From Tricharina praecox (Eukaryota): a stretch of DNA of 64,000 bases. Within the stretch, counting starts at the first letter, position 1, and every line of letters begins with the position of its first letter. Below the pieces are notes generated by a model. The model saw nothing but the letters and a program-made list of their open reading frames with translations, was not told where the DNA came from and made no database searches. The translations under genes were made by a program, and so were the position numbers. Positions 1-64,000 of the stretch are shown here, piece after piece. The stretch is taken from NCBI RefSeq assembly GCF_024521635.1, contig NW_026250418.1, forward strand, positions 372,001 through 436,000, given 5' to 3'.

Positions 1-834
1 CTGGGATTCGATATGCCGAAGCATAAACAGAAGCATAAGCCCCCGTTCCCCCCTCCTATGGATCCAGTCTCCACCGGTTTCTCCTCACAAATCCAAACTC
101 CCGCCACTCCCCCACACCCATCTCCCCGCACCCCTCCAGCCGCACGAACACCACCGGGCATCGTGCCGGAAACACCACCGCACCCGGCTTCCCAGCGTTA
201 TCAAGGAATAAACCAAGCAACCGCCTCCTCCGCCAGCGCTCTCTCGCCCAAAGCGTTCTTTTCGCAGACGCAGTCACAAACCCAGGGCTCACATCGGCAT
301 CCATCGCGCTCACCGAGCAGAACAGCCACGACAGCCACGACGCTGTTCTTCTCCACCGCGCGCGAGATGCCATCCCCAAGCAAGCCCAGCCCGGCAAAAC
401 ACCATACCCCTCCCAGGCCAGATATAGAAGACGGAGAGGAAGACGACGACTTCGACCTGGACTTGGACCTGGACCTGGACCTGGACCTGGACTCGCAGCC
501 AATACGCTACCCCATCACCGTCTCGCCCACTGTCTCGCTGCACTCCACTCTCACGCCCACCCACTCCTCCTCCGACGATACGGAAGAAGAAGAAGAAGAC
601 CCACCGCAATCGTTCCACCCCGTGCGCACCCAGCAGTTCTCAGAGAGTATGTATGTGCGCAAGTTCGACGACGACGACGAGGAGGAGGAGGAGGAGGAGG
701 AGGCGCGGCGGCGGGGAGGGAGGAAGGATAGGGAAGGGTGGAGGGATGCCGAAGACATTACTACCAGTCAGTTGCTCCCCGACACCTTGATGGAGACGTT
801 TCCGCTGCCGGATAGTTGGGAGGAGACGCAGTAG
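1..834 (+). CDS. 3' part of a low-complexity (Pro/Ser/acidic) hypothetical protein; probably begins upstream of the window
   Basis: Frame is open from base 1 (LGFD-MPKH...) to TAG at 832-834. The C-terminal tail SQLLPDTLMETFPLPDSW looks conserved, and a GT-rich 3'UTR-like sequence follows. No family recognised. Confidence 0.6.
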   Translation: MGFDMPKHKQKHKPPFPPPMDPVSTGFSSQIQTPATPPHPSPRTPPAARTPPGIVPETPPHPASQRYQGINQATASSASALSPKAFFSQTQSQTQGSHRHPSRSPSRTATTATTLFFSTAREMPSPSKPSPAKHHTPPRPDIEDGEEDDDFDLDLDLDLDLDLDSQPIRYPITVSPTVSLHSTLTPTHSSSDDTEEEEEDPPQSFHPVRTQQFSESMYVRKFDDDDEEEEEEEEARRRGGRKDREGWRDAEDITTSQLLPDTLMETFPLPDSWEETQ

Positions 835-1081
835 GTAATGGTGAGCCCGGGCGTTGGTTGAGATCACGATGAATGGGATGGGATGGGCCGGGAAGGGGGT
901 TACATCGTGGCTTTTCTTTGGCGGTCATCAAGTATATGTGTGTATCATATGAGCGTCGCTGTCCGGTACAGCTTCTTTTAAGTTTTCGGGCACGTATCGG
1001 AATGGATCGGGAGCATTCGGCCTTGCGGTTTCTCTCTCTCTCTCTTGAGAGAACGGATGGAATGATTGGGCCACATAGGTA

Positions 1082-1725
1082 AAGTACTAGGTTAAAAGTT
1101 ATCGCCAGAGGGCCGTTTTACACCAAAAATGGCCACTTTCACACGACTAAACTCATCCTTCCTCTGACAGAAAAATATTGTGTCTTTCACAAACGCCGTA
1201 AAATCATAAACCCTCTCATATATGAAAAAAAAGTTGACCGCTTTTAGTCAAAATTGGTGGCTTTCGATGGGGGTTTGTGCATGACTTGAACGGCAATTCC
1301 GCATTTTGTATGGGGCTCCCAAACAAAAAGTTGCACGACAACCAGCGAAAACCATAAATTTTTCTCCTGAGCCGCATTGCTCAACCACAACTGCTTACAT
1401 TTGCGAGCCAGTTTCTTATAAGATCACCTAGGCTGTTAACAAGGACTTCCAATTGCCCAATATTTTTTACAGTGTGTTTGGGACGCAGAATCTGTGGTTG
1501 AAAATGGATAGCCTGGAGACAATGGGACTTGGGTTAGCCGCATAACTTCGCATAAAATATTGATTTCTTTTAGCTAGAAATTTGTCGAAGCTGGACATGT
1601 ATCTAATCATCCTGTACGCAAATTGATATTACTTTCTATTGTGTGGTTGTGGTGTTCGAGAGGTCTAGATGTGTGGTGTGGTGGTCTCGTAGGGGCGAGT
1701 GGCGATAACTTTTGACTTGGTACTT
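1082..1725. mobile_element. Non-autonomous DNA transposon (MITE), TA target duplication, Tc1/mariner-pogo type; copy 1
   Basis: Imperfect ~26-bp TIRs AAGTACTAGGTTAAAAGTTATCGCCA / TGGCGATAACTTTTGACTTGGTACTT, flanked by TA at 1080-81 and 1726-27. AT-rich with no transposase ORF. Near-identical second copy at 51838-52482. Confidence 0.9.
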
Positions 1726-2349
1726 TAGGTTCCTTCGTTCGAGCAGACATCTTGATTAGAGTACATAGAAGAGTAGACATAATACAGAATACCGAAATCA
1801 TCATAGGAAATAGAGCATGGTGGGAGGATGTTGACCGGATACAATCATAATCTTCACAATACAGTGCCATGAGCGTCACGCATCCCTAACCGTGGAACGA
1901 TGCAAGACGTTGATCACCCGTATATGGTTATTTACACAAGATATTTAGAGAAAGTAAACGTGAAAACAGAAGCAGTGCCAGTGAAGAGCGTCGCAGCGGT
2001 AACAGGATAAGAAGCCAGAAGTAGAAAAGTAGAAAAGTTACCTAATGGAATTGGACCGGGGAAAAACAGAACATTTCCATCACCACCAACGATTAAAGCC
2101 CCAAATCCAACGAACCCGAACCAGCCAGCCAACCGAACAGCACATAAAAGAACCGAACCAGAGCACAAAACCGCAAAGTAAAAAAAGAGGTAGAAAGCAA
2201 AGACAAAAGAACCAGAACCCATCAATTTCGCCCTTCTAACCATGGTTTCCCCAGATTTCCAGCAAGCAACCATCCCCATGCGCGACCCCCTATCCCACAT
2301 GACAGAAAATAGAAACACAAGAAAAGAAAAGGGATACCGTATTATTCCG

Positions 2350-5300
2350 TTATGACAGATGGAACGCGCCCTGTCCTTCCTTGACCGCCACCCTCATACG
2401 GTCCCTCAGGATGTCGAGCGTGGTGTAGTCAGGAAGCTTGAGATAGTTCACACACGTCATAACACTGGGGAGGTAGTCGTCCGAGGTGTATGGAGGCTCG
2501 CTGGCCTTGCATACCACTGTCAGTAGAGGCGTCAAGCTCTTGAAACCTGTTCCAAGTTAGCACCCGAAGAATCATCAGACCGAGTGACAGCACTTACCAC
2601 CAATAGGAAGCTTCGGGCTACCAGTGACAAACTGGAGGAACTCGCGGCGCTCGGACGGGTTGTACTCGCTCATGACCTGCAGCAAGTTGCGAACTGTCTT
2701 GCTGTCCATGTTAAAGCCGTGATCTGCCTTCATCGAGTCCATCAAAGCTACGCAGTATGTCAGAAATCTGTCCGGGGAAATACGGAAAAGCCATCACTCA
2801 CTCTCAAGAGACCAGTCCTCATCCACCTGGCCGAATAACATGACTAACTCGTCGGGAGTAAACGACCTCAACGCGTTGTACGGGAAGACCTGGGAGAATC
2901 CAGCACGGAACGCTTCGACCTGTTTCTGGACTCCACTTCCGAGAGTCATGCCGATCACCTTATCGACGTATTCAGCAACGTTATGGATGGTAACTTTAAC
3001 ATCCCCACCGTTCGGTACGAGTTCAATCTCATCGTATCCAGGCAACGTGAAGTAGATCTCCAGATCCTCAACCTGAGTACCATCAACGGTAATCTCCTTA
3101 AGGCGTTCCTGCTTGCCTCGAGTAGTGAGGACAGGATTCTCATCGACCGCCTTTTTGGCCATGGCAAACTTTCGGAGGAGTTTCAAGGACGAAGCGAGAT
3201 CTTTGTCGACGGTCTTGACAGCTCCCAGAGATGGCGGAACGGCCGAATCACAGTTGGCTCCAGTGCGGAAGAAGGTAGGGTTGAAAAAGATGTCGATGAT
3301 GCGAGAGTCCAACATGGAACGCGCCACAAACTTGCCCATAATCTTAAACAGATGCAGCACCTTCTTTCCATTGTCTGAATTGGCCATCTTCTCGTCCATC
3401 GGCGCCGGAAACAGGCCCTGGTGTCCAAACGCATACTCACTGTCGTTCTGAGAATCGTTCTCACGCCACAGCTTGAGTTTCTTGCTAACGAATGCCCTAG
3501 AGACGCTAGAGTAGAACTCAAGTGTCGGTCCAAGTCCGGTTCCCACTTCTTCGAAGTACTCAACCTCCAAAACACTCGGGGATGCGCCGTAGATCTCCAT
3601 GACCTTGATTGCAGACTCGAGAATGCGTTCTCTCGATATTCGGACCTTCTGCCGCTGCAGCCTTCCGAGGAATGGTCGGTTGTCATCACGGTGACGATCT
3701 TGGCGGGAATCTCCGGTTTGCTGCGAGTTCTGCCATCTCGTCATGGAACGGGAGTATCCAAATGACGTTGACTGTAGGTACAAGTGCCGGGTCTCGAAGG
3801 GGAAGAGGAAAGGGTAGAAGCGGGACAAGTCTTCGGACCATGTGGGAAGACAAGCGCTTGCAACGATCAAGGGCTCCTCGAGCTGGCGGTTGAGTTTGGC
3901 AGTCAATTTAGTGTTGACGAACTGGCTGAGCGGCTGCAGTTGGGGCTTGTCGACCTCAGTGTCCTGGAAGACGTCATCGATGTTTGCGTTGAGCGCATGC
4001 AGAATGCTGAGCAACTGCATGATCGACGAAGTAATCTTGTTCTTGTCCAAAGAAGCCGGAATAGCTGTGGACTGCGTCTGAGAGTTGTCGGGGACAGGCG
4101 ACAACGGTCCATCAGGTGGAGCGGCTCCAGGCACTCTACGAAACGTGATGGGGTGAACTGCTGACCAGATGTTTCTGTACGACGGCTCCTCTGAACCGGC
4201 ATTCCGATCCAACTGCACCGCCTTGTAGATGGTCATATCGTTGGAGATAGTATGTCCATTGATAGTGAATTCGATATGCCAGTCATTTACCGATGCATAA
4301 GTGGTCTTGGTCGCCTTCGGGGAAGCTGTGGAAGGCCCAGACAAAGGAGTAGTAGCACTAGCGCCAGAAGGCGTTGCCACACGGGTTCCATCCTCTTTGC
4401 GAGCAGTCACCTTTCCACCGGCAACTTCAACATTGACGGCGCCAGTTTCTGGTTCAGGCTCATCGTCCATTTCCCGGTCGAGATCGTCAAGTACAGCATC
4501 CATGTCACCCATCTCATCATCGTCGTCGTCGTCATCTGGCACAGGGCGCTCATCCATACACTCCAACCGTTCCTGGGAGCGTGTGGCGGGTGGTTTCGGC
4601 GGCGCTGAAGCAGATGACCCTGGGACGGCACCTGAAGAGGTCCTTCCGGTGCTACGGCGCTTCGCGGGTTTAGCAGCCGGCGTAGGCGCGGACGATGAAG
4701 ATGCGCCCTCGGCGGGAGGAGCTGGTGCAAGCAATCCCGACGTTCCGGGATGTGGCAAACCAGCAGCAGCAGCAAACGCCGCCAATGCACCCGACAGTCC
4801 GCCAGACCGATCACGACGAGCACGAGGCCTCTCCGAAATATAAATGCGGGGCTTCAAGTAATCGTCCAGAGCCTTAAAGGTTGCGATAGCGTGAATGGAC
4901 ACCATGATGTTCCGGTAAGATTTGGGAATGTCAGATCCTTCTTCTGCTACAAGCTTGAGACGGAGCTGCTTGGCGAGCATTGAGGCACTGCTCCGATTGC
5001 CTTCGTAGTTCTGGTGAACGGTGACAACCTCGAAGTGTTCGGACCGGCTAAGCAAGTCCTGCAACTTCTTGACGAGTACGCCGAATGGTGAATCATCTCT
5101 CTCCTTTTGCATGAAAATCTCCAAGAACGAACGGCGAGTTCCGGCATCGTCCATACCTTCCCCATCGTCAGTATATATTCTCACTCAACGCAAGGCATCA
5201 CATACCGGGAGTGTTCTCCAAAACGGAAAGCAAGGACTCGACTATGCCGGAGTTCATCAATTCAAAGCTGGAGATGGATTTGAGTGCATCTGAGCTAAAG

Positions 5301-8039
5301 AAGCCAGCCAGCTGCTCGAATAACTTGGCAGGCTGCTTCTCCGTCTTCAAGCCCTCGGAGAGGGTGCTCAACGACTTCATAATCTCCTTGGCCCTGGTCT
5401 TCATAGTAGTTGCTTCTTCCTTGTCATGAACTTCCATAAACTTCTTGGCCTGAAGAGTGAGCGCGCTATCCATCGCGATGATCAATTCCGAGACATGTGA
5501 TGGCTCATGTCTTGAAGACGACGATGACCTGGAACTAACAGGAGAAGAGCCCATGTGATCCTCATCCACCGATTCGTCGGACGGGTCTTCCTCAAGGTTG
5601 AGGTGTACGGATTCGGGCAACTTCGATGCCAGCTTCTCTATCTCGGAGATTACGCCCTCCCTATAGAAGTGGTAGCGGTATACATCAGGTACACGACGCA
5701 ACAGCAGCTCGGCCGCATCCATCGCACTAAGAACCAGGGTCGGATGGTCTTGCTGATGGAGGATAGTGGCAAGATGAGACGCAAACTGAATACCGGAAAG
5801 TGCTTCCTTCAGGATATCTGTGTCCATGTTCGAAATCATCTTCAACTGGGCGGTCAGAACCTTCTGTCGAACATTAAGATTCACAGTGCTGGTGTATGCA
5901 TCTGTCAAAGTGGGAAGCAGGATCCCTGCAAACCGTTTCAGTGCAGGTTTGTTCTCCTTAAGCAGGCGTCGGCGCAAATCATCTGGTGTCTCTTTTTCCT
6001 CGGTCTTGGAAGTCGAGGAACGCCTCCGACGAACTTTTGGTGAGGCAGAATCAGCTAATTGATTAGATCGCAGGTCTGTGGATACGACAAATGTAAACTT
6101 ACTCTTGATGCCTGGGAGGAGCTCGCAAATCACGTTCAGCGTCTCAAAGATTTGTTCGCGAGGCTTGTGAATCAGCGCCTGCATAGTCATGACAGAGTCG
6201 GTCTTGAGATGCGGGTTGTCGCCCTCCGGGGGAGATATGCCCGTCAAGATCTGGTACAGAGTGTCCACAATGTTCATCTTGAGAAGCTCCACGGCAAGTG
6301 TAGGGCTGGCTTTTGCAGTGATGGACAACACTCGCAAAAACTGCGTGTGAATGTGTGTACCGACAATGTTGGTAGTGCCGGGCAAAAGAAGCTGCAAAAT
6401 AGCTTTCAGCAGATCCTTTGACATCAACTGTTCGAGTTTGTCGGGTTGATGACGGAAGCTCTCGGCGATACGTGCAACACACTGGCAGCCCTGCTCGACA
6501 ACTTTCTGGTCGCTGCTCCTCAAGACATTACGCAATGTTTCCATTACATCCCGGACTGTCGTAAAACAATCTTCGGGGATGCTGCGGCAGCAGTTGGCAG
6601 CAGTCGTCACGGCAGTCCGCTGAACGTTCGTAGCAAAGAAGTCCAGGTATGTCAGACACGCAGTGAGACCACCTTCACGGACGATCGAAGTCGGATACTC
6701 CACCGAGATCTTCTCCAAAGTCTATCAAACCATTAGCATATAAGCTTTCGAAGTTGGGACAAGCGCGTCTCACGCTCAGGGCTTGCTCTGCAAGATCAAT
6801 GTACTGGATCTCCATCAACTTAGCACACAGGACCGGTACAGCACCTCCATACACCACGTTCGCCGTTGCGGCGGGCAACGCCTCCATCAAGTTTGCGATA
6901 CAACGACATGCGAGGAGCATCATTTCCGGATTCTCGCCATAGGGACCCTGATCTTGCATCAAACTAACTAACTCCTTCACAAACTGGTCGGGAGAGAAAT
7001 GTCCGGACAGGTTGTCCTCGGTGGATACTAGCAACAGCTCTGCCAGGCTCTGCAGAGCAATCAATTGTGCCGAGGGGTCATCCTTCTGTCGCAAATTCTC
7101 AAGAATGTCCCGGAGGCGTGAGGAGATTCCAGATACGAGTCCCGAAAGCGCACGTAGTGTACTGGAGAGATTGGCACCACCTCCGCCCAAGTAGCTGCCA
7201 TCGAACACATCGTCCTCGTCCTCATCGTCGTCGTCCTCATCCCTGTCATAGTCCTCCTCTCCATATCTCTCGTCGTCATCATCACCTTCCTCATCCTCTC
7301 CAGAGCGATCGGCCATGTCCTCGTCATGGTCGGGATCCTCCACTTCGTGACGCAGATTAGCTTCTCCCATAACCACGTCGTGATCAGATGGGGCCGTAGC
7401 AGGAGCCGGAGGTGGAGGTGGAGGGGGAGGTGGAGGCTGAGTTGGCTTCTTTGTTCGGCTCGAGGGTATCGATTTTGAAGTGTCTGCGAGTACGAGTATC
7501 GTCAGTCGAAAGCCCGAGCGGAAAGGCAGCAAGCGAGAGGAAGAGAGATAGAGAACTAACCTGGTGTTGGCTTCTGATTCTGATTACCTTTTCGCCTCGA
7601 GGAAGCACTCTGACGCTGTGGTGGTTGATTTGGCTCGTTCATTCTGGGGCACCAACTAGCTCAGTACCCCGCCTATAGATAGATGAAATGCAAAGGGGAA
7701 TGAAGGGGGGAAGGGGGAGGCGAAATTGCAACAATACCCTTGGTCAGCCATCTCGGGTTTCTTCTCTCTATGACGTCTCTGCGGCTGAGACTTTGCTGGT
7801 GGTTGCTGCGCGGTCGTCTTTGAGCGCTTCTTGTGAGGTGACTGTGAGGGACCCGCAGAAGCTGTAGGTGGTGGTGGCGGGCTGGCCTTTGCTTTCCGCT
7901 TACGAAGGTTTCGAGTAGTGGTAGAAGTGGATTCGGCTGCAGCTGGAGGGTTTGCTGGGGAGGTGTTCTGAGCCGGGGCGGGTAAGGCTGCGCCGCTAAT
8001 GTCACTCGCCGTGGAACGGGTGACTCTGCGAGTGGGCAT
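2350..8039 (-). CDS. UFD4: HECT E3 ubiquitin ligase, Ufd4/TRIP12 family (ARM-repeat N-terminus + HECT); multi-exon
   Basis: Motifs LLACRCIANLMEALP, IQYIDLAEQALS, FVNTKLTAKLNRQLEEPL, LEVEYFEEVGTGLGPTLEFY and C-terminal LPSVMTCVNYLKLPDY...EGQGAFHLS*. GT-AG introns with CTRAC branch points (e.g. 5157-5205, 6055-6102). Start uncertain: ATG 8039, or ATG 8279 via an extra exon. Confidence 0.95.
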
Positions 8040-10464
8040 GAATAAATGAACGCTTGAAACTGTGCGGGACGCTGAGTGTGGTGCGTGCGTAGGTAGTAGG
8101 TTGGATGGACGGTGTATGGAACGGGACAAATGACGAGAAGAAATAGTAGATATCTACCTCAAGGTCGAACGGAGGCGTGGAGAAGATCTCGTTGCCGAAT
8201 TTGTTGGAGATCTCTGGTCTGGGTTGGCCGTAGATGATGCAGGCAATGCTTCCGGTTGACGTGTTGCTCTAGGCTCCATGCGAAGCCGCCATCAAGCAGA
8301 AGAGGGTGTTGGTATGAGGAAGTCCAGCGATCGACTCTTCAGAAAGAGACGTGGCGATAAGGAGAAACCTGTGAGTTAGAGCTGGGTGTGGGGCGGGAGG
8401 GGGGTGTGGGTGGTGGGTGGTGAGTGGTGGGCGGTGGGTGGTGGGTGGTGGGTGAGTGGGGGGGGGAGGTTGTCAGGTAGGAGGTAGGTAGGCGAGGCGA
8501 AGGATCTTCCGGGGAACAGAAGATGGGATCGAGCTAGCGAGTGTTTGAAACTCTGGAAGTGGCGTTAGAGAAAGAGAGGGTAAGGTGGAAGAGTAAGTCG
8601 GTTGTGAAGGAAGGTTGGAGATGGTAGTGGCAGTTGGTGGAAGTGTGTCGGTGGTGGTGGTCGGTGGCGGTAGGTTGTTGGTGATGTGGAGGAGGACGGA
8701 TGGATGGATGATCTGGGTCCAGGTGGTTGCTGGCCTGTGCGACTTCCCGCCGACAACTCTGGGGCTGGATTAGGTGATGTGATGTGATGATGAGAGCACA
8801 AGTCCGAAATACGACACTAGCACAGATATAAGGACGTGACGGTCCGGACACAGCGTGAATCGTGATTACGGCAAAGGAATCGAAACTAGGCGAACGAGAC
8901 ATGGCAGCAAGCAAGCAAGCGACGTTGACTCTACTGCTTTCCGGGGGGTCGTCTCTGATCTTTGATTCTAGAAAAGAAGTGACTACTACATTCCACTACG
9001 AAGACTCTTCCACGAAACGAAACTCATGTGTATAGATCGTTGGACCTAGTTATAAAACGACTTTCTCTCGTATGTTACAGGCGTATCTGGAGCGGCGCCC
9101 ACGCGTGTCGACCCCCAGCAGCAGGAAAGAGCCGCAATAAACTGCGTGCGCGGCGTCGAAACTTTCTGTTGGCGCGAATCGCGCTAGGTAGATCGGAAAG
9201 CTGTGGCATGGTTGCGGGCAGGCATCGCGGCGAGATACATCCGTGCATCACGCGTACAATATCCCGGAGGCTGTCGGAAGCGATTCACGTGGTGTCACTC
9301 GGTTGGAATTGCCATGGATGGCCGCTCGGCTCTGCAAAGGTTGATTTTCCTCTGTGGGAGCCCGGCGAAGTGCCTTGGGAGAGAGAGACAGTCCATTTAG
9401 CTCTTCGCGATAAGAAATGATGACGGCAAGCAGTCGGCTTGCCGCCGAACTCTACTAGAAAATAGGCGTCGGTCTTGATTGATTGGAGCCAACGGAAACG
9501 AATGATCCATGGCAAATGGGCTGAATGCACACTGTCCAACGAATGACGAATTCCAGTGGCTTGAAACGAACCTGAGTGCGTCTCAACGGTAAGGCTGTGG
9601 AGCACTCCCTCGGAGCTCTTTGTGATCTATTCGCTGCATCTAGGATTCCGAATGCGTCACCTTTATGGGGCGGCCGACCTTCACTACGGTAGTAGCCGAC
9701 CATGGTGACAAAACAGACGCCATCAACACTATTGCAGGTACGGTTCTAATCACTTCTTCATCCACTTCGAAGTTGAGGAAATCTCTGGTTTCTGGTTAGA
9801 GTTTGCATGTTGAGCTCGAAGAATTCGTTTCATGTGTTGGAAAGCTGTCCGAAGGTGCGTTATACCAGTACCTTCAAAATTCACCCATACATTTCTCTAA
9901 TATGGTGCTATCAACCGACAGAGCATCGACATAGGCTCTAGCTTTGGCAACTCGTGGCAAAGTACCGCTTCACGGAGGAAAGTTTAACAAGCTACCGAGC
10001 AGCCGCTGAGCTCGAAAAGCTCTGAACAGCTCATCTCCACCTCCCAACGGACAGAGAACCCATAATATTCGGGCTCTATCTCCGTGGAATGAGCTATCCT
10101 CGCGGCCCGCCTTCGAGACATGCCAAGTAGACTTGGAAAGTGGAGAAGCCCAGCCATGTCATGTACTGTCTTCAAGTGTCGGTCGTTAAGTTCTGCCGTC
10201 GCTTAGATGGCTCTACTCAAGACGCAATGGAACTATCTGTTAGGTTTCCGCCTTTAGTTCAGCGCATTGAAATAGGTGCCATAGCACAACTATCAATCGG
10301 TGGGTGATTTTCTACGATCCGACATCCAGCGGCAGGTAATCTGGAGGTTTGCGACTCAACACATGCAGTATTTATGCAGTATTTACGCAGATTACCACGC
10401 TGACTCACACTGTCGGAGTTGCTTCGTGCCTACAGATTCTAGTAGGCTCGGCTTAAGTGGGTGA

Positions 10465-10834
10465 CAGTGCCTCCGATAGTCCAGTCCAGCCCGTCTTTCG
10501 GCAAAAGTCGGACTGGACTGAGAGATTCAGTCCGGCTGGAGGCATGGGCTGGACTGGGCAGTCTGCGCAACTGGTAACTAGAGCTGGACGGACTGCAGTT
10601 GACTGGATGGACTGGTACTTTGAATGTAGGTTGAAAGAGTTCTGCGCGCTAGCCACATAGGAAGTTCGACCCAAAATTCCAGACGGTGGCAGTCTGTCAG
10701 TCGACTGTAGTCCGAGGCGGCAAAATTTGTGGACGGACCGAATTCAAATCGTCCTCCAATTGTATGGACTGGACCAGACTGATGCAGTCCGTTCAGCCCG
10801 GACTGCCGTCCGGGTTGGACTATCGGGAGCACTG
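10465..10834. mobile_element. 370-bp MITE with CAGTG-ended TIRs and a 9-bp flanking direct repeat
   Basis: TIRs CAGTGCCTCCGATAGTCCA / TGGACTATCGGGAGCACTG. AGTGGGTGA sits on both sides (10456-64, 10835-43). Many internal AGTCC/GGACT sub-terminal motifs. Confidence 0.85.
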
Positions 10835-13800
10835 AGTGGGTGATCGATACTCGGTATGACGAGAAGGGCCACTCACTTTCGTGTGGGTGAATGTGATTGT
10901 CAGCATTTCAACGCAAACTACTCCTTGAGGCTACGACGATTATCAACGACACGGAAGAGCGTATCGCGTCTCCCTTCGTCGTAGGAGGTGACCCACTACC
11001 CCGTCGCTTTCCTTAACAGCGAGAAAGTTGTGGGCCCCTTCAGTACATATATTGACAGCTTTGGAAACGTATCGAGAACCAATTCTTCCAGAAGGCACAA
11101 GCTGCTCTCAGATCAAGTCGGCGGTCTTCCTCCCGAAGTCATCTCTTCCGTCACTCGTCCTACATGACTCCATGACCTATCTCAGCCTTCGACGGCATGA
11201 TTCTTCTCCAGAGACAGGAGTGTTCAAGAGTGCGGACTATTAAAGGATGTTTTGAATTCCTTTTAAATGACTCGGAGCCCGGTGGTTTGAGACAAGGCCA
11301 CAGCTCTAATAGAAAGTGGATTTTGTAGTTTTTTTAGTTTCAAGTCTGCACAGTCGCTAGAGAATGAACGGTGTCGGATGATATTTGGTTGTAGCATGGC
11401 TGCGATTGTGAATTCCATCAGCCACATAACTGTGAATAATCGCAGCAGCCCGGCCACACAGATGTCGGACAATTCTGTATCCTCACCCTCTCAGTCTGTT
11501 CCGTCGTAGAATGAAGCACTAGCTGGGCTACGGATATCCCACAAACACCCACCTAGATCATCACATGCTTCTTGCGACGGCGAGAGTGAGGTCGACGGGA
11601 ACGAGGAGTTTTGATAATTTATCGTGCTCGCTCCCCGGTCCCTTTCCCGAGCATGAATCGTGCTCTTTGTCGTAGAACTGTATGGGTGGGTTTGGTGGAT
11701 CGATCACAGCGCATCACACCGGTTGCAACCATATATCGTCGCCTTGCAGGGTCGTGTCACTACCATTGAATGCTTATGCCGCCATAATCCAAATAGGCTG
11801 CACGCGATGAATGGGGAAACAAAAAAGAAAGAATGACACAATCCTACCTCCCTTCTCGCGCACCGCCACATCCTCCTAATCATTTCTCCCCACGGACTCC
11901 AAATTCCTGGCACAGAGAAGACATAGGCTACTCCCATGAATTACGGTACCGGCAGCGATTCCCTTTCACTCGTTACCTTGTCGGCACTGGCTGCTGAATC
12001 AGATAACAGGCTAGACACTCCAGGTCATGTCTTACGGGAAGATCGAGGCCGAGGACCCTCGTACCAATATCCATCTTCAACTTCAGCAGACTCGGCTTGA
12101 CTAAATGCGAATATTCTCATACATCCTCCAGCAATGGAAAGCAAGAGAGAGATGGACCAGCTCGTCAAGCTGCCAACTACCTAGGCCTTCAGATACGGTT
12201 ACCTTGGAAGAGGCGGGAAATCAAAGAGGGAAGACAAGTGGCGATCCGTAGGTACTTCGCGATTAGGATCTAGGATGCTCGGGTTGCTGTTTAGTTCATG
12301 GACTGAGTGGAATCAAAGACCAAGATACATCATACGAGGCTTCTGGATTCCTTGCCGGGTTCATTCGCGGGCTTCGTTCGGATCCAAACGGCCGACGATT
12401 CATGGCAGTTCACGAATCGCAATCATTTCCTCTCGATCTACGTTCCATTAGGCCCAATGCAGAGGCAGACCCGACACACTCATCCTTCGTAATAGACACT
12501 CTGGATTAGCACTTTAACTTTCGAAAGTTTCCCTTTGCATAACGACCTCGTGGCGCAGACGTTTGCTGCAACCTGTCATCGCCGCGGAGCGGACACGACA
12601 AAGCTGGAAGCCCGGATACCGGGATACCGGAGAAGTCACTCGAAGTAATGGCCTACTGGTAGCGCACCAGTGAGAGCGCGGGATACATAGAAGGATTCAC
12701 CACATCCTCGCCCGCACTTTCGCCAGATGACCAGCACTTACACCACATCTTGAAGCCGATTCCCGCCGGTAGCATGACCAAACAAGGAGGCTTACACGCA
12801 CGAATAATCCAAAGAACGGGAATGCCGTTGGCGAAAGAAAACAACCCCCGACACCGACACACCGATAATGATCATGCGAGCTCACGCACTACAAATCTCC
12901 TCTCGAACAGCTACCGCAACTTCTATGGCAAATCCAGCGCCATGCCCCACGCCTCAAAGCTACAGTCAATTCTTTTTTTAGCTTAATCATGACTGCATTC
13001 GACCTTATCAGATCATGGCAATACATAGCCGGTTCCGACAGTGACCTTTCTTCTCTCGGATGCTGCGGATCGAGTGCTGCCCTATGAGTCCGGTTCGGAT
13101 GCACTTTCCGTTTACGGCTTCGTCCGTTTCCCCTTTTCACGATCTTTCACGATGCTCGTCGGGAGCCAAGCGGGTTGGGCGACGACGAACTTAGGTTGGC
13201 GGCATAAGCCCGTGGTTATCATGCATGCAGCCACCCGCACCAGAAGAACCGACCCTGGCGAAGGAAAAGCTTGAAAGCATCGTGAAGTCTACATGTGTAG
13301 GGCTGCACCAAGCACGAACATAAATAAACCAGTGCGTACCGGCAATCTGCTGCACGTCAAACGATCAAACCACTACCACGATGCCGCCACCATGCATAAA
13401 AGCTTCGTTCAACCAACCTGCAAAACAACAGCTGTGCGGAAACAACAACCACGCGGGAAAAAAACAACAACCACCTAGGAAAAAAACAACAACCGGAGGA
13501 AGACGAAAAACGAAACAACAAAGACAAGGAAATCGTGTACAAGACAAGCAGCCAGTCATGATAAGCGACATACCGGTAATAGTCTAGAATTGCAGTCGGT
13601 CGAGGACGTTCACAATCGACCACACCCATCACGGTCTCGGATCAATCCACCACGTAGTATGGCTTTGATTTCAACCTCGACCTCAAGCTTGAGCCGACGC
13701 TTCACACTCTCACCATCACCACCGAGTCCGAGTCCTCCCGACAAAGCGATCCCGAGGGAGGCACATAGTACATAATAATAAAAAAAGAAGCGACCTCGAA

Positions 13801-15915
13801 GGTCTAGATCCTGCAGGAATCTATCCATTTGCACCCTCGAGCTCAAAGGCTTAAAATCTCTCGGTCAGGTCGAGTCGAGTCACAACGGTTACCACCACCA
13901 CTACCACCGCCACCGAAGTCACAGCCAGTCCAGCAAACGGGCATCAGCATGCGGAGACGCGAAGCGATAAGCATGTGCCTCGAGTATGCAGATTCACCGC
14001 GAGCTCTGGACGGAAAACCCAGGAAGATCAGCAACCCGATATTACCTTTGAGTACTTCCTCCGTCGGTATCAGAATCCGCTTCTCCCAAAAAATAATAAA
14101 AGAAAGCGCAAAGAACGCGGCAGATACGCCCAGAGCCAACCAGCACGTCACGCCTGTATCTCGTCGCAAAGAACACTCCGCTTCAGGTCGGACATGCAAC
14201 TCCCAAGAGTCTGCACCACCACATCATGCATAGGTACTCTATGGATAAGCGGTGGAGGAGGCCTGGCCTGCGGCGGATACGGAAAAAATCCCAAGCCCTT
14301 CTTTTCTTCCTTCGTTTACGAGAGCGCTTCTAGAAGCCCCCCCTCCCCGCCACCGACGTCGAGCGACTAGCGAGATGGCTGTCGCAGGAAAATCTTTTCC
14401 TCACCACCGTCATCCCCCCTCCACCCGGGAAAAAAAATAAAAAAGTGCGAAGGTGTCGACGTGCCGTATCCGGACGTGCGAAGATTTCCTATGTGGCGGC
14501 CACCTCCGGTCGGGTCGGGAAGGCAGGTCCCGTGTAACCCCGCACGCACAAACACCGTCGCAGGTGATTGGCCAGTACGGACGTCGAGGCATGCCCGCAA
14601 GCCCGCGCGCAGATCCCCGCCCGGCCGCCCCCTGAGCCACTTTACTTTGTCGATCACTTCCCACTCCCGTCGTTAGAGCGGTACTTTCGGGACGGCCACT
14701 TGTGCTGTGGGGGAAAGTGGTTGGAGTTAGAGCTTACGCTTGCGCGAAAAAGACGACCATTCAAAATGACCGCGCTGCTGGAAGGTGGGGGAAACTAACT
14801 ACCACTGTCCGATAACGCATACATAAACAACTTGAGGGATAAGAGTTTTCTGCGTGGCTGGATAGGAAGGTACGTCTGCTCCACCCTGATGGATACTTTA
14901 CTTTTCAGGTCCGATGCTAACGTCTGCGAATAGGCACCGTATTTTTTATTTTGTTTGAAGTGCCGACATTCGACCACGCTATCTACATGTCACCGACAGC
15001 GCGTAACAAAGGGCTGGCCAGCCAACGATTGCCTCTGTGAGAAGGATATGCTAACACAATAGGGAGGAATACGAGGAGGAATCGTTGCGTCGAGACTTAT
15101 GGCGGGAGGGAGGGAGTGAGACATGGAGAACCCACCCGCGACCATACTAAGGCAGGTATCCGCAAAGAGATCGCTAAAAGAACCACAGGAGATGTTGGTT
15201 GAAGATGGCGGAATGCTATGCTCCGTAGACAGGTATGCTTCAGGATGAACCAGTGATTATTACAAACATGAATGCCTGCCTGCCCCCGAAATGAAACCAT
15301 CACTTCAATGCAGTTCGTGTCTCATCTCAGGCCCATGTCTTCCAATCCCAAATCTCCCAAATCTCCCCAGATCACATGGTCTCCACAGACCACAGACCAG
15401 AGACCACGGTGAACTATGAAGACGGAACTTGCTGTCTCGTCTCATCCCCCCGTGGGGAGACGGCGGGCTGGCGAATGGCACAGCAGACAGCCCATCATCT
15501 CCAGCCTCCATCTCCGACTGGAGGAGATATCCCTCGCCCACCAGCCAGCCAGCGACGACAGTAATCATCTCAACCACACTCCCTTATTCCTTATTCATTA
15601 TTCCTTATTCTATCCTCACCAGACCTGCGTGCGCACGCAGTCATGGTTACTCTACATAACCGGTCACAAACCGCTACAGTCATAGTTACCTACATACCTG
15701 ATATCTGCAATCCCCTCCCCTCCCACCTCAGAAGGTCACAAAAAATATCCTCCAGCGGGAAGGAAACAACACTTTCCCCGAACGTCAGCCTTTACGTACA
15801 CACTCCTCTCGTCCGTAGAGCAGAGCAGAGCGCTGTAGAGCACCGTAGAGCACCGGCTTTCCGCATACACGCCGTGTACTCTGTAGACTGCCGCCATCTA
15901 GCCAGCTATCCATCC

Positions 15916-16040
15916 ATCCAGAAGCCGGAAGCCAGAAGCCAGAAGCCAGAAGTCAGCAGCCAGAAGCCAGGAGCCAGAAGCCAGAAGCCCAGTAGATACG
16001 TACGCATTCCAGACCCCAGACTCCAGACTCCAGACTCCAG
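15916..16040. repeat. Heptamer tandem repeats (CCAGAAG)n then (CCAGACT)n
   Basis: Directly visible degenerate 7-mer arrays. Confidence 0.8.
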
Positions 16041-16908
16041 CGTATCCACGACATAAACCAAAAGAAACGAAAAGGAACAGAAAAGGAAAAGAAAAAACCG
16101 CTTCTTACAAGGCAGAAAGTGTAGGTACCGTATGTATGTAGATGTCGCCGCCAAAGGCCAGACCCATCGGCGAGGCGAGGCGAGGCGCTGAACGCCGGCG
16201 TATGTATATACTCTGAATCGAGTATCCCTTCTTCCTTCCTTCCGTACTTCCCCCCCCCCCCCCCCCCCCGCGAACCCCCCCTCAAATCACCGAATTCACC
16301 CTCCACCCCCCCCCCCCCCACCCTCGGTCAAATCAGGCTTGAGGTGTACATAGCCCGCCCTAGTAGGGCTGGGCTACCCTGCAGCACCGGTCCATGGAGA
16401 TCCGAAAAACTGGCCCCTGCTCGGTTCGTAAGATTTCTTCAGAACAAGGACAAGGCAGGGGTAGCTAGCTGAGCCCAACCTTCTATTTTTCCATGCAGAG
16501 AAAATTGCAAGAGCTATGTGGAGTACCCATAGCTTTAGCTAAAGCTCTATGTATAAGCCACAAGGTGGCAAACCATCACAGCGGGGGGGAGGCGAGGATG
16601 AAAAATGTAAATATTTGAATGTGAAGCTTGTTTGCTGGTATTATTCGCGAGAACCATCCAGATCGTGATGTACAATGTGTAGTAGAATCTAAGGTGTACG
16701 ACGCGCAGAACAAAGGAAAAGAAAAGGAAAAAAACAGCCATGCCCCGAAACCGTGCCCCAGAAAAGTAAAGATGAAGAAAAAACCAGCATCAGGAATCCG
16801 CGCTTTTTAAGAAGACCCAGAAAAACAACCATTAAACTTGTGAAAGTCCGACAAAAAAACACCATGACCCAAACTCCGTCTAATGTGGTCGTCGCGTCTC
16901 CGATCCGT

Positions 16909-18154
16909 CTACCAAGTGCAGTATCCACCCTGAGATATGTCAGTACGAGTAAGTTCACAGTTTCAGAAGCAGATTAACTTACGTCGATGATAACATCAGT
17001 GCCCGTCATGTAGGTGGAGGCATCCGAAGCCATGAAAACAGCCAGATTGTTAAGCTCGTCGACGTTGCCCAGACGGTTCATGGGGGTGCGCTCCTTCCAG
17101 AGTTTCTTCTGCGCGTCAAGAGCGGGTACGCGGTTCAGGGCGGTGTCCATGTATCCAGGCGAGATCGAGTTGACCCGGATGTTGTAACGAGCCCACTCCG
17201 CTGCGAGCGATTTTGAAAGCATGATCACAGCCGCTTTCGATGCGTTGTAACACGACTGCTGCTGTGGCCAATTCACGATATGTCCGGACATGGAGGCGAT
17301 GAAGATCATGGAACCTGGAGAATTGGCCTTGATCATCGTGTTGCCAACCGCCTGCGCACAGACGAAGGTACCGGTGAGGTTGATGTCGATAAGACGACGG
17401 AACATCTCGACATCGTAGCCCTCAGCAGGAAGGTTGGAACTGCATACACGTCAATAAAGCTCGTCACGATAGATCGACAGAAGAAGTAACTTACTCGGCG
17501 ATACCAGCTGCGGCGACCAAAATGTCAATCTTGCCGAACTCGCTAACGGTCTGCAAAAGAGTCAGTAAGGATGCCAGCTGTGATTATTAATATCGAATAA
17601 CTTACAGCATCGACTGCGGCTTGAACAGAATCTTTCTGGCGAACATCCACTTGGTGGAAGACAACCGGGATGTTGAACTTCTTTGTCAGTTCGATGACCG
17701 CCTCGTCTCCGTGTTGCTTGAGGACATCGAAGATGACGAGAGCTTTGAGATTGACGTCACAGAGAGCGTCGGCGATGCTGTTTCCGAGGCCACGAGCGCC
17801 ACTAAGAGATGTTAGAATCGCTGTGACATCCGAGCAGGCTCCAGTTGGAATGGATTCGGAAGACAGAACTTACCCAGTAACAACGGCAACCTTGTCGTTC
17901 AAGGTGAACTTAGACAAAGTGGGGGTGATTGTCTGAGCCATCTTGGGAGTAGCCGAAGCCTTGATGTCCGAGATCAGACTCGAGATCTTCTTCGCGTCGA
18001 CAGAGCTCTGGGAGCTCTTGGGTGCGGTCGGGGTCGGATCGTTGCGAATAGGCCCGTTCGACAAGAGAGCCCTCTGAACGAACGCGGCGGGGATCTTGAC
18101 GGTCTTGATCGAAGCCAGAGGCCTCGACACGGAGACGATGCGGCGAGCGTACAT
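16909..18154 (-). CDS. Short-chain dehydrogenase/reductase, D-arabinitol 2-dehydrogenase / sorbose reductase-like, with an N-terminal extension
   Basis: KVAVVTG/GARGLG Rossmann motif, IASMSG, catalytic YNASK, IRVNSISPGYMDT, YMTGTDVIID-(intron)-GGYCTW*. About five exons with canonical splice sites. Confidence 0.92.
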
Positions 18155-19701
18155 TTTTTCTTGTGTTAGAGAGGAGAAGTGTAAAGGAGTTGTATGGGAG
18201 AGATTGGTTGAATGTGCAGCGGGGGGAGGGAGGAGTCGACTTGAGGATGATGAGATGGAAAAAAAAAAGAGAGGAGGAGGGCGGGTTGCGAGCTATTTGA
18301 GGGGGAGGCGATGAGGCTCCGGGAAGCTTCCCAAGAGCTCGCTCCCCCTGGCGGAGACCCCTCGGCCGAACCCTACAGAGGGTCCCCCACCCTAGCGTGG
18401 GTCCCAACGCCGCTACCCCTTCAAAACAATCCACTTTTTTTGGCCGCTCTAGTCTGATGGGATGCATCTGATACATGTTTACATCTCTTGCGTAGACACA
18501 CTTGACTCGACAACACCGAGAACGCAAGCAAAGGAAACCGTGTCGTCCGAAAATTGACGGCATCGTCACGACGATTCTGCGTGTCCCGCTCGACATTTCG
18601 CGTAGCTGGGACCTGTTCTCGCCGACATCCAAAGCAAAAAAAATGCCGTCCCAGCGGTCAGACAGGCAGCTTCTGTGACACAACATGACAGTGAAGTGAT
18701 GGATGCTTGTCACATCCATCGGTCTCACCCACACTTCGACCCACACACACACCCACCCACACACTCACATTCTTAACCGCTCCAACGACAAAAACAAACC
18801 AAACCAAAAAAAGCAAAACCAAACCACTACATACAAACCGCCACAAACAACAACATCGGCGGTGGGATGTACTCCGTACTCGCCGCTGCTGCTACTCCTC
18901 ATCCCATCCTTCTACTCGCCTCGGCGAGTAGACGAGACGATACAATGCTATTGCTTCTGTAATTTTCCGACACCTTCCCTTGCTTCCCACCTGTGGTGGT
19001 GTCCCCTTATCTCGCCTCGCCACCAGCACACACACCCATCGTACATAAAAACAAAAAACAAAAAATAAAAAAAATGCGAAAGGGTGGTGTGGGTGGGACT
19101 GGTCCGTGCCCGTTCCTCCCGACGCATGGCCAGGGGTAACAAAAAGCTTGTTTTGTGCGGCTCCGTAAAGGTTGAGCAGCACACGTCGCATCACTCGACA
19201 CAATTGTTCACGATGTCGCCACCTTCCGAGCTCCGAGAAAGAAAAAAAACCACCATACCGCAATGGTGAGATCTCCGCTGCCCGGAGGAACGGGCTGCGA
19301 TGGCGGAAACGAGCACAGGTCACGCGCGGCGCGGCGGCGTTTGGACCCTGTACATCCCCGCTGGCGCAAAAACTAGTCGAGGAACAAAGCGCGAAGCGCA
19401 AATCACATCAACTTTGGTAGTTCCAACAGATCTGACTCCTATTTCCGAACTCCACCCGCCCGGCGGCCCTGGCCACCCCGCCTTCTGCCCTCCAAGGTTC
19501 CTTCGCCATCACGGCGACTTCTGCTAGCTCCATATCACAACATACCACAACCGAAGGGAAGAGAAAAAGAAAGAGACAAAAGAAAAAGAAAGAGACAAAA
19601 GAAAAAGAAAAAAACATCCACTCTCATCGCCATCGAAGAGTTGTAAATCGATTCTAATCGACCGTCCCCCACCTCAACCAGACATAGACATTTCCATCAC
19701 A

Positions 19702-21722
19702 TCACAACGCTTCCACATAGTTGCTGCATCTTCGTTAGCATCAAGAAAAGCAGACACCTTATTTCCTTTCCCCCCACCGCACGTGCGGATGACGCGACGA
19801 AGGAGCAAAACGTACCTGGGAAATATTCCAGTATTTTCTCCAATTCGACCAGTCCACCAATCCTACCCCGCGCCGGCACGTCAGTCATGTCATGTCACTA
19901 GTTGTATGTACGCAATAGAAGCTCACGTTTTTGGAGTCGGTGCGCTTGACGATAGTTATGATATCGCCCTTCTTGAAGCCCAGATCTCCGTCCTGCGTGG
20001 CCGCGAATGTGTGTAACGCCACCGCCTGATTGGCGACGCCAGGTACAGGCTTCGGCGGGGCCTTAAAAACTGGCTTAGGGGCAGTGGGTCGCCCTGGTGG
20101 CGGACCCTTCGATCTGGCCGCTGAGGGATTATCCGAGTAAGTGCTACCACGGTTCTGGAACCTAGCGCTGCGGGACTGCTGCTGCGGGACTGAGCGCTCG
20201 ATATCGTCAAATGTCGTGCTCGGATCAGCCTGATGGCGTTCCCAGTACTCGCGGTCATCACCCCATGTAGAAGCTCTATTCCTCCCTACCGCCGCGGCCG
20301 ACGATTGCTGGGTAGTACCGAAATTTCCCATCGACGCTCTGTTTCTGCTCGGATTGCCGACCAATTCGGACCGTTCGGGGTTCCGCCGGTTGTCTCTGTT
20401 CCATGAGAAGTCATCCTGTCGGTCGGAATCGTCTTCGCATACGGGGACGTCGGCGTACAGGTCGTCGTAGTTACCACCCGTGTTATTACCAGCGAACACT
20501 TTCGAATTGAGTACTCGGAGCAAAATATCTGCTTCTGGCGGCGGCTGGACGGTTCCCGAGAGTAGTTGTCGTGCGGCAACCTGCAAAATCAGATATCCGT
20601 CTCGGACTCCAACTCCGTTTCTGCATCTTCACTTACCGGTCCTCCATAGAATTTGGTGTTGGCGTCTTTGCGCTCGACAATCACCGATCCCTCTAGCGAT
20701 ACACCGGCAAAAAGTCCCTTCGTTTTGCTGGCGGAATATATTAGTACCTCACTTGAATTCACTTCCACGTGGTTTATCCGCAAGAGTGCAGACAGCAGAG
20801 TACATACCTGTAGGAGAAGACACCAGCGACAGATCTCAAGCTTGCGGCGCCACTGGCCTCGACATTGCGCCCAACAGGTCCTGCAGCCACCGATACGTTG
20901 CCTCCCAAGGTCAAGCTAAATTGCGTCTGTGAGCTGGACCGGACCCGCTGAAATAGAGTAGATAGATTACCTTCCAGACTGCGCAAATGTTCTCACCGCA
21001 TTGCTATCGTTCAATATAAAGACGAAATCCGTGAGTTCGGCGCCGAGCTGTCCTCCCAATCCAGCGCTGCTCATCGTCAGCCCCCATCGCGCCCAAACAC
21101 CGAAATTCCCATAAACCGAGGATAAACCCACCCGGCAGTTCCGATTGCAGATGGCGCAGACCAAGCTGCCGAACACAGCCGTCAATATCGTAGAACAAAC
21201 CAACATCATTCGTGAGGGAGGACAAAGCATACTTCCATCCGGCCTCTTAGCAATGACCAAACCCGAGCCCGCCCTCACCGAGAAGAGAAACCCCGCTTTG
21301 GCAACTGAAATAATCGCCAGGCCCTAGTTACGATTCACCCCATCTCAGCTTCCAACATTCCCCCACTTCCCCCCACTCCCCTCCCTCATTCGAACGCGGG
21401 GGACAAGCGCACCTTTGCATTCGCCAGGATCGATGGCGGAATAATTTTATCAGGGCCGAACGACTGTTTCGGATCGACGAAGGACGTGAGGATCCGCGCC
21501 GCTTTGCGGCACTCGTTGCCTAAGCTCGAAGGTATGGGATTGCTGTAGGTAGTAGTAGAGTGCGCATTAGCTAACTAGATCATACACATGCACAATCGCA
21601 GGGGAAACAAAATGCCCATGAACACGTCCGGACGACTGCACTCCGCTGCGTCCGTCTGTGGGGATGAGGAACAGAAAGAAAGTAGTAGATAGTCGTATAG
21701 TTACGCACTTGAAGATAGGCAT
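19702..21722 (-). CDS. YSC84: Ysc84/Lsb3 family actin/endocytosis protein (SYLF/YAB domain + C-terminal SH3)
   Basis: MPIFN/PIPSSLGNECRKAARILTSF, KAGFLFSVRAGSGLVIA, GGQLGAELTDFVFILN, LTLGGNVSVAAGPVGRN, KGLFAGVSLEGS. SH3: AVALHTF...GDLGFKKGDII...DWWTG...GIFPSNYV. Many short exons. Confidence 0.93.
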
Positions 21723-23151
21723 GGCTAGAGCTCGAAACGTGGGTAGTCTGTCTGTCTGTCGGTCTGTCTGGCGGGCGGTTGTGGGAGTGGGATTGCGTGC
21801 GTGGGTGGGCGCTTGGTAGAGTAGTCGATGCTAGATAGAGGTGCGTTGCGTATATGAAATACGTTTCTGCTTTTACGTCTCGGCCTCAGTCCTTCTTGGC
21901 TGCAGGTGATAAGGTGTGTGTGTGTTGTAGAATACGTGGACGCGGCGGGCGAAGAGAATTCGAGTACATAAGCAAGGCCGGAAGGCGAGGGAGGCGGTGA
22001 TGTCAGTAATGGATTGGCGGAAGATGCCGAGACCTGCGCATAGTACACTACGCAGGGGAAGCCCGGAAGCCCCGCCTTTGAGCCGTGTATGTACGGAGAA
22101 AGCCTACTTCCGTCCCGAATGCGAGAACGCGTATGCTTACACTCTACGAGGCTGGGCTCCAAGCAAATATTATACTCTATAAAACAACTCAGCCACAGCG
22201 GTTCGGCCGATTCGAGACATGAACAAAGGCGAATTGCGACAGACAGGCCTCGGGCACGGCAGGTGTCCGCCTCAGACAATCATTTTGGGTTGCTCGGCGA
22301 GTTCTACCGGAGCACCCGCATCCATGCCAATTCCAGCTCCGGGAACCTGACAAGTGACAAGAGACCGCTGGGACGCTGGCGGCGGGGTGTTCTCGCGGCC
22401 AATGATTTCCGCGCCCCACGGGGGTGGCTGTTCAAACTTCAATGCGGAGTTCTCGGGACATGCGACTGCTTTCAGGCCGGATCTAAAACCGGTAATACTT
22501 CAAACAAAGCAGAGGCATTGCGGCAAACAAGGCATGATGTGCTCCATAGATTACTATACTTTACATCTCCGGCCAACTACCGGTATAGTCATCGCCAAGA
22601 GGCTCATATGTATGCCCAGACCCCGCCTCCTCCGGGATGAAAACCGTATATCAGGCATATCAGGGAGGCGGCGGAGCTTCAAGTTTCACGTAGGCGGACG
22701 AGGTGGACCTTACTGTGGTGCAGAGTTGCACAACCCCACCCATCGATTTCGCTACCGAATTCCCCAGCTTTCTTTACCTCCTGCCTACTTACATAGGATC
22801 TGCTGCCGCCGCAGGAGATCTATGTAAGCCCCGTTTATGCACTCAATCCGCGACACCATATGCATTGCGGGACATGACGTGAGGTCGTAAAGAATTGTAT
22901 GTAGTTGCCCACCTACAAGTAAGCAAGGAAAACGTTCAAATAACTAAGCCCAGCCAAACCCACATAACGAAACTCCGCATAAACATGACCAGCTGCCTGC
23001 CCTAAGAACTCCTTCAAAACAAAACGAAACTTGCAATGCAAAACCATCCCATGGCGTCCATACCGCCCGCCTGCCCACAACCAAACACGAATGTAATGAT
23101 ACATCTTAAAACGATAACCTAATAGAAATAAAGAAAACGACAAATGTTGGA

Positions 23152-24864
23152 TCACTGGAGGCTCATCTTCATGAGACCATCGTGGGTATCTGGTCTTCAA
23201 TCAGTGCCTGCCTCGCAACTCTTCAAGGAGTGAGTAACATACCGCTGAACCCCTGGAAATTAAGCCTTTTACCTCCTCCATTACCCCCAACGGGAGGCGA
23301 TTGGGCAAGTTTTGGGCTGTTGGAGAGGCTTGGAGACACCGCCCTTCTTTTGAAAACATTTGGTTCGAAGCGTTCCTCGGTATCCATGCGTCTCCGCTTG
23401 AGCCGGCGCATGTCCGCGGGAACGGTATTGGGCGAGTTGACGCAGGATGAATCGGAATGCATCTGCAGCTGTCAGTTTGTCGATACTGGATACTGGAAGT
23501 TTGGGTGCATGGAGTTGACAAACCATAATGTCTCCGTCGCTGCCCGTTCGCTGCTGCCCTGGATATGCAGGCGGGCTTCCACTGATGCCCTCCATTTGAT
23601 CGCCGAACCAAAATCCACCGTGACGTTCCGCCTGTTTCGAGAAACTTATCCCAACTCCGCGTCCACTGTCTCCGCTCTCTAGCTCGTCGTCAAGCAGATT
23701 GGCCAATTCGGATTCCATCGTTCGACTCTCTTGCGACATCTGTGGCGACATCTGCGGATCCTCATCTTCACGGATCTGCCTAGTGATTTCCGCCTCGCGT
23801 TTAACCTCCACATCGATTGGTGACGATTCCTCTATCAACGCCGCCTTGATCCGCTGGAAATTTTTCGTCTTGGGTAGCAACGATCCGCGTCGTGACACCG
23901 GTCTCCGAACGGGGTCTGGGCGGTCCGTTTCGTATTCCAGCGCCGACGGCCCAAGTGTCAAACTGTCCCTGCGCCTCATGAAATCGAGTCCTCCGCTCAT
24001 CATCGAACTGTGTGAGATGGGTTGCATAATCGGCGAGGGCGACATCATAGGTCTCGGCCTACTGATGCTCGCCCGCCGATTCTGTCTCGTCCCGAACCGT
24101 GCCTTCTGGTGGTTGAGAAGCGACATCGACGCGGCGGATTCGATGGGTGCGGGGTTAGTAGGTGTATTCGCAGATTGTGTGGCCGCATCCATCAGATCGA
24201 AGTCACCGTCCAAGTCGTCATCGAGCGACGAATCGCTATCGTCTCCGGACGGGGCGTAATCGAGCATCGAGGTGGAGCCAAGTGACGACGCATGGGACGA
24301 TCCCGGGTGAATGTGGCCGTGATTGTTGTTGATGGGGGATTCTAGCGGTCTGTAGTTTCCTCGAGGTATGGGATATCCACCACTGATAGCTAGAGGCGAC
24401 GAGTCTGGTGATTCCGCAATGGTCGAATGATGTAATGACGTACCTGGAAGAAATAGTCAGTACCGTGATTTTTGACAGCGTGAGCGGGATGATGGCTGCA
24501 CACATGATCGCGCAAAGTCCAATCGCGGTCGCCGTGCAACGGAGTAGCCCAGCGCTGGATCGAGAACGGGTGAGAGTGGATTGCGCGGCGGCATTTGGAG
24601 GGATAGGCGGTTGGAAACGCTCAATCGACGCGGTGTCAATGGGACGCCTGGGCTGCTCCCGTGGCCGTCTGTAGCTGTAGCTGCAGTGGTATTCATAACA
24701 ATGTCTAAATTCTTCGTTGGAGAGTCCTTCTTGCTATCGGGAGTCGCAGGCTTCGGGCTGGTTGCGGCGGTGGGATCGGTGTGCGCGGCGGCGGCGAGCT
24801 GCGACGAAAGCGAGGATACCACGACGCCGGTATTGGACGTAGAGGTTCGTTCCTTGGGCTGCAT
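23152..24864 (-). CDS. Conserved fungal hypothetical protein (Ser/Pro-rich, disordered)
   Basis: Spliced reading RRPRLDFARSCTSLHHSTIAESPDSSP, RRGSLLPKTKNFQRIKAALIEESSPIDVEVKREAEI, KRRAVSP and KRLNFQGFSDTHDGLMKMSLQ*. Three GT-AG introns join the ORF fragments in frame. Confidence 0.85.
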
Positions 24865-25182
24865 TCTCTAGGTGGATTGGAGTCGATATCGCCAAACAGT
24901 CATTCTGCTTGCTTATCTGTGAGGCGGGGTGGTGGGCGAGCTGTGAGTGGGCTGATTTCGGCGATGGTGGTTGGTGGGTTGGGCTGATGTGAAGAGGTGC
25001 GAGTGGTTGCCCTGCTGGGCTGCGTAGTGACGTTCCCCGCTTACCGAGAGTTCATGACCACTGACACACCTATCGACTCTACCGCGTGCAGCCACAGCCA
25101 AGCTCTAACACCACAGCATCACTCTCTACACGACGTCGCCGCGTTCCAAGCTACAAGCTCCAACACCAAACGCGACTTCACG
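24865..25182. promoter_or_regulatory. Short divergent (bidirectional) promoter region
   Basis: Only ~320 bp separates two head-to-head ATGs (24864 on minus, 25183 on plus). Confidence 0.6.
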
Positions 25183-26337
25183 ATGCAGGGCTTCAACATG
25201 GGGTGAGGACTTCCCTTCCCGCTACCTTCACGGGAGCTAATCACCCGAAACCCCAACTGCACAGACGTTATGTCCCTCCCGAGTTCGAGGGGCAAGTTAC
25301 GGGTAACAAGCTTCACGGCAAGAAAGCGCCCGGGTTACATGGCTCCAAACAAACCGTGCGGTTCGAGATGCCTTTCAACATCTGGTGCAGCACCTGCGAG
25401 GGGCACATCGCACAGGGTGTACGGTTCAACGCCGAGAAGAAGAAGGTTGGAAACTACTTCTCGACTCCGATCTTTGCCTTCCGAATGCGCCACACGGTCT
25501 GCTCGGGCTGGATCGAAATTCGAACCGATCCGCAGAATACGGCGTATGTGGTGACGGAGGGTGCCAAGAAAAAGGCGGCAGATGACGAACCGGCACTTGG
25601 GATTATCAAGATACACGACCCAGCGGAAGCCGCGGTGGAAGACCCGTTCGCAAAGATGGAGAAAAACGTCAAGGACAAAACGGAAATCAAACAGGGTGCG
25701 GCGAGAATTGAGGAGCTCCGGGAGCTCAGCGATCGTCAGTGGTCGGACCCGTGGCAGCACTCGCGGAAAATGAGGAAGGTTTTCCGAGTAAGTCCCCACC
25801 GTCTTCCTCTTTCACGGCACGCCTGTATGCCTGCTAATTGTGGCATAGGCCGAGCGCAAAGTGTTGGAAGAGAAAGCGACTGCAACAGAAGCCATCAAGG
25901 ATCGCGCCGGGCTGTCAATAGAGCTGCTGGATGAAGCTTCCGAAGATTCCGTCCGCGCAAAGCTCGTCACATTTGGGCCTGACCACGAACAGAAGGTGTT
26001 TGAAGCACACTCTAAGCCACTCTTTGAGAAGAAGACGGAACCGAAGACTACAGATACGACCAAGACGAAAGGCAAGCTGAAGAGTCAACAAGCGATGGAC
26101 AAGACGAGGGAGGCCCTGAAGAAAGACTTGATGCGGAATACGAGGGCAGCAATTGATCCGTTCCTAACATCTCAAGATCGGCCGCGGCTAGGCCTGGGGA
26201 TCAAGATCAATAAGAGGAAGGCTCGAGATACAGACGTGGAGACGAAGAACGCTGAAATTGGAGATAGCGTGAAGATTGGAGAGGTGGACGAGAAGAAGAC
26301 GCATGGGTTGCTAGGGTTGGATTACAGCTCAGATTGA
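25183..26337 (+). CDS. YJU2B: CWC16/Yju2 family splicing factor, Saf4/CCDC130 (YJU2B) type
   Basis: MQGFNMG-(intron)-RYVPPE, VRFEMPFNIWCSTC..HIAQGVRFNAEKKKVGNYFSTPIFAFRM..C..WIEIRTDPQNTAYVV, WSDPW. Second intron at ~25788-25848. Confidence 0.92.
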
Positions 26338-26459
26338 GGCTTGATGATACCTCTAAGAGCAAGGAATCAATACACCCTCGTGCACGGTGTTTTCCTGTTG
26401 AATTCCATCGTGCATGTCATTACATCATAATATCTCACTCGTACTGTTTTTTTTATCGT

Positions 26460-27323
26460 CCAAAGATGCCTCTTTGCTGAGAGAGCCCCTGTCGCTCGCG
26501 TACCTGAAGCGCGGCATCTCAAAGGCAGGGTGGAAAGAGGTCAAAGCATGGTCTGACGCCAAAGTCACCAACCAAAAGTACCGGTGCAGCCGGAAACCTT
26601 GTCAGAAACCGGACCCGATCCTGGCCCCCGAACGCCTGGCCTCACAGTTTACCGGCCGAAGACGGGGTACTGCCTCACCGGCCAGTACCTCCGGTGCACC
26701 AAGAGCCGCGCCGACGTCCAGTACAGATAGTGCCGTTACAAGTCCCAGACCCGAGAGAATCTCTTGAAGTGCTACCCCGAACGGAAGAGCCAGCAAAAGA
26801 TTCCGTGGGCAGAGGTTCAGAAGGAGACAGGAAGGACAAGCACCGTTTCAAAATTCGTGATGTCTTTGCAGACGAACAGTGCAGTCAGGCCATCTTAGGA
26901 TTTCTCGCCTCCATTGATGTGGGCAGGCGGATCTCGAAGGTCGCTGGGAAAGATGCAGCAAGTGAAGTTTCCGTGTGGAATCTCAGGGAACGGGAAGAGA
27001 GACGGGCGGAGAGGAGTCAAGAGGAGGAGAAGGAGGGCGCTGAGGCTTAGGAGTCGGGGTCACCCCCTTCATGGCATCTCCTGGTGAAGAGGCAGGGGTC
27101 TCGGTGGTGTGAGGGGTGGAATTCGGACATTCCTAGTGTTATTTCCTTGGTGCACTCTACACATATCGATGGTACAGGCCAGGGCGGAGGGTAGGGGAAG
27201 CCACGTCAAGCCGCTTGATGGAAGTTGAGTTGGATAGTGAACATGGAAACGGAGTGTGTGTATATTGCCATAATCTAGCTACCTAAGGTCGCATGCAATT
27301 AATGATTTAAGCAAAAAAATAAA
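26460..27323 (+). mobile_element. 5'-truncated, degenerate Tad1-like LINE (non-LTR retrotransposon) 3' end
   Basis: Frameshifted, stop-containing translation SLAYLKR...KPDP...RLASQF...KTG.CLTGQYL...C.YKSQTRE.LLKC...KHRFKIRDVFADEQCSQAILGFLASIDVGRR matches the post-RNase H zinc-knuckle C-terminus of fungal LINE ORF2 as I recall it. Ends in an A-rich tail at ~27313-27323. No TSD found. Confidence 0.8.
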
Positions 27324-27899
27324 CTCGCTAAGCAGGCCGAACTCTCCTCGATACGATACTCTATACAAAGATGCTCTATCACTACCTCGACGTTATGTCT
27401 CAAGCCCTCGGTGGGTTCCAGCAATCTACGTCACATAGTCAGTTTGGCCGATTCCTTCAGGCTTCGGCACCATCCACTCTCGCCGACGTTTCTGAGCATA
27501 AAGGCGGGTGTCCTGGCCTCACACACAGTACCGGTAGGCCATCTCCATTCAGGCCGCAAATCGCCGGCAAGGGACCGTGGATCATGGTAACCTGGGAACC
27601 ATTTCTTTCCACTCGTGTGACCGCTGTGCAAAGTTGAGAGACAACCGGGCCCGGCTCCTGCTGATTTGCACAGGATCTCACTCGTGATGTCTACTCGACG
27701 AAACGAAAAAATGCGTCGACTGCGACGACTGGATACTGTACGTCCGGTTCTACATAGGTATGCTACCTACCTGTACGAGCGAGCGTAGACGGCAGATGAC
27801 TCCTGCTGCCGGTAGGGAGGCGGCCATAGTGTTCGTGGTGGATTTAGCTACTCCACTGCTGCTGAAGAAACCCATGTACCTAGGTGGAGTATCATGCGT

Positions 27900-30899
27900 A
27901 TGAAAGACGTCGCTTGGGGGCACAGGTTCGTGGAATACGGTGCTCATTTGACCTCCGGTTTGTACCGTACATACCGTACATACCGTGCCTTGCTATGAAT
28001 ACGACCCATAGATTCTATGGTGGTCAGTGGGGAAAGTCGACAGTACTACTACCTATACAATAGGTAGTATCCGAGTGAGCTGTCGAGGTACACGCAGTAT
28101 ACGGTACGGTACAGCTACTGATTACTACAGGAGCACCCATACCTACCGGTAGTTACGTCCGAAGTCCGCCGTCCGCCGTCCGCTTACGACCGTGACCGTG
28201 ACTGTGACTGTGACTGACTGTGTTCCGTCCGTGGTGCCGCAAGTCCAGGCCTCGCAGAGTCGCAGAGTCGCAGATACCATAAACCACCACGGAGTTACGG
28301 ACGCGGAGCACCGTTACTACCGTACATCACGTCATCTTGTTGCGTTCTCGGACAGTGATATCCACAGTAGGCCAAGTGAAGACCTCACGACCCCATTGCA
28401 CCGGAAGCAGAAAACGTGGCCATGCTCCCCATGCTCTCTCACGCGCGCGCCCGCAGCCAGCAGCAGCATGTGAGCGACTCCGCCTCCGCAAGACGCGTGC
28501 GGCGTTACATCGCGGACAGGAATAGCACATGCAAGCAAGCATGCAAGCAGGCAGACATGCAGACATGCAGGCACCCCGCTCCAGCGGCCAGCCTCCAGCC
28601 TTCGGCACCAGTAGCAGCAGCAGCAGGAACTTGCACCCGCTGCGGTCGAGTACTCTGCCTATGTAGGTACCAGACACCAGCAGCCGGTTCCACCCGGGGA
28701 TAGTGAGATCGCTCGTGGCATGGACGTCGACGACGAGGCTGCATCCATCCATCCATCCATCCATCCATCCATCCATCCATCCGCATTGCCAATAAATATA
28801 TGCCCACAGCAGCGTGGGAGATCTGCGACGTTCCGTGGAGTCGTGGAGTCGTGGACGCGATTAATCATTCCACAGTTTTTGTTCTGCTTTTGCTTTTGCC
28901 AGGCGGGGGAGGGGGGAGGCGGGAGAGGGATCGTGACGGCACTGGTGCATCAGCCGTGGCCCGCGGGTGGTGGTGGCACCGTTACTACCGTACCACGCAG
29001 TCCGAAGCCGGCGAAGCCCCTGGAATTTCCGGACGGGTTCGCAAACTGTAACTGTAACCGCAACTGAACCCGTGAGACGATGGGGATGGGCACGATGAGT
29101 ACAGTGCTCTGACCGCTGGGGATTACTATTCCAGACCACTCCCACCAGGCGTAACCTAGGTACGCGGCATTTCATCTGCCAATCGCTTCCGGGTCGTACG
29201 CAGAGTTCGGACGGACGGTTTAGAGAACGGGGAACGGGGAACGCTGTCGCTGTCGCTGCTCCTCGATATATCACTCGGCCTGAGAACTGCCGTCCCCAGA
29301 TGAGCGGGTCTAGCTGTGTGCCAGCCAGAAGTTAGAACCGGTTGAACGGTCGAGGAGACGGGACACGGAACACGGGACCTACTATAGAAAAACATGGCTG
29401 GCAGCACTGGCAGAGACGGGGAAACTGGATTTCTTGGTCGAGCTCAACTGGGTACAGGAGGTTGGACGGGACAGGACGGGACGAGAGCTGGTTGAACTGG
29501 ATACCTTTCCTTCCTGCTTTCTTTCCTCTTCATGCCGGTTTTCCTCATTGTGTCATACGGTGGCTGGCCGGGCGGAGAGCGATACCTAGGGAACCGGTAG
29601 GTACCTATCTATTGAGCTCGCGGCCAGCGGCCAGCGAGCCGGTGGAAACGGATAATTACTTATTATTATGTATGTAGTATCTGCCACGATCCACCACGGT
29701 CGAATGTGACATTAAACAAACCAACCCAAGACCAAACCCGGACGAACGGCGATCCCAGCGCATCATGAGAATGAAAGGTGTTGGTCGAGCACCTGGTGAT
29801 CCCGCGCCGAGTGAGCGCCCTGTGAATCACCGCCCGCCCACCCACCCACGTTTTCGCCACGCTCTCACGTCGCTGTCGCCGTTGCACTCCACTCCACTCC
29901 TGCTTACGTGCCGTGCTCTACGCCCTACGCATGCCCCACCGGCTCCCACATACTCTATACTCCATACTCCACCGGTACCTAGACTACCTACCGAACCGTA
30001 TAGGTGTATACCGGTACTCTACGCGGAGCATGGCCGAAGGAAGGAAGGAAGGAAGGAAGGAAGGCAAAGCTTGTACCATACGTACCATACCTTCCATACA
30101 TACCATACATACATATGTAGCCCTGTAGCCTGTAGCCTGTAGTCCTATAGCCCTGTAGCCTGTCCTCCGCCTCCTCCACCTTCTCCGCCTCCGCCTTCTC
30201 CGCCTCCGCCTCATCCTCTTCCTCCCAGGTACATCCATACATCCATACATTACATTACAACGAGTCTCCAATTTGAAATCGAAGACTCTCCGGCGGGCCT
30301 CGCCCACTTCCCCCGCCTCGCCCCATCCCCAGCCAGCACCCAGGCCCAGCCCCATTCCAGCCCCAGCCGTCCATAGTCCATACGAAGTTACTCTACGAAC
30401 CCATGGGACGGTAGGACTGGGACCGGGAGTGGGACTGGGACTGGGAGTGGGAGGGGGACTGGGAGTGGCCTGCTCCGCAGCTCCGCAGCTCCGCAACCGG
30501 GAATACCGCTGGACGTTGGAATCTGGATAGTGGACACTGGCCGGCGGACGTTCAATTGCGCAGTAGCAGCCTATTTACCCGCGCGATTCGAGACGGCTTC
30601 CAGAACATACACCCTCTCCGGAACTGACCCGGGGGGGGGGGGGTCCATGCGCCTGTTCCATCCAGCGTACTTATTGTGTATAGGTATGTGTGCATGTATT
30701 GTGTGTGTGTACCAGTATGTGTGTGTATTTGTGTATGTGTATGTGTATATATGTATGCATCACGATCACGCGTACCCGGACCGGAGAGCTGCCGGCAGAT
30801 ATGTATGGAACGTTATGTATGTAGAGTATGTAGATAGACCTCGGTGAAGCGAATGCACGCCCAAGCTCGCTCGGCTTTAGGCCTGCTACGTGTGAGCGT

Positions 30900-30932
<33 letters not shown>

Positions 30933-31594
30933 AGTACTCGATATTTGTGTGTGAGAGCGTGGGTATGTGTGTGTGAGAGCGTGGGTGTGTGTGTGTGGCA
31001 GGCCCACCGACCGGTGGTCATCCGGGAGCTCGCGCTCGCGCTCGCGATCTCTCGTTGTTTACCCGCGTGCGATCGATCAGCCCGTACAACCATGGACAAC
31101 ACAGAGATCACCAGCGCTTCCCGGCTCGCATCACCCCTTTCGAGTACTGGGATGGGGGAGGGTTTAGCCGGTGTTTCGATCCCCCCTCCCCCCTTCAAGT
31201 ATCGAACCTGTGATTGAATCAAACCCCACCCCCCAGCGGACACCACGGGCACCAGGGATCCCACTGACGGGCCCCACGGGCACCATGGGCCCCACGAGCT
31301 CGGTTGTAATTGTGCCGCGGGGCTCGGGCAAGGACTCGGGCGAGGCCACAGTGCCAAATAGGGATTTGCGGGTTCTTCAGTAGAGTACTCTACTTCTTGC
31401 TTAGGCGGACGTCGAACCATATGCCATATGCCATACCGTATGCATGCCTCGTGTGGATCCGGGGTTGTCTGTAGAGTATTGGCTGCTGATGAGTTGGGGG
31501 GTGCTGGGGTTTCACGAGCAAGCCGAGTGCTAGTGGGGCGAGGGGGGGAAGACGCTGCTGCTGCTGCTGATTTCGCGGCGGCGGGAGGAAGCGA

Positions 31595-31634
<40 letters not shown>

Positions 31635-34600
31635 GTTTCTAGACGGTTCTTCGGTTCTTCGTGTGCCATTGTGCCGGTGTATATGTGTGTGTATGCATGT
31701 ACATATACGGTACATACATAGACGATGTGAACGCAGCAGCAGCCGGAGAAGCTCGGACGGATATTATCATATCTATTGCGGATTGAACCGTGCGCGCGCG
31801 ACTGGACCGGATGGTAAGCATCGAAGATTTTATCCAAGCAGGAGGGAGGGAAATCAAGAGGGAAACATCATTACCAAGCAAGCAAGAAGGAAAGCAAGAA
31901 GGAAGGAAACATCATCACCCATCCATCCATCCATCCATCCATCCAGAAACTTCCGCCAGCGCAGAGCAAGCAAGCAAGTACTTTACCTGGACATACCTGA
32001 ATATACGTGAATATACGTGAATATACCTGTTGTTGTACTGTACGTACTGTACGTAGGGCCAGCGGATGTCGGCGGGTAGTTAACCAGCAGCAGCAGCAGC
32101 AGGTTTTTATCGATTCCGCACGGCAGCGCAGCGCAACCTGCCAGACCAGGCCAGTGACGATCCCGCCCGCCCTGTCCGCCGCCCTGTCCGCCGCCGCCGT
32201 CAAGATCGAAAGGTCCAGAATTAGCATCCGGTTTGCCAGCTGCGATGGGGAGGGGACTCAGGGAGCCCTCCAATCGAGAGCCTGCGCCACCGGATCGAGG
32301 GGCGTAGATACTCTACGTATCGGGGAAACCGCAGCAGTGATCCTGTATATGTGTGTACTCTACTGTAGAGTAGAGTATCTATCGACTATCGACACCTCTC
32401 CGTGCGGCGAACTCTAATGCGACGTGACATGACATGCGCATCCGGAACCAAGTAAGCATGTAACTATTTGCATACATATCATACCTGATATCGATCGACT
32501 CCGCCGCCTCCTCCTCCTTCTCCTCCTCCTTCTCCTCCTCCTTCTCCTGCTCCTTCTCCTCCTCCGCCTCCACCCCAATGCAGTAGTTCCAGCAGCGCCC
32601 TCCCGGTTCCCGACGGCAGGCAGGCAGATAACTAACCCACACCCGAGCAAACAAGATAACTACATATCCTATCCTCTCCTCTCCGCCCCCGCTACTATGT
32701 ATGTACATACCCCACTCGGGTAGGTAGCATAGTACCGTATGTATGTAGGGCCATCGCGGCATCCGGGGGTGGGGAGAGTGGGTGGAGAGAGGTAGTCCGG
32801 ACGCTCTCGATGAATCCGCGTGGTCCGCAAGTGTCGTTCTGCATGCGCATTATGCTAGCAGATATATAGTATTACCTAGCTCTCGATGCCTATCTACAGT
32901 AGAGTAACTAGAGTAGAGTGCTCACTCGCGAACCGCACTCCCGTAGATAAGGCTGATAGATAGTGGACTGCGGACTGGACTGCGGACTGGACTGTGGACT
33001 GTGGACTCGGTGTGTGCCAATGGCCAATGGCAATCCCTCCCTCCGCCCCCCGGATTTTGCGTTTGAAGGGAGGGACGGAGCGACGGAAGGGAGGGGAGGG
33101 GGTGGGGGACGGAGCGACGGAGGCAATCCGGATCAATACCTGATACATATATATCGAAATGGGAAAGTAGAATTCAGGGAAGCTGGGTACTCTACTCTAG
33201 AGTGCGGAACGAGAGCAGAGCAGAGCAGAGCAGAGCAGTGCTGAGTCAAGTCGAGTCGAGTCAAGTCAAAGTGGATAACCTATTTCCCGTCTCCTCGCCT
33301 CCTCGTCTCGTCTCGGATCCGGATATTCTCGCAGTTTTTCCGTGGCAGGGGGAAGGGAGCCGATATTATTCCGTCAGTCTAGCACACACACACACACACA
33401 TGCTCTACGTAGATTAAGCGTGTATGATATGTATGTATGTGGAGTAAGTTGTGTAGATATCCCGTGTGGATGGATGGAAGGGATACAAGTGAGAGTCACG
33501 GCAAATCCACTCCCTGCCGTAATTACTCTACACAGTTACATGAGTACCTACGGTACATACATGCGCGAATCCACTGCCCCCTTTGAGCCCCGTTTCCCCC
33601 GTCCCCACCCCCTCCCCACCCCCCAGTTGTCGCGGAGCGCATCATGTGTTTAACTATTCACGCCCGGGTCGCACACACGCCCCACACTCAGACTCACGTA
33701 AGGCCGCAAGTACCGTGCTTTCGTACCACGACGGGCACGTAACATGGCGGAGAGTATGTAGAGTATGTAGGTATGCTAGGTACGGGAGAGTAGCGAACGA
33801 ATGAGGAGTGGACCCTTGGACTTTGGTTAATGCCTGGCAGGCCCTGTTCCCTTCGTTTCTCTCTCTGCCGAGTCACCCCCCCAGCGGCCCAGTCCAGCCC
33901 CCCTCCCTCCCTTCCCCTTCCCTTCCCCGGTGCGTGTTTCGTTATGTACCTGTGTGTATGTAGAGTACAGGTACAGGTACTTGTGTATTCTAGAATAGTT
34001 ACAAGGCTCGAATCGCTGGCTGGCTGGAACAGTGAACTGTGCAGGCAGATGGCCTCCGACTCTCCGAGCTGAAGGTTCCTTTTTCCTTCTTTCCTTTTCT
34101 TTCTTTCCTTTTCTTTTCTTCTTTTCTTTTCTTTTCCTTGATCGATTGATTGATTTGATCGATTTGATTGATTGATTGAGGTTGTATGTATTTGCAATGC
34201 GCTGACAAGTCAAGTTGCTACCTAGTACCTAGCTTACCTGCCTACCTGTTTCAGGAGCAACCCGTGCTGTGTACACCCACTCTACTCTAGGTAGTAACCA
34301 ACTACCTAGCAGGTATTCAGGTCACGTTCCAATGTTCCAATGTTCCATCGCCGTGCTGGCGCGCGTCCGGCGATGTTGTTGCTGCTGCTGTTACTGCTGC
34401 TGCTGCGGATCCAGCTGCGGATGCTGGTGGTGTAGTGTTGGGTTGCCGGGTTGCTGTCACCGCTTGCTTGCTCGACTTCAACGCCGACTTCGCTGTGGGA
34501 GGGACAGGTCACGGAACACTAGCCACGTCTCCTCCTCCTCCTCCTCCTCCTTGGTTACATAGTCGATGCCCCAGCTTTGGAGCGAACGAACGGAGGAAGG

Positions 34601-37600
34601 AAGGAACGAACGGAGGAAGGAAGGAACGACGAAGGAAGGAAGGAACGAACGGAGGAAGGAAGGAACGACGAAGGAACAGTGTGTGGGGTTCGATGTGGGG
34701 GGGGGGGGGGGGGGGCGTGAGCGGGTGGCTGACTGACGGACGGGTTTCATATTACCGTCATCTACAGCACATACAACCGCGCCGCCATCGCCGTCGCCGT
34801 AGGATGTTGTTGTTGCTGTTGCTGTTGCTGCTGCTGCTATTGTTGTCGTTAACTATTGTTGTTGTTGTCGGTAGGTACAAACCGGTCAGCTGCCGTCGTC
34901 GCCGTCACGGAGTCACCATTCCTCCATCTCCATCTTCTTTGTTGTCGTTGTCGTCGTCGTCGGCCGTGCAGGCGCTGGGCGCGAGCGAACGAGCTGACAG
35001 GACAGGACAGGACAGGACAGACAAATCGGCAAATGCCATGCTCTAGTGTTTGTTTCCCACCCGACCCCACACACGCCCAGACACCCCAGACACGCCCAGA
35101 CAAGACAAGATGTCGGTTCGGTTTCGGAAGGATGCACTGCTCCCAAGCCTTGACTTAGCGGCGCGGGGAGTTATCCGGGTACTTGTGGTGGGGCACGGGA
35201 TGGAATCGGGAATCTGGATGGATGGAATCCGATGGATGGACTTCCCCACGTATGTGCTAGTTGGTACTATGTTTTAGGTATGTATCTACTCGGTGCCTAG
35301 AGAGAGCGAGAGCGCGCTGGGCCGTGAAGGAGGAGAAGGATCGGAAACAGGTTCTCTAGAGTACGGTAGGTATCGTTGTGTATCGTTACGGATGAGCGCT
35401 CCATTTCCAGCAGGAAGGAGGAACTTGGAAGGAGGATGATGGATGATGGATCACGGCGGGGAATCTACGGTATGTAGTCGCTTCTGCTTCCGCTTCGTAC
35501 ATGCATACCAGGTATGCATAGGGTACTAGGTGGTATGGATATGTAGCTCCAGAGATGTTCGAACGGCTTCAGGCGAGGAACGCGACGGTGATATCTGCAT
35601 CCTTCTTTCTCAGAAGCGGCGGCGGCGGCACCGACACCGACAGGATTGAATGCTTGTAGCTTGCAGCTTGCAGCCTGCTGGTGAGGCCGAGATCTTCCGT
35701 GATCCGTCCACGACTCCACGTCGCCGGTTTTGATAGATTCTTCGCGCTTCAAGTACATACAGTACCTACTGGTAGCTGTGTGGACATGAGCAGCGAGCTT
35801 TCAGGCGAGGTTGAAGTGGGCTGCAATCTGGGTATGATACTCTAGTAAAGTTTCTGGATCCGAATCTCTCTCACTGCACCGGTGAATCTCTCTCGCCGTG
35901 GCAATTCTATGAGGTATGTACCCAACTCGTGGCAGTGCGACTCCACTGTCGTTACCATCACCACCGTGTTGGTGCTGTCAGCCTGTCAGTTGTCACCACG
36001 AGTCCGTATGTAGTTGCCTGCGCCTGCGCCTCCACCACCAGCAGCACTAGCCACAACCCATCGGCTACCTACCTTATTCCAGGCCTAGCATCTTTGCACC
36101 TTTGCATCTTTTCTCCTGCTTGCTCGAGAACAAAACCCGCTATCCGGATACAATCTAACTACTCCACATACTCTACATAAACCCCCAAGTAGAGTGGACT
36201 CTGCAGCTACATATCCGATCGCGATCGCCTGCAGCCAGCAGCAGGAGCAGCAGCAGTGAACGGTGCACTTGTGCAGGCCGCAGGCCCCCGCAGGCGGTAC
36301 TCTACTCAGCACGTGCTACCGCACATACTTACATACATACACATATAGGAAGCGACATGTACTCTACATACCCCCCCCCCCGAAGAACTCCCCGATGCTG
36401 CTGCTGCTGCTGCTGCTTCCCACGGCCGCGTTTCGGATATTTAGTTGTTGGCCGGGCGGAATCGGAATCGGAATCGGAATTGGGCGTATGGTTGGCTTCC
36501 GATAGCCACGGCTGTATGTACGGTATATGTACGGGGGAACCGGGGAGACGCCGGGAGGATTTGCTTCGAGGGGGTTTCCCTGCACACATACACACACTCG
36601 GTACGTACCTCGAGTACGCACGAAACGTGGAACATGGGCAGTGAGCGGTGCGGTGTGGGGGGAATTCCGGGGAAGTGCTGGGCTGCAATTGAAAAGGCAT
36701 CTGTCTGCCAGGATGAGGATGGGGATGGGGGTTAACGTTGCATCTGCCTGTCTGCCTGTCTGTGTGCCTGTCTGCGTGCCTGCCTGTCCGCCCGACGCTC
36801 GTCCGTCCGATTGTTTCTGTCTCTGTTTTTGTCTCTGTCTCTGTTTCTGTTTCTGTTTCTGTTTCGCGATTCCCGATCGTATGCTTCTCATGTTTCCTTT
36901 TTGTATGTCTGGCAGTCGACGGCCATCAGCTGCCGGTGGTGGTGGTGGTGGTGGTGGTGGTGGTGGTGGTGGTGGTGGCTGTCCCCCACATCCACGCCCA
37001 CGCTCACGCCCACGCCCACGCCTACATACGCCGACGCCCACGCTCACGCTCACGTCCCCATGCGGACATCGTCAAATGTACGTAGCCATCCCTGGTTCTG
37101 ATTCGCGGCTCTCCAGGCCGAGCATAGATACTCTAGGTATTCGCGTTTCGGATGTCCCCAGCATCCCATCTCATCCCATCCCACTTACCTAAAAACGAAA
37201 GAAAGAAAGAAAGAAAGAAACGATCGTGATGTGATGTGGAGAATGTCGGTCATAAGTAGCAGGTGCCCAAAGCGCAGCCGCTCACTCCCTCCCTCACTCA
37301 CTCCCTCCCTCCCTTCCTTCCTTCCTTCCTTCCTTCCTTGCTCCCTCGATATGAGCTCTCCCGAAAGCCAGGCACGGGCTGCGGGAGTGCTAGAGTTAGA
37401 GTGTGTAGGGTGGAGTATGTAGAGTCCCTAGCGGGAATCGAACCCAGGCTCCAGCTCCGGCCTCCGGCAATACGGACCGGAGCTGCTACAAGTGAGAACT
37501 TGAACTTGGAAGCTGGCAGGTACATATCGACATAGGCATCTAACTACGAAGCGAGGCAAGACGAGGCGAGGCGAACGCGGATTCCCGTGGAGGATGATTG

Positions 37601-40600
37601 GCAGGTGTCTAGGGGGTCACTGGTTATGATGTATGTACTGTACCTCTGGAAGCTGCATATGTGTGCATAGTGTACGGTAGATATAAGGTATCCCCATATG
37701 TACTTGGAGGTTAATTATGCGCATAGACGATTCGACGCGTCGAAACGGCGAAAACATCTGCTTACTCTACTTGGTTCTCCAGAGCCTTTGTATGTACCCC
37801 GGAATCGAGTCGAGCAGAGCAGAGCATCTACACAGTGCATCCCCCTCCTCCTTCCACATCCGGAGCGGGTACTTACGGCCAGGTCAGGTCAGGCCGAAGC
37901 CTTGGCATCAGCACACCGCCCACTCCCCCGTCGCCGTTCCCCCCACGGAGCCCACAGAGCCCAGTGATCACGGGTCGTCCGAAGGGGTTGAATCGTGATC
38001 GTGATCGTGATCTTTGCGCGGCCCGTTCCCGCTCGCAGTGAGAGGGAATGCTGTGGTGCGATGCGATGCGATGCGATGTGATGGGATGGGATGTGATGGG
38101 ATGTGATGGGGTGGGGTGGGATTGCGATGTGTGTGTGTTGGTGGCGGCGCTGGATGGGGAACGGCGAAGTTCGAACGGGGGAAGCCTGAAGCCTGAAGCC
38201 TGAAGAACCAATTGAAAACGGAGATGGTGAGAGGATGCGGAGATGGTGAAGGATGCGGAAGGGGTATGTGTACGTGCTACTACCTAGTATAACTAGTAGG
38301 TAGTTAGTTAGGCTAGTGGCGGATTCTTCACGAGAAGGTGAAGGTGATGGCATGGCATGGTGATGTTGTGTTCCGGTTTTCGTGGCGATATTCGGCTGCA
38401 GTCTCGAGCCTCGAGCCTCGAGCGTCGGCGCCACGGGCTGGTCACGGACATCACCAGGCACCGTATCTATATGGGTAACTACCATCCTGGAGTACTAGGT
38501 ACGGCCATTTCAACCACCGACCTGGAACCCCAAGTATCGCCACCACATAGACACCCCACACTGCACACCGCACATTGTTTCTTTCGTCCCAAGCCGGCCC
38601 CACGCTTCCAAGTTCCGCGTGACTACTCTCGGCATCTACCTGGTAGTAGGCGAGTAGCCTCCGGTCTCGGCCCCGCGCATTGAGGCGTCGTTAGGTAGTG
38701 GTCAGTGGTCACCGTCACCGTTGGCTTCGTGTGCAATGTGCAATGCGTAATGGAGGTATGGTATAATGTGCATTGCATTCATATTTCATTTCATTTCTCG
38801 CCTCACATTTGATCCATGGTATCGGGGAATATCGATGTATGTAAAGTACCCTGACAAAAAGGACTGGACAAAGCCCGTTTTACACCAAAAATGCCCGTTT
38901 CCATGCAACCCAAACATACCCTCCACCTGGTGGAAAAAAATCGTCTCTTTCACAGAAGCGTTAGAATCACAAGCTTCTTCATCAATAAAAACTTTGACGA
39001 CTTTCATCACGGATTGGGGCTGTATGACGTTGTGTGTGCAGGAGTTGAAAAGTGACATGACATTTTGTATGGGGCCCCCATACAAAAGGCTACTTGGCAA
39101 CCATTAACTTTTCCCCCATATGGTATTGTTCCACAACAACGATTCAGAACTCCGCGAGGAGTTCCCATATCGTTGTTGGTGTAATTATAGAGGTCTCCCG
39201 ATGGTCTCTGATTTTTTTTCGATACGTTGTGGCTGTTGTATCGATAGTTGAAAATGGCCATTTTTGGTGTAAAGCGGACACTGTCCAATCCTTTTTGTCC
39301 TAGTACTGTATGTACTCTAGGTAGATCAAGGGAAGGGAGAAGAAGAAGAAGAAGAAGAAGAAGGGAGACCATATTACCTATCATGTTACTACATAGAGTG
39401 TGTTGCTAATACATGACATACGCCCTGCGGTTTGCGGGATGCAGACATATCAGGCTGAGCTGATGTAGGTATCATGTTACCTACACCGTTATCGTCGGAG
39501 AATAGACTGCGAGAGTGGTTTTGTCCCGTTTTGTGGAGTGAAGTGGAGTGAAGGATGTCCATTGTCCATTGCCCATTCCAGGAGCCAATCCGTAACCGCA
39601 GTCTGGAGTCTGGGACGTGCTTGCGTGCGGAAGATGGGGGTACCCTGTGAGAGGTCACGCCTTGCGACTCATTCCTCCCACTCCACTGCCGTGCTGCTGC
39701 TGTGTCAGTGTGTCTCCATGTAGAGTTGCAAGTTGCAACGGCTCCGGCCGCCGGGCTGGAAGCCTACTCTACATACATGTTAGGCACCGGTAGGTACTGC
39801 CCCCCAGTGTGCACTGTGAACGTCGTGATCGTTACACGAGGCCAATATAGATGTCCGTCGTGATGCGGCGCTGGGTAAGCATGCTGTATCGTACGTTCCC
39901 TCGCTCTCTTCCTTCCTTCCTTTCTTCCTTCCTTCCTTCCTTCCTTCCTTCCTTCCTTCCTTCCTTCCTTCCTTCCATCCATCCTTCCGTCCACCCGCCC
40001 GTCTCGGTATCGGGATTCCGTCATACATATGCGCGCTTTCGCGCCGCGGTTGATAGGTACATACATCATGTAACTACCGTACCTATGCGAGTGTGCGTGC
40101 GTGCCCAATCCAGAATATCGAACCCGGCCAGCCATCCATGCATCCATCGCATAGTTAACATGCGGTTGTTTCATGAGCTGACCGACAGACCGACTGACCG
40201 ACCGACCGACTGAACCAGCGCCTGACTACCTACCCAGGTAGAGTAGAGTACCTAGAATACAACTGCCAACTCACCACTCCACACCCTCATTTTCCCCCCA
40301 CGGGCCCGGAGCGTGATCCTATTCCATCCCAGAATTCCTTGAGCATCCATATGTATGATGCTCCAGCATCCACTCTCCGGCGCGGTGCGGCGCCGGTAAG
40401 GTAAGGCAAGGCGGCTCCCGCTCGCGAGGGAGGGAGGGAGCGAGCTTTGTTTGTCGAGCTCGAGCTCGAACGAACGAACGATCCCCAATGCCCCATGCGC
40501 CCAGGATGCGGAGTGCGGGGGGAGCATGCTATTGGTGGGGCATGTCATGTCATGTCATGTCGCTGTCGCCGTGCGTGGGGTCACTGGGGTGGGTGGGTGG

Positions 40601-43600
40601 TGGGTGGGTGATCGGCACAGCGGCTCGAGGACCGGATTTACCGAGCGGCGAGTGTCACGAGTTCTACACTTCACCTCACTAGATACCGGTACTAGTAGGT
40701 GCACTACCTACACTACACTACACACGTACCTGTACCCAAGTTATCATGAGTATGATCATACAGCCAGCGAACCGGCGAACGTATTGGAACGCTCGAACTT
40801 CGACCAGTTGTTGTGTTGGGTACAGCAAGGAACGGTATGTATGGTACGGGTTCATGCGAGCTGATCCTCTGGCTGGGAGTCTCGTACTACGTACTCTACG
40901 TACCTTATACCGTACTTGAGTACTGGCGCGCCCATGAGTGATCGGTCAGTCGGTCGTGATCTAATCGGCCGTGACCATCGCCCCCGTCCGTCCGTCCGGC
41001 TGGCCGTGTTTGGCCGTCCAATCCGATTCAATCCAATACAACCGGGACAGCGCTCACGGGACCAGACGTCCATGTACCTATGATAGGTACGGTAGGCTCG
41101 ATATGTGTTATGTACCACCGCGGCGATGCTCAGGGGTTTCTTAACTAGAGTACTCGGGTGTAAGCTCACCTTCCCCCATACAACTTAGCGTTTTCCCCCA
41201 TACAACTTAGTCACAGCCCCTCACTCATTTCATTGTATCTGGATTAGTGCACTACTAATATAGACTAGTGCTTGTAATTCGTAATGGTGGTGAGGCACCA
41301 CTTATTGGCAGCTCCTGGTACACAGGTACATGCCCAACTTGACTGATGCTGATGATGCTGATGATTCTGATGATGACGGGATCAATTTCACCTGCCTGTC
41401 CGCCTGCCTCGACGTTGCGTTGCGCTGCGTTTCGTTTCGTTCCGTGCCGTTCCGTGCGCGTGTGTGTGTGTGCGACGACGGCGCTTACGGTTGCTCCCGG
41501 AGATGACGAAGGTTCAAGGGATCCCGCCCACTGGTCCTGAGTCTGGTTTGTCTGATGTACCGAGTTGTGGCTTACGTATGATATCCGGACGGCAACTACT
41601 CTAACTCTACATCAGCCCTTTGGTTGCAACTTATGTACTTGCTGGCAGCCGGCCGACCGGCCGGCAGAATACGGAGGAGTACTCCATAGTAGTATTGTCC
41701 GCAGTTACAGCGCGTGTAGGGAACGGCGCCTTTTCCACGATTTCCACGATCCCACGATCCCACGATTCCGCTGTCCACGATTCCCTCCCCGCAGCCCCGC
41801 TTCTCTTCTCGGAAGCAAACGTGAAACGCCCGCCCCGAAGCGGTTATATACACTACACCCGAGACGGATTGGGCGGGCGGGCAGGCTATGTACCTATGAT
41901 GTTCGCTTTCCTCCGGGGCCCAGGGGGCTGCTCAAGCTCAAGGTCGAGGTCGAGGAAAGCAGGCAAGCAGGCAGGGCTTGTCCTTGCACGTACGTACATA
42001 CAGCACAGCACATGTCTGTCCGTCCGTCCTGCCGTTCGTCGTGCTTAGTCGAGACTCGAGAGGTATGTAAGAAGTAATATGATACGGTACTCTAGTAGCA
42101 GTGCATGGTATGTACGAGTACAGCCAGGTCGGTTTTTTCTTCTTCTCCATATCATACTTGTTATGTAGAGTAGAGTAGAGTACCTGCCTTGGCTTGACTT
42201 GAATTGACTTCCGTTTGTTTGCCCGTTTGTTTCCCCACAATGCAATGCGATTCGCTTTTTGATTTTGGTTTTTTCGGTTGCCGCGGGCGCGGGCGCGCGC
42301 TCTCGCGCATGGCCAGTCCGGTTGGGAAAAAGAAATAAGAAATGGAAAAAAAAAAGAACTGATGCTTCAGGCATCAATCAATGCTCAAACAAGCAAGCAA
42401 GCAAGCTTAAAGCTCAAAGGCGCGATCTCGTCTCGTCCCGTTTCAGGGAGGGGGAGGGGGAGTGGGGGGGACGGGGGAGGACGAGCGACGTCGGAATGCG
42501 GAGAATCCCAACCCACATCCATCAGGGGACAGGACAGGACGGGACCGGACAGCAGAAGTCACTACCATGTAGACTCTAGGCGTCACACTCCCCCCCGCCC
42601 CGCCCCTTTGACGTCCGCGCGAGTAACAGTCAAGTCAAGTCAAGTCAAGTGAGGTGTCGATCATTCACCCCTCGGGGAGGAGGAGGAGCTCAGCTGAGTT
42701 GCCTGCCTGCCTGCCTGCCACTGCCAGCGAAGCATTGAGCGATGTCCACGTGCACGCACGCACTCATCTTTTTTTTCCCCTTCTTACCCCACGGGGTGGA
42801 GGGAGGAAGGAGCAGCGACGAATGATGCCGCGAGATAACAATAGAAAGTACTCTACTCTATGAGTCTATGTACTGTAACTATTGCATGTCATCATTGTCA
42901 TGTCGTTTTTACACAACGGAATGGAATAGAAACGAATCAACGAATGGATCAACGAATGAATGAATCAATGAATGAACGAACGAATGAACGAACGAATGAA
43001 CGAATGGATGAATCAATGTGAGAGGCGGGGTGAGTCGCAGCTCTCAACTCTCAAGCAGTAGTTACTCTACCTGGGTAGAGGTGAGGTGAGGTGAGGCAAG
43101 GCAAGGCATTGGTGATGGGATGGGATGGGATAGGTTGGTGAATCGTGATGAGTCCTCAGTCGTTCGGTCGCTTTTCTTGGTTACCTGATTGCTTTGCTTG
43201 CTTGCTTGCCTGGGTTACCTGACTGCTTGCGTGCTGCTTGCTTGCGGTCGATTGCGAATTTCCCTCCCTCGCTGCCTGCCTCCCTCCCGTCTTCGTCTTC
43301 TCTCCGGGAGGAAGAAATTTTTCCTTTCCTTTTCTTTTCTTTTCTTTTCCTCGCTCGCCGTTCCTTCTTTTCTTTTCGCGGCGAGACGTGATAGCCGTCT
43401 GAATATTATCTTCTCTTCTCTAGGTAGGTCCTCTAGGTACTCTACTCCTGCTCGTCCGGGAGAGGGGGAGGGGGGAGGGGGAAGGCAATCGCAAAAGGAA
43501 CTGCAGGACGTGGAGGAGCAGGACGTGGAGAAGGACGTGGAGGAGGAGTAGAGTAGGTAGGTGGAGGAGGAAGTATGAAGTAATAGTAATCCCTAGCTGC

Positions 43601-44430
43601 TGCTGCCGCTGCAAGTCCGTCCACGTCCCCTCCACGTCCTGGCTCCTCCACGTCCGCCGAATTCGACTCGACTGGACTCGAGCCCGTGGGGAACTGGGGC
43701 TTGCACCTGCCACCTACCACCTCGTTCATGGGGCTATTTTCAACCGCCTGCGGTGTATGTATGTATGTAGATCGCTGGAAATATGTAGTTGCTTGGGTTA
43801 GGTACGTTAGGTACCTGTATGTATGTACCTGTGCCTAACCTATACATATCATACGTGCGGACTACCCACATACTAGATATACACACATGCCTAGAGGTGG
43901 ACCTAAGCGAGTGACGGGATGCGACGCGACGCGACGCATTCACGATACGATCACAGGGTGGTGGTGGAGGTGGTGGTGAAGCAAAGCCACGCAAAGCAAA
44001 AACAAGGCGGCCTGGCTGGCTGGCTGGCGGGCGCGGGCTCATCACCTGTGCGAGTTGTGTGCGTGGTGTGTGCACTATGGGTGCGTGGTGTGATGGGGCG
44101 TTTGAACGTTTAGAGTACCTTGGCTGAGGCGTCACGAGTACTCTACCTTCAGTTCTTCTCCTCCTCCTCCTCCTCCTCCTCGAGTCCTTGGTAGGATCCC
44201 AATTCGATATCTAGATTCTAGATACATATCGCCGCAAACGGCCATCACATCACGGGGTGGGGAGGATGGTCCGGGGGTGTTCCGGAGGTGGCAGTGAGCA
44301 ATTGAGATAGAGTACCTACGGTACTCGCTAACTATCCCGGAACGGCGTGCACACTCGACGGTGGACAGGTGATACGAGTGTATGTGTGTACGGTGCCTTG
44401 TGGTCATCGTCGTGGTGGTGGTGGGTAGAG

Positions 44431-44490
<60 letters not shown>

Positions 44491-47400
44491 TTTCTTTCTT
44501 TCTTTCTTTTCGATCCACCCTCCTCCAGCTCCAGCTGGCGGAAGAACTAGAGTACTGCTTTCTGCTGCTGCTGCTGCTGCTTGCGATACTTCCTGCTGCC
44601 GTAGACTCGCTCTATCATACCTAGTAGGTACGATAGATAGCAGCTCAGCTCAGCTAAGAACTCTGACTCTCTAGATAACCGTTCTTTCTGCTGGGGGGTT
44701 CGTGCCGGAGAGGAAGGGGAAGGGGAAGGGGGGGCATACATATCGCTCTGGCCGACCCGACCCTACTCTACCGACCTATGTACCGATCACATGTCGAAAA
44801 AAATTCCGGTCCTGTCCTGTTGAACATACCGAAGAAGGCAGTCCGAAGAATTGCCTTCGCTTCGTAGATACCGGTATGTAAATAGCTGGTGGAGGGTGGA
44901 GGGCGGAGGGTGGAGGATTCACCACCAACTCCTCCACTCCACTCCACTCCCTCTAGAGTATCGGTAGCCCACGGTAGGGGATGGATGGAAAAACCTCCAA
45001 GCAAAAAAAAACTCCGCGAATTATGTAGAACCTATGATATGTATGCTGTATGTACGCTGTAGGTATGATGTATGTAAGCCTCCCCTTCCCTCCGGAGCGC
45101 CTCCTCCTGGTGTTGTATTTTACCCGGTGAGTTGAATTGAACCGGACGTTTCGAGGTCCCAACTACTGCCTGCCAGACAGGACAGGACAGACAGGACAGG
45201 ACAGAAACGACAGACAGAAAGACAACCATCTCGGAATGGCGTACCAAGATTTCCCTTCCCTTCCCTCCCTACTCCCCCCACCCGCCCGCGCCAAGGAGTA
45301 ATGGCTTCGAAGTTCGATGGGGGGGGGGATGTGGAGACCAAAGCACACACCACCACAGCACACACAGCACGCACACAGCACGCATCCGATCAGGTATTCT
45401 CGATGGATGGATGGATGGATGGATGGATGGATGGATGGACTTGTGGTTGGAGGACTCGACTAGAGTAGAGTAACTAAACGGACGGAGGAAAAAAAAGCAG
45501 GAAAAAAAAAAGAAACGGGAAGAAGCCGAAGAAGAAAGAAGGAAAGAAAAGAAAAAGAAAAGAAAAAGCCAGGCAGACAGACACGAGATGCGAAAGTGGT
45601 GAAGAAGAGGATTGAGAGGATAGAGTGCCTTTTTGGTTTGATTTGGTTTGGTTTGGGGCTTGTTTGCTTTCCTTTCCCTTCCTTTCCCTTTCCCGGGGAA
45701 ACTGGCAGGGCGCCCGGCCGGCTGGCTGGCTGGCTGGCATGGTGTGGAGTTTCTTCTTCTTCTTCTTTTTTTTTGTTTCTTTCTTTCTTTCTTTTACGGT
45801 GCTCTGTGAGGTTTGCTCTCGCTCTTATTATCCACGACATCTTTGGAATGTCGCGCGGGATTATTTTATTATTTTCTTTTCTTTCTTTCCCACTTGCGTT
45901 CAATCAAAGCAGCTTGACGAACGGACGCGAGCGAACGAGCGGGAAACAATTGGGGGACGGGGAGTCGTGGACGGGGGAAGGATAAGACAAGACAAGGGCA
46001 GAGCAGGGAGAGACCGGCCGCCGCCGTCGAGTAGAGTAGAGGTTGAGTAAGTACCGGTATGTAACAACAACGGCGACAGCAGACAGCAAGAGAGAGAGAG
46101 AGAGGCCTCGTGACGGTTCCCATGACAGGAGCACTGCCGCCGTAACCTTCCTCCCTACCCTACCTACTGCTGCTGGTACGTACCTGTTGCTCACCAAGCG
46201 ACCTTTGTTTCGTTCGCTGGCAGTGAGCGGACGGGGAGCCGGAGGGAGGGAGAGAGAGAGAGGGAGGGAAGGAAGGAACGAAGTCCGGAGGAGGAGGTCA
46301 TAGTCACGGTCATAGGTGGAGGCAAGTAGAGTAGAGTACATACCTCATACACACACACACATACAGCATTTGGAGATGTGGGTGGGGCAATGGGAAAATG
46401 AACGTGGCGGGTGGGATTTACATTCGCTCTACACACCGGTACCAAGGTACATAGCACTGTACAGTACGTTTGGTTCCTATCGGCCCCCTCAAGTTCTTTA
46501 GCAGTTTGTTACATGGTAGCAGGCAAAAACGGGTTCTCATCCGTTTGAGGGGTGGCCATCGTGGCCACGATGGAAACAGTCAGCATCTCGCGGCGCCATC
46601 ACCAGCATCACCAGTATCACCAGCATCACCAGTATCACCAGTATCACCAGTATCACCAGTATCACCAGCATCACCAGCATCACCAGTATCATCAGCATCA
46701 TCATCAGGCTCATCGAATACATACGTTGGCCATCCGTCCGGAGGCAGGAGGCATGGACTGCATGAAGCATGGCAAGAACGGTATGTACATCGTAGCAAGC
46801 TTCTCAGCAGAGCATAAGAAGTGAATCCAACCATGTGCTACCTATAGCAAATCATAGCAGAGCAGAGCAAGCAAAGCAAATCGCAAATCGCAAATCGAGA
46901 TAGCCAAAGCAAAAAAGAAAGCATGGTGTGCGGTGCGTGAGTTGAGTGAGTGCGTGTGGTGCGTGAGTGCGACGAGGAGCCCCCCACCCGATGGGCCACC
47001 TACATACCTGCCAGCCATAACCAGCCAGCCAGCTGCCAGCCAGCGAACTCTGAAGGAACTCACGGGCTCTCTTTTCGTCTTTCTTCTTTTTTTTTGTAGG
47101 TAACAGGATCTAAATTCGGTTCGCACCTGGTAATTGCCCGAACGGGCCCACTCCACTGGACAGTACGGCAACAAGTCAGGTTCTACTTCAGTCCGTGGTG
47201 GGTTGCGATTGCCCTGCCCTGTCTTGTCCTGCCCTGTCCTGTCCTGTCCTGTCTTGTCCTGTCTTGTCCTGTCCTGTCCATCCATATCTCACGTTTTTCC
47301 TTCTTTTTTTATTTATCGGTGGCCAGACAGCCAGCCCGCCCAGCAGGCCAAAAGCGAAGCAAGCGGAGCAGAGCACGCACACACGCACGCCTCAACTAAC

Positions 47401-47500
47401 ACCTAACCCCCCCCGATTACCCATGGCCACCCACCGCCCCCCTCCCCACCCGGGGCCACACCCCCCCGTCCCCCCGTCCCCCCCCCCCCAATCTCCCGGG
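27900..47500. repeat. ~20-kb gene-free tract saturated with microsatellites
   Basis: Examples: (CATC)n 28742-28781, (GT)n 30900-30930, (GGT)n 36935-36978, (TTCC)n 39910-39975, (TTTC)n 44432-44510, (GATG)n 45402-45438, (ATCACCAGY)n 46598-46705, (GTCCT)n 47220-47278. ORFs here are low-complexity artefacts. Confidence 0.85.
38844..39308. mobile_element. 465-bp MITE with TA target duplication and ~55-bp TIRs, related to the 1082/51838 family
   Basis: Left AAGTACCCTGACAAAAAGGACTGGACAAAGCCCGTTTTACACCAAAAATG; right (reverse complement) CAGTACTAGGACAAAAAGGATTGGACAGTGTCCGCTTTACACCAAAAATG. TA at 38842-43 and 39309-10. AT-rich island in the desert. Confidence 0.88.
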
Positions 47501-48173
47501 TGGTACGCTAGAAAAGAAGACTTGCCGGCATGAAGGTGGTGGACATCTAGAAGTCGTCGTCCAAAAGACAAAGCCTATAACCCTTCACCCGCCCGCTCCC
47601 ACATAACTACCCATTCCCTCGGTTTCTCCACTTCTCCCTAACGTTGATTCTGCGTCTATTTACATATACCTCCCACCCCCCCGCCTACCTCCACCACCAC
47701 AACCATCAACCATCTTCAACTACTACAACTGTTCCGAATCTATATACCCGGTCACCAGTCCTCCTTCACTTCAGGATCTACACCCACCACTACTCCTTCC
47801 GACTTTATATACCGTATACATCTCCGCCAACAGGACCGCCAACAGGACCGCCGCCACTGACCAGAAAACCATCGACATCACTCGCACGCAAACTCCTACC
47901 CGAGAATCGATCGAATCGAAAAAAAAGAGCGAGAAAAAAAAGAAAAAGACCCCACCCGTCTCATCTACTCCCCACACCCGCTCACCCCCGCAAACCATCC
48001 TCGAAAGCTTTTCCAAGGGGTTTTCATCCTCGAATCTCAGCATACAAAGCCGTTGGATTTCCCGCGGCACCGATAACATCAACAATCTTAGTCCTCCACC
48101 ACCCGCTTCCCTGCCACCACCACCACCTCGTTCGCGCTCCCGCAAGTGATCGATCTCATACATACACCTCAAG

Positions 48174-49824
48174 ATGCCTTCGCGGCTAAATAGCCCTATT
48201 CTCGCCGTCGATATGAACCGTGTCGCCGGTGTCGACCCTAGTAATGTGGATAATCTCTACAGCATGTGGACCAGTTAGTAGGCACCTATCCAAAAAGAAC
48301 GAAGAAAGAGAAAAAAGAATGAAAGAATGAAAAAAGCATCGTCAATCCAGTTTCGATCAGGAGGCTAACCATCGGATCGATAAAGTCTTTTCAAAATGCG
48401 CCGAGTCACTTGAGAACGGCCGTCGGCTAGAAAACTTGAGCTGGAGGCTATGGAATCGGGAAACTTTCTGCTGCGACAATGGCATCCCGGCTACTGTCGT
48501 TGCCTCCACCACCACTACCAACACAACCACACCGCCAGCGACGACAATACCGATAAGGAAACCGAGGCGTCAGGAGGAGCCTTTAGACATGCCAGAGCTT
48601 TCCTCGAGCGTGGTGTCAGCACCATCGGACGACGAACTGCCGGAACAGCGATCGGGAGCAGTCGGGATCAAACGCCCTTGTCTGACCAGGAGCGATTCCA
48701 GCCGAGGCAGAGAAAAGCACATGACTCCGGTCCACCTGGCTAAGATCATGGAGGATATGAGCCACAGCAAATCCGCGGCCGAGGAGTGGAAGGCTCAATG
48801 CGCGCGCATGCGACGGAAAGCATCTTCCATGCCCACTGAGCGTGTACCCGCTGCGATGGCCGCGTTGTCCAAGAGCTGCGATGATGGTACGGAAGCGAAG
48901 AGCACCCACAGCGTCGTTCGTGGTTTCTCGCCCAGCCGGGTGTCCTCGTCGTATCGATCATCGGCGAACCTCGCTGCTGCCGCCTCCTCGAAGGTAGTCG
49001 TCGCCCCGTTGCCAGCGAAGATCGCTACTCCCGCACCGAAACCAGTACCGGCACAAGCACCAGCACCGTCGACACAGAAGAAGAAGCAGCCCGTTTTCTT
49101 CTTCGCTTCGTCTCCTTCGTCCGACGGCAGCCCAGATGAGTCTTACTGTTCGTACAGGCAGCCGAACGACAAGAAGACATCCTTCATGGACGAAGTTGCA
49201 ACTCGAACCCTCTACGACGATGATGATTCGGATGACGACGAGGTTTCTGAGAGCGCCATCGACGATGACGACCTCGAATGGGAATCCTCGTCCGAGAGTG
49301 GCTCATCCAGCTACGACGACAACTCGATGTTCAAGCGTGTCGAAAGTCGGCCCAATCTGATCGCGTCCCGCCGATCTCTCCTGTCCACGATGCTCCACGA
49401 GCCCGAGCGTGCCGCGCATCTCGCCAGCGTAGCCTCGAAGTCGACTCCCGCCCTCCGTCGATGCAATTCGCCCCGTGAGCCCCCGCTCGGTACGCCCGCC
49501 TCCAGGGAAGACGAGGTTCCGGGCTCGAAGCCCATCCGCCGCATCAACACGGCGCTTCATCCGCTCGCCTTGTCCCCGCGAACCACCCGGCGCAACATGC
49601 TCGCTACCGAGCTCACCGAGTCGCTGCGCAAGCATCTCCTGTGGGAGAGGCAGCAGAAGAACACGACCGCCTCGGCTCATCTCAAGCGGAGATACACCGC
49701 CGCCGATGTCACCAAGCTGGCCGATTACCCACAGCCTCGCGGTAAAGGGTGCACTTCCAAGAACAACTCTTGGAACAACCCCTTCGACGAGACCCAATAC
49801 GAATACCACGCGGCCGGGTGGTAG
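48174..49824 (+). CDS. DUF1752 (AreA/Mks1-like N-terminal motif) + DUF3295 domain protein, putative nutrient/stress regulator
   Basis: MPSRLNSPIL...NLYSMWT-(intron 48274-48385, GTTAGT..CTAAC..AAG)-IFSKCAESLENGRRLENLSWRLWNRETFC. C-terminal ESAIDDDD..WE, FKRVESRPNL.SRRSLLS, SPRTTRRNMLATELTESLRKHLLWERQ, YHAAGW*. Confidence 0.9.
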
Positions 49825-51837
49825 AGTTATAAAAAGAGGAGTGGGGGGATTGTACAAATGAGCGTTTTTTCTTCTTTTCGTTTTCTTTTTTTCTCTCAGC
49901 TTCAGTACATAAGGGTTCGGTTTTTCTTTTCTTTCCTTTTTTTGTGTATCAGTGGGGGCGGATGGTGTTTTTGTGTTTTCTGTCTAATATCTTGGGGCGG
50001 GGTGTATACTCTGCATTCGGCGTCGTATGGGGTTTGGCATTCTGTTAATTGTTCACACCGGGAGATGGCGCGAGCCATCATATATCTGCCTTTTTTTGTC
50101 CGTCTACTCTTCAAAAACCTCCTTTTTATTTTTTGTATGGAGTTTATACCAGTTTGGTCGGCAAAGGTGGGGAGGAGTCTAAAATTCATAGTGTATTGTA
50201 CGTTACTTGGTTGAGAGGGAGGATGAATGGATGTGGGCGGGTTGGCCACTGTATCTAGTACTTGGGAGATGAGAGCTGGAGGTGGAGGTGGTGGAGAGTA
50301 CGGAATATGAAGATGATACAAAACAAACTCACGCTTGCTTGCGTTCCCACGATCCTTCACGATGCCATGTATGATACGGTACTTGTAACTACTGCACATG
50401 CACGAGCGTTTTCTGCCCCACCCAACCCAACCCAACTCTGTTGCTTGCTGTTCCTTTTCGCCTATGACCTACCTTACCCATGCCCATGCCCACCCATCGT
50501 GAGATTGAACTCTGGCCTGCATGATATGTCGTTAGTTACCTAGGTGGGTAGTTAGCCACGTGCGTGCAGTGACGATCTATGTACTATACATACATGTGGT
50601 GCTGCGTGGGAGGGATTGTGGAGGGATTGTATGTAGCAGGGTACGAGTAACGAGAATGCGGAGGAGGGAGGGGGATATCGTCATTCTTCCCCAGAATCCA
50701 AATGCTATGGTTTTCGACATCGGCACTTACATACATACGGGTTTGCGGGGAGTGGGGAGTGGGACGTGACGGGGTGGGACGGGGAAATCCGTCTTGATCG
50801 GAGTGGATGGGCGAGACGGATGGATGGGTGGGTGGTACATAGGGTGGTGGTTTCTGGATTATTTCCTACAATAAGATACATCATGATCTGCGCAGAGCAT
50901 GAAGAGTGTGGATTCATGGTTCCTTTTTGGGGCGGTTGGGTAACGTTGGGTGGGGACTCGGGATTGACATTGGCAGTGATCGCCATCCACTCACCCACCC
51001 ACTACCGACCACCCACCACCCGGAGGAGAGAAGGCAGAAGGGCAGAAGGGCAGAAGGGCAGAAGGGCAGAAGATAAGTCGCGTGCTTGGGAGATGTGTAG
51101 ATCATGACGAACATGTATCTACATAAACCACGGTTTGATAGGATATCCGGGTACCGTACCTACCTCATGCCCAGATACCGTGAGGGATATATCGATTTCG
51201 TCCCCTTCCCTTCCCTTCCCTTCACTTCCGCTCCGCCGTACCCCGACTGCACGTTCCGCCCTAGGGCTCGTGCGAGATCGCGAGATTTCGCGAGATTTCG
51301 AGGGGATTGCCGAGCTTGGGATGGGGATGAGACGGTATCGGGATCGGCGGTGCGGCGCCAGGGCCGGGGCTGGAGCCGGGGCCCTGTGGGGAACTCAATG
51401 GTGTGGGGAAGGAGCAGGATGAGGAGGGAGGGGGAGGAAGGGGGGGGATGGGGAGGAGCCGAGTGCTGATCTAAGATATCAATCCCACGGTAAACCGTAA
51501 GATGTTGTGACTTCCGGGGTTGGAGCCAGCACCCGCACCCGGGCTCGGCTTCGGCTTCGGGGTGGGATCGGATGGGCGTCGGGCGGGGGGCAGGGGGGTG
51601 AGCAAGAGCAGGAGGAGGCGAGTGATGCACAAAGAGCTTGCTCGGACCTGGCCCCTGGGCTCAGTGGGCTCAGTGGGCTGATGATGATGCGAGATCGGCT
51701 TCTAGTAAGCTTCTATGTAGTTCTAGGATTGTCGTATGGCGTCAGGGCTCACGAGCCACGAGCCACAAGGGATAGTGTGAGGTTTCGCAAGCAGGTTCGA
51801 AGACTTTGCTCTCTACTCTACTCTACTCTACTATGTA

Positions 51838-52482
51838 AAGTACTAGGTCAAAAGTTAACGCCAGGGGGCCGTTTTACACCAAAAATGGCCACTTTCACAC
51901 GACTAAAACTCATCCTTCCTCTGACAGAAAAATATTGTGTCTTTCACAGACGCCGTGAAATCATAAGCCCTCTCATATATGAAAAAAATTTGACCGCTTT
52001 TAGTCAAGATTGATGGTTTTTAGTGGTGATTTGCACATGACTTAAAAAGTGATTTCGCATCTTGTATGGGGCTCCCACACAAAAAGTTGCACGACAACCA
52101 GCGAAAACCATAAATTTTTCTCCTGAGCCGCATTGCTCAACCACAACTGCTTACATTTGCGAGCCAGTTTCTTATACGGTCACCTAAGTAGTTAACAAGG
52201 ACTTCCAATTGCCCAATATTTTTTACAGTGTGTTTGGGACGCAGAATCTGTGGTTGAAAATGGATAGCCTGGAGACAATGGGACTTGGGTTAGCCGCATA
52301 ACTTCGCATAAAATATTGATTTCTTTTGGCTGGAAATTTTGTCGAAGCTGAATATGTATCTAATCATCCTGTGTACAAATTTGTATTACTTTCTATTGTG
52401 TGGTTGTGGTGTTCGAGAGGTTTAGATGTGTGGTGTGGTGGTCTTGTAGGGGCGAGTGGCGATAACTTTTGACCTGGTACTT
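51838..52482. mobile_element. MITE copy 2 (same family and orientation as 1082-1725)
   Basis: Near-identical along its length to 1082-1725. TIRs AAGTACTAGGTCAAAAGTTAACGCCA / TGGCGATAACTTTTGACCTGGTACTT. TA at 51836-37 and 52483-84. Confidence 0.92.
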
Positions 52483-53547
52483 TAGGTGTGTACTACTATG
52501 TACGATGGCTCAACCGTCTTGGAAGTTGGAATCACAGTTACAGCCCATCCATCACTGTGGACCCACGACCCACGCGGAAAGGTATTGGGTACTCGTGGAT
52601 GATTGATTTGCGCAGCGAGAGCTGGGAGGTTGGGACTTGTGTGGACGACGTAACCGTGGAGGATACCTACACAAAGTGAGAGTGAGTATCGACGAGAGCA
52701 AAACCAAGCAACTGACTGAGAATGTCGAGTGGACTAACTCATCTAGTCTGGAGCCTGGCAAAGGTACATATTGTGATCTGATTTCCCAGCCCTCTCTGCT
52801 TGATCTCATGGTGGGTTCCGGCTTCATCTACTTCGAGTCTTCAACCCCCTTTTCCTTGCTTTGGAATTGCTACACTCACTGGTGTCGTTCAGTGGTGGAG
52901 GTGGGGGATTTCGATTCGATGGTGTTCCTACATTGGCGCTCATATGGTATCGTAAGCACTAACTAGCAGAGCGCGGTTGCCAACGTCTAGAGAGTCAACC
53001 AACTGAAATTCATCCTCAGTATCCGTAGAATAAACCTGATGTCTTACGGAAGAGATGACGAGTATTGAAAATGGTGGATTGCATGACAGTGTAGCTGCCT
53101 GGGGACGTAGGGCAACAGACAGCAATCTCTTCATATGGGGAAGAAGAGGAACACGAGTAAGTAGTGCGTAATAAAACCACCGGATATGTAGACCATGAAC
53201 GAACCACGTTATACGGGCTTGTATACTGAAGTCCAAGAGGTTAGTATATTTTCTGGACGCTTCGAGAACCTACGATGGATGGTCGAAGCTGACTGAGATG
53301 GGTAGACCCCAGCACAAGCCATCACTCGCCTGCTCAAACTTCCAGTAAATTCCCAAGCCTTCGCTACTTTCACCTCCCTCCTCAATCAGAGTTTGCCCTA
53401 GAAACCGTCTTTCTACTCGCTTTCCTCAACAACCTCGCTGTGTTCTAGCCCTAATCAAGTACGACTAGTAATGAACCACGGTGCTCAACCCCTCCACGCC
53501 CTCGACTTCAACTTCACCGCAACCAACTCAGCATCAACATCGACACT

Positions 53548-53907
53548 ATGAGCAACCAACTCAGCATCACCATCGACACTATGAGCAGCGACGACGAAGG
53601 TAGCAGCAACAGCAGCAACAGCAGCAGCGCCAGCAGCAGCAACAGCAGCAGCAACAGCAGCGCCAACAGCAGTAGCAGCGGTAGTGTCGACACGATTGTC
53701 GACAAGCAGCAGCCTCCAGCTCCACTTCCGCCGTCGCCGTCTACCTCAATACCAGAATGGGTCTCGACTTACTTCACCAGTGATCCGAGCACCGACAAGC
53801 TAGTGTTATATATCTGCAAGGTGTGCGGCGCGGTCGCCACGAAGATGGGTGTCGCTCGGCATCTGGAGCGGTGGCACGGCATCAAGTGCGAGCCCGTGAG
53901 GTTCTGA
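53548..53907 (+). CDS. Small Ser-rich ORF with a C-terminal BED/C2H2-like zinc finger (orphan gene or relic)
   Basis: EWVSTYF...YICKVC-x11-HLERWH (C-x2-C-x11-H-x4-H). N-terminus is built from a 33-bp tandem duplication and (AGC)n. Confidence 0.45.
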   Translation: MSNQLSITIDTMSSDDEGSSNSSNSSSASSSNSSSNSSANSSSSGSVDTIVDKQQPPAPLPPSPSTSIPEWVSTYFTSDPSTDKLVLYICKVCGAVATKMGVARHLERWHGIKCEPVRF

Positions 53908-55282
53908 GGCGAGGAAGGGCGGGGGATCGGGGGTCGGGTGGATGGGGATTGGCTGTTGTTAATCCTATCGCTACGGCATAAAAAATGATGATGATGATGA
54001 AGGCGTAACGATGCTTCCGGCACAAGAATGCATTCCTACTCAGACTCATGCTCGATTCTTTTGACGTTCGTGAGTGTGTACGGTACTTGGCTAAGCTGCC
54101 TGTGTGTTTTCTAAGTGGTAGACTCTCCCTTAGGAAGGATGCGGGGCGTGGTCAATTCCACCTGGTAAGTGCCCCCCCACGATGCATACACGATACTTAC
54201 TCTATTGCACGAACGTTTCCTGCCCACCCCAACCGACCGTGCCGCCTTCCCTTTCGCCTACCTACCAACCTACCTACATAGCAGCAAACCACGAGCTCAT
54301 GCGATCGAGATTCGTGAGATTGAACTCTGAAGTCTGGCCTGCACATGCGTTCTGTGAATAGCTACATACTTTGCTGGGTAGCGAATTGGGTGCCTAGCTA
54401 TGTAGCATCCTTGTTCCGTCCATGGGTCCTTGAATGTGGAGAACCTTCGTCATTTTACGGTTTTTACCCCGGATTTCAGATTTCGCGCTTGCGGGGAAGC
54501 TGGGATGGGCAAGTCATCGGGTAGGGTGGGGAAGTCATCAGACGGGCGAATTCATCGCCCATCGTCGTCGACGCCGGCCGTGAGGGTTTCCTGGATTACT
54601 AGTACATAGTCGACGCGATTTTGGTAGGGGGATACATCATGATCTACAGGAGGCTGCGGAGCGGATTCATACTCGCGAGTGGGATTGATCGACATCTCTA
54701 GTCGCGGCTGGGCGCTGCAGCCTGCAGATCATGACGAGCACCCTCACCACTGCGGGTAGGGTGCTTATGTAGAGTACCCCGGCTGACGGGACGTTACTGC
54801 ACATACATACCCTGAGGGATTATCGAGCGAGATCTTGAGATTTGGGGGGAGGGATGAGCACACCCACCTAGCTTCCACTGCTCGTTTCTCTACCACTCAC
54901 CGTGGGAAGATCACTCTTCGGAGGGGATTGCCGGTGGGATTCGTGACCGATGCGTGGTGGGCTCGGAGGTTTAATGCGAGCTCGATCGACTGTGCGACGA
55001 GATGGCGAGTCGAGGCGGTTAAAAGGTGTGCGACTGCTGACCCAAGATGTCACCGCTATATATGCGTAGGCGGAGTGAGATGCGGAATCTCCGCCCGCCC
55101 CCAAGGCGTCGGAGTAACGTGGGCGTGAGGCATGCGGGGGTGGGTGGGTAGGGGGGTAGCCAACTACCTACGTGAGGGAGGTGTTCGATCGAGTGATCCG
55201 TACCGTGGGAACTGGGCTTCGCCGGCGTTTGGCTGATGGATGATGTGGGATCGGCTTTTGGGATTTTCGCATGGCGTCAGGG

Positions 55283-55470
55283 CTCACGAGGTGGGCCCGA
55301 CTGGATGAAAGTAGGCAGGAAATTGGATGGAAGAGGGTTCACGTATAATGCAGCCCATTCATGCGTCACGACTCACAAGGTGGTCCCGATTCGATGGGAA
55401 GTAGGCAAAAAAAAACTGGGTGGAAGAGGGCTCAAGTTGAACGCAGTCCATTCATGCGCCACGGCTCATG
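55283..55470. repeat. Degenerate ~90-bp tandem duplication
   Basis: CTCACGAGGTGGGCCCGA...AAGTAGGCA...TGGAAGAGGG...CCATTCATGCG occurs twice in tandem. Confidence 0.75.
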
Positions 55471-56039
55471 AGGTTAATCACCAGAGGGATTTGCATAGAG
55501 AGGCCCCTATGGTGATGCTCTGGGATACCGGTACTTCGGTGGTTCGGGGCAAAAGATGGCCCTTCAAGTTCCTTGGTGCTTCGCGACGTCAGAAAACCGC
55601 AGAAGCTAAGCAAGCAAATAAGTGCACGCATCGGAATGGAAGCTGGAGACTGTCACAGACGATCATCCAGTGTAAACGCTGCTGGGCTGCCTACTCCGGG
55701 GTAAATGGACGTCCGGCGAGACGATAGGCAAAGGTGTGAGTAGTAAGCAATACAGCGATAAATCGAAGAAGCTTAGAATTGCGGAGGTCCCTATTGAGAG
55801 CTTTTGGGTGTCTCGAACGGAATGGGGGCGATTGGTTGCTCCCGCAGGTGGAGTCAATGGATGCGAGTGATCCCAAGATTTTCTACACGCTTACTACCAA
55901 CCCTTCGTTCGAATCCAACAGGAGGCTGCAGTGGCCACTGTTAGAAGTCTAAAACCTTCGACTGTTAGAGAATATATCCATATCCACATGTAGAGAGCAC
56001 TGGGAGAATGCAATGGCAGCAAGGTAGCATACCTAAGTA

Positions 56040-56182
56040 CTGTATAGTGAAGGGGAGGGTAAAAAATACGCTTTGTGACCGTACCGATACGGAAAAAGGC
56101 GTATCGATACGGTGAAAATACGTATTTTGACCGCACCGATACGCCAAAAAGCGTAGTTTTTACCCCCCCCTTCACTATACAG
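56040..56182. mobile_element. 143-bp MITE with TA target duplication
   Basis: ~35-bp TIRs: left CTGTATAGTGAAGGGGAGGGTAAAAAATACGCTTT, right end AAAAGCGTAGTTTTTAC(C)nTTCACTATACAG. TA at 56038-39 and 56183-84. Internal inverted repeat CCGTACCGATACG/CGTATCGATACGG. Confidence 0.88.
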
Positions 56183-58843
56183 TAGGTACGTGATATTTCC
56201 TGGTGGTTTCTTCGGGAACCTATCGGGTGAACAGAGTATTCTACGGTATAGTAGATTAGACGGTTGACTTCGGACGTAACGATGGGCGTTGGCGGTCAGT
56301 GGTTTGTGTATAGGTAGTACCAGGTTGCCCCATGGTTGTTCACTCGAACATGAATCTTAAAACACCGTCACATAAAGATACAAGGAGCCCGTAGAGTACA
56401 CGACGACAGCTGCCATTGGAAGGAAAGGGTTATCAACTATCCATAGAGTTCCTCGCCTCCAATTACCACGGCGATTGGCCGGACTTTTTCCCACATCGAG
56501 AGTCCAGCTTTTATTATGCTATGTGAGTGACAATATGTGACGCCGCGCAACACGACGTAATCCCTCAACACATACGAAATCAGCTGTCGAGAGAGACGTT
56601 CACAGCTCTGTAATGAGAGAAAGGAAGGCTTTTGATGCGGATAACTCCTAGCCTATCCAGTCATTCGTACGGTGCTCACGGCCATCGATGGTGCTGGCAG
56701 TGGAGGACGGTGCGGGGTGGTTCACGGAGGCCTTTCGGAAGGTCTCGATAACTACACGGTGGCCCGGAGCCCACCAGCCTAACCATACTGAAGAACATCA
56801 TTATTACCGGGCTGCCCATATCTCCCTTATACCTTTTTGTTTTCCTTTTTCTCCCATCATAACACATTATTGTACCCAGAGCTCATCGCCTTTACCTTTA
56901 TTACTGCCTTCTTTAGCCAGGTGGATTAGTCCGGAGACCACAGAGTTCATCGATACCACCGCCCTGGCTGCGGAGGTCAATTTTACACCCCTCCTCCTGC
57001 TGATGTTGATAAAGCAATGGTTTGGTTTTCCGTCAGTGGCTTGCTCCAGGCGAAGACGCCGAATGATGGCACTTTACGCACCAATCTAGGTATCCCTTGG
57101 TCGGGCGAATACATTCACGGAAAATGTGTACTCTATCTTGTATTATTTAGTGCTGATGAACGCGGAGGCAGAGGTGACTTGTCGTCACCGGTGAGACCAA
57201 CTGTTGAAGAAGCGGGGCCTTGTCGGGACCTGGTGAGACCAAGTGTTATAGGAGAGATCCAATGCGGTCGTTCAACGTTTGAATATTTCTGCTGTCACTG
57301 TTTCTGTTCGTCCGTCTCGTCTTGTTTTCTTATCATCATCTTCTTCAATTGATCACGTTTTTTTCCTCACCCTTTTTTGGGTCTCTCGGTGCGCATGAGC
57401 TAGAGCTAAGTAGCCTAGTATTGCTTTGAAGAGCAACATCATCTCATGGGATGCTCAAACATAGCCATCAGATCCAACTATCATGTCTGCCAAACAAGCC
57501 CACATACCAGTCACAGAGATATCCCCCGACACTCAGAAGAACCCGAGATTAGAAGCACCAGAGACTTTCCCTCCGTTGCATTATCACAAACCAAAACATA
57601 TCGGTCCGCCAAGAGTTCCCGAAGGGACAGAACTGTCTCCACAGGCCATTTTCTCGCTCTACTAGGTGCTGGAGTGACAAGATCCTTTAGCGGATCGTCG
57701 ATGCCACTAATATTTACGCGAAGCCAATGTGGAACCCACTACCTTCTGGGCTTGTTCGTCTCCGCGAGTAGAAACCGTTGTCCATCAGAGAACTACGGTG
57801 CTTTCTGAGCACGACAATCCCCATGGGAGTCGCCAAGTTGCCGCAACTTCACCATTGCTGGTCTCGAGCCTTCGTCGATTTTTCAAACGTAACGCTCTCG
57901 CTCAACTATATGAGCAGATCAGACGGTACCTCCATATCTCGAGTCTGCCCACCGATTCGAGGACCATTGCATCCAGGTCGGACGAACTGGTCACAAAGGC
58001 TCAAACCGCTATCCTCGCACCCACGAAGACTTTCTCGGCGTGATTGAAAGTACATAAGCACTGCCTATTGCACGATACAACTGTTCCATGTATCCGCTGG
58101 ACCAAGGGATACCGGTAGCAGAAGCCCTACATAGAAGTTAGTAAAGGAGCTTTTCCCAAGCTGTTACGGAAAGTCTCGGAACAAGGTGCGGCCGTCGGCT
58201 TTGCCCTGCGCGGTAAGGGGAATTTCACTTTCGCAGAAGCCGTAGACTTCTCAGGGATTGCTACCGTCGTAGTTATCGATCAGGCCAGAGGTCGGGCGTT
58301 CGACATACTTCGGTCAGCGCCCGCGCATGACAGCGAGAGGTTAGGGATCGGGTGTTACAGAATTCGGATGGAATGGAAAAATATTGTGGTTTTTAGAGGA
58401 GAGAATGGGGATTGGGCGGATTGGCATGTTGGGGGTTGGAGGGAATGGGGAAGTTTGTGGTTTGATTGCAATTTGCGGCTGGGTTCTGGTCAAGTGGTTC
58501 TGGCTTTTAATTCTGATTGTATACGGATTTGTATAGGATAAGGAGTGAGTTCTGGTCAGTTATGCTGCGGGAATATACTTCTCGACGAGATATGACATGA
58601 AGGAGCTTCCTATCATATTCTATGAAGAGCTTAGCTTTGTGTCTCACTATTGTAAGGCAGCTTAAACGTGACCAATAGAAATACATAGTGCATACGCTCC
58701 GATCGACGTCACCCTGCGTCACTGGGACAGAGCATCACTCATCGTGAATCGACACTACAAACTGAATCTACCATATCTCGAGCTCGCCATGAAGAATTAA
58801 ACATCTCCGTCAACTCTTTCAGTCCTTCACATTACCGCCTAAC

Positions 58844-61164
58844 ATGACTTCCTCCGGCCCCTCAGGTTCAGTGCCTGACCAACGCCGCCACTACCCGATA
58901 GTCGAAGCCTCCAAAATCGCCGCAAGGCCCACGCCAGATGCCGACCCACGCACCTTCGAGCTCTCACAGCTCCAGCGCCGCTTCAACCTCTCCTCCACTT
59001 CAGGGACAACCTTTACCCTCTCGCTTAAGCCCTCGGATCCCGATTTCGTCTACTCAATCAACGTCCTAAAACTTCGCTTGATCGTCCCCGCCTCCTACCG
59101 CGAACCGTCACTCCCGAATCCCCCTCTTCCGAGTATCGAAGTTCTAAACCCCGAGATTCCGCTAGGCTACCGCGTAAATGTCGAGCGGGGATTTACCGAG
59201 CTGGCGGAGAGGAGACGCACGGCGACACTGCTGCAGCTCATGAATGCGCTCGATCGAGGCCTCGAAGCCATGCTCTCCGAAGAGAAGGCGGTGACGTTGA
59301 AGATTGTTCCGAATTTTTCGCCGGCAGTTACACCCCCGCCATCATCTCCTCAGACACCGCGGCCTCCACTGGTGGAAAAGAAAGCTGAGGTGGATGTGAG
59401 AAAACAAATACCCTCGCCGGTCAGTGCCGAGCGCCGCGCAGCAGCAAAAGCGAGGCGTGACACGGAAACGCGACAGCTCGAAGCGCGACTAAAGCTCTCC
59501 GATGTATTCTCCAAGTCTGCGGATGGGATCGAGTACATCGTTCCACTTGAGTCGCGGCGGAAGGACTTACTCCCCGTACCGCTGCTTCCGATACGGAGCG
59601 TACGGCTTGTTGTGCCTATGGGATACGATCTTCAACCAGCGAGGATCGAACTCGTTGGCGTGCCCGACGGGATTAAAGAGAGAATCCAGAACTGCTTTAC
59701 CGAGTTTGTCGAGGAGAATATGAATGTGAGCTTGACCGCGGCGGTGAATATTTTGGCTGTCAGGCTGCACATTTGGGCCGCAGAGAAGAAAGAGAAAGTT
59801 CCGGCGAGAAAGAAACTAGAGAAAGAGGCAGAGGAAGTGGCCACAAGAGAAGCAGAGGCCAAAGCAGAGGCCGAAGCAGAGGCCACAACAGAGGAAGAGG
59901 GGCTACCGACCGCACCTAAAGACCCCCTGACTAAAACCCATATCAAAGTGATCCCTCGCCCACCAGAGTGGTCATTCCCCGACGGCGGGGACGATGACGA
60001 GGACTCCGACGACTACTCGGACTTGAAAGACTCATCCGGCGATGAGCATGCGGCTGAGGACCACACCGCCGCAACTGCGGATGATGTTCCACATGCTGCT
60101 CAAGAACGTGGCACTTCATTGTCATGTCCTGGGATCCAGATGTCCGGTGTGGAGCTGCTTGAGGTGCTGAAGTTGAATGTCAACATCAAATGTACTAAGT
60201 GCAAGCAGGAACGGGAGACGTTGAATCTGCTAGGAACACCCCCGGGAATGGTGGGGAAGCCCCAAGCGTTCAGGTGTGAGAAATGTTCGGAGATCATGGG
60301 AATTGGTAAGCTTCCCCCCTCTCCAGCCACAGCAGTTGGAAGCTCACAATACCTCTGCAGGTTTCCGGAAGGATTTCATCCACCAGAATTCGCACCGCCT
60401 TGGTTTCTTCGACCTGGACGGCTGCACCGTCGCCGAGATTCTCCCCAGCTCCTTCACCCCACAATGTATCTGTTCGACGCCGTTGCCAGCGCCCGGAATG
60501 AAGGACATCGTGCGTGGGCAGAGCGTTTCGGCCAACTGTCGAGAATGCTACCGGAAAATGAGTTCGTTCACCTTGTCCGGCATGCATACTATATAGCTGC
60601 TAACGAATGTAGGCCTCTATATTCCCGAATTCAAGCTCCTGAGGATTACGCAGAACGATAAACGTATGTCTCCCGTCCTCCAGTCCAACTGCGTCTAACA
60701 TGACTCCTCCCAGTCGGCCTCCAACAAATCCCCCTCAAGGCCAAAACCGACAAAGCGCGATATATAGCCGGCACCGAGCTTCCTCACAAAGGCCGGTGCA
60801 AGCACTACCGCAAGAGCACACGCTGGTTCCGGTTCTCGTGCTGCAGCAAGGTCTTTCCATGCGACAAATGCCACGACGAAGCAGAAAAGCACAAATCCGA
60901 ACATGCCAACCGAATGATCTGCGGTCTCTGCTCGAGGGAACAGAATTACCGTCCAGATGAATGTAGATTCTGCGGGAATGCCTTCCTTTCGAAGAAGTTG
61001 TCACATTACTGGGAGGGAGGGAAGGGGACGAGGGATAAACGGTATGTCTTTCCCGGAGGAATCATAGTGTCTATCGCGCAGTGGCTGATTGACATATCAA
61101 CAGGTTGATGAGTCGCAATGACCCACGGAAATACAAACGTCTGGGCAAAAAGCCTGAGGAGTAG
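58844..61164 (+). CDS. CHY zinc-finger protein with N-terminal RWD/UBC-like repeats
   Basis: Repeated L.VP..Y...P.IE motifs and internal CxxC pairs (CTKC, CEKC, CREC). CHY: GRCKHYRKSTRWFRFSCCSKVFPCDKCHDEAEKH...NRMICGLCSREQ...C.FC, HYWEGGKGTRDK-(intron)-LMSRNDPRKYKR. Four GT-AG introns. Confidence 0.9.
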
Positions 61165-61195
61165 ATAGTCATCCGTAGCAATCGATCCTGATTCC

Positions 61196-62217
61196 CTATC
61201 CCCACAGTTTTCCTATAACCTTCCATGCAATACTATTGTATGCATCCGTCAGTGGTCCATCTCTGGCCACAACCGTAGGCTTTCCCCGATCTGCATCTTC
61301 ACAGATGCTCGCATCCAACGGGATATCACCCAGTAGTTCTAGCTCGTGCTTTTGGCATTCCCGTGCAACTCCCTCGCTACCGAATATGTGTGTGGTGTGG
61401 CTGCAATTAGGACAGGTGAATACGCTCATGTTTTGGACCATTCCTAGGATCTGTGCGCGTGAGTGCTGGTGAAATGGGGAAGAAGAAGTGGGGGATGGTA
61501 TACTGGAACATCGACTTTCTTGAACATATTCACGCCCTTTACGGCATCGATCAACGCAATGTCCTGCGGGGTGGACACGATCACCGCGCCTTCGCCCAAC
61601 CATCAGCCCAGCCATCCCCTCCCCTTGGTCCCCCAGCAGAAAGAAGACTCACCATCGACAACAACCTGCTGCACAACGCTCAGTTGAACATCACCGGTGC
61701 CCGGCGGCAGATCGAGGACGAGCACATCCAGCTCGCCCCACTCGACCTCATGAAGCAGCTGCTGCAGCGCCTTCATGACCATCAAGCCGCGCCAGACGAC
61801 CGCCTTCTCCTCGCCGACCAGATATCCGATGCTCATGCTCTTGACGCCATAGTTCTCCATGGGGACAAGTCTTCCCTTGTTGGTCAACCGGGGCTCGCCC
61901 GCTTCCGACAGGTTCAGCAGTCGCGGGACCGACGGCCCGAAGATGTCCGTGTCGAGCAGCCCGGTCCGGCGCCCCTGCCGCGCGAGCGACAGACTGAGGT
62001 TGACGGCGAGCGTGGATTTTCCTACGCCGCCCTTGGCGCTGGACACGGCGATGATCTTGGAGATCCCCGGGAGGCGCCGGGGCTTGGGCGGTGCGTGTTG
62101 CGCCCGCGGGAAGAATTTGGGGCCCGACGAGGAGTGCGGGAGGCCGAGCGGGTTTTCGTGGTGGGAGACGGCGGAGGTGGTGAAGCGCCGGAGCGCGGAG
62201 AGGTGGGGAGGCCGCAT
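61196..62217 (-). CDS. IND1: Mitochondrial Mrp/NBP35-family Fe-S cluster carrier ATPase Ind1 (NUBPL)
   Basis: Presequence-like N-terminus, [94 protein letters not shown]. Two introns. Confidence 0.95.
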
Positions 62218-62588
62218 TTTAGTGGGGCAGGTGGTGGGACGGACAGTGGTGGGGTTGTGGCCGGCTGAGGTGACGTATAGACAATCGGGATGAGCCTATG
62301 CAGGTTATTCCGCAAGCTGATCGATGCTGCAGAACCGGCGACAACTTGCATGGGAGGGATCATCGGAACCCCACAAAAGTAGTCTATATACTCTACATAC
62401 ACCCCCGCATTTAGCGTTCATCCCATCTGACATCCGCAACCATATCTCCATCCCCCCACCATCTTCCACCACGACCACCCAGCGATAATCACAATGTCTG
62501 AAGAACTCTCCACCCAACCCGTAACTACCCCACTTTTACCTGCCCGTAGCTCTGCGTATCTAACCCCCACCTTCAGCCGCCGCCGCCC
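62218..62588. promoter_or_regulatory. Divergent promoter region between IND1 and the RGG-rich gene
   Basis: ~370 bp between head-to-head ATGs; TATATA at ~62385. Confidence 0.5.
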
Positions 62589-63598
62589 ATGCCCGAGTAC
62601 GAAGACCTCGACGACTTTGCGCAAACGCGCGGCGCCGACGATCTCTTCGAGTCCGAGATCCAGCCTATCGCGCACCCATCACCGCCACCCCCGTCCGCGC
62701 CCTCGGCACCCCGTAACCCACGGCACCCACACACGCCCGCGGCCACCAGCGCCGAGCGCACGCTCTCCGGCGGCATCAAAAAGCCAAAACTTACGGAGGA
62801 TGAGCTCGCCGCGCGAATGGAGCGCGTGCGACTTAATAATGCACGGCTGACGGAGCGCGCACAAAAGGCGGCGGACGATCAGACGTCGTATCAGGTGCTG
62901 GAGGAGCAGAGGAAGACGCAGGATTCGGCGAGGCGCGCGAGGGAGGGCAGGATGAGGGTCGAGGAGATGAAGAATCGGAAGGAGATTGAGTATGCATCAC
63001 CGCTCTATGGGAGGTGGAAAGTGTGCAGGCTAATATGTGGGGCAACAGTGATGAACGAGAGCGGAACCGTGCGCGGAAGATGAAGGCTGTTCAAACGAGG
63101 GAGTGGGATAGCGAGAAGAAGGAGGAGGACTATAACCCGCGTGGACCAGGCTCGCAGTTCCGTCGTGGTGTGAACGGAGGAATCACCCCCGCCCCAGAAT
63201 CATCTGCGCATGGCAACAACTGGGATTCAAGAAGGAACGACGAGAGCCGCCCTCGTGGCAGCTATGAATCCCGCGGTAGCTATGATTCCCGCGGTGGCCG
63301 CGGTGGCCGCGGTGGTAGAGGAGGCAGAGAGGGACGAGGGGGGAGAGGTGATCTTTTTTCTTCCGCCTACGCACCCACCGACGCCGACACCAAACAATCC
63401 GCCGCGCCAGCTGCTGCGACAGCGAAACCAACGCCACCAGTCGAAGATAAAAGCCAGTGGCCAGACCTCCCCGGGACTACCGACAAGGAGAAGAAGATTA
63501 TTGCTGCGTTGCCGATGGCTTCGCCTGCACTGGGGTCCTGGGCGGATCAGGTTGAGGCCGGTAGTCCGGCCACTCCTACTGCTGCGCCGGGATCGTGA
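62589..63598 (+). CDS. Conserved fungal hypothetical protein with a coiled coil and RGG repeats (putative RNA-binding)
   Basis: DDLFE, KLTEDELAARMERVRLNNA, intron ~62990-63049 (GTATGC..CTAAT..CAG), ERERNRARKMKAVQTREWDSEK, RGGRGGRGG, WPDLP, SWADQVE. Confidence 0.85.
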
Positions 63599-63968
63599 TT
63601 GTGACGTGAATGGGTAATGTTTGTTATGGATTGTATGTACGGTGGTAGGGGAGTTCAGGGTCGGTTGTTTTTCTTGTTGCTGCTCTTATTGCTGCTCTTG
63701 CATTGATGATGACATCTTTGTACTGGATTTGAATGGTATGGTCAGTTGTTTTCCTTTGAGAGCGAGTAACGGATTTCCCATTTGGAGTAATACAGGTGCC
63801 CTTTCTCTCTGAATGTTCCTCGTGAGCTCTGTCATCCTTCTTATTAGGGCGGCTGGGTATGTACCAACCGACGTCAGGAAACCGCGGGTCGTTACAGCTA
63901 TAATACAGTAGAAGATGGCGTTAAAAATGAAGGTGCTGGTGGGTACAGTCTGACCTGACGCCGTTCCT

Positions 63969-64000
63969 TCACCAGCCGCCTCCACCACCACCACGGTATC
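63969..64000 (-). CDS. Possible C-terminus of a gene entering from the right edge (...YRGGGGGGW*)
   Basis: Only ~10 codons are visible. A Gly-rich tail ends in TGA, followed by UTR-like sequence. Confidence 0.3.
   Translation of the reverse strand, partial: YRGGGGGGW

Follow-up and report, generated by a model that had tools for sequence, protein, structure and literature searches.

A TAC-bounded octamer enriched in a microsatellite-dense non-coding domain of Tricharina praecox as the commonest two-unit link in chains of TAC

Over-representation and placement of the octamer

The octamer TACTCTAC (on the complementary strand, GTAGAGTA) is truly over-represented in the window, i.e., the whole stretch of 64,000 nucleotides that was analysed, but rather than a stand-alone motif or a discrete element it represents the commonest two-unit link in chains of TAC triplets (TAC-N1-2-TAC). 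Both strands together contain 44 exact matches, where about 1 to 2.5 would be expected; 100 dinucleotide-preserving shuffles of the window gave 0.94 expected copies (SD 0.91; maximum 5). When matches no more than 30 nt apart are collapsed, 35 loci are left, a number that places TACTCTAC first among all 8-mers of the window, followed by TACATACA with 34.

The first-pass annotation had listed 29 octamer starts (30015 to 46326) and five outliers (15648, 51814, 54769, 56391, and 62389), all of which were found again by exact search, together with a further outlier at 21816 (minus strand) and overlapping tandem octamers at 32370, 40243, 42170, 42175, 46331, 51819, 51824, and 31386 that were absent from the earlier list. 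The interval 30001-46400 contains 36 matches at 29 loci. Markov backgrounds fitted to this interval only (orders 1-5) predict 0.36, 0.71, and 2.0 copies at orders 1, 2, and 3, respectively, and 7.7 at order 4 with a maximum of 17 in 200 simulations. In this comparison with a local Markov model, in which a loss of the enrichment would have counted against the earlier proposal, the excess thus persists at orders 1-4. It is absorbed only at order 5 (26.6 expected; maximum 46), where the 6-mers of the motif itself have entered a model built from 16.4 kb.

The octamer is restricted to non-coding DNA. As had been noticed for the coding exons, none of the 44 copies lies inside the Pfam-supported ORFs, namely those for HECT/TRIP12 (2797-7583), SDR (16977-17869), Ysc84/SH3 (19888-21323), Saf4/Yju2 (25065-26334), and DUF3295 (48331-49821); nor was the octamer found in the promoter and 3'-flanking regions of most genes nearby. 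Most copies had been described as isolated and embedded in unrelated flanks. The flanks are indeed unrelated; the description nevertheless holds only in part, since nine pairs stand in a 5-nt tandem register and 13 of the 35 loci belong to chains with at least three TACs. The 11-mer TACTCTACATA is common to 10 octamer loci. The lack of flank similarity and of any long dispersed repeat agrees with the earlier view that the copies represent neither one tandem array nor the body of a transposable element; in a direct-repeat search of the window, 20 of 20 families were simple sequence, and TE-like copies sharing sequence beyond the core were not found.

TAC chains and their host domain

Thirty-six of the 44 octamers, and 33 of the 43 chains in the window that contain at least three TACs, are concentrated in a non-coding, microsatellite-hyperdense domain at 29500-47000. 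This domain carries 146 perfect SSRs of at least 12 nt (8.3 per kb; 12.8% coverage), about four times the density of the two other long non-coding stretches of the window (2.1-2.2 per kb); an SSR is defined here as a perfect head-to-tail array of a 1-6 nt unit with a length of at least 12 nt, the threshold used in PMC6387519. A Pfam scan of 109 ORFs of at least 90 amino acids in the 26.4-48.3 kb region gave no hit at cut-off, and the codon log-likelihood ratio of 86 ORFs from the domain is at most 0.078 vs. 0.14-0.21 for real exons. The domain adjoins a putative regulator-like gene (DUF3295/AreA-N-terminal-like domain).

Short tandem duplications of many unit lengths are in excess in this DNA. 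Runs of at least two units are over-represented in the domain at every period from 4 to 12, with 213 observed vs. 57 expected at period 4, 111 vs. 17 at period 5, 31 vs. 1.1 at period 7, and 13 vs. 0.2 at period 9. At periods 4 and 5, other non-coding DNA has a weaker excess (119 vs. 50 and 38 vs. 14), and coding DNA, where the frame constrains indels, has none (22 vs. 25 and 2 vs. 6). Such a distribution is the one expected of cryptic simplicity, the slippage-generated short repeats of non-coding DNA.

Between 28 and 48 kb we counted 89 copies of TAC-N1-TAC (spacer A in 50, C in 23, G in 13, T in 3) and 78 of TAC-N2-TAC (spacer TC in 36), with about 15 of each expected from order-2 Markov simulations; TAC-A-TAC outnumbers the octamer. 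Distances from TAC to TAC on the same strand peak at 4, 5, 9, and 13, and several chains consist of a perfectly duplicated 9-mer. There is a gradation from the octamer to (TACTC)n arrays: among 49 maximal period-5 runs of at least 8 nt, nine reach at least 12 nt and 25 are exactly 8 nt long. Most octamer loci consequently fall short of the SSR threshold, and a minority are true SSRs. With its 49 runs ACTCT/AGAGT is the top pentamer class, without being an outlier (AAAAG, 42). The chains are oriented at random (plus strand 44, minus strand 53; 46 runs vs. 49 expected; P = 0.29), and a search for orientation blocks along the domain found none.

Several individual chains illustrate this architecture. 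The palindrome noted earlier at 31380 is present as GTAGAGTACTCTAC (31380-31393), in which an octamer on the minus strand (31380) and one on the plus strand (31386) stand head to head, and an inverted pair, TACTCTAC-T-GTAGAGTAGAGTA, is located at 32356-32377. The exact 16-mer TACATACTCTACATAC at 30817-30832 (minus strand) is a four-TAC chain with 4-5-4 spacing; its second exact copy (33754-33769) is part of the five-TAC chain TACCTACATACTCTACATAC at 33754-33773 (minus strand). Chains can also do without the octamer, as in the perfect 9-mer tandem duplication (TACCGTACA)2.3 at 27963-27983 (plus strand), and the chain (TACGTACAG)2.3 at 32035-32055 (minus strand) is readable on both strands via GTAC palindromes. 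A (TACTC)3.6 array followed by ATAAC lies at 42165-42182 (minus strand), and the longest (TACTC)n run of the window, 22 nt, is found outside the main domain at 51811-51832 (plus strand).

Transcription and splicing of the domain

The domain is probably transcribed, and it appears to be both transcribed and spliced on both strands. On the plus strand, a 53-nt GT..AG intron (37835-37887), whose joint is present in a contig of run X2, belongs to a spliced transcript without a long ORF; the same segment is unbroken in a contig of run X3 that is flagged 'DNA?'. The octamer at 37763 is positioned within the exon upstream of this intron. An alternative GT..AG intron of 96 nt (37631-37726, plus strand), with its joint in run X4, has the 5' end GTATGTACTGTAC, which is itself a GTA chain. 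On the minus strand, contigs of the RNA-like runs X2 and X4 skip a 159-nt stretch (42029-42187) that holds the (TACTC)3.6 array, and a contig of run X1 flagged 'DNA?' spans it unbroken. At the 42027>42187 joint three letters fit either side, and a shift by 1 nt yields GC..AG on the minus strand. Among the 12 listed of 34 indels in the sequence runs, none affects an octamer locus.

Origin and meaning of the TAC chains

We see an even chance that the TAC chains are a neutral simple-sequence texture which slippage or short tandem duplication has generated in transcribed non-coding DNA free of constraint. The (TAC-N1-2)n chains would then be cryptic simple sequence built up in 17.5 kb of unconstrained Pezizomycete DNA; slippage and short tandem duplication or deletion between nearby TAC microhomologies would create, lengthen, and shorten units of 4, 5, and 9 nt, and point mutation would later decay the TAC units. 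Indels would be tolerated in the domain because no open reading frame is needed there, a tolerance that would therefore also explain its extreme load of ordinary microsatellites, and a sequence-specific reader of the octamer would be unnecessary. Among the alternatives raised by the first-pass annotation, an accumulated scar of a mutational process fits best, given the SSR hyperdensity, the excess at periods 4-12, and the grading into arrays; we infer slippage as the generator and TAC microhomology as the cause of the TAC-bounded runs. Like microsatellites and cryptic simplicity, the octamer has a period of 5, grades into (TACTC)2.6-4.4, and is confined to non-coding DNA with a high SSR and duplication load. 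Its loci per SSR differ less than 2-fold between the domain (29 per 146) and the two other long non-coding stretches (4 per 37), and many contigs from other eukaryotes carry (TACTC)n arrays as ordinary SSRs.

Plain slippage, however, does not predict all features of the chains. Unlike microsatellites, most octamer loci comprise 8 nt (1.6 units) and are thus sub-threshold, and TAC units join 4-nt units in mixed 4-5-4 chains without long homogeneous arrays. Moreover, the octamer is phase-locked: 17 of the 25 maximal 8-nt period-5 runs are TACTCTAC, while the other four rotations total 8 (chi-square p = 1.6e-7). Slippage-derived cryptic simple sequence should have no preferred phase, and random erosion of 5-mer duplications should leave equal phases, which is not what we observed; a comparable lock was seen only in the homopolymer-type words AAAGAAA, CCCACCC, and GGGAGGG. 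Since an 8-nt run is shorter than two units, a 5-nt duplication cannot make the octamer directly. After SSR masking, TAC/GTA forms 124 pairs at spacing 4 or 5 (next trinucleotide, 54). The density of octamer loci in the domain (1.7-1.8 per kb) is about 7-8 times that of other non-coding DNA (0.23 per kb), whereas SSR density is only 4 times higher. The distance from octamer loci to other SSR arrays (median 39 nt) is not shorter than that from random positions (31 nt). In four 20-kb loci of other eukaryote contigs with a (TACTC)n array, the octamer is not dispersed (1-2 loci each). It is the TAC...TAC phase lock that keeps a functional reading alive.

Such a reading, which we hold to be unlikely yet a serious contender, regards the TAC/GTA chains as cis-acting signals read by a factor, be it as a GUA-core RNA signal or as a DNA-binding site. 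As RNA, GUA-core clusters on the complementary strand that match the Seb1/Nrd1 motif could stop or destabilise pervasive non-coding transcripts running that way. These Pol II termination and 3'-processing factors recognise (A/U)GUA(A/G) (PMC4949328); the top tetramers of S. pombe Seb1 are GUAG and UGUA, with GUA clusters acting downstream of poly(A) sites (PMC4949328), and Nrd1 binds GUAA/G (PMC5737872). Read from its letters, the octamer complement GUAGAGUA (GUAG + AGUA) provides two abutting (A/U)GUA(A/G)-type cores, clustered and depleted from gene bodies as expected of such motifs; GUAUGUA contains UGUA, and GUAGGUA contains GUAG. The sharp word identity and the phase lock on the TAC core speak for a reader, as do the near absence of the strong-5'-splice-site spacer (GTAAGTA = TAC-T-TAC; 3 of 89), the apparent transcription and splicing of both strands, and the octamer-free exons, Seb1 motifs of S. 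pombe being likewise depleted from gene bodies (PMC4949328). Both of the only two transcripts whose strand can be inferred carry the UAC orientation in their RNA, which would fit a premature end of RNAs that contain GUA.

The placement of the chains argues against such a signal. Termination clusters should lie on the sense strand just past poly(A) sites, but the first 700 nt or so past the stop codon of each Pfam-supported gene contain no chain, octamers do not occur 50-100 nt past guessable mRNA ends, and their orientation is random, without blocks along the domain. The nearest chains, 0.75-2 kb past the stop codons of three genes (16121; 27963 and 28100; 50582-51814), carry TAC, not GTA, on the sense strand. 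In addition, the spacers AC, TT, and AT (TAC strand), which would also fit (A/U)GUA(A/G), are outside the top four listed, and only TC is common. As DNA, the chains would form a homotypic cluster of sites for a putative chromatin or other DNA-binding protein by which the domain is marked. The earlier suggestion of a chromatin or DNA-binding signal for regulatory domains finds no support in the window, given the random orientation and the scarcity of octamers around neighbouring genes. A single word repeated many times on either strand, within a long stretch free of genes and beside a regulator-like gene, does resemble homotypic transcription-factor clusters; unlike in these, an exact word dominates without a degenerate family, and it is part of tandem chains. 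We know of no cognate factor for the octamer. That a factor, either of the Seb1/Nrd1 type or a DNA-binding protein, reads the phase-locked TAC/GUA core, and that the 17.5-kb block is a marked non-coding domain of a kind undescribed in Pezizomycetes, strikes us as quite improbable.

Mobile or satellite DNA offers still less of an explanation. Excision footprints of TA-duplicating Tc1/mariner-type transposons at (G)TA(C) sites, in which the duplicated TA brackets 2-3 residual end bases (e.g., G-TA-CA-TA-C or G-TA-CTC-TA-C), had been proposed as a source of the octamers but are very unlikely to be one. Tc1-type footprints do resemble TA-CA-TA or TA-CAG-TA, and the domain is rich in this TA-(2-3 nt)-TA form (TA-N2-TA 206 and TA-N3-TA 128 vs. 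TA-N1-TA 40 and TA-N4-TA 44) with few dominant fillers (CA/TG 86, CC/GG 50, CTC/GAG 53); TACTCTA is preceded by G in 27 of 69 cases and followed by C in 44 of 69, and a 455-bp MITE-like element (38849-39303), multi-copy in all four runs, sits at a GTAC site as G-TA-[element]-TA-C. However, insertion and excision would have to have been fixed hundreds of times within 17.5 kb, roughly once every 70 bp, and footprints can yield neither chains of 3-5 TACs nor perfect 9-mer duplications nor (TACTC)3-4 arrays. The ends of the MITE (CCC.../...TAG) would leave a filler other than CTC, elements with matching ends were not found, and no transposase domain was detected among the 109 scanned ORFs. The five to nine loci that are still tandem, and a (TACTC)3 block within shared, possibly mobile sequence of two contigs of other organisms (L011, L078), could be taken to mean that the octamers are eroded remnants of one long (TACTC)n satellite or of a word-bearing dispersed repeat. 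We consider this extremely unlikely and largely refuted: the flanks retain no similarity, the repeats are simple sequence only, the octamers are scattered across 16 kb on either strand amid unrelated microsatellites, and the metagenome scan yielded no locus resembling the window.

The notion of a lineage-specific signal is doubtful, since an unrelated Pezizomycotina contig (L029) also has the octamer clustered in an intergenic region; no DNA orthologous to the window was found in the metagenome scan. The most frequent tetranucleotide repeats of Neurospora crassa, (TAGG)n and (ACCT)n, contain TAC/GTA as well and are mainly non-genic (PMC2257937). These repeats of another filamentous ascomycete share the TAC/GTA units with the chains described here, where TACC/GGTA occurs as TACCTAC at 36 loci, but they are true SSR arrays at about 1-1.6 per Mb genome-wide (PMC2257937), whereas the chains are mostly two-unit, exceed 1 per kb, and are dominated by TACA and TACTC.

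If the chains act as signals, the octamers would open a testable route to the question of how pervasive non-coding transcription is kept in check in filamentous fungi. If they are neutral simple sequence, a 40-fold k-mer excess in fungal non-coding DNA could stem from simple-sequence dynamics, which calls for caution, and motif discovery there would need a background of short tandem duplication beyond Markov composition. Of possible interest to specialists are the favoured and phase-locked TAC triplet, unlike what plain slippage predicts, and a single 17.5-kb block of which 12.8% is perfect microsatellite; in a survey of 719 eukaryotes, about 118 kb of SSR per Mb counts as a high density, and fungi have the lowest on average (PMC6387519).

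The octamer and its place among TAC chains

Exact-match search of the 64-kb window returned 44 copies of TACTCTAC or its reverse complement GTAGAGTA, as compared with 0.94 in dinucleotide-preserving shuffles (largest count, 5) and with 1.06, 1.65, 2.5, and 6.5 expected from whole-window Markov models of orders 1 to 4. Every octamer coordinate reported in the first-pass annotation was confirmed, and to its outliers a copy overlooked at position 21816 has to be added; none of the 44 matches resides inside a Pfam-supported gene, in agreement with the first-pass annotation, which noticed none in coding exons. The segment from 30,001 to 46,400 contains 36 matches at 29 loci. Markov models trained on this segment only predict 0.36, 0.71, 2.0, and 7.7 copies at orders 1 to 4, and at order 4 the maximum among 200 simulations was 17. 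Only the local order-5 model (26.6 copies expected) attains the observed value, because it has memorized the motif's own 6-mers; the excess thus survives a local Markov background up to order 4 and is absorbed at order 5. No 8-mer of the window has more loci than the octamer (35), with TACATACA (34) as a close runner-up, and its 24 single-substitution neighbours occur in 0–13 copies apiece (94 in total). Collectively, the enrichment of the octamer is real and statistically robust.

The sequences flanking the octamer matches are unrelated to one another, and 20 of 20 direct-repeat families in the 29–47 kb region consist of simple sequence. Hence, in line with the first-pass annotation, the octamer is not part of the body of a transposable element; its unrelated flanks also exclude an eroded satellite or dispersed repeat. 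The accompanying description of most hits as isolated was borne out for their flanks but not for their placement, since 13 of the 35 octamer loci are located within chains of at least three TACs spaced by 4 or 5 nt. The window contains 43 such chains, 33 of them in the region without coding signal at 29.5–47 kb (hereafter the domain). Between 28 and 48 kb, we counted 89 TAC-N1-TAC words (spacers A 50, C 23, G 13, T 3) and 78 TAC-N2-TAC words (TC 36, CG 9, GG 7, AG 7), about 15 being expected of each. Distances between TACs on the same strand peak at 4, 5, 9, and 13 nt, and TAC/GTA pairs at spacing 4/5 number 124 versus 54 for the next trinucleotide when tandem repeats of at least three units are masked. 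Four-TAC chains favour mixed spacing (4-5-4, nine times; 5-4-5, four times) over uniform spacing (4-4-4 and 5-5-5, twice each). Several chains, (TACCGTACA)2.3 among them, duplicate a 9-mer perfectly, and the 16-mer TACATACTCTACATAC is present in two exact copies and at 17 places with at most three mismatches (0.18 expected). The octamer is therefore the second most common link, and the commonest five-base link, in a wider TAC-chain vocabulary; it surfaced because the first-pass annotation had examined words of length 8.

Coding content, transcription and simple-sequence load

Pfam searches place genes for a HECT/TRIP12-like protein (2.8–7.6 kb, minus strand), a short-chain dehydrogenase (17.0–17.9 kb, minus), an Ysc84/SH3 protein (19.9–21.3 kb, minus), a Saf4/Yju2 protein (25.1–26.3 kb, plus) and a DUF3295 protein (48.3–49.8 kb, plus) around the domain. 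The source organism is a Pezizomycete, and the best named relatives of the DUF3295 protein (48,331–49,824) are those of Wilcoxina mikolae (68%), Sphaerosporella, Geopyxis, and Tuber. From 26.4 to 48.3 kb, not one of the 109 stop-to-stop ORFs of at least 90 amino acids, all of which were searched, reached a Pfam cut-off; three low-complexity matches each stayed below theirs. Codon log-likelihoods of the 86 ORFs from 29.5–47 kb do not exceed 0.078, as compared with 0.14–0.21 for confirmed exons, a test that is supportive only, as real or likely exons at 25065–25931 and 58793–60658 also fall below the 0.12 line. An Rfam search (E up to 0.1) yielded only three far sub-threshold matches to miRNA models, and a tRNA scan detected no tRNA.

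The term gene desert, under which this region was first described, is valid for protein-coding genes, for which no ORF with a Pfam domain was found, but probably not for transcription, given the splice-like contig joints within the domain. Contigs from two runs, whose RNA nature is a guess, skip two plus-strand GT..AG stretches at 37,835–37,887 (53 nt) and 37,631–37,726 (96 nt), which represent alternative introns, and a minus-strand stretch at about 42,028–42,187 (159 nt) that reads GC..AG and is a probable intron; contigs from runs flagged as possible DNA pass unbroken through all three. The domain is thus probably transcribed, and its spliced plus-strand transcript lacks a long ORF. The spliced transcripts at 37352–38044 (plus) and 41541–42446 (minus), which lack a long ORF, are candidate long non-coding RNAs.

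With 146 perfect simple sequence repeats (SSRs) of at least 12 nt (8.3 per kb, covering 12.8% of its sequence), the domain has a microsatellite share about four times that of other non-coding DNA in the window, where two long stretches contain 19 and 18 SSRs (2.1–2.2 per kb, 2.7–2.8%); in the HECT gene, their density is 1.7 per kb. Expressed per SSR, octamer loci differ less than twofold between the domain (29 per 146) and the other non-coding stretches (4 per 37). The arrays have many different units, and those of (GGAA)n, (CTTT)n, and (GGAT)n reach 41–59 nt. We also compared perfect tandem runs of two units or longer with simulations for periods 4–12. The domain exceeds the simulation at every period (213 versus 57 at period 4, 111 versus 17 at period 5, 49 versus 3.6 at period 6, 31 versus 1.1 at period 7, and 13 versus 0.2 at period 9); other non-coding DNA shows a smaller excess (119 versus 50; 38 versus 14; 13 versus 1.1), and none was seen in coding DNA (22 versus 25; 2 versus 6). 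Such a distribution would be expected from slippage and tandem-duplication indels where these are tolerated. Among pentamer classes, ACTCT/AGAGT ranks first with 49 runs of at least 8 nt, and AAAAG is not far behind (42). The GC content of the domain is about 55%; its TpA/ApT index is 0.90, but with (CpA+TpG)/(ApC+GpT) at 1.05 versus 1.09 in other non-coding DNA there is no signature of RIP. The right edge of the domain (46580–46721) is occupied by a minisatellite with the 9-bp unit ATCACCAGY, repeated about 15 times at 90–98% identity.

Slippage, signal or footprint

The likeliest explanation, to which we assign about an even chance of being correct, is that simple-sequence dynamics act neutrally in an unconstrained, transcribed block hyperdense in microsatellites. 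We suggest that slippage between TAC microhomologies would generate runs of length k × p + 3 with TAC at both ends. Among maximal period-5 runs of exactly 8 nt, which are shorter than two units, TACTCTAC accounts for 17 of 25 and the other four rotations together for 8; the same phase lock is present in TACATAC (23/44) and TACCTAC (17/37), and beyond TAC words a comparable one was found solely in homopolymer-type words. Plain slippage gives no account of the preference for TAC. Octamer loci are no closer to other SSR arrays than random positions are, and outside the domain octamer density drops about 7–8-fold, SSR density just 4-fold. The phase lock would also fit a sequence that is read, and it keeps alive the possibility, in our view a rather doubtful one, that TAC/GUA chains serve as a functional signal at the RNA or DNA level. 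Read directly from its sequence, the octamer complement GUAG-AGUA consists of two abutting (A/U)GUA(A/G) cores. This motif is reported to be bound by Schizosaccharomyces pombe Seb1, with GUAG and UGUA as top tetramers, and is described as working in clusters located 3′ of poly(A) sites and as depleted from gene bodies (PMC4949328); Nrd1 is reported to share it (PMC5737872). That the spacer variant resembling a splice site is almost absent (3/89) fits a read signal as well. However, chains point either way at random along the domain (44 plus, 53 minus; 46 runs versus 49 expected; P = 0.29), with no blocks of common orientation; chains are absent from the vicinity of the 3′ ends presumed for adjacent genes, those farther downstream of genes are in the TAC orientation, and the remaining motif-compatible spacers are not among the common ones.

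The words might instead be excision footprints of transposons. They have the forms TA-N2-TA and TA-N3-TA with few fillers, and a 455-bp MITE-like element at 38,849–39,303 sits as G-TA-[element]-TA-C. The density of events required, the chains and arrays, and the failure to find matching element ends or, in the 109 ORFs scanned, any transposase argue against footprints. A reading as 5′ splice sites or branch points was rejected, as the words misfit GTRNGT/CTRAY and GTAAGTA is the rarest spacer variant. Hairpins or foldbacks are not dominant either: inverted octamer pairs within 100 nt occur at about five places.

Controls from other organisms and further elements

Metagenome contigs searched with the 18-mer (TACTC)3.6 provided at least 116 stretches, 80 of them with flanks. 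Among the matches listed, most are ordinary (TACTC)n microsatellites from diverse, lower-GC eukaryotes, and blastn revealed no similarity of the listed loci to the window; they thus add no DNA from the source organism and were used solely as controls. Four 20-kb loci hold merely one or two octamer loci; carriage of an array hence does not entail dispersal of the word. In 31 loci of at least 5 kb (270 kb), 243 TAC pairs at spacing 4/5 compare with 159 expected, a ratio of 1.5; the corresponding ratios are 4.3 for the domain and 2.5 for the remainder of the window. The word had been considered lineage-specific, a view called into question by one locus (L029) from an unrelated member of the Pezizomycotina, whose RibD_C protein has its best named matches (52–56%) in Leotiomycetes, Eurotiomycetes, and Dothideomycetes. 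Four octamer loci cluster there in 1.9 kb around an intergenic region that resembles the domain in sequence appearance, with none in the remaining 13.8 kb; because it was picked through the motif, L029 is weak evidence. The TAC-chain style is probably not private to the Tricharina praecox lineage. In Neurospora crassa, (TAGG)n and (ACCT)n are reported as the most frequent, mostly non-genic, tetranucleotide SSRs (PMC2257937). The word searches made found no literature on the octamer or TAC chains; among the matches listed, octamer strings were primers or constructs, none of them fungal. We regard the novelty of the finding as modest.

Two array loci from different metagenomes, L011 (5305–5345) and L078 (5915–5960), have ...CTACTCTACTCTACTCTACTCATTTRACACACTG... 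in common, in L078 surrounded by clustered TACTCTAC(T) copies, both inverted and direct, within an AT-rich sequence; this block may be a mobile-element end from some other eukaryote that uses the octamer as a subterminal repeat. The terminal inverted repeats of the MITE-like element in the window match at 44 of 55 aligned positions, and it is TA-flanked within a GTAC site (G-TA-[CCCTGACAAAAAGG...CCTTTTTGTCCTAG]-TA-C); variant copies that diverge by about 10% are numerous in each of the four runs, the RNA-like ones included. At 41190–41280, contig depth sums to very high values, and each of the four runs has fixed differences; this short stretch is probably a fragment of another multi-copy element. 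One strong local hairpin at 43503–43660, an imperfect inverted repeat of GGACGTGGAG-type units (−61 kcal/mol; z = −4.9 versus shuffles), matches a MITE-derived plant miRNA model weakly, on both strands and far below threshold. Local GC skew is strong at 7–10 kb (+0.25 to +0.28) and at 46–49 kb (−0.16 to −0.23), which may reflect coding or UTR sequence of low complexity in the flanking genes.
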